Shown piece by piece: positions 1 through 64,000 of a DNA stretch of 64,000 nt. Within the stretch, counting starts at the first letter, position 1, and each line of letters begins with the position of its first letter. The notes below the pieces were generated by a model. It made no database searches. It was not told the DNA's origin and saw nothing but the letters and a program-made list of their open reading frames with translations. The stretch is from Selaginella moellendorffii. Taxonomy: Eukaryota > Plantae > Lycopodiophyta. The position numbers and the translations under genes are program-made. The stretch spans positions 382,236 to 446,235 of the forward strand of contig NW_003314321.1 of the NCBI RefSeq assembly GCF_000143415.4, read 5' to 3'.

Positions 1-285
1 ACTTTAAAATTAAAAGTTTTCAAAAGAGTATTCAATTATCTTTAGTTAAACATAATGAGAATCCAAAGCTTTTATTTTTTATAATACTATCTTTTATAGT
101 TTCAGATTAAAATTAGTGTAAATTATTTTTTCTTTACTAATTATATTTTAGTTCTAATTTTAAAAAAACACTGAGTGTGTTGATCAATATTGGATAAATA
201 ATCACTATACTATGAGAATTTGGAGTTTAATTTGAACGCCTTGTTATACAATGTAGTTTTGAATGATTTGTATATAAATAAAATT

Positions 286-1185
286 TTAATGTGTACGATA
301 GATAACAAAATCTATGCTTCCTGATAAACTACGATATAACACTAAATTTCCATCATCTTGTATAGTAAGGATAGATGGTAGTTCACATGGTGATGGGGAG
401 CAGTATTTATTAATTGTATATATTTGATCTCCATTTCTTTGATATAATACAATATTACCATCTGTTTGAAGTCTTAATTTACAACCATATTGTCCATAAT
501 TACCAGTATTGCTATTCCAATATGAAATTTTCTTTTTTACATCTACTAATTGAATTTCACAATTATTAAGCAATATTAACTCATAAAGTTTATTTGGAGA
601 AGCCTTCACTGTGCCAGGGTCCATAAAAGCAAAAGTATTATAGTCCTCTCCAGAAATCAGGCTTGAATACATAATCCAGCAATCATACAATTCTTGAGGG
701 ATTTTCTGTACTATAGTCTTGTTTGTTATAAGTTCTTTTATTGACATTTTTGGTATGGTTGATCCATATTCTAAAAAATAAAGAAGCATAAAATTAGCAT
801 TAACAATCACTAAAGCATCATAACCTTTCCATTGTGTTTTATCCTTCAAAACATGATAAATTGGGTATAAACCAGTTTTAATATCTTCTCCACCAGCACC
901 ACCATTTCTGTTAAATTGACCACTACAATATCCTTCATCATTAACAGGATTGAGAAACCATGCAGCTACAAGCACACGAAATGACCCAATCACGTTAAAA
1001 TATGCAAATGCCTGTCCATATGAATAGCTATAAGAAGAACTAATAGAATCCATCACCTCATCTAGTGTAGATAAAATAACATCCCGTGGACCACCAACTG
1101 GTATAATATCTGCAGTCCCAGCATACTCAAGCTTACCCTCAAGGCAAATAAATAAATAAATAAATATGAGAAAATTGAGTTTCAT
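286..1185 (-). CDS. Secreted chimeric protein: signal peptide + unknown N-terminal domain + C-terminal bulb-type (GNA/B-type) mannose-binding lectin, copy 1
   Basis: Intronless 299-aa ORF with hydrophobic N-terminus (MKLNFLIFIYLFICLEG). Two QxDxNxVxY motifs (QTDGNIVLY, QDDGNLVLY). Clear paralogs at 42083 and 50747. Confidence 0.85.
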   Translation of the reverse strand: MKLNFLIFIYLFICLEGKLEYAGTADIIPVGGPRDVILSTLDEVMDSISSSYSYSYGQAFAYFNVIGSFRVLVAAWFLNPVNDEGYCSGQFNRNGGAGGEDIKTGLYPIYHVLKDKTQWKGYDALVIVNANFMLLYFLEYGSTIPKMSIKELITNKTIVQKIPQELYDCWIMYSSLISGEDYNTFAFMDPGTVKASPNKLYELILLNNCEIQLVDVKKKISYWNSNTGNYGQYGCKLRLQTDGNIVLYQRNGDQIYTINKYCSPSPCELPSILTIQDDGNLVLYRSLSGSIDFVIYRTH

Positions 1186-1214
1186 ATTCTCTAGCTTTTT
1201 TCACACACACAGAC

Positions 1215-1216
<2 letters not shown>

Positions 1217-1254
<38 letters not shown>
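1217..1254. repeat. (AT)n microsatellite
   Basis: Perfect AT dinucleotide run ~30 bp upstream of the lectin-fusion ATG. Confidence 0.95.
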
Positions 1255-1260
<6 letters not shown>

Positions 1261-2833
1261 CACCTATGACATTGCCAATAAATTCAGAAACTTACAAATG
1301 TTTTAAAGACACAGGCATTGGCAATGTCAAACCTTGTTGCATTGTACAAGAAGCTAATATCTTTTAAATTATATTTCTTCCTAAAAATAAAAAGTTTATA
1401 AATTAGTTTGTTTTTGTTTTTTTTATAAAAGAAATGTAGGTCTTTTTAGTTTTGTAAGGAAAACCTATATATACTTGCCAACCTAAGTTGGTTTAAATGA
1501 GAAATGAATTGTTATATTTGCTATAATAGGGCTTTACCACCAAATTCTATCATTCCTACATTTATAACCTTCACTAAGACCCCTAAGGTATCTTTGTGTT
1601 ATTTGGATAGCCATTGTATACACTCATAAATTTCTGTGTTTAGCAAGAAAGTTATGTTGGCCTTTTGTCTTGAAATACTTCTCTTTAAATCTCTATCCCT
1701 CTACATACTTTTAAAACCAATTTATAAAAATACTTTTGAAATAATCATATTACACATACCTTTCAAATTTAGTAAATTCTTACTAAGATGACTTTCTTTA
1801 TTTGAATATAAACTAAAATCATACTAGTTGTTTTATTAAGCAGTTTATTTTTTAGAAACAAAACTCTTTCTTGATAAGAATAGTTCCACCTTAGCCAATC
1901 CAAACATGGTAGTTGATAGAGAGGTTGGCACTAATGCACCAGGTTTCCAGCTTCTCTTCTCGCTAGCAGGAATAAGGTGCCCAGCAGCTGCAGCTCACAC
2001 TCACTATGTTGCCCAACAGCCTCTAGCTGCCATGACGACCCAGCTGTGCTGCCCAGCAGCTGCAGCTCTGTGCCCAGCTTGCACCCTAGCTGGCACGGAG
2101 ACATTGTAGCAGCCACAACTAAGCTCCAGCCTCAATGGCAACTTGGCAACCACATTCCTGTCCTTTTTTTATGGCCATGGCAAGAGGATGAGGGGTCCTC
2201 TTCAAGCTCTTGGTACCTTGGCTGCTCCAGCATGCCCTTGTCATGGGTGCCACAGCTCTCATAGCAATAGCTAGTTTGACGAGATAAGTCTCTTTCCTTT
2301 ATTGATTTAGTTCTTTGTTTTTCTTTCTTGTAGGCATCAAATGAGCAAGGACATCAATGAGTAATGCAAATGTAGGGATTTAATGTGGCACAGTACCTTG
2401 TTAATGCCTTCAGAATGCATTCATTGATTAGGGGCCTTGCTGCATTATCAAATAAATTAGAAGTGGCTATGTTGAGAAGTATAAATATAAAATTAATAAA
2501 TCTATAATAATAAAAATTACACATCTGGTTTTAGAATCTTTATATGTAGCTAAAGCATAAAGGTGAAAATCTAGAAAAAGAAAAGAAAAACCAAGACTAT
2601 TAATCTCCAATCTTCCTAAACCATAAAGAAAATATTTACCTTGTTTGGTGGTCAAGGTTGGGCTATTGCTCAGCCTAGCTGTAAAGGTAGTATTGCTTGT
2701 AGCCCACTTATGCTTTCTCAACTAGGTCTATTGGGCTTCCTTGGCCATAAGGCATGCCTGGCTCACAGCCCTAATTTCTGTGTCCACTCATAACTTAGAG
2801 CACTTTGGCTATGTAGTCAAGATTATAGGAGAT

Positions 2834-2939
<106 letters not shown>

Positions 2940-3050
2940 TTGTATGTGTATGAGTGTATGGAATATAGAAATGTGCATATTTGATTAACCCAAAAACCTT
3001 AGCTAAAACTTAGACCATAAGTATATAGGAGTTTATATGGTGAATAACCG

Positions 3051-3190
3051 ATGAAACTCTATCTGTGACATATATTGAAGAAACAGTAAATAATCATCTA
3101 AGTCTGAATGTTATAAGTGTAATGAAACTCTACCTATAACATACTTATATCAAAGAAATAGTAAATAATAGTAAGTCTGAATATTATAAA
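3051..3190. repeat. ~70-bp tandem duplication (2 copies)
   Basis: ATGAAACTCTA..ACATA..AAGAAA.AGTAAATAAT..TAAGTCTGAAT.TTATAA occurs twice, ending at the TRIM insertion site. Confidence 0.75.
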
Positions 3191-3755
3191 TGTAAGTTTT
3201 TGAATTTGGACTTCCCAAAAGGTCACTCAACTCAGTACTATTAAAACCCTAGGACATTTAACCCCAAATATCCTAAAACCCTTAACCAATTGGAAAAAAG
3301 GGTGCACTTTTATTCATATCCCTTTCTTTTTATATTTAAACCCTATAAATTGTCTTTTAAGTTGTTCTTTTTTGTTATTCATAATTCACCACACTTCCCT
3401 GCAAATTCACACCCTTGTGAATAGAAGTTGAGAGCCATAGCTCTCTTGAGAATCTACCCCTTGGGTTGAGCCTAGCCGAAAGCAAATTAAACCTACCAAA
3501 TATCAAGTATGATTCCTTTAGCTAATCAACAAAGTTGAACTCAAAACTCTTTTTAATACCAAATATAAACTCATGAATTTGAACTTCCTAGGATGTCACC
3601 TAACCCAGTATTATTCAAACCCAAGGATATTTAGCCTAAGTATTTAAAACCTTTAACTAATTAAAAAAGAGGGTATATTTTTATTTATAGGCCCTTTCTC
3701 TCTATATTTGAACCCTATAAATCGTCTCTCAAGTCATTCTTTTTAGTTGCTTATA
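3191..3755 (-). mobile_element. Cassandra-like TRIM, complete (LTRs 3191-3383 and 3564-3755)
   Basis: Two ~192-bp direct repeats with 5S-like core (+ strand GGACTTCC..GGTCAC..AGTACTA..TTAAC). Degenerate iMet PBS (rc ..AATACCA) near 3561. 5-bp TSD ATAAA at 3186-3190 and 3756-3760. Confidence 0.88.
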
Positions 3756-4100
3756 ATAAATTTATGTAGTTCACGATCATTTCTTTAAAGGTCTAAATGA
3801 GTCATTCCACTAAATTATCCATTTATGGATGATAAACATTTGTGAAAGTATAACATATCTAAAGTCAAGATGTCAAGACATGAAATGCCTTAGTCATAAA
3901 TGCAAGACTATTTAAGAGAATCCACTCTAAATAAGAATGCTAGAAAACCACTCGATTAAGAAGGAAGTATCCAACAACAATCATAAATACACTAGAAAGA
4001 GCAACTTCCACTTAATAAGTCAAGTAGTTGGAGGTAATAATAATGCACTTATTACCAATAATTAATTGTGGAAAAGGCCCTTTCATATAAAATGCCACAA

Positions 4101-4664
4101 TATAATCTCATGAATTTGGACTTCTTAGGATGTTACCCATCCTAATATTACTCAAACTTAAGAACATTTAACCCCAAGTATCCCAAAACTCTTAACTAAT
4201 TGAAAAAGTGAATGCATTATTGTCTATAAACCCTTTCTTTCTATATTTGAACCTCAATAGATTATCTTTAGTTCTTTTTAGTTGCTTATAATTCACCATA
4301 TTTTTTTACAAATTCATGCCCTTGTGAATAGAAACTGAAAGGTACAATTGCCTTACTCTTTTAAAACACTACCCTTTGAGTCTAGCCCAACTTAGCAAAC
4401 TAGACTGCCAAATGTCAATATTAATATATATTATGAGTCTTTTACCCAATTAATAAAGTTGGACTTTGAGACCCCTCTAATACCAAATGTAAACTTTAGA
4501 ATTTGACTTTTCCAACTTAGTATTATTCAAACCCATAGATACTTAACCTTAAGTATCTCAAAACCATTAAATAATTGGAAAGGAGGTGACTCTTGAACGT
4601 CACTGGATCTTTTGAGTTGTTTCTTACAAATTATCTCTCAAGTCATTCTGTTTAATTGCTTACA
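4101..4664 (-). mobile_element. Cassandra-like TRIM, degenerate (LTRs ~4101-4290 and ~4488-4664)
   Basis: Same LTR and internal sequence. PBS remnant CTCTAATACCA just before 4488. First LTR has CCCATCCTA (rc TAGGATGGG, 5S C-box). No matching TSD found. Confidence 0.8.
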
Positions 4665-4965
4665 AATTTCTCAACTACATAATAATGTCTTATACGTCTA
4701 CCTAAAATAGGAGAATGATGGTAAGCGTGGAAAAAATATGGACCACAAATGGTTATCAGAATCAGTCACTTTAATGTAAAAAAGCTCATCCTCAAGACGA
4801 TATTGAGAATGTAAATGCCGAAACAATAAATTATTAGCAAATGATGCAAGATTTTCAAATTTGTGACAAAGTTTTCAAGCCTATAGTTTAACCTTTTGAG
4901 CCTTGTGAAAGTTGTCAAGAAAAGGTAAATCTAGCTTTGCACTTTGTAAACACTAAATATCAAGT

Positions 4966-5129
4966 ACTCCAACTATTGATAACATAAAATTCTCATCTAA
5001 AAAATCCATTAATGCTAGAATAATAAACATATTAGAAACATGAGAAGACTCTAACTATTGACAACATAGAATTCTCATCTAGAAAATCCACTGATGCTAG
5101 AATAACAAATATATTAGAAACATGAGAAG
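4966..5129. repeat. ~82-bp tandem duplication (2 copies)
   Basis: ACTC.AACTATTGA.AACATA.AATTCTCATCTA.AAAATCCA.T.ATGCTAGAATAA.AAA.ATATTAGAAACATGAGAAG repeated head-to-tail. Confidence 0.85.
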
Positions 5130-5229
5130 CAAGTAATAAAGGGAGAGAAGCTCAAGAAAGAGCATTAGCATCAGTCATAGAACTCCTTGGATAAAAGTCA
5201 TATATTTAGAGCTTTATAACCCACCAAAC

Positions 5230-5900
5230 AATACGACCAACCAAATTTTTTGCTTCAATAATAAAGTGATTGCAATATAATCATCTTTTAGCAATGTTTG
5301 AGAACTATGTAAGTATGCATAAATCTTCTCAAAACCCCAAATTATTATTAGACACTCTTCTATCATAGAGTAATTCACCTTCACTAGTTATAATGTACAA
5401 CTGATATAAATGATAGGATAATGCTAATTAAAACACTTATACCTTCAAGACCAATATTAGAAAAAACTATATACAAGATGAAAGGATATGCCAAAATTAA
5501 AGGAGTTGTTAACACTTCTTTTGGATCCATAAATGCCCACTTATAATTCTTAGATTAGATGAAAGACGATATGGATGACTTTAACAATGCTTGCATGGTG
5601 CAATACGATTAGAGAGGTGATTAACAAATGATCAAGATATTGCACCTTACTGAAGAAGCAATTATATTATTCATACATTTTGAAGCTAGGAACTTTAAAA
5701 TAGCTATAAGTTGTTAGGATCAATTTACAAACCTTTATGAGAAATGTGGTACTTAAGATAAATTATATTCTTAGATTCAAATATACACTTTTACCACTTC
5801 AACTTCAAACCAACTTTTTGCAGTTGATTCAACACCTTGCAAACATTACAAATGTGCTCCTCTCATGTCCCTTATGAGTGAATCAAGACATTATGGATGA
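5230..5900 (+). mobile_element. Possible highly decayed PIF/Harbinger-type DDE transposase remnant
   Basis: Manual translation gives fragments resembling the family motifs in the expected order: ..KIKGVVNTSFGSINA (cf. GAIDGTH), TLTMLAWCN (cf. LQAVCD), FLDSNIH (cf. LGDSGY). Many stops. Confidence 0.3.
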
Positions 5901-6187
5901 AATCAATAATCACCTCTAAATAAGTGATTAAATTTTTAATTCTATTTTAATCATTTAACCACACCTTTGACCATTTAAAATCTTACACACAACTTTGATG
6001 GCTCCTCACCCTAGCTTAGGGTACTTACTAAGACTCTAAACGTGGCTTCAAAGATATATTGACTATGCACTTAGTTCAAGTACTCCATATGTCTAAATTC
6101 CACATCAAACACCTAAAGGTACTATTGATATATTTTTTTACACTAAAATTACATCTATTTTTAATATTTTTTTGGTAGTCCAAAATT

Positions 6188-6643
6188 CTATATTTGAACC
6201 CTTATGGATCATCTCTCGAGTCGTTCTCTTTGGTTGCTTACAATCCACCACACTTCCCTGCAAGTTCATGCCCTCATGAACAAAAGATTAGAACTGCAGC
6301 TCTCTTGAGAGCCCTGCTCTCTTGACACCCTACCCCTCGGGTCGAGCCCAACAGAAGCAAACTAGACTTGCCAGATGTCAATCAATATGTGGTGCAATTC
6401 TTTTAGCCAACCAACAGAATCAAACCCAAAACTCGCTCCGATACCAAATGTAAGCTCTTAACTTTAGACTTCCCGAGAAATCACCCAGCTCAATACTATT
6501 CAAACCCAAGGACGTTTAACTCTAAATATCCCAAGACCCTTAACTAATTGGAAAAGAGGGTGCACTTTTGTTTATGCGCTCTTTCCCTTTATATTTAAAC
6601 TCTTATGGATCATCTCTCGAGTCGTTCTCTTTGGTTGCTTACA
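6188..6643 (-). mobile_element. Cassandra-like TRIM, one LTR truncated (intact LTR 6449-6643)
   Basis: PBS rc GCTCCGATACCA at 6435-6446. LTR TGTAAGC...GCTTACA with 5S-like core. Internal region ~205 bp; partial second LTR 6188-6242. Confidence 0.88.
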
Positions 6644-7149
6644 AAAACCATATATATCACAGTCCAATTTCTCCAAGATTAAACCCTTTATCCATAAGTG
6701 GTCACTTTATAACCATTTGTTAACATTTTTAAGATGCCCCAAGATATGAGGGAACACCATCCCCTATTATCCCTTCTTTAATGGCCACTAAATGCTTTTT
6801 TATCCATAACAATATTTACTAATAGACTATTATTGGGTTATGGCCCAAAAGTCTATCCACTAAATCCCATTAACCTCTAGGATTTCCTTATCACGTAATT
6901 ATACCTTTGATTAATGAGTAAAGGACTATTTTTCCTCCTTTTTATAGCCAAACATTAAAATGACATTTCAAAATACCCTTATAAACGATTAAACTTTCTA
7001 TTCCACACTTTTGACCACTCAGAGGAGTCTTCTCATCCTAACTTAGACCTTTATAAATCTTTCATTTGCATTCCTAGATTGAGGATCATTCTTTCTTTAG
7101 GATGGAAATTTTTTCATAAATTCTCTTAAACTTTTTCAATAGTTAAGAT

Positions 7150-7373
7150 AACTAATAAAGTTGAAACTAAGACCTCTTTAATACTAAATGTAAACTCCCG
7201 AATTTAAACTTTTAAAAAAGTCATATATTATTCAAACCTAAGTATGCTTAATCCTAAGTATCCCAAAATCATTAATTGAATGGAAAAGGAGGTGCACTTT
7301 TATCATAAACCTTTTTTTTTTATATTTGAACCTACACATATTGTTTCTTGAGTCATTCTCTTTAATTATTTAC
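7150..7373 (-). mobile_element. Cassandra-like TRIM fragment (LTR ~7189-7373 plus PBS-side internal remnant)
   Basis: Degenerate match to the LTR consensus (TGTAAACTCC..TATTCAAACC..TTAA..GGTGCACTTT..TATATTTGAACC). Confidence 0.7.
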
Positions 7374-7399
7374 TCCCATCTCTCAGAGGAGCTAAAGTT

Positions 7400-10300
7400 A
7401 GCTTTCTCTAGAAACTCATTTATTAATTATTTCATACCTATTCCTCAAGCACTTTTTTGAAAGTTTCACTCTTGCTCTCAACTCTTTAAGTCGGAGCTTT
7501 ATTCCAAATGTGTTCCATTTGTTAAACTTTTGCTTTAGCCATTTTTACATGACATACCTTCAGTTTAATTTTAGGACTCATTATGGATTACCATTTTACG
7601 TTTGGTACCAAACCACTATTATCAATGGTCTAACACCTTCATGCCTTACATATCCTTTAAGGAGCATACACCTTCCAATTTATAAACTCAATATTTCACT
7701 TTTGAAGGTTCCTTTTCTTAATTGATTTTCACTAAACCCATTAAAAATATTTTCTTCTTCTCAACCTTACTATCCATTCCAGAGTAGTCTTGAAACTTTT
7801 TGTGTCAATTTTTTAGGTGTTTTCAACACTTTTCTATACATATTATTGTTATATATAATATTCTTTACTTAAGGATACTATCTTCCTCTTCTTTATCCTA
7901 TACCAACATAGGCATTAAATTCCACCCACCATATAGAATAAATTTTTAAAAGATAATGAAGATGGACTATGGATAGGTCCAAAGTAGAAAACTCCTTATA
8001 TCTATTTTCCAAACTTAATTGCATTTACCCAATATGTATGTTTTATCTAGTAATTCAACATTCACATAACTAATATTTACCTTAGAATCTCCCAATTCTA
8101 TGCTTTTACCCATTTGACAAATTACTTAAGTGTTATCACTTTTTAAATCCATAATTTATATTAAAGCTGCTCATCCTATCTTTTGATTATATTGTTACTC
8201 TATCTTTTAGAATTTTTTATTTTTCACTATATTGGAGCATTTGGGAGTTCTATCCTTAAAAACTTACTACTACTTCCATATATCTGTTGGCACCTACCTT
8301 ATGATGGTTTTCTCCTAATTTATCATTTAGATTCTCTCTAATAATTTCTTAAGCTCCTTCCTGACCACTAGTCTTTTATTTTTGTCTTTTAGTCATTGCC
8401 ATAAACAATATAGGATTACTATCTCCATCTTTGAGGTTTTTTTTTGTTTTACAATAAAGACCTTATTTTGATAAGTCTATTTACCCCCTAGTAAGTTTTG
8501 GAACACTTACCACTGGGAGCTTTATCCACACTTTTTGAAATTACTTTCTTGAACTCACAATACTATTGTATTGTATCTAACTATTTCACCTTAAATATCC
8601 TTCCCACTTAGCCATTTTGACCAAGCCACACCTTGCCAATTGTTCAATTCACAATTTTGAATTAGGAAACTCTATTCCTTAACTTAGTAAGGAACTTATA
8701 TATTCTATATATATAATTTGATGGAGTAACTCTTTGTTAAAGAGCAAGGTAAATAAAATTCTTTAAACCAACTATAAAATCATTTAGTGATCCTCAATAG
8801 ACATCTCAAAATTTTTACTAATAAGTATTAGGTCTACCCAACCTTGAGTTGCTGACCGCATCCCTAGAAGCATCCTCCACACTTGGCGATACACTCAAAG
8901 CAGCCAAAGATCCATAACAACTTAAATTGAAACACACTAATCATGGATCATAATTTCAAAACATCCCCCACATAACAATGTGCCTAAACTAGCTTTTTCG
9001 CTAAGAGTTTATGACCAATCACCATGCCTTAGTGCCTTCTTAGCACTAGAGAATTGAAACTCTAACCCAACTTTTTTATATGCATTTATGAGTGATATCA
9101 CACAAAACACTTGGCATAACTCTAGTGCACCAAGTTTATACCTATGTTAATTAACTTCTTTTTTATATGCATGCCATAAATCACAACTTAGAAACCTTAT
9201 TTCCTTGACAAACTAGATGATCAACCTATAATCATGTATGGACTCTTCTATATTTGGCCTCTTGGGCTTTTAATTTTGAAGTTAACTCTTCAATTAGGAA
9301 ATGTTGTTCATTTGATTTGCCAATCCTACTTAGAAAATTGCTTAGCTAGTGTTATATGATTCTACGCATAAGTATCTAAATCTTTAAAATATCAATTTGT
9401 TTAAAGCCATCCCTTTGAATATGTAGAAATTATTTCCTTAACCTTGATAGCCTCATCTCATGACAAATTTCAAGACCACACTTCTGCTACGTTATTTTGA
9501 TTTTGCAACTATCTATGAACCATTTATCCTTGGCTTTCTAAATACCAATTTACTTAAATAATTTTGGAACATTGAAGGAACTCCACCCCTTCACTTGTTA
9601 AAACCTCTCCCTTCACAAGGTTTTTACTCATTATTTAGTTTAATATAGACATTTCTATATTTTAGACTTTTTATGATACTATATTTGCATGTAGTAAACC
9701 CTCAAACTCACATTTGATTTCCCACTCCCAACTTGCATAACCACTTTTTATTATGTTCTTTGATTCTTATGGTTCAATTCTATCCATTTATTGCTCTTGG
9801 CTCTATATATTACTTTTGCTTATTCTTCTCCATGTTAGGAATAATTTTACACTTTCTACTTGTGCCTTAGTAAGTATTCTTAGAGATAAACCTAATTAAA
9901 AATTTATGAAGTGGTTCCTCAATTTGGATATGTTTAACTTCTAATCCCACACACTAGGATTAATTTTGTTATTCATAAGTCCTCACATGCTTATTATTAG
10001 TAGTAAAGTCTCTTTAACCTTACCCAATTTGGATAAACAAACTTCCCCCATCTTTAGCTTTGCTTAATTTTGAATTTTAAATAGCATCTCCCATCTATTA
10101 TTCTCCAAAAACTTAGTCTTATAAGCCTTATTTAATGCCTTTATAATACCAGACACTATATTCTTGGTGTTTTATGTATTTATATGTCTCAATGATGGAC
10201 TTCTTAGGCAATAAAAATTTATTTCCATGGCAATGAATAACTATATCCTAACATAAAAAACTTATCCCTTAAAGAATATAATGAACCCCTTTTTTATCCC

Positions 10301-11390
10301 AACAAGAAATATCTTGGGAAGTTAGCTTTTACTATTTTAATCAATTATATTAAAATTATGGTTAATTATCTCATAGTTACCATATCCTACAACTCATTAC
10401 CATTGTTTCTACACCTTTATTCACATTTGGTCAAAACACTTTAATTTCATGATTTCCAGTTTAGGCTATTAATCCTGGGGTTCCCTTGGCAAAGGGTTTT
10501 TTGAATTAACCACCTTGATATACTCAAGACATCTTTTAATAAGATATTTAGTATCTTCATATCATTAACTCTATGATATAAATAATTAAAGAGAACAATT
10601 TGAGAAATGATCTATAGGGGTTCAAATATAAAAGAAAAGGGTTTAAAAATGCAACTTCTTTTTCAATTGATAGAGTTTTAGGATATTTGGGGTTAAGCAT
10701 CTTTGGATTTATATAGTACTAGATTAGGTGACCTTTTAAGAAGTCCAAACTCAAAAAACTTACATATGATTCTATCTTTCACCAAGATTATACTTTGCCA
10801 TTTCTTATGCTAAAATAACTAATATTGGCTAGCCCTTCACTATTATACTTAGATAAAACTATTTGCAAGAGTTGTTTTTCTTTGTGAACACTTTTTTATG
10901 ACTTTAGCATGACACTCTTAACCAGTAATAAGATACTCACTATTCTCATATTTAAATTTTATGAGCTTATATAGAACAAAGGGGATAATTGAGTATTGAA
11001 GTGACACTTATAATGGATAGGATATAAATACAAGAAACTATACTCAATCATTTTAGTCCTTGATTATACACAATACACCACAATGCAACTTCAATTACAT
11101 CTTTAAGACTATCCCTTAATTCTATTGAATCACATAACCTTTTGGACTTATTAGTCCTGCAACCCATAAGGTCATAACCTCATAGCTACATTGACATGCT
11201 ACTTTATTTACTTTTACCCTTAAGAACAATCCTTCTGTAACATAAGAATGTTAATTTATCTTTTAAATACACCCCTAACTCTTTGAGTTGTTCCAACATT
11301 TATAAGAAGTAGCACTCAGAGGACATGCATCCTCAACTATATTTTGACCACTCATAATGATTAAATTTAATTTCAAATTTATAAGCATCA
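7400..11390 (+). mobile_element. AT-rich, CpG-depleted decayed repeat region, possibly a LINE reverse-transcriptase remnant
   Basis: No ORFs. Weak motif-like traces in LINE RT order: near 9620 (cf. RPISLLNxD), near 10030 (cf. RQGxPLS), near 10475 CTGGGGTTCCCTT (cf. YLGVP). Confidence 0.25.
10577..10764 (+). mobile_element. Cassandra-like solo LTR
   Basis: Reverse orientation relative to the other copies: GGTTAAGCATCTTTGGATTTATATAGTACTAGATTAGGTGACCTTTTAAGAAGTCC..CTTACA. TSD TATGA at 10572-10576 and 10765-10769. Confidence 0.85.
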
Positions 11391-11399
11391 TTCTCAGGT

Positions 11400-14055
11400 A
11401 AATGAGGATAATCCCTGCCACCGTTTCTGGCTCCTACCACCTTTTCTATAGGACCTCATGACCAGCCTGGCCAATTTTTCTTCCCGATTTCACTAAGCAG
11501 CCCACCTTACAGTTGCTTAGCAGATCTCACCTTACCAGCCAATTACATCGACCGCACTATTCTTTCCAGACTTGGTCATCCGATCAGTGCTCTTCCTGAT
11601 CAGCCTGCTCCAGTCAATTTTGGCGGAGAAGAGTTGGAGTTTCTGGGATTTCTCGCGTATCCCATACACTTTTCTTGGGAAGCCTTCAGTGGCCTCCTTC
11701 TACGTGACTGCTCCTCTCAACTATGCTCCTGTCAGTGCACTTGCCAGTTTTCTGGGTTTGACTTCCAGCTCTTTTGCCCCTCCTGAGCTGGATCTTTGTA
11801 TGGCAACTGTGCATTTTGCTGAGGATTCTCCAGTGGCTGATCCTCCCGTACCTCCAGCTTTTCTCCAACATCCTGCTGCAATCCGGAACTCACCTGCATC
11901 CCCGTTCGAGCCTCCTGCGACGACTTCCGTCAACGTTGGTACCTCCAGCGAACCTCGTGAACTCCAAGTCGGCGCCAACGTATCTCCTTTGGACCTCCAG
12001 CAGTACCAGAAGCTTTTCCATGCATACAAGGACATCTTTGCATGGTCTTATGCGGATTTACGTGGCATCAATCCTGAGCTTGGGCAACACTGCATCGAAC
12101 TCCAGCCGGATGCTCAGCCACGACGACAGAGAATGTACCGTATGAATCCAAACTACGCTCAAGACCTGGATAAGATGCTTGCTGCGGGTTTCATCTACCC
12201 TGTCGACACGATGGATTGGCTCTCTCCCATCGTCGTCGTTCCAAAAAGGAATGGGAAGCTGCGTGTATGTGTCAACTACCGCAAGCTTAACGCTGTGACA
12301 TGCAAGGACGGGTTTCCCCTTCCCTTCACGGATGTGGTGCTCGACAACGTGGCTGGACACACGACTTATTCGTTCTTGATGGCTTTAGTGGCTATCACCA
12401 GGTTCTTATCCATCCTGATGATCAACATCTCACCTCGTTTATCACTCCGTGGGGATGTTTTTGCTACAGGGTGATGCCATTCGGAGTCACGAATAGTCCC
12501 GTGACTTTTCAACGAGTCATGCAAGCAGCCTTTCAACGGCTCTTGGAGATTTTCTGGAAGTTTTCCTTGATGATTTCAGCGTTTATAGCGACGCTATATC
12601 TCATTGCGTAAAACTCGAAAAATGTTTTGAACGTTGCCGTTTCTATGGCATTTCTCTAAATCCCTCCAAGTGTGCGTTTGGCATTCCCCGTGGCATTCTT
12701 CTCGGTCGAGTGGTCTCCTGGGACGGATTAGCTGTGGATCCAGCTAAGGTGGCTATCGTGAAGAACCTGGAACCACCGCACGTTAAAAAAGATCTCCAAG
12801 CTTTCTTGGGCCACGTCGGCTACCATCGCCACTTTATCTACGACTTCGTGACTAAAGCTTTACCTCTGACGAAACTCTTGAAGGCCGGCATGCCTTACGA
12901 GTGGACACCAGCGTGTCAGGACGCATTTGAGCTTCTCCGGGGAGCTCTGATCACTGCTCCGATTTTAGCCGTTCCTGACTGGACAGTTATTTTCCACTCC
13001 ATGCTTCTGCCTTTGCTGTCGGCGCTGTTCTTTGCCAGCCGCGAGAGGGCATCGATCACCCTATTTTCTACGCAAGCCGCCAACTCTCCTCTGCCGAGCG
13101 CAACTACTCCGCCACTGAACGGGAAGGCTTGGGCATGATCTTTGCTATTCAGAAGTATCGCCACTACCTGTTGGGCACACACTTCAAATTTTTCGTGGAT
13201 CACCAAGCACTCAAGTACCTAGTCAACAAGCCTTGCCGCACAGGTCGCATCTCTCGCTGGCTCATCATCCTCCAGGAATTCAACTTTGACGTGATCCTGA
13301 AGCCCGGCCGCGCTCATGCCATGGCCGATCACCTTTCACGATTGCCAGGCCCTCCCTCCTCCTAGGACCTTGAAGATGACCCAGCTGATGCAGCTCTGTT
13401 TTCTTGCGACACCACGGATCTCTTTGCGGTCGACGCTGTTCCCGAATGGTATCAAGGCATTGCAGATTATCTGGCTACCGGCGAGTTCCCTGCTGACTTT
13501 ACTGTCACCGAATGCAAGCGACTTATTATCCAAGCTCGTCCATACTCTCTCCTGCATGGCCAGCTCTACATCCTCGGCCGTGACGACGTTCTACGCCGTT
13601 GTATCCTTCCTCACGAGGTGGCCACTGTTATCACTTCATGCCATGATTCACCTTATGGCGGCCACTTTTCAGCTGAGGCAACAATTCGTTTGGTTCTTCA
13701 AGCTGGCTATTGGTGGCCAACGCTTCACAAGGATGTTGCTGCCTACGTTCGGCCAGCGTGCTGGTCGCCCAACTCGCCGCGATCTGATGCCGCTTAACCC
13801 TCTGCTTCCGGTGCTTCCTTTTGAGAAGTGGGGCATCGATTTTGTGGGACCGATCAAGCCAGCCAGCCATCCTTCCCGTGGCCGCTAGATTCTTGTGTGC
13901 ACGGACTATGTCACGAAGTGGGCCGAGGCAGAAGCTCTCACGGAAGACACAGCTGCCAAGGTTGCGACTTTTCTTTACAAGAACATCGTCACGAGATTTG
14001 GCTGCCCTTTGGAGCTGGTGAGCGATAGAGGTACTCACTTTATCAATCAAGTGCC
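11400..14055 (+). mobile_element. Ty3/gypsy LTR-retrotransposon pol remnant (RT-RNaseH-integrase), frameshifted, no LTRs seen
   Basis: RT motifs WLSPIVVVPK..LRVCVNYRKLN, LDGFSGYHQ, MPFGVTNSP. RNase H FFVDHQALKYL. Integrase PFEKWGIDFVGP, LVSDRGTHF. Domain order is gypsy. Confidence 0.92.
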
Positions 14056-14852
14056 CATATCGCATCGTTGAAGTTTTTACCAATGGCTTGGTCCAGCTTG
14101 AAGATCTTAGTGGGAACTTGTTACCAACTCGTGTTAATGGAGCTCGCCTGCGCAAGTACCATGAGCGAGATGAAGCTGCCGTGGAGCTGTGTGCTCCAGG
14201 AGGTTGGGGGTGATGTAGAACTGAGGGAATATTCCATTTGCCGCCACGTCAGTAGGGGAGGGGAAGTCCACAAAGGGAAAAAACAGTCCATCATCGTATG
14301 TAAGGAAGAAAATAAAAAGAACAAAAGATGCTTCAATGAAGAGTTCTTGGGCAAAACGCTCTAAATCATGTGAAGGGAAGCAAAAGAGCATTATCAAACC
14401 ACCATGGGCATTCTGTGTCCTCATTGTGGGCAACAGTTTTACCTTATAACAAACTCCTAAACATTCTCTAAGGTGTTTTCAGAGTGTATTAAACATTCCT
14501 TAAAGTGTTTTTAGAATGCATAGAATATGGAAAGAGAATATAGAAATGTGTATATCAATTAGCTTATATACAAATTTGGATTAAAACTTATTAATTCTCA
14601 AGATTAGTATTTATTACATATATTTGATAAATTTTTGTTCACTACAATATTGTATACTAATATTAGCATATGGGTACAATGCCGTATATTAGTGGGATAA
14701 CCATTGAATTAGGGTAAATATGATTAAAGTACTTTGGCACAAACAAATTAAGTTTTATATTATGGTCTTTTTTCACATAACCTTTTGAAAGCAAAATTAT
14801 TTATAGATATATAATTTTTCTAATCTATAAATAACTTCCAAAAACAACCTCC

Positions 14853-16319
14853 TCAAGGAAGAACATCAAACTCAGACCATGCGTTCCTAACCTTGTGGCC
14901 ATCCACCGTCACCCGAGCCCTCCACACCGCGCTGTTGCACTTAAACCCCGACCCAAACGCGATCTGCCAGACCCGGTCGCCCCTTTTGATCCGCCCCATG
15001 GCCTCGCAGTAGGCCAGCTCGTACCACAGCGAGCTCGACGAAGTGTTACCCCAACGATAGAGCGTCATCCGTGACGGCTCCATATGCCAGTCGGTGAGCC
15101 CCAGGTTCTTCTGCAAGTCGTCCAGCACGCCCCTACCCCCGGCGTGGATGCAGAAGTGCTCAAACGCCTTCTTGAAGTCGGGGATGTAAGGCCGGACTTG
15201 GATCTTGAGAAACCTCCTCGCCACCAGCGTGAAGAAGAACATAATCTGCTCGGGCAGCGGCAGAACCAGCGGCCCCAGCGTCGTGATGTTGGTCTTGAGC
15301 GCCTCGCCAGCCACGGCCATGACATCTCTCGACAGCGACACTCCCACCATCCCATTCTCGTCCTCCTGCTGAAACACGCACTGGAAGCAGCGATCGTCGG
15401 CTCCCTTGTGGGTTCTCACCGTGTGGACGAGCTCGTACCTCGCGGCGCGGCGGGCGGATCGCTTGTTGGAGAGCAGGATGGCGGCGCCGCCCATCCGGAA
15501 GAGGCAGTTCGTGACGAGCATCGAGCGGTCGTTGCCCAGGAACCAGTTGCGCGTGATGTTCTCGGTGCTCACCACGATCGCGTACGTGCTGCGGTGGACC
15601 TGGAGCAAATCCTTGGCCAGATCGATGGAGATGACCCCGGCGCTACAGCCCATGCCACCCAGGTTGTAGCTCTGGATGTTGCCACGCATCTTGTAATGAT
15701 TGACGATCATGGCCGAAAGCGATGGCGTGGGATTGAAGAGGCTACAGTTGACGATGAGGATGCCAATGTCCTTTGGCCGGACGCCGGATCGCGAGAAGAG
15801 CTCGTCCAGCGCGCCAAACATGACGCTCTCCGTCTCGAACCGTGCCTCCTCCATGGACTTGTTGAAGGGATCGCTGGTGAGGGAGCGCGGCACGTAGGAT
15901 TCCTCCCCAATCCCGCACTTCTCCAGGATCTTGGCCTGGAAGCTGAGCGATTCCTCGTTGAAAGCCCCCGAATGCCGGGAGTGCCTCATGAATCGCTCCC
16001 TGGAGCACCTGCGGTCGTCGTCGGGGCGGTAGCACGCGAAATCCATCAAGAGCACTGGCGCCGGCCGCGTCGTGGCGTAGATCGTTGCCACAAACGCCAG
16101 CGCCGCCGAGGAGAGCGAGAGGCTGAGGAGATTGTAGCGGAAGTGCTCCCACAGCATCCAGATGATGTCCTCGATCCAAAGCCGCGAGATTTCGCTGGCC
16201 GCCGCGACCAGGAGGGGGACCGTGATCGCGAGCACTGCGGCGCGAGAGATTAGATACGCATACCCGAGCTTGACGTACTTGAGCCTCACGGACTGGAGGA
16301 AATCCGGCAGCTTGCCCAT
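14853..16319 (-). CDS. KCS: 3-ketoacyl-CoA synthase (very-long-chain fatty acid elongase condensing enzyme)
   Basis: 488-aa intronless ORF with GMGCSAG active-site Cys, HFCIHAGGR, GNTSSSSLWYEL and FGSGFKCNS. Confidence 0.97.
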   Translation of the reverse strand: MGKLPDFLQSVRLKYVKLGYAYLISRAAVLAITVPLLVAAASEISRLWIEDIIWMLWEHFRYNLLSLSLSSAALAFVATIYATTRPAPVLLMDFACYRPDDDRRCSRERFMRHSRHSGAFNEESLSFQAKILEKCGIGEESYVPRSLTSDPFNKSMEEARFETESVMFGALDELFSRSGVRPKDIGILIVNCSLFNPTPSLSAMIVNHYKMRGNIQSYNLGGMGCSAGVISIDLAKDLLQVHRSTYAIVVSTENITRNWFLGNDRSMLVTNCLFRMGGAAILLSNKRSARRAARYELVHTVRTHKGADDRCFQCVFQQEDENGMVGVSLSRDVMAVAGEALKTNITTLGPLVLPLPEQIMFFFTLVARRFLKIQVRPYIPDFKKAFEHFCIHAGGRGVLDDLQKNLGLTDWHMEPSRMTLYRWGNTSSSSLWYELAYCEAMGRIKRGDRVWQIAFGSGFKCNSAVWRARVTVDGHKVRNAWSEFDVLP

Positions 16320-16594
16320 CGCGTGTCCAACTCTCCTTTCTCAGGTAAATAAAGCCTTTTTAGGGTTCTTGCGGAAAGCCCCTGGAATTAAATGCCACCA
16401 GTTTTGGCGCCAGTGGATCTGGACCGTCGCCTCCATGTTCCTTGTTCCCGAGAATACGAGAGCCCAGTCAAATTTATTTTGACATGAAAGCCAGTACCTC
16501 TCGAGCCAGCAACTGGGCGAGACAAAAGAGACGACCGCCATTTTCACCATTTAAGACGAGTAAAAACCAGAGTGTAGAAAAAAACAAAAACGTT

Positions 16595-18851
16595 TTAACC
16601 TCCTGGCTTGAGCACGAACATCCGGCAGCCGTGAGATGGAACGTACGCTCGAATGCCGTTGGTATATGTGTATCGTAAGTTTTGATGCTGCGGATTCACG
16701 AAAGGAAAGAGAATTTGAGAAACACACAAGGCGTAGCTTTCAGTGGATCAAATCGTCAAAGATTTTGAGTATACCTGCCATAAATCTCTCGCGGTGACAC
16801 GAAGGTTTTGTTTGATGCCAATGTCTTGCCAGTTTGCGTTTATGCTCCATCCCATATAACCTCTGTTCACCATCAGGACAGCGACACGACCACCGGAAAG
16901 GGGCCCGGCCCAAACCTGTATAGAGAAAATATTTTGAGAGACTCCTTTCTAAGACTTTATAATCTAAACTATACCTCCGTGGAGCCCTGGGTTCTCACTT
17001 TCCTGCCTTGAATTCCTAGAGAATCTGGAAAGAAGGTTCTTTGAGTGAGCAAATGAACGGTGGTTGCAAAAGAAACCGAGACAGACCTTGATTGACACCA
17101 ACGACTTCCCAGTTTGAAAGGATGCCGAGGTAATCTTGACGTATGCTTCGAATGTCACAACCGATAAGGAGAGGCGCCTAGAGAAAAACCACCGCGATCA
17201 AACAAAGTTCCTTGTTTTCCTTCTTGGTACCTTCATAATGGCCCACAAGCTGAAATGTGTACGATATTCTTCCACCGACATTCCACCGTTTCCAACCTCT
17301 AGCATGTCCGGATCTGGAGGAAAGAGAAAAACACCAAAGTTGCCAGCGTTACGCAACGAAATCCGGTGAACTGGTATTAAACTGATTGATACCGTTCCAG
17401 TGTCCCGGTCCCGCATACGATGCCCACTGGTTGTTCAGATCCGCTCGCGAGACCATCCTGCACAGACAACACTCATCTAAGAGCCTTGAGCATTAAAACT
17501 CACACAATGGGCTAGTACGAGTTCCAGTTATCCGCAATGTCGCCCGTAGTCCTCCAGCTATTTCCAACGTTCGAAGCCCAAGTCGCGGGATTATCCTGGC
17601 CCCTGCAACCAATCACACGAATGTGAGCGACATATTCCCCTGGAGTTATGGCAACTTACCACTCGCACAGCGAGTAGAAGATAGGACGGCCTGTCTTGAC
17701 CAATGCATCGTGCATGACATGGTATCTGTCGATCGGGACAAACAAACGAATTAGAGGCAACCGAAACGGAATTTTAAACTTTACCTGGTTCTGGGACTCA
17801 CACCATTGTTTCCGCAATTGTCATACTTCAAGTAATCAACGCCCTGGAAAAAAAAAAGTTCGATCAAACAAAGGCAAGAGGAATTTTTACTCGACTCACC
17901 CAGCTCGCAAATGTGGCGGCATCTTGGTACTCTCGTCCCAACGATCCAGGCTGCTGCTTGCTACATGTCTGGTAGCTGCATGGAATGGACCAAACTTACA
18001 TTCTCCACGATTGAAAGAAAAGAAGTGTACTAACCCGGCGTCCGAGTAGATTCCAAGCTTCAGCCCTCTGCTATGGACGTAATCCGCCAGCGCCTTAATT
18101 CCGGATGGGAATGCCGAGCTCTTCGCTCTCAGGTTCCCCTGCGGGAGAGAAAGATTTCAAGATCACGGACAATCGCCTTTAGCAAAAAGAAATGCTGGAA
18201 ACAAGACAAATCACGGGGATCTTGCGAGACACTGAGATGAGAAGGATTGATCTGAGCAGAATTGAGATCTACCTGCCAGTCTCTAGACGAATCAGCCCAG
18301 CAGTCGTCCAGATTGATGTATCTGTAGCCAAGCCTGCTCAATCCACTTGAGACCATCGCATCAGCTGTACGAGAGAAAAACACTTATAATAAGTTCCGTC
18401 AAGAACAGGGAGGGGGCATATTCTCCCCATATCCAGGCAAGAACAGGATATTCCTCACCCGTTTGTCTGATGAGCTGCTCATTGATGCCACATGCGAAGT
18501 GATTCCAGCTGTTCCATCTGCGCGGCGACCATCAGACCTCAATGCGCGTGATTAGATCGCTGGGCGATTCGATATTTCGCGAGAAATTGGACGAAATATC
18601 GGGAAAACAGCGATCTTGATCGATCCATCTTACCCCATCGGCGGGCTCCGCCCCAGTCCATCCGTCGCCTTGGCATGTCGGAAGGGATTCCTGTGGATTC
18701 TGGCCCGGATCACGCCTCCGCGCGTGAGATTCGTCCGCGCAAGATCATCGCCATTGGAGGACAATGCCCAGGGTGCATTGGAGGAGAAGACGAAGAACAA
18801 GATCGAGAGGGAAATGGAGAAGGAGAGAAGCGGCGAATCCTTCTTCTTCAT
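16595..18851 (-). CDS. Alpha-galactosidase (GH27), multi-exon, tandem copy 1
   Basis: Exons encode signal peptide, [46 protein letters not shown]. Last exon [30 protein letters not shown]. Confidence 0.9.
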
Positions 18852-19166
18852 CCTCTCCACCCCTCTCTCTCCTAGCTACGAATGAGAAGCCAGGAACACA
18901 TTTTAAAAGGAGGTAAAAGTTACTACATGGTAAACCCTACAGTACTATTTACTTTTCACTGCCAGCATAAAGATCAAAAGCAACTCTTCTTTATTCGTCT
19001 TTTGGAAGAAGTTTTATTCGCTGTTCTTCCATTCGAAACCTCTCTCTCAGGAGATTTTCTCTCCCATTTCTTAAAAAAATCTGTTTTTTTCTTCTTTTTT
19101 TTTGTCTGTGTTTGATCGATCATACCTGGTTTTGCTCGTATAATGCCCGCCTGACCAATTCTTTTC

Positions 19167-21501
19167 TCACGACGTTGGCGTCAGTATAAACATCTTGCAG
19201 CCGTGCGAAGGAACGGACGCTTGAATGCTTCCGGTGTACACAACTGGCAAGTCCTTGTGCTGCAAACAAGCAAACACTTCAAACAAAGCCTCTGATTTGA
19301 TTGGAAGCTCTTACCTGCCATAGATCTCTTCCAGTGGCTTTCGTTCCCGACTTCAAGCCAATCTCGTCCCAGTTGGCTGTGATACTCCATGTCATGAAGC
19401 TCCTGTTCACCATTAAGATCACGACCCGACCGCCCGAGAGAGGCCCGGCCCAGACCTGTGTAGATTAGATCTAGATGCGTCAGCGACAAAGACAAAACAC
19501 AAGAGAAAAGCAAAAGGTTTCGAGAAATTGCTGTAAAGTTACTTACATCTAGGGACGACGACGAGCTAACTTTCTTGCCCTGTACACCCAACGAGTCTGG
19601 AAAGGGATCAAAGCGATCAAATTGGTAAAGTGACTCGCAACGAACGGCAGGTAAGGCAAACAATACGGAAATACCAAATACCTTGGTTTACATTGATGAC
19701 TTCCCAGTTCGAGAGTATGGAAAGGTAATCGCTTCCAATGCTTGTTACGTCACAGCCGATCAGTAGAGGTGCCTGTTGGGACATGGTATGGGATGGTATA
19801 CTGTCAATATTTTCAGCGTGAATGAAAGCGACTGAAAGCCATACCTTCATTATAGCCCACAAGCTGAAGTGTGTCTGGTATTCCTCCACGCTCATTCCGC
19901 CGTTTCCAACCTCAAGCATATCAGGATCTGATTTTGCGATTATCACTCGAACACAAGTAAATTGCGTGAAAACTTTGGGAAGACGAAACTTACCATTCCA
20001 GTGCCCCGGTCCAGCATAACTTGCCCACTGATTGTTTTCGTCCGCCCGAGACATCATCCTACAGACAAACGTCAGCCTTACTGTTCGATAAATGTATCAA
20101 GATTTCTTTTACGTGCTCCAGTCGTCACTTATATCCCCTGTTGTCCGCCAACTGTTCCCAACATCGGCAGCCCAGGTCGCAGGATTTTCCTGACCCCTGG
20201 AAAACCATAGTCAATAAGTCTTCTCGACTAAAGAAATAAAAAAAGGACAAGTGGTGGAAGACAGAAAGATTGATGAATTTACCACTCACAGAGTGAATAA
20301 AAAATACTCCGACCGGATTTGGCCAGTGCGTCTCGCATGACTGGGTACCTAACAAGCGCACCAACAAGAAGAAAAAAAGAAAACAAATGAGTCGCCCGAC
20401 ATTGATTAAATCTGGAGAGTGCTCCTTACCGAACTTTAGGACTAGTTCCATCGTTCTCACAATTGTCGTATTTGAGATAATCAACACCCTATAGAAGAAG
20501 AAAAAAAGGAAAGAAGCCCGGTTAGAATCAAAGAATCTATTAATCTACTCCTAGACTCCTATAATCTCCAGAAGCAAGAAGATCCTCCAAATGCTTGAAA
20601 CCCCGATCGATCCAAGACCTGCCATAGCCCCGATCGAAAGAATATCGATCATAATCCCAGAATTTCTCGCAAGAACCCTCCTAATCCAAGAAATCCCAGT
20701 AAAAATTGAGGCGCTTACCCAGCTCGCAAATGTGGACGCGTCCTGGGCCTCCCGGCCCAGCGATCCCGGCTGTTGCTTGCTACACGTCTGGTAGCTGCGG
20801 CAATCAAACGCGGCGGCGACGAAAGAGACGTTAGAACCCTAGCGCGATGGCGACGCATCAGCAAACAAAGCTACAAGCACCGACCCGGCATCTGAGTATA
20901 TTCCCAGCTTGAGTCCCTTGGCGTGGACATAGTCGGCCAGCGCCTTGATGCCCGATGGAAAAGTGGAGCTCTTCCCGCGCAAATTACCCTGTTAAATTAA
21001 ACACGTGATTAGTTAGCACTAATGGAATGACCATCATCGTTTTCTTCAACCTGTCCATCTCGTGTTGACTCGGCCCAGCAATCGTCCAGATTGATGTGAA
21101 CGTAGCCAAGTTTCGCCAATCCACTGGAGACTATGGCATCGGCTATATGCAAAGTCATTAGAAGAATGAGAATTTTCTCTTCTTTGGACGATTTTCTCTT
21201 CGCTTACCAGTTTTCTGGATGAGACCTTCGTTGATTCCACAACCGAAATGGTTCCAGCTATTCCACCTTTGATTGTTTTCCCGAAAGAGAAAGAGATGAT
21301 CACGTAGATGCGAGAAAGATTCTTAGCAACTATGGTTTTGTATACGTACCCCATGGGAGGCGTTCCTCCAAGTCCATTTCCAACTTTCTTGTGCCTTCTC
21401 TTTCTCAGCGAGGCTCTGAGCGTGGAATTCAACTCCGCCGACCAAACCAGAGGAGCAAACACGAGCATCGCCAGGAGCAGAACGATCAACGCCGGCTTCA
21501 T
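19167..21501 (-). CDS. Alpha-galactosidase (GH27), multi-exon, tandem copy 2
   Basis: [10 protein letters not shown].. signal peptide, [41 protein letters not shown]. Last exon ..[15 protein letters not shown]. Confidence 0.9.
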
Positions 21502-22076
21502 CGTGAATTCGAGAAGGAAAACTCTGCAAACTCTCGGCTTGGAATGGATTGATCAAGGAGGAGGAATTCACTCCAATTGAGTGATCCTAGACCATGGATC
21601 CCCAATATATGCGAAGGCCAAGGAAAGAGAGAAAGGGAGAGGAGGATGAGATAGTACTGGGACCTCTCTCGCTATGCACACGTCTTTAAGTAATCCTGTA
21701 CAAGACACACACACATCACACACCCAAAGAGTGCTTTGCTCATCTTGTCAACGACAAATACGAGCATCACTTTCGTAGATTTTAGTTTCTCGTAACCACA
21801 TCTCTACCAAAAAAGACCCGAAAGTGAAAGAACATCTCCTCCCTCCAACTTTGACAATTGGACAGGCGAACGATTTCTTCTTTCGCTTTCTTTAATAAGC
21901 TATATTCACTGTGTAAATGGCGAGCTTTCATCAGCACAACGTAATGAATGATAAGACCCTGGAGCTTGCAATATTCCATCCACCAGAAGTATTTTCTCGG
22001 GCCTACACACCAAAAACCTTAGTAAAACCTTTACATCAGCTAAAGCTTTGTAACAGGGGTGATATCAACATTACAC

Positions 22077-23047
22077 TCAATTCTTTCGACCTTCTACTAA
22101 TATAAAGTGGTAGCCATGTCTGAGAAAACAAAGAGAAAAGAAAAAACAAAAGTGCGAACTTTAGTGTCAAGAAAGATCTAGAAGGAGAAAATCTCACGTT
22201 GATTTGAAAGGAGCACTGGTTGATCCGACGGGCGTAGAAAACGCGACTTCCTGAAAGGGGCCGGCCATTTTCCCGCGAGGAAACCATCCCAAATCCCCGC
22301 CTTTCTTTCCAGACGGGCACTCAGAGAACTCGGCAGCGACCTGGAGGCAAAGCATTGACACTCAAACATCAGACATCACAGCGAGGAATGAGCGAGGTCG
22401 CGAAACACGGCTTACTTTTGCGAACTCCGCCGGTGGGACTTTGTCGCCGTTGTTTAGCCATCCGTCCTGGAGCTTCTTGTAGGCGTCGTTGATCCGTCCC
22501 TGTTTCTCGCAGAGAACATGCCTGGCTGCAAGCGATTGAGCAGTAAAAAGCCATTAGTAAACAAAACAGCTACAAGCAATCGCACAATCGGAGAAGGCAA
22601 AAGCTAAAGTTTAGTCAAGGATCATCATCGAAGAAAAGAGTTTTGCACAATCGGGGAAGGCATAGTCAAGGATCATCATCGAGGAAAAGAATGTAGAGTA
22701 AACACAATGCGGGTCTCGAAAAACCAAGAAAAAAGATAAATTTTCCGCGTATGAAGTGGTGATTACTGAGAAAACCAGCAATGCGGGTCCTTTACACACT
22801 GGACTTATACTCGTGAATGGCTACAAAGATCAATGAGCGAAATCTAGACACTAAAACCTCCTAGAGGATGCATAAAATTAGAGGTAAAATTCTTACCTTT
22901 GACATACGTGCACGTCCCGAGCTCATCCTTGCCGCTGCCACCGCCGCCTTTCGATTTGCCCTTGGACGGCGCCTCAGCTGCCGATCCACCTCCACTTTGC
23001 TTGGATTTGCCCTTGGCGCTCTCCTTGGCCTTCGAATCCTTGCCCAT
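22077..23047 (-). CDS. PIN4: Parvulin-type peptidyl-prolyl cis-trans isomerase (Par14/PIN4-like), 4 exons
   Basis: Basic G/K-rich N-terminus MGKDSKAKE..GTCTYVK. Further exons ARHVLCEKQG.., SECPSGKKGGDLGWFPRGKMAGPFQEVAF, HGYHFILVEGRKN*. Confidence 0.93.
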
Positions 23048-23159
23048 TCAACCTAGACCTAAAATGCAAGTACACACTTTTGGTCCTTTAGGGAATTAGG
23101 GTACGGAAACTGGCCATTCCTTTTGGGCCAGACAAATATCTCCCGCAAAAAAGCGAGGA

Positions 23160-23175
23160 TAGGGTTTAGGGTTTA
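23160..23175. promoter_or_regulatory. Telo-box pair (TAGGGTTT x2) in the 145-bp PIN4/PPR-DYW head-to-head intergenic region
   Basis: TAGGGTTTAGGGTTT between two divergent ATGs. Confidence 0.55.
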
Positions 23176-23192
23176 TAACTTGGGGCCCTAAA

Positions 23193-25244
23193 ATGTCGAG
23201 CGCCTGGAGAATGGCGTCTCTCATGAATGTGGATCTCTCGAAGGGCATTCTCGGCGCCAAGACCTCCAGCGCCGCGGGCCTCCGGATACTGCGCAAGCGC
23301 TCCACGGCGATTCGCAGGCGCAGCAACAGCACAGTGGCGTGCCCGGCGCTCAAGGTCGTCAACAGCGCCAGCGCGGTCCTCATCCCTCCTGTCAAGACCC
23401 CGGGCTCGATCAATCTCCTCAACGGGCAGCACCAGCCGCGGATTTTCCCGCAAGAGGGCGGCGGCGAGGAGGAGAATCTCGGCAGGCAGCTCGAGGGCTA
23501 TCTCAATTCCCCAAACGATGTGGGCCTCCTGGCTCGGGCGCTGGACGAACAGCACGGTGAGTACTTCGTGGCAATGGATGCGATCGACAGGATGAGGCGC
23601 GAGGGCGGCGCCTCTCCAGAGCTGGATCTGGCGGTGAGGAACGCGGTGGTGGCCTTGTACGCCAAGTTCGGCAGCCTGGCCGACGCTTGCAAGGCGTTTG
23701 AGAGGATCCAGCAGCCCAATGTGGAGAGCTGGAACGCGCTGCTCATTGTCTACTGCCGCCTGGGGACTTGCAACAACATCGCCCAGATCGTGGATCGGAT
23801 GCGCAGCATCGGGGTCTGGCCAAACGAGCGGACCTTCCTCACAATCTTCGAGCGAGTGCGGCACATCGAGGATGGCAAGCGGCTGGCCGAGAAGGTCAAG
23901 GAGCAGCAAGGCCTGGATCTCAGCATCGTCGGGGCGGCGCTGGTGACCATGTTTTGCCGCTTCTCCAGCGTCTCGGATGCCCGGGACGCGTTTGACAAGA
24001 TACCCGAGAAGGGCATCCCGGCCTACACGGCGATGATGGCCGGGTACGTGAACGAGAAGAAGCCCAAGGAGGCGATCGAGCTCTACCACGCTCTCCAGCA
24101 GAGCAACTTGCCAGTGACCAACACCGTGCTCGCCATCGTGCTTGGAGCGTGCTCAAACCTGGTGGACAGTGACGAGGGCCGCGCGGCTCACTACACCGCC
24201 ATCGAGCTCGGCCTCCAGGACGATCCCGTCGTCCAGAACGCGGTGGCGACGATGTACGCCAAGTGTGGAGGACTGGAGGAGGCCCGGGCGGTGTTTGACG
24301 CCATGGAGATCCGGAACGTTGACGCGCTCACCTGGTCCTCGCTCATCGGGGTCTACGGCTCGCAAGGCAAGACTGACGAATCGCTCCGGCTGGCGCGGAG
24401 GATGCAGCACGAAGGGATGATCCTGGACGGGAACTGCTTCGCCAACTTGATCTTCAGCTGCGCGAATGGCCGCCAGGACGCCGAGGCGTGCCGGTTCTTC
24501 ATGGACATGAGGAGCGACTATGGGATCGTTCCCGGCAAGGAGCACTTTGGGTGCTTGGTGGACGCGGTCGGGCGGGCCGGGCATCTCAAAGACGCGGAGG
24601 ATCTGATCAAGGCCATGCCGATGCAGCCGGACGAGCACGTATGGAGCGTGCTGTTCGCGAGCGCGCAGCTGCACGGCGACGCGCAGAGGATCCAGCGCTC
24701 GGCGGAGATCATGATGAAGATGAATCCTCAGCTGGATCCGCTGGGAACCGGCGCGAACAGGACTGCCGCTCGGTGGGAGGAGGCCAGGAAAGTGCGAGAG
24801 CTCATGAGGAAGCGCGGGATCAAGAAGGAGCCCGGGAAGAGCATGATCACGATCAACAATGTGGTGCACAGCTTCATGGCGCGCGATCGGTCGCACATCC
24901 ACACGAAGGAGATCTACGCGGAGGTGGACAGGATCACGGAGATTTGCAAGAAAGAGGAGAACTACATCCCCGACACGAGATACGTTCTCCATGACGTTCC
25001 TGAGGACCAGAAGCCCAAGCTGCTCTACTATCACAGCGAGAGATTGGCGATGGCGTATGGGCACATCGCGACGCCGCCGGGATCGGCCCTGCGGGTGATC
25101 AAGAACTTGAGAGTTTGTGGGGATTGTCACACCATCTCCAAGATGTGGGCCAAGATCATGCAGCGGGAGATTATCGTGCGAGACAATCGGAGGTTTCACC
25201 ACTTTGCGAAAGATGGTACGTGTTCTTGTGGAGATTACTGGTAA
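23193..25244 (+). CDS. PLS-class PPR protein with DYW deaminase domain (organellar C-to-U RNA editing factor)
   Basis: 683 aa. PPR repeats, PG box KKEPGKS, HSERLA, CGDCH, C-terminal CSCGDYW. Confidence 0.95.
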
Positions 25245-25360
25245 ATTAGCTACAAAAGCTTTTTCTTGTTGGCCTTGGAAATGGACGGATTGTCACACCC
25301 CAATTCTTAGAAAAATGGCTAAAGTAAAGATTTATTATAGTTTTGTTGTATCTTAAAAGG

Positions 25361-25863
25361 TTATTACTAATTATAATACTTTTTTAAAATAAAGTAATAT
25401 TTAAAAGAAACATTTAATATTTTTTGACATTTCTAAATTTTTTATATATTATTTTTTTCTTACTACTTAAGTGGCACTTTTCAAATGCAATCTAAATGTT
25501 ATAATTAAATCATAGTTTAACTACCATTGAGTGTGGGTTTTGTGAAAGAAAACAATGCAGCTTAATACAAACTATGCATGAACAACTTCACATCTAACCC
25601 TTTCACGAATATTTTTTATTCAGATGAAACTTTCAAAAACTTTATAAATATTTTTAGCTTTTAGCAACAACCTAATTCACATTGGAACATTACAAATGTT
25701 ATTTAAATAATTTTTATAACTTACTTGACAATGCACTAGACTCAAGTAGTAAAAAGAAAATAATGTATAAAAAATTTAGAAATGTCAAAAAATATTAAAT
25801 GTTTCTTTTAAATATTACTTTCTTTTAAAAAAGTATTCTAAATATTTATGCTATTAGTAATAA
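25361..25863. mobile_element. AT-rich foldback/MITE-like element with ~100-bp terminal inverted repeats
   Basis: 25376-25472 (ATACTTTTTTAAAATAAAGTAATATTTAAAAGAAACATTTAATATTTTTTGACATTTCTAAA..) is the near-perfect reverse complement of 25740-25837. The outer TTATTACTAAT also pairs. Confidence 0.7.
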
Positions 25864-27903
25864 ATGTCCCGAGGCAACACGTCCTGGAAAAAAAATGTTA
25901 CTAAATTTAATAAATAAACAACGAAAATACTTACAAATGCATTCGACTATGGGTTACTCCCGAAGACAAAGGTGTATACCTTTTTCAACTTTTCTATTTG
26001 GCCTTTCTCATATACATAGATGATGGCAGTATAGAATTCCTTACCCTTTATAATTTCGTGAGCTACCAATCCACTTGAACAAACAATAATAAGCCTAAAT
26101 AAACTAAAAAAGAAATTAATAAACCTGTATGCTATAATATCTCGTAATTCGTCATTTTCATGGTTGCTTCATCGAAATCCATATCACTCTTCTCATTGAA
26201 GATGGCGATCGCCGGCCTGTTACTAATGAATTCTTTCCACCAGTACAAAATGTTATTTTATTTTATTTTTGAGCATAGAATAAATTTAAAGCTAAAAGCA
26301 AGTGAATTTTAATTGATGTGATAAAGAATAAAAAAGTTAATTATCCCACTTTTGAAACTTTATGAAAAAAACTATGTCATAATTTCTCTATTATAACAAT
26401 CATTAACAACAATTTTAATTAAATAATTTTAATAATAAAATAATATATAGATATTAAACTTCTAAAACTAGAGTGTTCCTTTTAATTAAGTTATGAAGGA
26501 AAATTATAAAACTATTTTGACTTTTAGCAAATTTACTATATATATAATTAAAAATTAGAAAAAAAAATATTAATTTTTCTACCATTTATGTATAAAGGTT
26601 TATATATAATATATTGTATAATAACCTAAATATTTTATACTTATTCTGATAATTTAAGTACTTTTTGTGATACTAGATTTAATAAAATAACATTAATGTT
26701 ATTAAATTTTTGAAAATTATTTAAATTTTCCATGTTAACCAAAAGGTAAGTATAAATATGTTTTAAGAGAATTTCAATTATTTCAACAGCATTGATAAAT
26801 AACTATGTGTGATTTAATGTTTATATAGAACTTTTACTATAATATACTATATTAATAATGATATATCCATATAAAAAATAAAACATTTAAAATAAACTAT
26901 TGATATATTATCAAAACCAAAAACATACATGAGATTTACTAATGATAAAAAATTGTGATTGACTAACTTTTTTGTTTCATTGATAATATTGTAAAGTTGT
27001 GAAAGTATGGCTTACTCAAAATTTGATTGATGCATTTAATTTTAATTATTTAATAATTTTTCAATACAATTGTAAATAATTATAGTAGTAATTATTAAAA
27101 TGTTATATTTACTTAATTTTACTGTGTTTTTATATTTCTTATAATAAATTTCTTATACATATGTGTTTTTATATAAAAATTAAAATAAGTTTCTTTTGGG
27201 TAATATTATATATCTATAAAAATTATTATTTAATTTTGTTTTTATCAACTTTAAAAAATATTTTACTATTGAAAATTCTAGAGGTTAGCATTTGCAATAC
27301 ATATGTTATATGTTATAAATTATTCCAAATTAATGTATGTACACACACACATATATATATATACACACACACAGTAAATTTAAATGGAAAATAAAGAAAA
27401 AATTCTTCACATTAGATTATTCATGACAACAAAATTATTAAATGTGAGTAAGATCACTATAAATCCATGGATTGATTCTGACATTACAAACTTATATTTC
27501 ATCCCTTATGTGAATTCCATTATAAAATCTCCAATAGTTCACCTAATAATTAATATATTTTATTGCATTTAGGGTGTAGGGTTTAGGGTTTTTAAAAAGC
27601 ATTTTCTTCGGCTTCATAATTTCTTCCTAGATATTAAACCTCAACACAGGGTTCTCTCATGCTTTAGTTGTCTCCAATGAATAATTCTGAATTTCTAATA
27701 ACTAGAGATTTATCTAACATTAAATACATGCTAAAAGCATAACAAACTTAACATGTTTGTTGTTTGGATCAAAGAAGTTCTTGAACTGTGAGAACATGCA
27801 AGCAATAGGGAGATTCTTCAAAGCTATCAGTTAGATGCTTTCATCAACGTTCTCTCGTCAACCTTGAGTTCTACAAAAAGCCGATTTTCAATGTGGGAAA
27901 TGC

Positions 27904-28485
27904 ATGGGTGCCCTAGAATCTTGCACTTGGAAGTCTATCTTCATTCAGTTGGCTAACAGGACAAGCAAATGGGCGATAACGGGCCTAGCAACAGGATTTC
28001 TCCTCTATCGCCAAAACGATCCAGCCTCGATGTGGGCGATCACCGGCGCGCTCGCCAATGGCGCCACCTCCAAGCTCCTCAAGCAATGCATCAACCAGCA
28101 GCGCCCCATCGCCGCTGCAAACCATGCGAGACTCGATCCGGGAATGCCCTCCTCTCACGCGCAGTCTCTCGCCTACCTCTCCACGTACGCAACAATCGAG
28201 ATCGCCGGATGGAGTGGCGTCAATCCAGTGCTCTCTCTGGCGCTCAGAGCGATTGTTCTTAGCACTGCCGCCTATCTCGCTCATCTTAGAATCTCCATGG
28301 GTTTCCACACCTCCGCGCAGGTCGCGGTTGGATCGGTGATCGGGAGCTCCAGCGCTGTGATTTGGAACTGGATCTGGAGGGCGATCGTGGAGCAGCACGC
28401 GGTGAATCTGCCGTGGATGTCAAAGGCGGGATGGATGGCGTTGTTCGTCGCGGGAAGCTTAGCTCTGGCGCGAGAATCTAAATGA
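27904..28485 (+). CDS. PAP2-family lipid phosphate phosphatase (LPP-epsilon/dolichyl-diphosphatase-like)
   Basis: KxxxxxxRP (KQCINQQRP), PSSHAQ and RxxxxxHxxxQV motifs; hydrophobic segments. Confidence 0.88.
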   Translation: MGALESCTWKSIFIQLANRTSKWAITGLATGFLLYRQNDPASMWAITGALANGATSKLLKQCINQQRPIAAANHARLDPGMPSSHAQSLAYLSTYATIEIAGWSGVNPVLSLALRAIVLSTAAYLAHLRISMGFHTSAQVAVGSVIGSSSAVIWNWIWRAIVEQHAVNLPWMSKAGWMALFVAGSLALARESK

Positions 28486-28981
28486 GAGGCAATTAAGCCA
28501 AACCATGAAAGATTCCTTCATCTTTGCCAAAATATCCTCTCTTGTTTTTCTTTCTACCTAGGGAATGATTCGCCAATGGATGAGACGCGCGTCGCGGCTC
28601 CAATCCGCTGCCCAGGGATTCCTCCGCGCGGGCCCTGGTTCTTGGAGCTCTAGACGCGCGGCTCTGAGCGGCGCCGCTGGAAATCTCGCGAGAGGGGTAA
28701 GATTTTAGAGATCCAGGCAACGCGCGCGCGCTTGTTTCTTCGATCGGTCGATCTTGAGAGAAATCCGTGATTTTCCAGCGTTTCAGGCGTCGGAGATCTC
28801 GTTCGCAAGGATTAAGCTCTCGTCGCGGGTGAGGATCGGCGCCATCGGCAAAGAAATGGTAATATCCGTTAGAGAGAGAGCGAGAGAGAGCATCTTTCGG
28901 CTAGATCCCTTTTAGATCCTTTCGATAAAGTAGGTCATTGGGAAGAACAGGTGTAAAGGTTTTAGCGAGAGATACACGGCT

Positions 28982-30644
28982 ATGGCAAACATTGACATCG
29001 ATGGGATCTTACAGAGCGGCGGGGGTGCCAAGCCGGAGATCGCCAAGACGAAGATCGTGTGCACGCTCGGGCCCAAATCCAGGGAAGTCCCGATGCTGGA
29101 GAAGCTCCTCCGCGCCGGGATGAGCGTTGCCAGGTTTAATTTCTCTCACGGCTCTCACGATTATCACCAGCAGACGCTGGAAAATCTCCGGATCGCAATG
29201 AACAACACCCAGATCATGTGTGCTGTGCTGCTCGACACTAAGGTTTGTTTATCCTCTTTAAACTTTTGTTTGATCGATTTGAGCTTTTGTTTGATCGATC
29301 CAGGGGCCAGAAATTCGTACTGGGATGCTAAAGGATGGAAAGCCCGTGCAGCTGGTGGAAGGAAAGGAGATTACTATCTCCACGGACTATAGCATTCTAG
29401 GCGATGCTAACACTATTTCTATGAGCTATAAGCGGCTTGCCGAAGACTTGGAACCGGGTAACACTATCCTTTGCTCCGACGGAACGATCACTTTGACTGT
29501 TCTTTCGTGCGACAAAGAGACTGCCTCGGTCAGGTGTCGGTGCGAAAACACGGCGATGCTCGGGGAAAGAAAAAATGTCAACTTGCCAGGGATTGTCGTT
29601 GATCTGCCTACTATCACAAAGAAAGACGAGGAAGATATAATGGGCTGGGGGCTGCCTAATGCGATCGACTTCATCGCACTTTCTTTTGTGCGGAAGGGTC
29701 AAGACGTCGTCACTGTGAAGAAGCTTCTCGGTTCTCATTCGAAGGCGATCCATATCATATCTAAGGTAACGTAAAAGAATAGTTTTTTTTTTCTGTTTTC
29801 TAAAGGCTTGGCTGTGCCTCAGGTTGAAAACCAGGAAGGACTCGTGAACTTCGATGATATTCTACGCGAGTCCGATGGTGTGATGGTTGCCAGGGGTGAT
29901 CTTGGAATGGAGATCCCCACGGAAAAGATCTTTTTGGCCCAGAAGATGATGATATACAAGTGCAATGCGGCTGGGAAACCGGTAGTGACGGCTACGCAGA
30001 TGCTCGAGTCCATGATCAAGTCCCCGAGGCCGACTCGGGCCGAAGCCACAGACGTAGCAAACGCTGTTTTGGATGGCAGCGACGCGGTGATGCTCAGTGG
30101 CGAGACAGCAGCAGGGGCATATCCAGAGATGGCTGTGAAGATCATGTCACGGATTTGTATCGAGGCGGAGGCCTCCCTCGACTACGCTACCATCTTCAAG
30201 GAGCTCATGAAGCAGACTGCTCTCCCGATGAGTCCCTTGGAGAGCCTGGCATCTTCGGCAGTTCGGACGGCAAACAAGATTGGAGCGTCCTTGATCGTGG
30301 TGCTTACCCGAGGAGGAAGCACCGCAAAGCTCGTTGCGAAGTACAGGCCCAAGGTTCCCATACTCTCGGTTGCGGTGCCGGTGCTTACGACCGACTCATT
30401 GACGTGGTCGTGTAGCGAGGAGTCGCCCGCTCGGCACAGCTTGGTTTGCAGAGGCTTGATTCCTTTGCTGGCTGAAGGCTCCGCAAAGGCTACGGACTCG
30501 GAGTCCACGGACGACATCCTCAACGCTGCTCTTCGCTACGCTCTAGGCAAGAATCTGTGCCACAGTGGTGAGTCCATTGTGGCTATCCACCGCATTGGAG
30601 CTGCGTCGGTTATTAAGATCATGGAAGTGAAGGCGTCTCGCTAG
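28982..30644 (+). CDS. PK: Cytosolic pyruvate kinase, 3 exons
   Basis: KTKIVCTLGP, ARFNFSHG, LDTKGPEIRTG, KVENQEG, MVARGDLGME, TRAEATDVANA. Introns ~29243-29302 and ~29766-29822. Confidence 0.96.
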
Positions 30645-30911
30645 ATGAGGTACTCCGGTTTTGTGTTCTCGTGGTCTAACTTAATTCTTATTGACATAGA
30701 ATAAAGCCGTTCTTTCGGCTGGCAACGAACACTCTCCCATTTTTAATAATACGATTTTGTTTTTTCTTTTTTATTTGCTTCTTTCCTTTCGACACTTGTT
30801 TTCTACCAATTTTTTTTTTTGCAGGTGCTGCGATGGTGGCACTATATTGGTAAGAAAATCACTTTTTTTTTGCGATTCATTTGCAAAGAACTGAGAAAGA
30901 AGTTTCTTTGT

Positions 30912-31848
30912 TTACATGACTGATCGCGGGATGATGATGTTGGCAATGTTGTTGTGCCATGGATCGGCAAGGTGGGTGGCCAAGTTCTGCAAGGGACCTG
31001 TTCCTGGATAGGCTGCTGCTTGGGCGCAGAATCCCAAGAAAGCGAGCAGTGCAAGACGACCTGCAAGCAAGCAAGCAAAAATGGTATGATGTTCACTGCC
31101 AACTTTGAGAAAATGCTCACCGTTTTTCACTTCCTTCAGCTTGAACTCCTCGAACTTCTTCGGGTCCTTGGAAAATCCAAGAGGGTCGAACGCGCCGCCG
31201 GGATACTTGCGTTTCTCAGCGCTCGGCACGCCGATCCTCCGCGACTCGACAAAGGCTATGGCAACGAACTCGATCGCAATGATCACTGGAAGGGTCCCCC
31301 ACGGGACTGGAGTTCCAAGGTACGTGGCTTGTCCGCCAGGAGTCGCGGCCCACTGTTGTGCCTCAACCCAGTTTCCTAGTCCTAGAGCTTCCGGAATGAG
31401 GCATCCAGGCTGAAAGCAGCGCACAAAGCTTGAGGATCCACACACAATCTACGAGAAAAACGTTTCCCAGGTACTTACGACTGCCAGCATTGCCCATCTG
31501 CAGTGGATGAGCTCTGACTCCTTGAATCGTTCCAGGTTGTCGGGAACTTCTCCAAGTCCCAGTGGATCGAATCCAAAGTCACTGGAAGGACAAAGCGCTC
31601 TCACTTGTAAGCTATGAGAAACTAGATCTCTTGGAAGTTTAAACTCACCCAGGGGCTGATCCGTCTAGGTAGGCTGGACGAGGCTGTCCTGGGAGCCACT
31701 CTGCGGACATGCTGACCCTGCTTCCATTGGAGAATGCAGCACCGGGAGTGGTGATGGCGCTTCCGAAAAACTTGGACTTTTGAGTTCCAGCTAGAGTTGG
31801 AGCCACAGCCGCTGCTACAAGCTGCGAACACGCCATAGCAGTCGCCAT
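30912..31848 (-). CDS. LHCA1: Photosystem I light-harvesting chlorophyll a/b-binding protein Lhca1, multi-exon
   Basis: Transit peptide followed by [62 protein letters not shown]. Confidence 0.95.
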
Positions 31849-33705
31849 TGCCCGACGTAAGATCTAAACTCCCAAGTGCTCCCTCTCACTCACTCGCCGG
31901 GATTGGAGTTTCTGGAAGAGAGAAGATCACCGCGAGGTTCCAGATTTTAGTTCTCGTGTCCCCACCACGCCGGCTCCTGTGTGGTGTTCCTTGACGGACT
32001 TCAAGGCCAGCCTCCAATCTGGTTTAATGTCGATATTGGATAGAGCGCATTGTTTTCTCATTGGCTCTCTCGCTCTCCGTTGGATATGCCACCTATTCTG
32101 GGAATCGAACCTGCCACCTTCACATAACTGAATTTATAAATGTGTAACATATAATCAAAGAAAAGAACAAGATATGATTTAAGTGATAATTTATAAAGTT
32201 TATTATGACTTTAAATAGTATGTTATATATATATTTTCTGACCTTTTGTCTGTAACCAAACATTTTAGGTTTACCGAAATTCATTTACCTGAAAAAGGAA
32301 ATAATAAGCTTTTAAAACTTTTTAAAACCTACTAAAATGCAATATCTTGTATAGATAAAATAATGGTACTTCATAAAGTTTTTAAGAACTTTTACTATCA
32401 ATCATACAAATTATATAAAATTAACTTACCGTCAAGAAAACTAAAATCAATTCATGTAATTGATATGTGTAAGATGTCATATTGAGATTCAAAAGGTAGT
32501 TGTTTACTGAAAAATGTTTTTTTTTTTGTCTACTTTATAATTGAACTTGGGCAATAAAGGATTTATCATATCATTATACTTAACAATCTTACTTAATACT
32601 AACTTTACTATATTTTTCTGTAAATAAATATAGAAATTTATTTTTTATATGTTTATTTTGTGCATATAAATTCTAAGTTGGATATAATAGAAAACTAAAA
32701 GATTAATTCTTGTTAAGCTTATTTCTTAATTAGTACTATTACTTATGATTAAACATGAAATACTACATAAAGATATGTTAAACTACAATAAGGATTCATG
32801 CCAGGATGTGCCAATCAAGGATGGAGTGAGACTTGCTTGTTCACCGTTACAGAAAGACTATATCCAGTGCGATATGTTTTAGGTCACTCTAACACTTTGC
32901 ACAAGGAAGTATGGTAAAGCTAGGCTGATTCTTCTAAACATTAGAGCTGCTGCACAGCAACCCAAGAGGCACACACACTCATGCAAATGAAGTGCAAGAA
33001 ATAAACAAGTAATGGGAGGCCAAAAAGATAAATTCCATCGATAAGCACATAGAAACATTTTTAGGGTTAAAGGTTTGAGCTATAATAGAGCACAAACTCT
33101 CCCCTAATCAAAATCCTTGGTGATTGATTATATTTATTTATTTATTATAAATATCTATATTATAAATTTAAACATAATTTGTATTAGTGATAACAATTTA
33201 CAAACTTTGAATTAAAGAAAATTCTAAAATATAGTTCCTAAATGTTTTAGGTATACGTTTTACACCTTTAGATCGCTCGAAATTTACATATGGTTTGTAT
33301 TAATGATAACAATTTACAAAGGAAGTTTAAGAGAAGCCGAATCAAAGAAATATCTAAAATATAATTTAGGAATATATTTTTTACACCTTAGCACACTATT
33401 TCTGAGTATTAGTGTAAAGCACCCCAGAGGGTTAAAGTGGGCATGGAAACGTGTCGCGTATGCGTGAAACCAGAATCAGCGGCACTCGGCGATCAACGTC
33501 TTTCTCCTGCGCTCGCCTGGTGGGTCGACTCGAGCCGGTCGATCCCCCAATCGGCAGCTGGGTCTTTTCCAAGGTATTGTTCCTTGTCTCCATAGCTAGA
33601 AGCCCTCGTTCCCAGCTCCTCAAAAATCTTTTCCAGGTGTAAGTTGAAAGCCAACCCTGCTCGGCAATTCATTGGGGTTTGAGCGGATCTACATTTCTGG
33701 ATCTA

Positions 33706-36700
33706 ATGGGCTATCCGGAAGAGAATGGAGTGCGCCAAGTTGATATCACGGTGGCCAAGGGGACGAGAGAAAATGGCGACGGTGGTCGTGTCATGCACTT
33801 AACAGGCGAGCTCAATCAAGGAAGCAATGATGAAGTGGTGGAGGAGATTGCGGTGGATGGAAGTAAGGACGATGCTAGAAGCCAGCTCTACGTGGATACC
33901 GAAGATCTAAACAGCGATGGCGGCGATTTACTGCTCGGCAAGCCAGGGATTGTTCGCTTGGATCCCGAAGACGTGGAGAAGATTGAGGAGATGACCAAGT
34001 CTGAGTTTGTGGATGATTCTTCTAGTCGTCTGCGAGTTGCGAGCACCATGCCTTGCGGGACGATTAATCTGATCCTGGACGAGACTGCTCAAAAGGACGG
34101 TGGTGGTGGTGGTGATGGCGGCGATGACGGTGGTGCTGGTGATGGCGGTGATGGTGGTGCTGGTGATTTGCATCCTCCACAAACACCAGGTTCGTTCCTT
34201 TTGAGACTTTCTATGGTGTTCTTTAGTTTTTTTCGCTGTTCTCTCTAAAGGATTGGTGCGAACAAGCAGTGAGCCTTGTTTGGATTCCAAGAGTGGCAAA
34301 TATAAGGATGCCAAGCCTCACAAGAAGCACAAAATATCACATCGCAAGAAGGTATAAAACATTTTTTTTTTTTCCCTCTTCCAGTATCAACTTGTGTGTG
34401 TATTCTTTTTTTTCTTTTCTTTGTCTTCTCAGAGGCGGCTTATGCGACGCCTCGGCAGCATTACTGATGAAGGTGCCGTTGAAATCAACGCAGACAAAGG
34501 ATTGGAATTCTTACCGGATTTGGACGACTATCTTGTCTACGAAGAGTCGGCTTACCAGGACATCGAAGACAAGAAAATCCCTCCTCTGCAAATTGCGATG
34601 CTCATTGTTGGGACTCGTGGTGATATCCAGCCCTTTGTCGCGATAGGAAAAGAGCTACAAGTACGTTTTTTTATTTTTCTCTTATCGCCTAAGACTCTCA
34701 TCTTCTTCTTCTTCGCGTGATAATCAGAAATACGGCCATCGTGTACGCTTGGCAACGCATGTCAACTTTCGAGAGTTTGTAAAGACGCATGGACTAGAGT
34801 TTTATCCTTTAGGAGGTGATCCAAAGGTATTAGCGGGATGTAAGTGGTTTTCCAGCCTTCTATTTTTCAGTTCCTCACACGCTCTTTCTTCCTGGGTTTT
34901 TTTCTGCAAAGGATAGACATGGTGAAAAATAAAGGATTTCTACCATCCGGACCAAAGGAAATCAAGCTCCAGAGGAAGCAGATCAAAAGCATTGTAAACT
35001 CCTTGTACCCGGCTTGTACCGAGCCAAACGAGGACACGCTTGTCCCATTCAGAGCTCAGGCGATTATTGCCAATCCACCAGCGTATGGTACGCTTTTTTT
35101 CTCCAACCTTTCTTTCTTTTCCCTGAGAGTTTTTATGTTTCCGAGTACGTTTCAAGACATGTTTTTGCAGGGCATGTTCATGTTGCAGAGGCATTGAATG
35201 TTCCGATTCACATCTACTTCACCATGCCTTGGACGTAAGCTGTTTATTGAAAACACACTTCGAGACTGGAGCTTGCACGATTCTTTGTATTTTTTCCTGA
35301 GTTTTGGGCTGTCAATCTTTGCAGGCCCACCAGCGAGTTTCCTCATCCTCTGTCTCGTCTCAGTAACATTGCTGCCAATCGAGTGAGTGCCTAAGATTTA
35401 CAGCTTTTGTTTTTCGTGGTAAGAATGGTTTTTTCGCAGCTCTCGTACCAAGTGGTCGATTCGATGATCTGGCTGGGGATCAGGAGCTTGATCAATGACT
35501 TTAGGAAGAAGAAGCTAAAGCTACGTCCTGTTTCCTACTTTAAAAGCCAGGGCTCCATAGTTGATCTCCCTACGTGTTATCTCTGGAGCTCATGCCTCGT
35601 CCCAAAGCCCAAAGGTTCGTTCCAATCAACTTGTAAACTACTTGTAAACTTTGTCTTTCATTCCAGATTGGGGTCCTCGTATAGATGTGGTGGGATATTG
35701 CTTCTTGGACCTGGCCAACGATTACAAGCCCTCGGAAGATCTTGTAAGATGGCTTGCACAGGGAAGCAAGCCCGTCTACATCGGATTCGGCAGCTTGGTA
35801 AGTCTTGTCTTTGGAAAAAATCTTCCTTTTTATTTCTCATTGATTCATTGGGTGTTTGCTTGCTACCTATAGCCTGTCAAGGATCCAGTAAAAGTCACGG
35901 AAACAATTATCAGCGCTCTGGAGAAAAGCCGTCAGAGAGGACTGATTGACAAAGGATGGGGTGGCATTGGTCGAGGCAGTAAGTAAAAACAAAAAAAAAG
36001 CAAGCTTTGAAACTTTGCAATGTATCAATGCTTAGAAACTTGCATTGTTTTTGGTTCTGCAGTGGAAAACGATCATCCAGATTTTGTCCACTTCATCGAA
36101 AACTGTCCTCACGATTGGCTGTTTCCACAATGTGCTGCAGTGGTACAAAGTTTATTTCTTCTCCTCGATTCGCGATTCGCTTGAGTTGAGTTCTTTTAAA
36201 ACTGGATGCTGGACTTTTGTTCCAGGTTCATCACGGTGGAGCTGGAACAACAGCTGCTGGTCTCAAAGCCGCGGTAAAGTTGTTTTTTTCTAAAAAATTT
36301 GCTACTTTCTCTGTTTTATCATCCATTTTTCTCTCCATGCAAACAGTGTCCTACGACTGTGGTACCTTTCTTCGGAGACCAGCCCTTTTGGGGTGCTCGC
36401 GTACACGATAGAGGAATCGGTCCTACTCCGATTCCCATTGACAAACTCTCGCTGGACAATCTTGTGGAAGCCATCGAGTTTATGATGTCCCCCGAGGTAT
36501 CTATCCTTCCTTTATTTTCTTGCGCATTGGATTGAGACTGAGAGCGAGAGGAGAGCTGGTAGCTAGTCCTTCACAGATTGCGTAGATGGATTCCTCCAAC
36601 TTTGTTTGTTTGTTTGATTTTTCTTTTCACGAGTTTAAACCTTTGCTCTTTTTTTTTCACACAGGTGAAGCAACGAGCCGAGGAAGTGGCAAAGTGCATT

Positions 36701-36838
36701 CATGAAGACGATGGCGTGCGCGACGCGGTCAAGGCCTTTCATAAACAGCTGCCTAAAGTTATGCCGCAGCCACCACGGTCGAAATCGCCAACTTCGCGTC
36801 GGGGTATGTTCAATCATATGTGCTGCTACTCCACTTAG
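33706..36838 (+). CDS. UGT80: Sterol 3-beta-glucosyltransferase (UGT80 family), multi-exon
   Basis: IPPLQIAMLIVGTRGDIQPF, HRVRLATH, AIIANPPAYG, PVYIGFGSL, HHGGAGTTAAGL, PFFGDQPFWG. Confidence 0.93.
34098..34166 (+). repeat. GGT/GAT low-complexity repeat encoding a Gly/Asp tract in the UGT80 N-terminus
   Basis: Translates as GGGGGDGGDDGGAGDGGDGGAGD. Confidence 0.8.
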
Positions 36839-38300
36839 CCAAGAACGCAAAAGGCAAAACGACCGATCCATCGTTCAATCGATGAGTAAGTTCTGCGTTC
36901 CAAATCTAGTTGCCCTCCTCGCTCACGGGATCACTTCTAGAGAGATAAAAGAGCTCGTGAACTTAAGCAAAGTTTTATTCTTTTCATCTTCACAGGTTTT
37001 TCTTCTTCTTTGGAAAGCTCCCCGCTACTACTTTTCAGCTCGCTTTGCTTACGCTCACGGGACTCGGCCAAGGCAGTGCTTTTGTAAGATAGCACTGCGA
37101 GACTCTTCTCCTTAGAATGAGATGAGAATTTCCCCTTTTTAATTTTAAGGGCCTTTTTGTAAAGGCGAGTTATCCTTTAATCTCCTCCTCTTTTCTTCCT
37201 TTCAACCTTTGGGCGATCTTCGAAACGTTCGTTCCTGACTGATTTGATTCCACACCCACCCAACCAACTTTGGTTCGTTGGAGGGCTTCCATCGCGGAAC
37301 CGTGCCAAGAGCAAAGTTACCATGGGGTTATTTAATTTTACTCGCTGGGTGGAAAAACCATTGCCCCACCAGTTTAATTAGCGCCATTTAGTGCGCGCAA
37401 TTAGGACTAAAACACGATGGGAATATCCATGTATTAAAGGGAGTCTGTTGTGGGGCTTTCAATGTCTCATTTAAAGAACCACAATCCTCATGGACATGAC
37501 AAGATGTTTGAATGGGACATGGGACCTACCCCAGCCATCATACATGCATGTGTGCATGGGGGTCATGGATGGCATACCTGGCCAGCCTGGATGGCATTGA
37601 CATTCCGTTGCCGGGTAAAAGCCTGACATACATATTCCTCGCGCCACATGGACGGCGGAGATGCCGTGGCGGCATCCACGCATGCAATGGTGCCATGATG
37701 GGGTGTACATGACGTGGCTCCCACCGATCGCCCGTTGATGCAGCCGGCGAGGAGTTAGGTGGTGTAAAAAGGGTGAAAGGAGGCTATTTTAACCTGCCAG
37801 CGTGGCGTCCTAGCTGGCAGGGCTGGGTCGCGTTCACACGAGGAGGGCTTCCAGCAATCCAGTTTTAACACTGCGGCTTGGAGGAGCTCGAGGTTTTTGC
37901 GAGCCGCGCGTATTGCTCGTGCTTGGCTATGGCGCCCTTGGCTTGCGTGTGGACGAGCGTGCTAGGGATTCGCGGCAGGAGCCGGAGCGCATGGAATCGG
38001 AGGAGCTGAGCGCTGGATCTGTCGAAATTTCCAGGAGAAGGTACTAGATCTGAGCATTCGAGTGAAAATTTGCAATGCGGTTGTGTCTCAAGAGTGATTT
38101 CTCGTCTTGCCAGGGACAAGTGGAAGGGGGATTGCGCGCTACAGCAGAGAAATATCATCGAGCACGGTGAGCCCAGCAGTAAAATCTCACTGCGCTGTGG
38201 AAGATGCGAGCTCACGAACCTACATTGCGACCTCTTCTTGCAGGAAAGCCAATGGCTGAGGTGATGTGAGGTCACTCACACACAGTCCATAGGTAGCGCC

Positions 38301-40387
38301 ATGGAAAGATCCAACGGAACAACAGGCCATGGCTACCTCTTTGCAATGCTGCTGGCCTGTGGAGCACTCCTTATGCTACTGGAGATCGCCAGCGCCGACG
38401 ACGTTTCCTCGCTACTGGCCTTCAGGAGTGCTGTGGATCCGGGCAACCAGCTGAGGAGCTGGAACAGGAACACGAATGTGTGCCAGTGGACAGGGATCAA
38501 ATGCTCGAATGGCACCACAGGTCGGGTGAGAGAGCTGCGAGTTCCTGGATCCAGCCTCTCTGGGACGATTCCAAATGGATCAATTGGTGGCGTGGAGGAG
38601 CTCCGGGTGATAAGTCTCAGGATGAACAGGCTCTCCGGTCCATTCCCCGCGGATTTTCTCAGGCTGAGGCAGCTCAGGAGCATGTTTCTCCAGAACAACA
38701 ACTTTTCGGGGCCACTCCCCAGGGATTTCTCGGTGTGGCCTAGCTTAGTGAGATTGGACGTGGCCTTCAACCATTTCGACGGGCAGATACCAGTGTCACT
38801 AAACAACCTCAGTCGGCTGGCGACTCTCTACGCGCAGAACAATTCTTTTACGGGTGGTCTCGCCGGTCTCAACTTGCCCAGGCTCAAGCAATTCAGCGTC
38901 GCAAACAACCAGCTCAATGGTAGCGTTCCTGCCGCTTTGCAAGCCTTTGGAAGCGATGCATTTGGTGGTAACCAGATTTGTGGGCCTCCGCTGGCCGAGG
39001 ATTGTGTTTCCTCGGCGCCACCTTCGCCAGCCCCGTCTTCAACTTCTCCAACAACGACGAACACGCCGGGAAGGAAGCACAAGAAGGGCCTTAGCACTGG
39101 TGCGATCGTCGGGATCGTCGTGGGAAGTGTAGTCGGCGCATTGCTGCTACTGCTTCTACTCTTCTTCCTGTGCTGCAGAAGGAAGGGTGGCTCTCCCAAG
39201 GCTGCTGACAGATCTATCGAAGCCAAGGGTGAGGAGGTGAAGGATCCGGATCGTTCGGTTTTCGCACAGGGTGAACCGGAGAAGAGCAAGCTGATCTTCT
39301 CCGAGGGCGCACCTTACAAGTTCGACTTGGAAGATCTCCTGCGTGCTTCTGCCGAGGTCTTGGGTAAAGGAAGCGTTGGTACAGCTTACAAGGCAGTGCT
39401 GGAAGATGGATCGGTCGTTGCGGTGAAGAGGTTGAAGGACGTTTCAATTTCGGGCAGGGAATTCGAGCAGCAGATCCAGACGATTGGCAGGCTTCAGCAT
39501 CCGAATCTGGTGCCACTCCGAGCGTATTATTTTTCAAAGGATGAAAAGCTACTGGTCTACGACTACATGCCAATGGGGAGTTTGTCTGCTCTTCTACACG
39601 GTACGTGAATCCACTGTTGATGTTGTTTTGTTTTCTTAACTCCCATTTCCACACACATGGAACAGGAAGTCGTGGAGCTGGACGTACTCCATTGGACTGG
39701 GTCTCGCGCGTCCGCATCGCCCTGGGAGCAGCACGCGGGATCACGTACCTCCACGAGCAGGGTGGCAGCAACTTCGTCCACGGAAATATCAAGTCTTCCA
39801 ACATCCTCCTCAAGAAGAACTACGATGCTGCCGTGTCCGACTTCGGCCTTGCGCAGCTATTCAACTCCAGCTCCGCGGCCTCGAGAATCGTGGGCTACAG
39901 AGCCCCCGAAGTTGCCGAGACGAGGAAGTCGACGCAGCGCTCCGACGTCTACAGCTTCGGGGTGCTCCTCCTGGAACTGCTGACCGGCAAGGCTCCCACG
40001 CAGGCCTCCCTCAACGACGAGGGGATCGACTTGCCGCGCTGGGTCCAGTCGGTGGTGCGCGAGGAATGGACCGCCGAGGTGTTCGACTTGGAGCTAATGC
40101 GGTACCAGAACATCGAGGAGGAGATGGTCCAGTTGCTCCAGGTGGCGATGGCGTGCGTGGCGACATCGCCGGACCAGCGTCCCAAGATGAAGGACGTGGT
40201 GAGAATGATCGAGGACATCAGGGCCGTGGACACGGACGACGGCTCCAGATTGCCGTCTGATAAATCCGAGGAGAAGTCCAATGGCCACACTTCTCCATAC
40301 TCGCACACGCCAGGATCGGACGCCTCGCAGGATACTCCGCCCAAGCAGCAGCCACTGCCGCCACAGCAACAACAGCAACAGCCTTAG
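38301..40387 (+). CDS. LRR-III receptor-like kinase (atypical, likely inactive), 2 exons
   Basis: Signal peptide, ~5 LRRs, TM helix, [25 protein letters not shown]. Catalytic loop HGNIKSSN has Asn in place of Asp. Intron ~39601-39665. Confidence 0.95.
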
Positions 40388-40835
40388 AGCAGCAAGAAAG
40401 ATCAAAGGGAGGTACTTTATTTTCTCTCATCATCCATCCATCCAGGAACCAGGAAGAACATCCCCAGCAGGAAGAACATCAGGAGCAGCAGGAGCAGCAG
40501 CAGCAGCTTGGATTGTAACAGAAACAAAATTCAGCAGCTGCAGCAGCAGCAGCAGGAGGAGGTATTAAAAGTTTTCATTTTCATTTTGGCTCTTTTTCTT
40601 TTTCTCTTTCGCCCTCCATCTTTTTGTGTGTATTCTTTCATTGAGTGAGTTCCACTTTGTGCAAAATAAGCTATTTATAATTCCTTCACATTTGATTAAT
40701 AACCACTGTTTCTTCTATCAGCAGAGAAAGAAGAATTTTCCTTGTGCAATAAATGCTAATCTAATACTAATCATAGTTAATAATAGTGCTCTGTTTCTAG
40801 GGTTCCAAGAACTCGGGCAGTCCTGCTTAGCTAGA

Positions 40836-41432
40836 ATGTGTGCCCTAGAATCATCCATGTCTCCTTCCACTAGTGTCTTTGATCAATTGGCCAACAAGGC
40901 GACCAAATGGGGAGTGACGGGCTTGGCTGCCGCGGTGGTGCTATGGCGCCACGATCCCGCGGCGATGTGGGCGGTCACTGGCGCGATCGTCAACAGCGCC
41001 AACGCCAAATTCCTCAAGCAATGCATCAACCAGCAGCGTCCAGCCACTGCGGTGCTCAAGACTGATGCAGGAATGCCCTCCACCCACGCCCAATCTCTCG
41101 GCTACCTCTCCACCTACGCGGCAATTGGGATCGCGGGATGGAACGGACTAAATCTCGTCTCCCTGGGGCTGTGTGCCATTGTTCTTGGCTGCGCCGTCTA
41201 CCTCGCGTACCTTAGGGTTTGCACGGGATTGCACAGTGGAGCCCAGGTGGTGATAGGGGCTGCTATCGGGAGCTCCAGCGCGCTGGTGTGGAGCTGGATA
41301 TGGAAGGCTGTAGTGGCGCGATACATGGTTGAGATGCCATGGATATCTATGGCTGTGTGGATCGCATTCCTCGTCACGGTGAGTTCGTTCGTGGCATTTG
41401 TAGTGAAAAATTGGAGAATTGGAGATGCCTAA
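40836..41432 (+). CDS. PAP2-family lipid phosphate phosphatase (LPP-epsilon-like), paralog of 27904
   Basis: ATG of MCALESS aligns with MGALESC of the paralog. KQCINQQRP, PSTHAQ, RVCTGLHSGAQV. Confidence 0.87.
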   Translation: MCALESSMSPSTSVFDQLANKATKWGVTGLAAAVVLWRHDPAAMWAVTGAIVNSANAKFLKQCINQQRPATAVLKTDAGMPSTHAQSLGYLSTYAAIGIAGWNGLNLVSLGLCAIVLGCAVYLAYLRVCTGLHSGAQVVIGAAIGSSSALVWSWIWKAVVARYMVEMPWISMAVWIAFLVTVSSFVAFVVKNWRIGDA

Positions 41433-42061
41433 ACAACTTTTTCCTGGTCCTAAAGATAATTTGAATTCTTAACTTAAAATTTAATCAGAACATTGAAATA
41501 GTATTTGAGAAATTCAATATTACAAACTAAAGCAGTGTAAAAATAAAATTGAACAAGATAAATAGATGTTTATAAAAGCCATGGGAACCTACATGCACTC
41601 ACACTTCAAATCTAAGAACTTTGAGGGGAAGTTGTGGAAGTAGTGTAATTTTAAATATAATAAAGAGTATTTAAATATTATTATTTAGTTTAACAACTTA
41701 TAGAGTTTTATATATTGTGAGATCATAGTTTTTACATCGAGGGTAGGAGAATAAAGTTCAAATATGTAAGGCATAAAGGAATTTAATAAACAAATGGATC
41801 ACAAAGTCATCAATGCGTTATATTATAATTCATCTTTCTTAGGTGGGTGTTATTAGACTTGTAAATAGCTAATGACTGAATCATAATTTACCAATATTAT
41901 AATAAGAAATATAAAAATTAATAGTTTAAATTTAATACATGATGACAGAAAAGGTTAAAATTGAAGTACAACAATAAATTAAGGGTCATAGGCACATAGT
42001 TATTATTTTTTCTTTATTAAATATTTAATTATTAGGAGATGTTATTTCATTTTTAAATACC

Positions 42062-42069
42062 TATAAATA
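42062..42069 (+). promoter_or_regulatory. TATA box (CCTATAAATA) upstream of lectin-fusion copy 2; conserved before copy 3 (~50726)
   Basis: Canonical plant TATA consensus conserved in both duplicates while flanking DNA has diverged. Confidence 0.6.
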
Positions 42070-42082
42070 ATATGATTTACAA

Positions 42083-43006
42083 ATGGAAAACCAAATAATG
42101 TTTTCCAGATTTAGTTTTATTAATATATTGTTTCTGATTTCCTTTTTATGCATATATTCTGAAGGTATGATTGAGTATATAGGAAAAGAGGGTGTCATAC
42201 CTGTAGGTGGTCCTCGTGATGTTATTATGTCTACCCTTGATGAAGTTATGAATCGTATCAACTCAGATTATAGTTATTCTTATGGACAAGCTTTTGCCCT
42301 TTTTAATGTGATTGGGTCATTTAGGGTGTTAGTAAGTGCCTGGTTATTAAGTCCTGTAAATGATCAAGGCTATTGTAGTGGTCAATATGATAAATTTGCT
42401 GGAGCTTCTGGTGATGATTTTAAAAATGGTTTATGGCCTATTTACCATGTACTCAAAGATGTAAGCACATGGAAGGGGTATGATGCTATAGTTATAGTTA
42501 ATGCAAATTTTATGGTTTTCTATTATTTAAGATATGGTTCAGAAATACCAAACTTAAACATTTTAAAGATTAATGGGTCAGAAACTTCAGATATTATAAA
42601 TCCCCAGGATTTTTATGATTGTTCAATATCATATACAGGTCTTATTACTGGAGATGATTATAATACATTTGCAGTTATGGAACCAGGTACAACAAAATCA
42701 TCACCAAATAAACATTATGAATTAATTCTACAACATAATTGTGAGCTTATATTTATGGATGTGATAAACGATGAGATAAAGTTCAAAGCTGGTAATGGTA
42801 ATGGAGGGCAATATGGTTGTAAATTAAGACTCCAATCAGATGGAAATTTAGTATTATATCAAATAGATGGAACATCAATTTGGAGTGTAAATGAGTATTG
42901 TTCTCCATCACCTTGTGAATTAGTATCTGTTTTAGCTATTCAAGATGATGGAAACTTAGTGTTGTATCGTTGTTTGAATGGTCATGTGGCATGGTCTTTA
43001 TGGTAG
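42083..43006 (+). CDS. Secreted unknown-domain + B-type lectin fusion, copy 2
   Basis: 307-aa intronless ORF with signal peptide and QSDGNLVLY, QDDGNLVLY motifs. Paralogous to 286-1185. Confidence 0.85.
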   Translation: MENQIMFSRFSFINILFLISFLCIYSEGMIEYIGKEGVIPVGGPRDVIMSTLDEVMNRINSDYSYSYGQAFALFNVIGSFRVLVSAWLLSPVNDQGYCSGQYDKFAGASGDDFKNGLWPIYHVLKDVSTWKGYDAIVIVNANFMVFYYLRYGSEIPNLNILKINGSETSDIINPQDFYDCSISYTGLITGDDYNTFAVMEPGTTKSSPNKHYELILQHNCELIFMDVINDEIKFKAGNGNGGQYGCKLRLQSDGNLVLYQIDGTSIWSVNEYCSPSPCELVSVLAIQDDGNLVLYRCLNGHVAWSLW

Positions 43007-43088
43007 AGCACAGATTTATAAGATTCAAAACAATCAATAAAAAAGAGAATGTTTGTGCATTCCTTTAAAATCTAGGGCCATACTGAGC

Positions 43089-43172
43089 ATGGCTTGGTGG
43101 AAGAGCTAAATCCTTGCATTCCCCTCCAGTAGTTCGATGGATTCATACTCTCGGAAATCAAGGAGCAGCATT
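43089..43172 (+). pseudogene. Duplicated, internally deleted 5' fragment of the PPR gene at 51755
   Basis: GCATGGCTTGGTGGAAGAG..AGTTCGATGGATTCATACTCTCGGAAATCAAGGAGCAGCATTG matches ~51753-51881. Confidence 0.8.
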
Positions 43173-43239
43173 GAGGCTCATCATCCTCAATAGTTAATTA
43201 TAGACCTCTGTTTCTAAGGTTTGAATTGCATTCCACGCT

Positions 43240-43782
43240 CTACCCCTAGAATCATCCATGTTCGTCTCCCAGCGTCTTTGATCAATTGGCCAACAAGGTG
43301 ACCAAAAGGGGAGTGACAGCCGCGGTCACCACGATCCCGCGGCGATGTGGGCGGTCACTGGCGCGATCGATGCATCAACCAGCAGCGTCCAGCCACGGCG
43401 GTGCCCTCCACCCACGCCCAATCTCTCGGCGACCTCTCCACCTACGCGGCAATTGGGATTGCAGGATGGAACGAACTAAATCTCGTTTCCCTGGGGCTGT
43501 CCCCCATTGGTCTTGGCTGCGCCATAGGGTTTGCACGGGATTGCACAGAGGTGGTGATAGGGCGCGGTGGTGTGGAGCTGGATATGGAAGGCTGTAGTGG
43601 CGCGATACACGGTTAGAAATTCGAAATATTCCAGGCGCTGTCGCAGCAGGGCGCGGTGATCTTCCGCTGTTGCCGTGCGTGCATCCAAGCGGTAACTAGC
43701 TTGAATGTGGATCGCATTCCTCGTTGCGGCGAGCTCGTTCGTGGCATTTGTAGTGAAAAATTGGAGAATTGGAAAGGCCTAA
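43240..43782 (+). pseudogene. LPP-epsilon-like pseudogene (duplicate of 40836-41432)
   Basis: Colinear with 40843-41432 but with several short deletions, frameshifts and an ~85-bp unrelated insertion near 43620-43705. Confidence 0.9.
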
Positions 43783-44045
43783 ACCTTTTTCTTGATTATT
43801 ATTTATCGTTCTTCAAATACTAATGATTTTGTGATGGAAATTTCCATCTCCACATTCCTACTCCACACTACTACTCCAGATCTAAAACTTTTCTAGCATC
43901 TCCACTCCAGACTAGTCTTTATCAGCCAAACAGCTTCTTTCAATTTTATTCTTTACTTCTAAAAAGTTTATATTGAAACATTCAAAGAACTGAAAAAATA
44001 ATTGACAACATTCTTAATTTAAAATTTAATTATAATATAAAATTT

Positions 44046-47000
44046 TGTGAGATCCAAGTGTATAGTGGATTGGTTTTAATCCAGACCTCTCACTCCTATA
44101 TATAAACTAGGGTTTTTGTGTTAATTAATATGCACATTTTTTATATTCCCTTTTTATATTCCAAACACTCATATTGGTGGAAATGAAAAACAATAAATGA
44201 GGGGCACCTTTCATTATCTCTGAGGAGTGCTTGGATTTAGAATTTTAGTTTACATTTAACTTTTGCATCGTTTAGATCTAATTTTTTCCATTTCCTTTCT
44301 TTTATTCTTTCCTTTTAGGATTTTGGTTTAGATTTAGCTTTTCCATTGTCTAGATCTTCTATTCCTTCTAGTTTTTTCTCATTTCTCTTTTTTTGTTTTT
44401 TCCTTTTCATTCATTTTCATGGCAGAGCAATAGTCTCATCCTTTGACTCTGGAGCAATATTTCTTTTTCATTCATCTTTATGGCAGAGTAATAGTCTCCT
44501 CCTCTGACTCTGGAGCAATAGTTGGTGCAATTACTTGATGCCATGCGATTGCAATTGAACAACTAAACTCAATTGATGGCAACATTCACAGTATGCAGTA
44601 CAGCTCCTCCTGCTCTTGGTGCCAATCCTTGTGTTCAGCTAAAGTTCTTTTATGGGAATCCTGGGGATGATCTGGATTATTGGTTCGATCCCTTCATGGT
44701 GATTGCCACATATCATTTTTGGGATGATGTTTGACATTTGCATGAGTTTCCTACATGTCTCCAAAGAATGGCATTGTAGTGGTTGAGTACAGCCATTCAT
44801 GGGGATTTGAGTGTTCTTCTGGACATCTTTAAACGTGCATTCAAACAAGCCACAATTGTGATGATGCTTTCCAGCAATTGTATCGTCTTCATCAAGGGCC
44901 ATTTGAGTTAGTAATGCAATTTGGCATTTGTTTCTAAAGCCTCTTGCTTTGTGCGAAGCCAAATATGTCGGAGCGAATCAAGTTAGGAATGTTGTGGCTA
45001 GCACTTTGTCAATATCTTGTTGGACTTGTGCATGCACTTGCTTCAGCCACCCTTGACAATGCTCTTCGCTTGGCACAACGTTATGAGACATCGCCTTTTC
45101 CAGTTCTCACTACAGGTCTTTCCGCTCCACTTTCTGTGGGCGATGGTCCTGTTCTAATGGAGGTTGATGCTGTTGCTGCTCGAGTCCAAGGATAAGGGCA
45201 AGGACGTGGTCATAGCCTTGATGTTCATTGTTGGGCGTGTGATGAAGTTGGTCATACTTATCAACGTTGTCAGCATTTTCCAGATTGGCGACCTCCATTT
45301 ACTAAGTGGAGACCTTGGCGTCAACAACGTCTTGTTAGTGCTGCTACAATGGAAAGTCTGGACACCGAGATGCATCTGGGAAATAAAGAGTCACGTGAGT
45401 AATGGAGGGACCTTGCACAAATAAGTCAGTGATCCTTCCATCTTTCTTTCGATAGTATCATTAAGGGGTTCACTTGGCACTAGTTCATCCAATGTTTACT
45501 TTCCAAGCTCATTTTTATAAAAAGAGGTTTCCTATTATTCTCTCTATGTTGGTTGATACAAGTTCGAGTTTATCTTCTATTGCTCAACCTGTTGCCATGC
45601 ATTGCCATCTACACTTGCGTTGTGCAGCGGAACTAATTTTCATTCTTTATGGCAACGGTTGTACACATGCATGTGCATGGGATGAGGCGGACTTGGTTGT
45701 GCATGTGGGTGATTTTGAGCTTGAGTTGCAGTCATTGTGGGTGGTGCTGAGTCAAACTTTCAACCTCATTCTTGGTATAGATTGGTTGTAGCGCAATCAT
45801 GCCAAGTGTGACTTTGAGGCTTCTCCCCCTTGTCTCATATTTGCTTATATTTTATTCATTCCTTTCACTTCTATATTTCTTCGTCCCTTTATTTCTACCT
45901 TTACTTCCATTACTTTGTAACCCTATTATTTCCTCCTATGTTTCCATCTTGTTCTACTCTTCCCTTTTCCGATCCCTCCAACAATCTTTGTACTACAATG
46001 GTTGACTGGCTCATGAAGGAGTATTGTAATCTCTTTGAATTTGACTTATCGTCTAGAGCCAAGATTGCCACACGTCATCGAATTCCAACCAGGAATGCTC
46101 GTCCAATCAAGGTTCCTATTTGTTGTCGGTCACCCAAAAAGATCAAGATTTTACGTGCAAACATCAAGGAGATATTGGAGAAGGGTGTTATTCAAAAGTC
46201 ATGGAGTCCTTGGGCATGTGAACCTCATCTGTAATGAAGCCTAATAGGAGTATTCGTTTCTGCATCGACTATCGTCCGTTAAATGAAGTGACAATCCCGG
46301 ATGTGTACCCTCTTCCTCACACTGCTGATCTTGGATCGTTTGCGGCGAAGTCATTGGTTCACTAAGTTAGATCTTGCTTTTGGGTACTGGTAAGTACCGA
46401 TGGCCGAAGAAAATATTCCTAAGACTACTTTTTGTACACTATTTGGTTTTTACGAATTTTTGGTGATGCCTTTGGTTTAAACAATGCTTTAGCAATTTTT
46501 CAATGAATGATGGACGAGGTTCTTTGCGATGTGCCAAAGGTGACTACTAACTTCATTAATGATATCTTGATCCACTCAAAGGGGACATGAGAAGACTACG
46601 TTTGTGATGTTTGTAAAGTGTTAGATCGGTTATGGGATGTTGATTTAAAGCTGAAGCGGTCAAAGTGCATGTTTAGGTCCAAGGACACAACTTATCTGTA
46701 AGCTCCTGAGTTTGGACATGTTTAGGTCCAAGGACACAACTTATCTGTAAGCTCCTGAGTTTGGACTTCCCGGGAGGTCACCCAGCTCAGTACTATTCAA
46801 ACCCAAAGACACTTAACCCCAAATATCCCAAGATCCTTAATCGATTAGAACACTATTATTCATGGGCCATTTTCTTCTATATTTGAACCCTATGGATCGT
46901 TTTTCAAGTTGTTCCCTTTAGTTGCTTACAATCCACCATTGGGAAAGCCCTGCTCTCTTAACACCCTACTCTTCGGGTCAAGCCCAGTGGGAGCAAACTA

Positions 47001-49649
47001 GACTAGTTAGATGTCACTTAACATGTGATGTGATTCCCCTAGCCAACCAACAGAGTCAGACCCAAGACCCCTCTGATACCAAATGTAAGCTCCTGAGTTT
47101 GGACTTCCCGGGACGTCATCTAGCCTAGTACTATTTAAACCCAAAGACACTTAACCCCAAATATCCCAAGACCTTTAACCGATTAGAAAAGGGGGTGCAC
47201 TATTATTCATGGGCCCTTTCCCTCTATATTTGAACCCTATGGATTATCTCTCAAGTCATTTCCTTTAGTTGTTTACATTATCTTGGGTATCGTATTTCTT
47301 GTAAGGGTTTACAAGTTGATCATGACAAACTTGTGGCTGTTCTAAAGTTTCCTACTCCGAAGTGTGTGAATAATGTGCAACGCTTCTTAAGCAAGGTGCA
47401 GTATTTCGATCATTTTGTGAATTATCTTTTTGATTGCACTGCACCATTGCAAGTGTTGCTGAAGTTATCAACGTCATCTTTCATTTGGTCTCCAGATTGT
47501 GAGCAAGCGTTCGTGGATTTTAAAGGGCTCTTGATGACTCCTCTGGTTTTGGCATATCCTGACTACACTCGACTTTTTATTTTACGCGTGGATGCTTTTG
47601 ATATTGATCTTGGAGGTGTGTTGATGCAAGAGAGCCTGAGTGTGCCTGGTCAGCGCCATCCCATTGCATATATAAGTCATACATTACAACCAGCAGAGGT
47701 GAACTACTCCACGATAGAGAAGTGTTTAGCAGTAGTCTAGGGTTTCAAAAAACTTCATGCATATCTACATGGTTCTTAGACATTATTTGAAGGTGATCAT
47801 GCTGCCATTACTTCATTATTGAAGTGAAAGAATTTGATTGGTTATACTGTTCGGTGGGCTTTGAAGCTTTAGATAAATGATTTTGATATTGTTCATCACC
47901 CAAAGAGTTTTATATATGATGTTAATGCCCTTTTTTAAGCTCCTCTTCCTTCTCCACTCTCTTCCCATGTTTCTGATGAGTCTGTTGTTCCGGCATCTGT
48001 GGATTTTCTAAACAAGGATTCTGTGCCGTCGACGGTTGGTTCAATGTCCACAAGGTGTAAAACAAGATCAATCTTCTCTTGATGAGATTCACGAGGCTCA
48101 AAAGCTTGAGCCATGGATTCGAAGGCTTCGAGATGGGTTTGAGAATCTTGCATCACTTGTTGATGACTTGCCATTCCGGCATTTATATTCTTAGTATTGC
48201 TTTAAAGACGGCCTTCTTTATTTTGTGGGGACAGATCCTAATGATCCTTTACGGCTGGTGGTGCCTTTCGCCTTTATTCCACGGTTTCTCCATACTTACT
48301 ATGATTCTTCTGTTCTAGGCGGGTATATAGGATATTGTCGTGTGACTGAGAAGTTGCACAGATCTTTCTATTAACCAAAGATGTGACATGATGTTATCTA
48401 GTATATGTATAGCTATGTTTGGTGCCAAGCTTGTAATACTCCCCCTCATGTTGTGGAAGGACAGTTGAAGTCAATTGCAATTTCCCATCTATTTGAGTTG
48501 TTAGCATTTGATCTTATAGGACCTTTTCCACGATTAATTGCTGACAATGAATATGTTATTGTTGCTTTTGACTAGTTGACTAGTTGGGCAGAAGTTGATG
48601 CTCTTATTAGTGCCTCTGTAACTGATATTGGATACTTCTTCCTCAATCAAGTGGTGTTTCAGCATTCTTGTTCGGAGCAGATTCTTTTGGATAATGGTTC
48701 TGCATTTATGGCTGAGGCATATCATGTTTTGACATCTTGGTTAGGGATATGCTACACTTTCACAAGTGCTTATCATCCACAATTAGACGGTTTGGTAGAA
48801 TGGCTTGTTCGGACATTCAAAGGAATGATGGCGAAGTATGTGAATTTCAACATTTGAATTGGGATGGTTATTTGCTGTCTCTTCGGTATACATATGTCAC
48901 AAGGGTGCAGAGTTCTATTGATGCTTCACCATATAAACTTTTACATAGTCATGATCCAATATTACCAATAGAGTTGGGTTTACCTTCGCGATTGCCACAA
49001 GCTGCTAATGCTAAGTTGTGGGATCAGTATTTAACGAGCATTCTTCCACTTGTCTGAGCAGAATCTACCAAACACTTAGGCTGCATACAAGTGGGATAAC
49101 AACGGCATTACAACTCCAATCATTATCCACTTGCAAAATACAAAGTGGATGACTTGGTGTTAGTCCATTTTCCCTATCTTACGGTACGTGGTTTATTTAA
49201 AGAGCTCTTTGCTCAATGGAAAGGACCGTATCAGGTGTTGTGGCAAGTTGAACTGCAAGTTTATAAAGTTCGGCATGACATTTAACAGGCCGATCCTCTA
49301 GAAATTGTGCATGTGCAATAATTGAAACACTTCATACAAAGGGATTAAAAACAACTGAGACCACCTATAGATCCGCTAATGCCTCTTCCTAATGTTCCTC
49401 TAGATTCCAGCCCATTTACAAGAGAACCTTAATGGTCTTCCATTATTCCAAGAGCAGGGGATGATATGAGGTCCAAGTGTACAGCCACAATGCCATATAT
49501 TAATATAAACTAATATTAGCATAGTGGGATTTTGGTAGCATTGGATTGGTTTCAATCCAGACCACTCACTTCTATATATAAGCTAGGGTTTTTGAGTTAA
49601 TTGATATGCACATTTTCTGTATTCCCTTTCCATATTCCAAGCATTCACA
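44046..49649 (+). mobile_element. Decayed full-length Ty3/gypsy LTR retrotransposon (LTRs 44046-44173 and 49465-49649)
   Basis: Homologous terminal repeats (TGTGAGATCCAAGTGTA.. / TATGAGGTCCAAGTGTA..). PBS-like TGGTGGA at ~44175 and purine-rich PPT AGAGCAGGGGATGA. Gag/protease (VDT, ILGIDWL), RT (FCIDYRPLN, LDLAFGYW), RNase H (VDAFDIDLGGVL), integrase (DNGSAF, YHPQLDG). No TSD found. Confidence 0.88.
46746..47277 (-). mobile_element. Cassandra-like TRIM, complete, nested in the gypsy RT region (LTRs 46746-46930 and 47084-47277)
   Basis: TG..CA LTRs with 5S-like core. PBS TGGTATCAGAG (rc 47071-47081). 153-bp internal region. TSD TTATC at 46741-46745 and 47278-47282. Confidence 0.95.
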
Positions 49650-50746
49650 CTTCCAAAAGAATAAAGTAAAAGTGAAAAATAAAATTAGACTTAATATTAA
49701 ACATATTTATGAGTAAAGCAAGTTTCAACTTTTGGCTGTATAAAACTCATTTATAACATAACGATAAGCAAAATCCACTCATTGTTAAAAGAAACAACAA
49801 AAATAACTGAAGAAAGACAGAATAAAGGATAAAAATCAATAAAAATAACTGAAGAAAGATAGAAAAAAGGAAAAGAATGATTTTATGTTCAATACTTTAG
49901 ATTCTAAATATATAATAGGGGTAGGTTGGATGGCTCATAATTGGAGTTTAAATGTTTTAAGATTGTTTTAATGTTGTTATTTATATGCTTTCAGTTTTTA
50001 TTTATATGCTCAAGAATTTAACTCTATCCCTTCATTTAGTGGTTTAAAGCCTTGAAACTTAAATCCTACTTTATTAATGCCAAAGGTTATACTCCACTTT
50101 TTTAGTTATCAAGTATAAGGTCAAAACTATATACGTTATAAAGCTTTGATACAATTGCTATAATTTGCTGATGATAGTGCACTCATAATCAATATCATTA
50201 AACATATTAGTAAACTGCTAAACAAAATGATTGAAATATTGGAAAACAAGGTCCAACTCTTTTCAAAAAGGGTAGGGAAACTATAAGCAATCAAAGAAAA
50301 CAAATTTGAGAGATAATCCATTTAAGTTTAAATATAGAGGAATGGGGTTAAATGTTATTAGGACTTCTCATGAAGTTTAATTCAAAAATTTACATTAGGT
50401 ATTAGAGGATAATTACATCATAATAATTATATTATATAATTATTATTATTTAGTATATATATACAAAACTTCTTTTAGCTTCAAAAATGTTATAGATTTA
50501 AATATGTTAGTAGTTAGTAAGGTATTTATTGTTGATAATTTTTCCCAAATTATATATAGTAAAAGAGGCAGTAATAAATTAAATTTAACAGAAAAGGTTT
50601 AAATTGATGTGCACATATTTATTATTTATTATTTATTAATTTAATCAGGAGAATATATGAGAGTTCATTTTTTATATAATCTTGTCACTTTTGATAAATC
50701 CATGTTAAAACTAATTTATAATACCTATAAATAATATACATTAAAA

Positions 50747-51667
50747 ATGCAAAACAGAATAATGATTTCCAGATTTCTTTTTATTAATCTATTTCTAATT
50801 TCTTTTTTATGCATATATTCTGAATGTATGGTTGAGTATATAGGAAAAGAGGGTGTCATACCTGTAGGTGGTCCTCGTAACATTATTATATCTACCCTTG
50901 ATGAAGTTATGAATCTTATTAGCTCAGATTATAGTTATTCTTATGGACAAGCTTTTGCCCTTTTTAATGTGATTGGATCATTTAGGGTGTTAGTAAGTGC
51001 ATGGTTATTAAGTCCTGTAAATGATCAAGGCTATTGTAGTGGTCAATATGATAAATTTGCTGGAGCTTCTGGTGATGATTTTAAAAATGGTTTATGGCCT
51101 ATTTATCATGTACTCAATGATATAAGCACATGGAAGGGGTATGATGCTATAGTTATAGTTAATGCAAATTTTATGGTTTTCTATTATTTAAGATATGGTT
51201 CAGAAATACCAAACTTAAACATTTTAAAGATTAATGGGTCAGAAACTTCAGATATTATAAATCCCCAGGATTTTTATGATTGTTCAATATCATTTACAGG
51301 TCTTATTACTGGAGATGATTATAATACATTTGCAGTTATGGAACCAGGCACAACAAAATTTTCACCAAATAAACATTATGAATTAATTCTACTACATAAT
51401 TGTGAGCTTGTATTTATGGATGTGATTAAAGATGAGGAAAAGTTTAAAGCCGGTAATGGTAATGAAGGGCAATATGGTTGTAAATTAAGACTCCAATCGG
51501 ATGGAAATTTAGTATTATATAAGAAAGATGGAACATCAAGTTGGAATATAAATAAATATTGTTCTCCATCACCTTGTGAATTAGTATCTGTTTTAGCTAT
51601 TCAAGATGATGGAAACTTAGTGTTGTATCGTAGTTTGAATGGCCATGTGGCATGGTCTTTATGGTAG
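50747..51667 (+). CDS. Secreted unknown-domain + B-type lectin fusion, copy 3
   Basis: 306-aa intronless ORF, highly similar to copy 2, with two QxDxNxVxY motifs. Confidence 0.85.
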   Translation: MQNRIMISRFLFINLFLISFLCIYSECMVEYIGKEGVIPVGGPRNIIISTLDEVMNLISSDYSYSYGQAFALFNVIGSFRVLVSAWLLSPVNDQGYCSGQYDKFAGASGDDFKNGLWPIYHVLNDISTWKGYDAIVIVNANFMVFYYLRYGSEIPNLNILKINGSETSDIINPQDFYDCSISFTGLITGDDYNTFAVMEPGTTKFSPNKHYELILLHNCELVFMDVIKDEEKFKAGNGNEGQYGCKLRLQSDGNLVLYKKDGTSSWNINKYCSPSPCELVSVLAIQDDGNLVLYRSLNGHVAWSLW

Positions 51668-51754
51668 AGCACGGATCTCATGTGCATTATAAGATTCAAA
51701 ATAATACATTACATAATCATTAAAATAGTAAATCTAGGGTTATACTGCCAGGGC

Positions 51755-53140
51755 ATGGCTTGGTGGAAGAGGCCGTGGCGCTTGATCCGGTAAGCGACAG
51801 AGCTAAATCTTTGCATTTGAGTGAGAGTGCCCTCCAGCAGTTCGATGGATTCATACTCTCGGAAATCAAGGAGCAGCATTGTCCTTGTCGATCAAACAAG
51901 GAGCGCCTTCTCCAGTTCCAGGCCGCATCTTCGAGAGCTGGGAGAAAATCTCCAAGGCAAGGCTTGTGTAGCAAACTCCGCGGCGCTCATCTCGTTTTGC
52001 CACAGAGTGGAGGATCTGGACGAGGCCAGACAGCTCCTCGCGCGGAGCAAAGAGCAGGGAGCCAAGCCGGAATTTTCGTGCTACCACACGCTCCTGGATG
52101 GATGCTGCAAGTTTGGATCTCCCGACGAGCTTCTCGCCGTGATCAGTGAGATGGACGAGTGTGGGACTCCTCCGGATGCTCGAGCTTACGCTTTTCTCAT
52201 CGCAAGCTACGCGAAGGCCAGTATGCTCGACAAAGCGTCGGAGATCTTCCAAACTCTCCGGAGAAAGAACGCTGGGATTGAGAGCTCCGTGTACTCGAGC
52301 TTGGTTTGGCTCTACTGCCAGGCAGATCGACCGAAGGATGCCGAGGAGTTTCTTAAGGCGATGGAGGAGGATAGGAAAGACGAGGATTGTATCAGCTACA
52401 ACGTTGTCATCTCGGCGTACCAGAGAATGGGCTGCTACTCCGACGCTACGAGGATTTTCCAGGACATGAAGAAAAAGAAGAAGAAAGAAACTCTCGGCCG
52501 GAGCACTTACAAGCTGATGCTCGACGTCTATCTCAAGGCCAGCGATCACGACTCTTTTGACAAGCTCTTCAAGGAAATGCTGGGATCTAAAGTCTCTGGA
52601 GAAGCCAGCACTCTGGAAGCCGCTGTGAATCTCTACGCCTCCAGAGACAGCGTCAAGGATGCGGAGTGGCTCTACGAGAATTTGGCTCCCAGTGGAAGCC
52701 GCTTGACTGTTCTTGGATACAACAAGCTCTTGGAGCTCTTCCTAGCGGCTGGCAACACAGCGATGGTGGACAGGATCTACCGGGAGATGCCTAGAGTCGT
52801 CTCTCCGGATCAAACCACCAGGCGCTTGGTGATGACTGCGTTCTTGCGAGCGCAGAGCTTCCGCGGGGCCGTGGAGCTCCACGAAGAGATCCTGAGAGAA
52901 AGCGGCGGCGTCCAACCTCTGCTGGATCCGCAAAGCTTTGCGCTACTCGTCCGAGCTTACGTGAAGATGGAGCGCTTCTTTGAGGCCATGAAGCTGGTGG
53001 TTCTCATGCGAAAGGCAGGAATGAAGGTGGACGAGGAGATTTACGAGAAAGTGGTCACTGGGATGGTCTCGGTCCAAGGTAAAGCATTCTTTCTCCTTCT
53101 TTTTCTCTGATCTTCTCTAATGGTTCCAGGACGAAGTTGA
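51755..53140 (+). CDS. P-class pentatricopeptide repeat protein (organelle-targeted)
   Basis: 35-aa PPR repeats (CYHTLLDGCCK, AYAFLIASYAK, SYNVVISAYQR). Probable first exon MAWWKRPWRLIR before GTAAG; short last exon after an intron at ~53079-53129. Exact 5' splice site uncertain. Confidence 0.82.
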
Positions 53141-53486
53141 TCCAGGACGAAGGGTTAACTTGTTCTTCAGTTTGGGCATTGCTTACCAAGATCCGTTATG
53201 CCTAAGTTGGGCATATTACCAGCCTCGAGATTCTCCTATCTATGAAAAGGAAGTTTAGAGCTGCTCGTGAATTCTAAAGTTATCACTTTAGCTTGATCCA
53301 TATGCATAGTTTGGACATCTATGTCCCACTTTTTGATTCCCAGCCTCGGGATTCTCTTCGCACTACGAGAACTTCTTTGGCTCTTAAGTAACGAGAATTT
53401 TAGAACTCTTGTCGTGCTCGCAACACCATTGTATTAAGAAACAAAAGGAAAAAAAATTCCACCACATCACGAAGCTTTTGGTCATA

Positions 53487-54933
<1,447 letters not shown>

Positions 54934-55079
54934 GAAGATTCCCCGTGGCGGAGACACGAAATCCTGCCTTGGAGCTCGAGAACCCCCCAGAAACGAGGAG
55001 CGAAGAAGCCACCAGAGCTAGGCGGCGGCGTCCGCCATGACCATCGCTCTCGAGGGTTCTTCTTCTCTCACTAGGTGTG

Positions 55080-55112
55080 GCGCGGGAAGTGACGTGGCGG
55101 GAGGTGATTGGC
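55080..55112. promoter_or_regulatory. Candidate E2F-like, G-box/ABRE and CCAAT motifs in the CDKA/oxidoreductase bidirectional promoter
   Basis: GCGCGGGAAG (rc CTTCCCGCGC), GACGTGGC, GGCGGGAG and ATTGG are clustered within ~35 bp. Confidence 0.4.
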
Positions 55113-55164
55113 ATTTGGCTGCCATAGAGATATTTTGTTTTGGTGAAGTTTATTTTAGGGTTTT

Positions 55165-57415
55165 ATGGCGGGTGCTTGCTCCATCGCCGTTGTGGCGGCG
55201 CCATCGGCGTCATTGATTCGTCGGCTGGGAGGTAAACCTTTCGGGGAATGTAAGCGCGTGAGAGGATTTCGGGGGCGGATCGTCAGTGTTGGAGCACGGA
55301 AGAATGCCGGGGACTTCGATTTCGATGAGATGCCTGTCGTGGAGCAGCGCAAGAATGGGCGGTTCTTCCTGGAGATTGATTCCGAGGATGATCAAGAAGA
55401 TGATCGACCTAGTAAGCCGGCTCGCAGCAAAGAAGCCGGTGCTGCAGCGTCCAAGAGATTGCGGCCAAGCCGGGAATCCAGTCCGTCTAGACAGGGAGGA
55501 GAATCCATGAGGCTTCGCAAGAGGAGTGATTTTGGAGGTGACGATGAGGTGATCCCGGTGCCAAAGAAGGATGTTCCCAGGAAAGATGGTCGGAGTAGAA
55601 TGGTGGAGACGAGGACGAGAACTTCCTCGACTGGTGAGAGATCGTCCTCAAGTGGTGAAAGATCGTTTTCAAGTGGTGAGAGATCGTCCTCTGTAAGAAA
55701 GATGACCGAGGAGACAGCAGAAAGGATTTCTAGCCGCCGGGAAAAAAAGAATCCACCACTTCGGGAACAGGTTTATCTTCCTTCTCTCGTGAAGAAAAAT
55801 CCACAGGTGGCGATTTTGGGTGGTGGGATGTCGGGCCTTGTGTGTGCTCTTACGCTCGAAGAACGGGGCATTCGATCGACAGTTTTCGACACGGTACGTA
55901 TGCTATAGTATTTTTCATGTCCATCGAGACTGAAGTTCTTTTCGTTTGAATGAAGGGAAAACATGGACTAGGAGGAAGAATGGGTACTAGAGACATTGTC
56001 CATCGTGACGGGAAGCGGCTAGTTTTCGACCATGCGGCGCAGTACTTCACTGTCAAGGATCCAATGTTTCAGAAGCTCGTTGATCAATGGCTGTCAGAGG
56101 GAGCGGTTAAAGAATGGGATGGAGTCGTCGGCATGCTACGAGAGGGAGAGTTCAGTCCATTGCCCCACTCCGTGAAGTATGTTGCGACTCATGGCATGCG
56201 ACTTCTTGCGGATCATATGGTTTCTAAGGTAAGGTAAGGTGAGTACTTACGTCTGTCATGCTTCCGGCTTACGATGTGCATTGGCGCAGGCACGTTTGAT
56301 CACTATCCAGCATCCATGCTGGATAAGCTCGATGGAAGTAGATAATGGCACCTGGAACCTCAAGGAAAATGACCTCGGGCAGGGACAGTTCGATGCGGTG
56401 GTTATCGCACACAATGGTTAGTATTCCAGATCCATCTTCTTCGACTTTAAACTCTTTGCTTCTTAGGAAAATGCGCAAATCGATTATTAGGACCATCGGG
56501 TGCTCCTTTAGTTGCAAAACAGATGAAGGTATGTGTAGTAAGCTAAGGTGGTTTCTGAGAGTGGTTTGCAGAGGCTGGAGCTAAGCTCTGTTTGGGCTCT
56601 TCTTGCGGCTTTTGACGAGCCTTTACCTGCGCCGGCAGACGGTAGTAAATTGGATGGAGCGTTTGTTGAAGGAATAAACTCACTTTCTTGGATGGGGAAC
56701 AACAGCCAAAAGCTGTATCTGAATCAGCATCCACATTGTTGGACTTTTTTCAGTACTGCGGCTTATGGGAAAAAGCACAAGGTGCCACAGGTCAGTAGCA
56801 GAAATCAGATTATGCAGTTTCTTGAAGCTTCGCTGTTATTTGTCAGGAAAGCATTCCTACGGTAAAAGCCGAGAGAGTGAGACGTGAAGTTCTACGTGGA
56901 GTTGAGATGGCCCTTGGCATACCAGAAGGCACTTTGCCTGCGCCATTTTACACTCGTGTCCAACTATGGTAACTCCAAGGTTTTCTATGGGAACACACTT
57001 GAACTCACTCCGCTCTTCGCGTTTCAGGGGAGCAGCGCTTCCAACTAATACGCCTGGAGTACCTTGCATTTTCGATGCACATGCAAGAGTTGGCATTTGT
57101 GGCGACTGGCTTCTGGGTGCGAGCTTGGAGTCTGCTGCCAGGAGTGGCATGGCACTAGCTCATCATGTAAGTCTGTTCGTTTTCTCTCATTCTTGTATCA
57201 ACCTGTTTATCTTTCATCAGATTGCTGATTACTGTGAAAAGTCGCGAGACGGCTACGTCGAGGACAGCAGGGCAAGCCTGGAGAAATTTAGTATAGGACT
57301 AGACATGCCACTCTCAGCACTGGAAAGCCATGACATCGGGGAATTTCCAGGAGCTACAACTCCACGGCAGCAGCAAATCTCCGGCAGAGCACTGGCAGTG
57401 GCCAGGGCTGAGTGA
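55165..57415 (+). CDS. FAD/NAD(P)-dependent oxidoreductase (renalase-like), probably plastid-targeted, multi-exon
   Basis: VAILGGGMSGLVCA Rossmann motif, GLGGRMGTR, FDHAAQYFTV, GICGDWL...ESAARSG. Confidence 0.9.
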
Positions 57416-57716
57416 ACTTGTGGAGAGTAGTCTGGACAATTTTGGTGAGTTTTTCATGAGTTTTGACAGAATCCATGATCATGATTTCATACAGGTAAGA
57501 TCCCCTTGGCCACGTCTGCTGCCAAGTCACTTTCTGTGACATGTCACTTATCTCGTCAGTAAGAGATAGCAGTGGTCGCAAGGACTGTGCGGCGCCATTT
57601 CTTTCGTTTCCTATCCTGCTGCTTCACCTCTTCAGCTGAAACTTTCCATTTTACTCACCCTCCAGCAGTTAGGCACTGCTTCGAAGATATAACGCGCGGT
57701 CCAAACTAAGAAGAAG

Positions 57717-59275
<1,559 letters not shown>

Positions 59276-59647
59276 GATTTCTTTTGGTTTTGCTTCAACG
59301 ACGGGTTTATGTTTAAAATTTGTGAATATATTTAAGATTCGGGAATATGTGGTGTCAGATTATCTCACATGCCGTAGCTCAAACTCGTGCCACCGAAACT
59401 GTATATAATGTTAGTCGGGGCTGTTGTGTGCTTGGGCCGTGGCCACCTGATCAGTGGCAATCATGGCCATTGCACGCCGCGGCAAAGAGTAAGCCCATAA
59501 ATCCTAAAACCTAAGATGCATTAATCGATGCACTTGGCGAGATTATGCAAGTTTTTAATATAGAACCGAATGTTAATATTAAGGAAACAAGTTTGTTATT
59601 CCTATTCGGATTTGGATCTTGAAGAAAAAATTGAATCATGTGAAAGT

Positions 59648-59719
59648 GGTTTCATGGTCTAGTGGTGATGACACTGGACTCTGAATCCAGTAACCCGAGT
59701 TCAAACCTCGGCGAAACCT
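59648..59719 (+). tRNA. trnQ-CTG: tRNA-Gln (anticodon CTG)
   Basis: 72-nt cloverleaf: GGTTTCA acceptor, D-arm TGGTCTAGTGG, anticodon arm CTGGA-CTCTGAA-TCCAG, T-arm CCGAG-TTCAAAC-CTCGG. Confidence 0.88.
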
Positions 59720-60169
59720 TGTGATTTATAATACGTACTATAGTGTTTAGCAACAACATTGATGGATCATTGATGGATGGATGAATGAATTTTTCATTAA
59801 AATTGCCATCTAAATTAGCTCATGGTGTCTGAGCCCGGGACCGAGACTCCTTTGATTCTCTGACTCCTTTGATTCTCTAAATCCTCTTATACAAATTATT
59901 TCATTGTTGTAATTTTAACTGATTATACTAGTGAAGAGATTTTTGCAGAAGAGTGATTAGGTTAGCTCAACAGTGTAACTTCTTCAAAACCAGCATCTCG
60001 CCATCTCAAGGTTTCTCATGTTCCTCATGAGAACAATGGCTACAGGGGTGTAAATGCAACACGGTCGGACGTGGCCAACGTGTTGAAGAACCCAAATGAA
60101 AAAATAAAAGAACACTTTCTATTACAAAAGAATAGTGCTGTACAAAAGAATGTAAGTACATGGAAGCTC

Positions 60170-61141
60170 TCAAAACTGGCCACAGTCCGCGGGAGTCGTC
60201 GGGAACCTCTTGCTGTCGGTGCAGTAGTCGTAGATCATGTAGTTGTCCTTGACCCACTTGAGCTTGCTCTTGGTCTCCTCGTCGGTGCTCTGGAATGCCT
60301 CTTGCTCCCACCAGTTGCCCTCGGGAGCACTGCACGACTCCACACCCCCGGCGCAAGCATCCACGCTGAATCCCTTGTACGCCGCCACGAATGGAGCGTG
60401 ATCCCAGTTGATCTTCTCCAGCCCGCCGCGAGTAGCCCAGTCGTCTCCGTTCCACAGGCTCGAGTAGATCCCCATTGGCTGGCTCTTTGGGAATGGGATC
60501 CCGATGGCTTCGTTGTTCTTGTGGACACGCAGAGGGACATCGTCCACGTAGAATCTGAGGGACCAAAACCACAGTTTGAGCGATTATCGAAAAGTTTTCG
60601 CAAAAAACTTACATGATCTGCTGCTTGTTCCAGAGGACGGAATAGGTGTGGAAGTCCTGAGTGGGGTCGAACCAGAGGTAGTGTCGCTGCTCCCGGTTTC
60701 CAACGCCATTGGCGAAAACGTTGGTCTGGACGATGTATGGCTGCCCGGAAACGTTCCCCAAGAACTCAAAGTCGATCTCGTCGTGCTTGTCGGTCTCCGA
60801 GGACATGTAGAATGCCGTCACAGTTCCAGCAGAGTCATTAGGAACCAGCTTGATCTTCATGCTGATATGACCGAACAAGTATTTGCTGCGGGACCCAAAT
60901 CCAGCACCTATCATGCAACAGGACTTGATCAGCAAAACAGAAGCTTGAGAGAGGGATCGTTACCTGAAACCTTGTCGAGAACAAGCTGCATTTCGCTGCC
61001 ACCGTTGATCACTCGCGTATGATCATTGGCCCATCGGACATAGTAGTTCTCAGAGAAAGACACATCTGACTTTGGTGGGAGACGAGCAGAGAATGCAAGC
61101 TCGGCCAACAACAGCAATGCAATGACTTTGAGAGCACCCAT
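60170..61141 (-). CDS. XTH: Xyloglucan endotransglucosylase/hydrolase (GH16), 3 exons
   Basis: Signal peptide [13 protein letters not shown], catalytic [34 protein letters not shown]. Confidence 0.96.
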
Positions 61142-61789
61142 TGCTCGATCGAAACTCCTGGCAGGAACAGAAGACTTGTATGATCGAAGGCTTGGGATGA
61201 AACTTCGAATACTGGGGATGGAGTTTGCAATGGTTACCACTGGAGTGGTGATGGAGATTTATAGATGTTGCCATTGCCGCGGAATAAACGCGTGATAGGA
61301 AAAAGAATGAGTTGGAGGCTTAATAGGATCCAGCTCAAGAGAGAGTAAGGTCGCCATATTTTGTTGGTATGGGAGGAAGCTTCTGCGCGAGCGAAGAGAG
61401 GATTGGCTGTGTGGCAAGAAGTTTCTCGTGAGAAAAACTGAGCTCGTTGCCCATCTGTAATCCAACACAGCAAAGCAAGACGAAATTCAAAACCAATAAA
61501 CGTGTTGATGTTGATCGTCTCTACCTCGTAAGTACCTCACTTTCAAGTAGTTTAGTTTTTCCGTGTCTGGCATTAACAGCTGTGGTGTTTTGTCCCTTGC
61601 CACTAGCGACATGCCGCGGGAAGTATAATCTGTTGAAAGCACAGGAAAAGAAAAAGAAAAAGAAAAAAAAAAAAAAAAACAGGCAAGGAGTGGTGAACCC
61701 AACAGATGGGAAAAAGAAACAGTGTTGTCACGTACGCGTTTTGTGGACGACATTTCTACCAATCGGGGCCGAGTGTCAAGACGATTTAG

Positions 61790-63010
61790 TGAAGTTGTTG
61801 TCAGAGCCGTTGCAATCTTCGCACCAACGAGTGCATTATTCTTCACGAGCTGGATATCTGTCAATTGTAGCAAAGAAAAACTACCAAAGGAGGACTACCA
61901 AACAAAAGGATACTTGCAGCCAATGAATCGCCCCCAGTGAGCTCGTTGACGCGCTTGAGCAAGAATGGCGTCACAGAATTACTAGCAATACCTCTGCTCC
62001 TATAAAAAAAACACGTAGGAATACCAAGAGCGAAGTCACTGAGACGTACTCTGCTTCATGCAATGCCGATTGTGTGGCCGAGTCCACGTTCTTAGCTGCC
62101 GCTGCATGCTCTGCGGGTGCCCGATCAAAATGCCTGAACCCAATCCAAACTTCGTGTTTGCCTCTGCAGTGTCAAGCTAGAATCGATAACCACGATGGCT
62201 AGAGCTTACCTATGATGTCTGCGCATTCCTCCACACTGTCTGCTCGGCAAGGTGCTTTGCAGCCACTGTTAGGAGTAAAAAATGCTGGAAATTCATCAAT
62301 TGAGTAGCTAACAACCGTCACTCCTTGAGTTTCCTGCAAATTGTTTCATAGTAAAACACTCGTGCGCTATACGATGGTCTTACCAGGTATTCAAGTGTTC
62401 GTGGAATGTCAAGGATTGATTTTACCCCTGCACAAACCATCGCAACAGGAGTTTTACCCAGTTCTGTCAAGTACGAGGACACGTCCATAGCTTAATAGAA
62501 ACAAAGTTAAAGACACAAAAGTATAGAAGATTGGGCTTACTTGACGCCTTGTCGATGAACTCCTCCCATACCTCCACTTACGAATACTTTGATTCCCCAA
62601 AGGCTCCTCTTTTTTCCAATGTAGAAACTACCTTTGAAGCAAAAAACATTGTTGCTGAAACAGTGGTTGCTCCGTTTCCTCCACGAGCGAGCTGCGTAGA
62701 AAAACACTAACTGTGGAGAACAAGAGAAAAAAGAGCTTACGACGTAAGGAATGTCGTGGCTGGCCGTCTTTGAAACCGATGTTCAAGCTCAGCCACGTGT
62801 TAGAGCATTAAAAAAACAAAAAGCATACCATCGTCTAAATGGCTATGGTTGCCGGCACAGCGTTCGCTCTCACAATCTTGAGCTGTATGGAATTTTTTAC
62901 GGTAAGGCATTCCTGGCAACAAGCAAGAAAATCACTCGAATGGAAGTCTGGAGGAAATAAAGAGCGCGATGCCATGCGATATAATGGTGGATTCGAAAGA
63001 GCAGAAATTG
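61790..63010 (-). pseudogene. Pseudouridine-5'-phosphate glycosidase (PsuG/PUMY) pseudogene
   Basis: Exon remnants ESTIISHG|[71 protein letters not shown]. Frameshifting deletions near 62870, 62836 and 62120; no intact 5' end seen. Confidence 0.8.
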
Positions 63011-63115
63011 TAAAGCCCTAAACCAGTTTTCGCAATGAACAAGCTCGGAAGAAAAGGTGACTTATGTGGCCTTTAAAGTTAAAAGCAGAATGGCATTTTC
63101 TTGCAAGAGAAAAGG

Positions 63116-64000
63116 GAGATGGAGATGAACGCAAAGACGATGGAGATATTGTTCCCCAATCTGCTAGACAAGTTCCAGGTAACAAAGACTATAGGACTGG
63201 GTGGATTCTCGAGGGTGCTTGAGGTGATCCGTTTGAGAGATGGGAAACACTTTGCGTGCAAGACGAACAGCATGATGGGTGACGATAAGCTCATACTGCA
63301 AGAGCTCAAGATCATGGCCCAACTGAGGCACGACCCAGGCGTGGTTCGTCTCATCGGCATTGTGTGTGACTTGGGTTTCTGCCATATCATAATGGAGCTG
63401 TGCGAAGGAACACTCCTCTTGTGGCGGATTTTGGCCTCTCCTGGTAAAAGGGGCAGGAAAAGGGGGTGTTGATGTGCGGTGGAACTGTGCGGTACATGCC
63501 CCCTGGTGAAAGGCTTTGTAAGCTCTTGAGTTTGGACTTCCCGGGAGGTCACCCAAACCAGTATTATTTAAGCTCAAAGACACTTAACCCCAAATATCCC
63601 AAGACCCTTAACCAATTGGAAAAAGGGGTGCATTCTTTTTCATAGGCCCTTTCCCTTTATATTTGAACCCCATGAATCGTCTCTCGAATTGTTCCTTTTG
63701 GTTGCTTATAGGCTTAAGGAATCTTGTGATATTTGGGCATTGGGCGTGACTTTGTACGAGATGCTCACAGGAAAGATTGCATATGAGGAGCTTCAAACAC
63801 CACAGGTTCTCCTTATTCTCTTCGACTGGTCGAGGGTTCCAGTGTTAGCCAAGGATTTGATGCTGGGGATGCTAAATCTGGACAAGAAAAAAAGATTGAC
63901 GGCAGCCCAGATCTTGGAACATCCATGGATCAAGCGAATCACTCAAAATTACAATAGGCCAGCCCCAGAAACAAAGGTGGAAGTCGAAGCAAAACAAGAT
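63116..64000 (+). pseudogene. Ser/Thr (CAMK/CDPK-like) protein kinase pseudogene, disrupted by a solo LTR; runs off the window
   Basis: IGLGGFSRV, FACK, IIMELCEG, then a jump to VADFGL (HRD region deleted), GTVRYMPP, [LTR], CDIWALGVTLYEMLTG, RLTAAQILEHPWI. Confidence 0.85.
63517..63710 (-). mobile_element. Cassandra-like solo LTR inserted in the kinase pseudogene
   Basis: 194-bp TGTAAGC..GCTTATA with GGACTTCCCGGGAGGTCACCCA 5S-like core. TSD GGCTT at 63512-63516 and 63711-63715. Confidence 0.93.

Follow-up and report, generated by a model that had tools for sequence, protein, structure and literature searches.

What do three uninterrupted, intronless open reading frames (ORFs) of 299, 307 and 306 aa encode in a 64,000-nt stretch of Selaginella moellendorffii DNA (the window), and which function, if any, would keep them there? 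Based on sequence comparisons, structure prediction and read mapping, we propose that they belong to a family of secreted chimerolectins that is lineage-specific, normally silent and putatively involved in defence, a statement to which, taken as a whole, we assign a probability of roughly 0.55. The narrower claim that these are real genes with the two-domain architecture described below is, from the sequence, very likely to be right.

The existence of three copies beginning at 286, 42083 and 50747 had been claimed in a preliminary description of this DNA, and each of them is indeed a full ORF (Table 1). Copies 2 and 3 share 91% protein identity, whereas copy 1 is 61% identical to either of them, and a tblastn search across the window found no further copy or relic. 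The DNA of copy 1 is the same as that of GL378091.1 in assembly GCA_000143415.2, from which it differs only at the contig end. At the base composition of the ORFs (~31% GC) the stop probability per codon is 0.083, or one stop in 12 codons, and the probability of 307 open codons arising by chance is ~3e-12; the longest open run obtained by shuffling (n=2000) was 162 codons. Copy 1 is the only ORF of at least 150 aa between the start of the window and 11 kb, where the DNA is stop-rich (28-36% GC). At the nucleotide level copy 1 resembles the other copies only within the ORF, which argues that a gene, and not a repeat unit, has been conserved.

Table 1. Coordinates of the three lectin-fusion ORFs, their parts and the boxes upstream of them; positions are those of the window.
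Feature	Position	Strand	Length, basis or remark
Copy 1, full ORF, one exon	286..1185	-	299 aa; stop at 286-288
Copy 1, hydrophobic leader (putative signal peptide, residues 1 to ~17)	1135..1185	-	hydropathy peak 2.58, residues 5-16
Copy 1, orphan N-domain core, residues 17-147	745..1137	-	paralogue alignment
Copy 1, variable linker	700..744	-	one N-glycosylation sequon, NKT at residue 155
Copy 1, GNA-type (beta-prism II) lectin	289..699	-	Pfam, phmmer, PDB, motifs
Copy 1, lectin sites	544-570; 442-468 and 334-360	-	first degenerate; other two intact
Copy 2, TATAAATA box	42062..42069	+	14 nt upstream of ATG, inside the ~35-nt stretch shared with copy 3
Copy 2, full ORF, one exon	42083..43006	+	307 aa
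Copy 2, orphan N-domain core	42164..42556	+	paralogue alignment
Copy 2, GNA-type lectin	42602..43003	+	
Copy 2, lectin sites	42731-42757; 42833-42859 and 42941-42967	+	first degenerate; other two intact
Copy 3, TATAAATA box upstream of ORF	50726..50733	+	
Copy 3, full ORF, one exon	50747..51667	+	306 aa
Copy 3, orphan N-domain core	50825..51217	+	paralogue alignment
Copy 3, GNA-type lectin	51263..51664	+	
Copy 3, lectin sites	51392-51418; 51494-51520 and 51602-51628	+	first degenerate; other two intact

Substitution patterns were compared by the Nei-Gojobori method among copies 1-3 and a fourth paralogue at L002:4341-5249, which is described below. Pairs of old paralogues have dN/dS values of 0.2-0.34 at dS ~1-1.5, where synonymous sites are saturated, and the young pair, copies 2 and 3, has a value of 0.41 at dS 0.10. 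Taken by domain, dN/dS is 0.18-0.27 for the N-terminal domain and 0.24-0.46 for the lectin, so that both are constrained. The low ratios of the old pairs, together with the very small chance of such open frames, point to real genes under selection, and the family is, by these ratios, under purifying selection in both domains. The N-terminal domain is the best-conserved part of the protein: it retains 66-71% identity between old paralogues, and its dN is 0.22-0.28 against 0.30-0.35 for the lectin.

Every copy has the same layout, consisting of a hydrophobic leader, an N-terminal domain of ~130 aa (hereafter the N-domain), a variable linker and a GNA-type lectin. The mean Kyte-Doolittle hydropathy of a 12-residue stretch at the N-terminus reaches 2.6-2.8, which fits a putative signal peptide. 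The linker measures ~15-25 residues and carries a single N-x-S/T sequon in each paralogue. Six cysteines are invariant across the four mature paralogues: one in the core of the N-domain, one at the boundary where the lectin starts, two that form the canonical lectin pair and two in a CSPSPC (or CKSPC) turn. The N-domain cysteine and the lectin-start cysteine thus stand on either side of the variable linker.

The identity of the C-terminal domain is clear from several kinds of comparison. Pfam PF01453 (B_lectin) matches it at E 1.6e-4 to 9e-4 with 20-22.5 bits, below the gathering cut-off of 32.4, and phmmer returned 3247 matches at E<=0.001, the best 150 of which all fall on residues ~183-306. 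Among solved structures garlic agglutinin (1BWU) comes nearest, with E 4.4e-12 across 88 residues. The canonical disulfide of the family joins a cysteine in the first motif to one ahead of the second motif, and both cysteines, invariant in the four paralogues, align with those of garlic agglutinin. Of the three QxDxNxVxY sites in each copy, the first is degenerate and the other two are intact; the motifs read LNNCEIQLV (degenerate), QTDGNIVLY and QDDGNLVLY in copy 1 and QHNCELIFM, QSDGNLVLY and QDDGNLVLY in copy 2. Partial loss of mannose-binding sites is common among GNA-type lectins. The preliminary description had reported both degenerate motifs and the two intact sites correctly, and its outline of a secreted-looking leader, an unassignable N-terminal domain, a linker and a lectin with two intact sites and one degenerate one is upheld by the hydropathy profile and by the searches.

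The other solved relatives of this domain are monocot mannose-binding lectins, the antifungal protein GAFP-1 of Gastrodia and the bacteriocins putidacin L1 and pyocin L1. With the monocot GNA-type lectins (1BWU/1KJ1, snowdrop GNA 1MSA and GAFP-1 1XD5) the whole beta-prism II domain of ~110-130 aa can be aligned at E values down to 4e-12. These monocot proteins, however, are single or double lectins that lack the ~130-aa N-domain, and the Selaginella lectins differ from them in their degenerate site, an extra CSPSPC pair and an insertion of ~17 residues near the start of the domain. The lectin-like bacteriocins (putidacin L1/LlpA, 3M7H; pyocin L1, 4LE7), which the Selaginella lectin matches at E ~1e-8, are likewise built on B-lectin domains, being secreted killing proteins that target sugar on the surface of their victim. 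They are tandem lectins, whereas the Selaginella N-domain scored below 1% when compared by hhalign with lectin-containing alignments. An LlpA-type tandem of B-lectin domains was accordingly rejected as a description of the Selaginella proteins, since the hhalign probability of the N-domain against lectin-containing alignments was at most 0.2% and no internal repeat is present.

What, then, is the N-domain? In the databases and contig sets that were searched it is an orphan, found nowhere outside this family. A word index of 5.8 billion proteins yielded no relatives, either with a single region or with a four-sequence profile (candidates of 87-537 aa), and among the best 150 phmmer matches in 1.84 billion representatives no relative of the N-domain appeared above ~76 bits, although weaker ones may lie below that list. 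The domain matched nothing in Pfam, NCBIfam or PHROGs at E<=10, nothing among PDB sequences as a single sequence or as a profile, and nothing usable in an ESM Atlas feature search; back-translated patterns from two alignments, scanned against metagenome, prokaryotic-genome and viral contigs, likewise found nothing. The full-length proteins, at E<=1 in Pfam, matched B_lectin and gave one chance hit. The fusion of a catalytic or effector module to a B-lectin domain is a design shared with NlpC/P60-, CHAP-, M23-, VanY- and astacin-B_lectin proteins, but the modules of those fusion enzymes have no detectable similarity to the Selaginella N-domain. NlpC/P60, CHAP, M23, astacin and unassigned B-lectin partners were all rejected as its identity, with hhalign probabilities of at most 0.2%. 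A Cys...His...Asp/Asn order like that of papain/NlpC enzymes does occur in the domain, but its predicted secondary structure is unfit for such a fold. An origin by internal duplication was also rejected, as no relation between its two halves could be detected.

Structure prediction gave no confident model of the fold. AlphaFold2 modelled the N-domain with a mean pLDDT of 41 from three sequences and 40 from four, and ESMFold2 left it under 50. Both AlphaFold2 models place two helices (~18-31 and ~83-98 of the domain) and a C-terminal hairpin, and they differ over domain residues 40-61, which are helical in one and a strand in the other; in our reading, the residue pattern of this segment favours strands. 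The order of elements in the second model (pLDDT 40) is helix, strand, strand, long loop, helix, strand, strand, to which the first model (pLDDT 41) adds a short N-terminal strand. Prediction of a complex between the N-domain and the lectin domain scored 0.04, which carries no weight in either direction.

The preliminary description had suggested that the N-domain has a KP4-like fold. Under this reading the domain would be a divergent, cysteine-poor member of the KP4/ECP2 group, and the lectin would deliver a channel-blocking domain in the manner of an AB-type antifungal toxin. KP4 and Zt-KP4-1 share a five-stranded antiparallel sheet on two antiparallel helices, stapled by disulfides; KP4 proteins are defined by four cysteines, three glycines and two aromatic motifs, HCE2 proteins by three cysteines, and KP4-like genes are present in a moss (PMC12382754). 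Like the KP4/ECP2 (HCE2) proteins of fungi and mosses, the Selaginella N-domain would be a small, secreted domain of predicted alpha/beta type, and the element order of the low-pLDDT models is compatible with a five-stranded sheet and two helices. The same order is common to many alpha/beta folds, however, and the two models conflict over residues 40-61. In sequence the idea fails: the N-domains of all four paralogues leave PF09044 and PF14856 unmatched at E<=10 (hmmscan), and the defining pattern of cysteines, glycines and aromatic residues is absent, as are the stabilising disulfides, for which the core has one cysteine. In the structural comparison that the preliminary description had proposed, the Foldseek-PDB and VIA-align lists contain no KP4 entry, although with a query model as poor as this one (pLDDT ~41) they hold only noise. 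We regard a KP4 identity as highly improbable.

The base composition of the genes sets them apart from their neighbours. They have 31-32% GC, a GC3 of 0.18-0.21, a CpG o/e of 0.13-0.23 and an excess of TpG and CpA; in the neighbouring genes (KCS, two PPR genes, an LRR receptor kinase and PAP2) GC3 is 0.58-0.85 and CpG o/e 0.78-1.04. The repeat-rich DNA next to copy 1 has a CpG o/e of 0.18 over 1-11000. To the right of copies 2 and 3 the DNA has 47-52% GC, so the AT-rich composition belongs to the genes themselves and not to the region. All four paralogues keep a like composition despite saturated synonymous divergence. We infer that the CpG depletion is the mark of long-term germline cytosine methylation and silencing. 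Recent horizontal transfer was considered as a source of the AT-richness and rejected because neither domain has a donor-like relative and because the composition is shared across saturated divergence; the best scores of single-domain lectins, ~40-50 bits, are equal for plant lectins and others. Further AT-rich pockets (21-32% GC) lie among GC-rich genes at 25000-28000 and 32000-33000, and the CpG o/e of the stretch 25000-27900 is 0.71, far above that of the lectin genes and of 1-11000.

Upstream of each ATG, at a distance of 14-55 nt, lies a TATA-like element. On the upstream side of copy 1 there are long (TA)n microsatellites at 1186-1255 and 2832-2935, and (TA)n at ~1200-1250 is located ~30 nt before the start codon, where the other copies carry their TATA box. 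The duplication that separated copies 2 and 3 involved a unit of ~1.2 kb that runs from ~35 nt before the ATG, TATA box included, to ~170-230 nt beyond the stop. This unit carries the start of a PPR transcript (43007-43173 and 51668-51870), with deletions in the version at copy 2; the ORF of the PPR gene downstream of copy 3 occupies 51821-53110. Copy 2 and the AT-rich DNA upstream of it sit between two repeats of the 3' part of PAP2 and the DNA that follows it (40900-41740 and 43300-44065), which are 92-100% identical in blocks and have a period of ~2.3 kb. A transposon around copy 2 was rejected, as there are no terminal inverted repeats and only the PAP2 3'-part duplication with that period. 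A more distant PAP2 paralogue is found at 27904-28485. The copies come without a transposase or reverse transcriptase, and neither terminal repeats nor common flanking sequences surround them. Short repeats of a single family, direct and inverted, are dispersed at 3191-4358, 6194-6640, 10672-10757, 46746-47280 and 63517-63713.

Public annotation has recorded little of this family. Database matches to it comprise two short proteins on scaffolds of the S. moellendorffii assembly GCA_000143415.2: P0124 (112 aa), which is the C-terminus of copy 1, and P0224 (82 aa), which is the C-terminus of the fourth paralogue (names SELMODRAFT_117471 and SELMODRAFT_84226, recorded as 'bulb-type lectin domain-containing protein'). 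Around P0224 lies a full two-domain ORF of 302 aa, L002:4341-5249 (GL377621.1). An exact-protein look-up across the whole collection found the full-length product of none of the four paralogues (0/4) as a called gene. Because the recorded proteins are stubs of 82-112 aa, public annotation sees lectin fragments alone; current annotation misses or truncates these single-exon genes. In the literature searched we found no mention either of the annotated fragments or of the lectin-fusion architecture in Selaginella. The family is so far known from S. moellendorffii alone, and it is probably restricted to this lineage.

The fourth paralogue also exists in a broken version. On GL377571.1 an insertion of ~5.6 kb interrupts it near codon 72 and splits it into pieces at L003:3719-3937 and L003:9551-10246, an allele or near-identical copy of the intact gene; both pieces are still open and are 92-97% identical to L002:4341-5249. 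The insertion includes a called 173-aa 'Transferase' fragment. That the gene is broken in one haplotype suggests that individual copies are dispensable, and this split, together with the duplication of copies 2 and 3, suggests that copies are quickly gained and lost.

Expression was assessed in three raw S. moellendorffii RNA-seq runs of unspecified tissue and condition, from each of which ~9 million reads were sampled and mapped on 39000-44400. In three of three runs the depth was zero from 41534 to 42981, a stretch that takes in nearly all of copy 2, and the same runs gave a depth of 100-300 for the neighbouring receptor kinase and of 5-27 for PAP2. In each 150-nt window between 42221 and 42768 the identity of copies 2 and 3 is 95% or more, so reads from copy 3 would have mapped to copy 2, and copy 3 therefore appears to be silent too. 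The few reads at 42982-43173 have copy 3-type letters and end exactly at the edge of homology between copies 2 and 3; their source is the 5' end of the PPR gene that follows copy 3. Because these reads cross-map and stop at 43173, the PPR transcript must start right at the copy 3 stop codon or immediately after it. No indexed RNA run contains the copy 2 stretch; the three indexed runs that do contain it are tiny and of unspecified kind, and one of them also spans intergenic DNA. As a side result, reads over the LRR receptor-like kinase (38301-40387), which is well expressed, confirmed a 65-nt GT..AG intron at 39600-39664 and revealed about a dozen ~50:50 positions, as two haplotypes would give. 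The preliminary description had held that lack of expression would speak against its proposal, and copies 2 and 3 were indeed silent in the three runs, a result with which conditional expression is still compatible. Since copies 2 and 3 are off in the sampled runs, expression of the family is probably conditional.

How might such proteins act? We propose that each single-exon gene would be driven from behind its own TATA-like element and that its product would enter the secretory pathway as an N-terminal alpha/beta domain of ~130 aa joined to a C-terminal GNA-type beta-prism II lectin. The lectin would dock onto mannose-rich glycans displayed by a foreign surface, be it the wall of a fungus, the gut of an insect or a microbe, and would thereby position the N-domain, which may bear an effector activity or at least one specific to the family. 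The N-domain cysteine and the lectin-start cysteine, which flank the putatively glycosylated linker, may form an inter-domain disulfide, Cys87-Cys169 in the numbering of copy 1. The genes would be silenced by default, methylated in the germline, and expressed on induction or at a particular stage. Delivery of an activity by a lectin is a known design, as the many database fusions of B-lectin domains with enzymes or effectors, GAFP-1, putidacin L1 and pyocin L1 attest. The defence role is suggested by comparison with GNA-type lectins that act against fungi or insects, with lectin-like bacteriocins and with enzyme-lectin fusions, and we put forward this glycan-targeted mechanism tentatively, at somewhat less than even odds.

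Two other explanations of the family have to be weighed against defence. The genes may have no host function at all, being selfish or passenger ORFs in AT-rich, methylated transposon islands, or they may be decaying. Their CpG depletion and AT-richness do resemble those of the adjoining repeat-rich DNA, no expression was seen for copies 2 and 3 in the three runs, the ~1.2-kb event that gave rise to copy 2 took the beginning of the adjacent PPR gene with it, and one paralogue allele has been broken by an insertion. Yet purifying selection has acted on both domains over a synonymous divergence that is saturated, copy 1 has stayed open as the sole long ORF in its stop-rich surroundings, and the hallmarks of mobile DNA listed above do not accompany the copies. 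Copies 2 and 3, moreover, adjoin normal GC-rich genes, so that their composition is their own, and we know of no transposon or plant-virus gene that combines a signal peptide with a sugar-binding lectin. We therefore consider a family without host function very unlikely.

It is also conceivable that the proteins are real but are not toxins, and that they are cell-surface or storage lectins specific to a stage or organ (spore, gametophyte, strobilus or rhizophore), in which the N-domain would serve assembly or bind an endogenous ligand. Storage and cell-surface proteins are numerous among the GNA-family lectins of plants, the N-domain has no toxin-like signature, and silence in the sampled runs, whose tissues are unspecified, fits narrow developmental expression. 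Against this, the fast turnover of copies and the presence or absence of an intact allele are more typical of defence families, and a variable linker between conserved cysteines may recall processed two-chain lectin toxins. A storage or surface role thus seems unlikely to us, and we continue to favour a conditionally expressed, secreted chimerolectin family with a defence role.

Plant lectin surveys rest on annotated gene models and so have missed a whole chimerolectin architecture, along with a conserved domain that has no relatives among billions of sequences. The family also indicates that purifying selection can maintain plant genes whose composition is that of silenced repeats (GC3 ~0.19, CpG o/e ~0.2), and how and when such silenced-looking genes switch on is a concrete, testable question. 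In a bolder form of the defence proposal, which we think distinctly unlikely, S. moellendorffii, a vascular plant, would maintain a private arsenal of two-part lectin toxins, with a new fold, a cleavable linker and disulfide, and mannose-binding delivery, stored in methylated, AT-rich, transposon-like DNA, silent by default and released on attack; if true, a plant would have its own equivalent of the effector compartments in fungal two-speed genomes. If the N-domain does kill or inhibit, its fold would be new among effectors and would come with its own module for glycan targeting.
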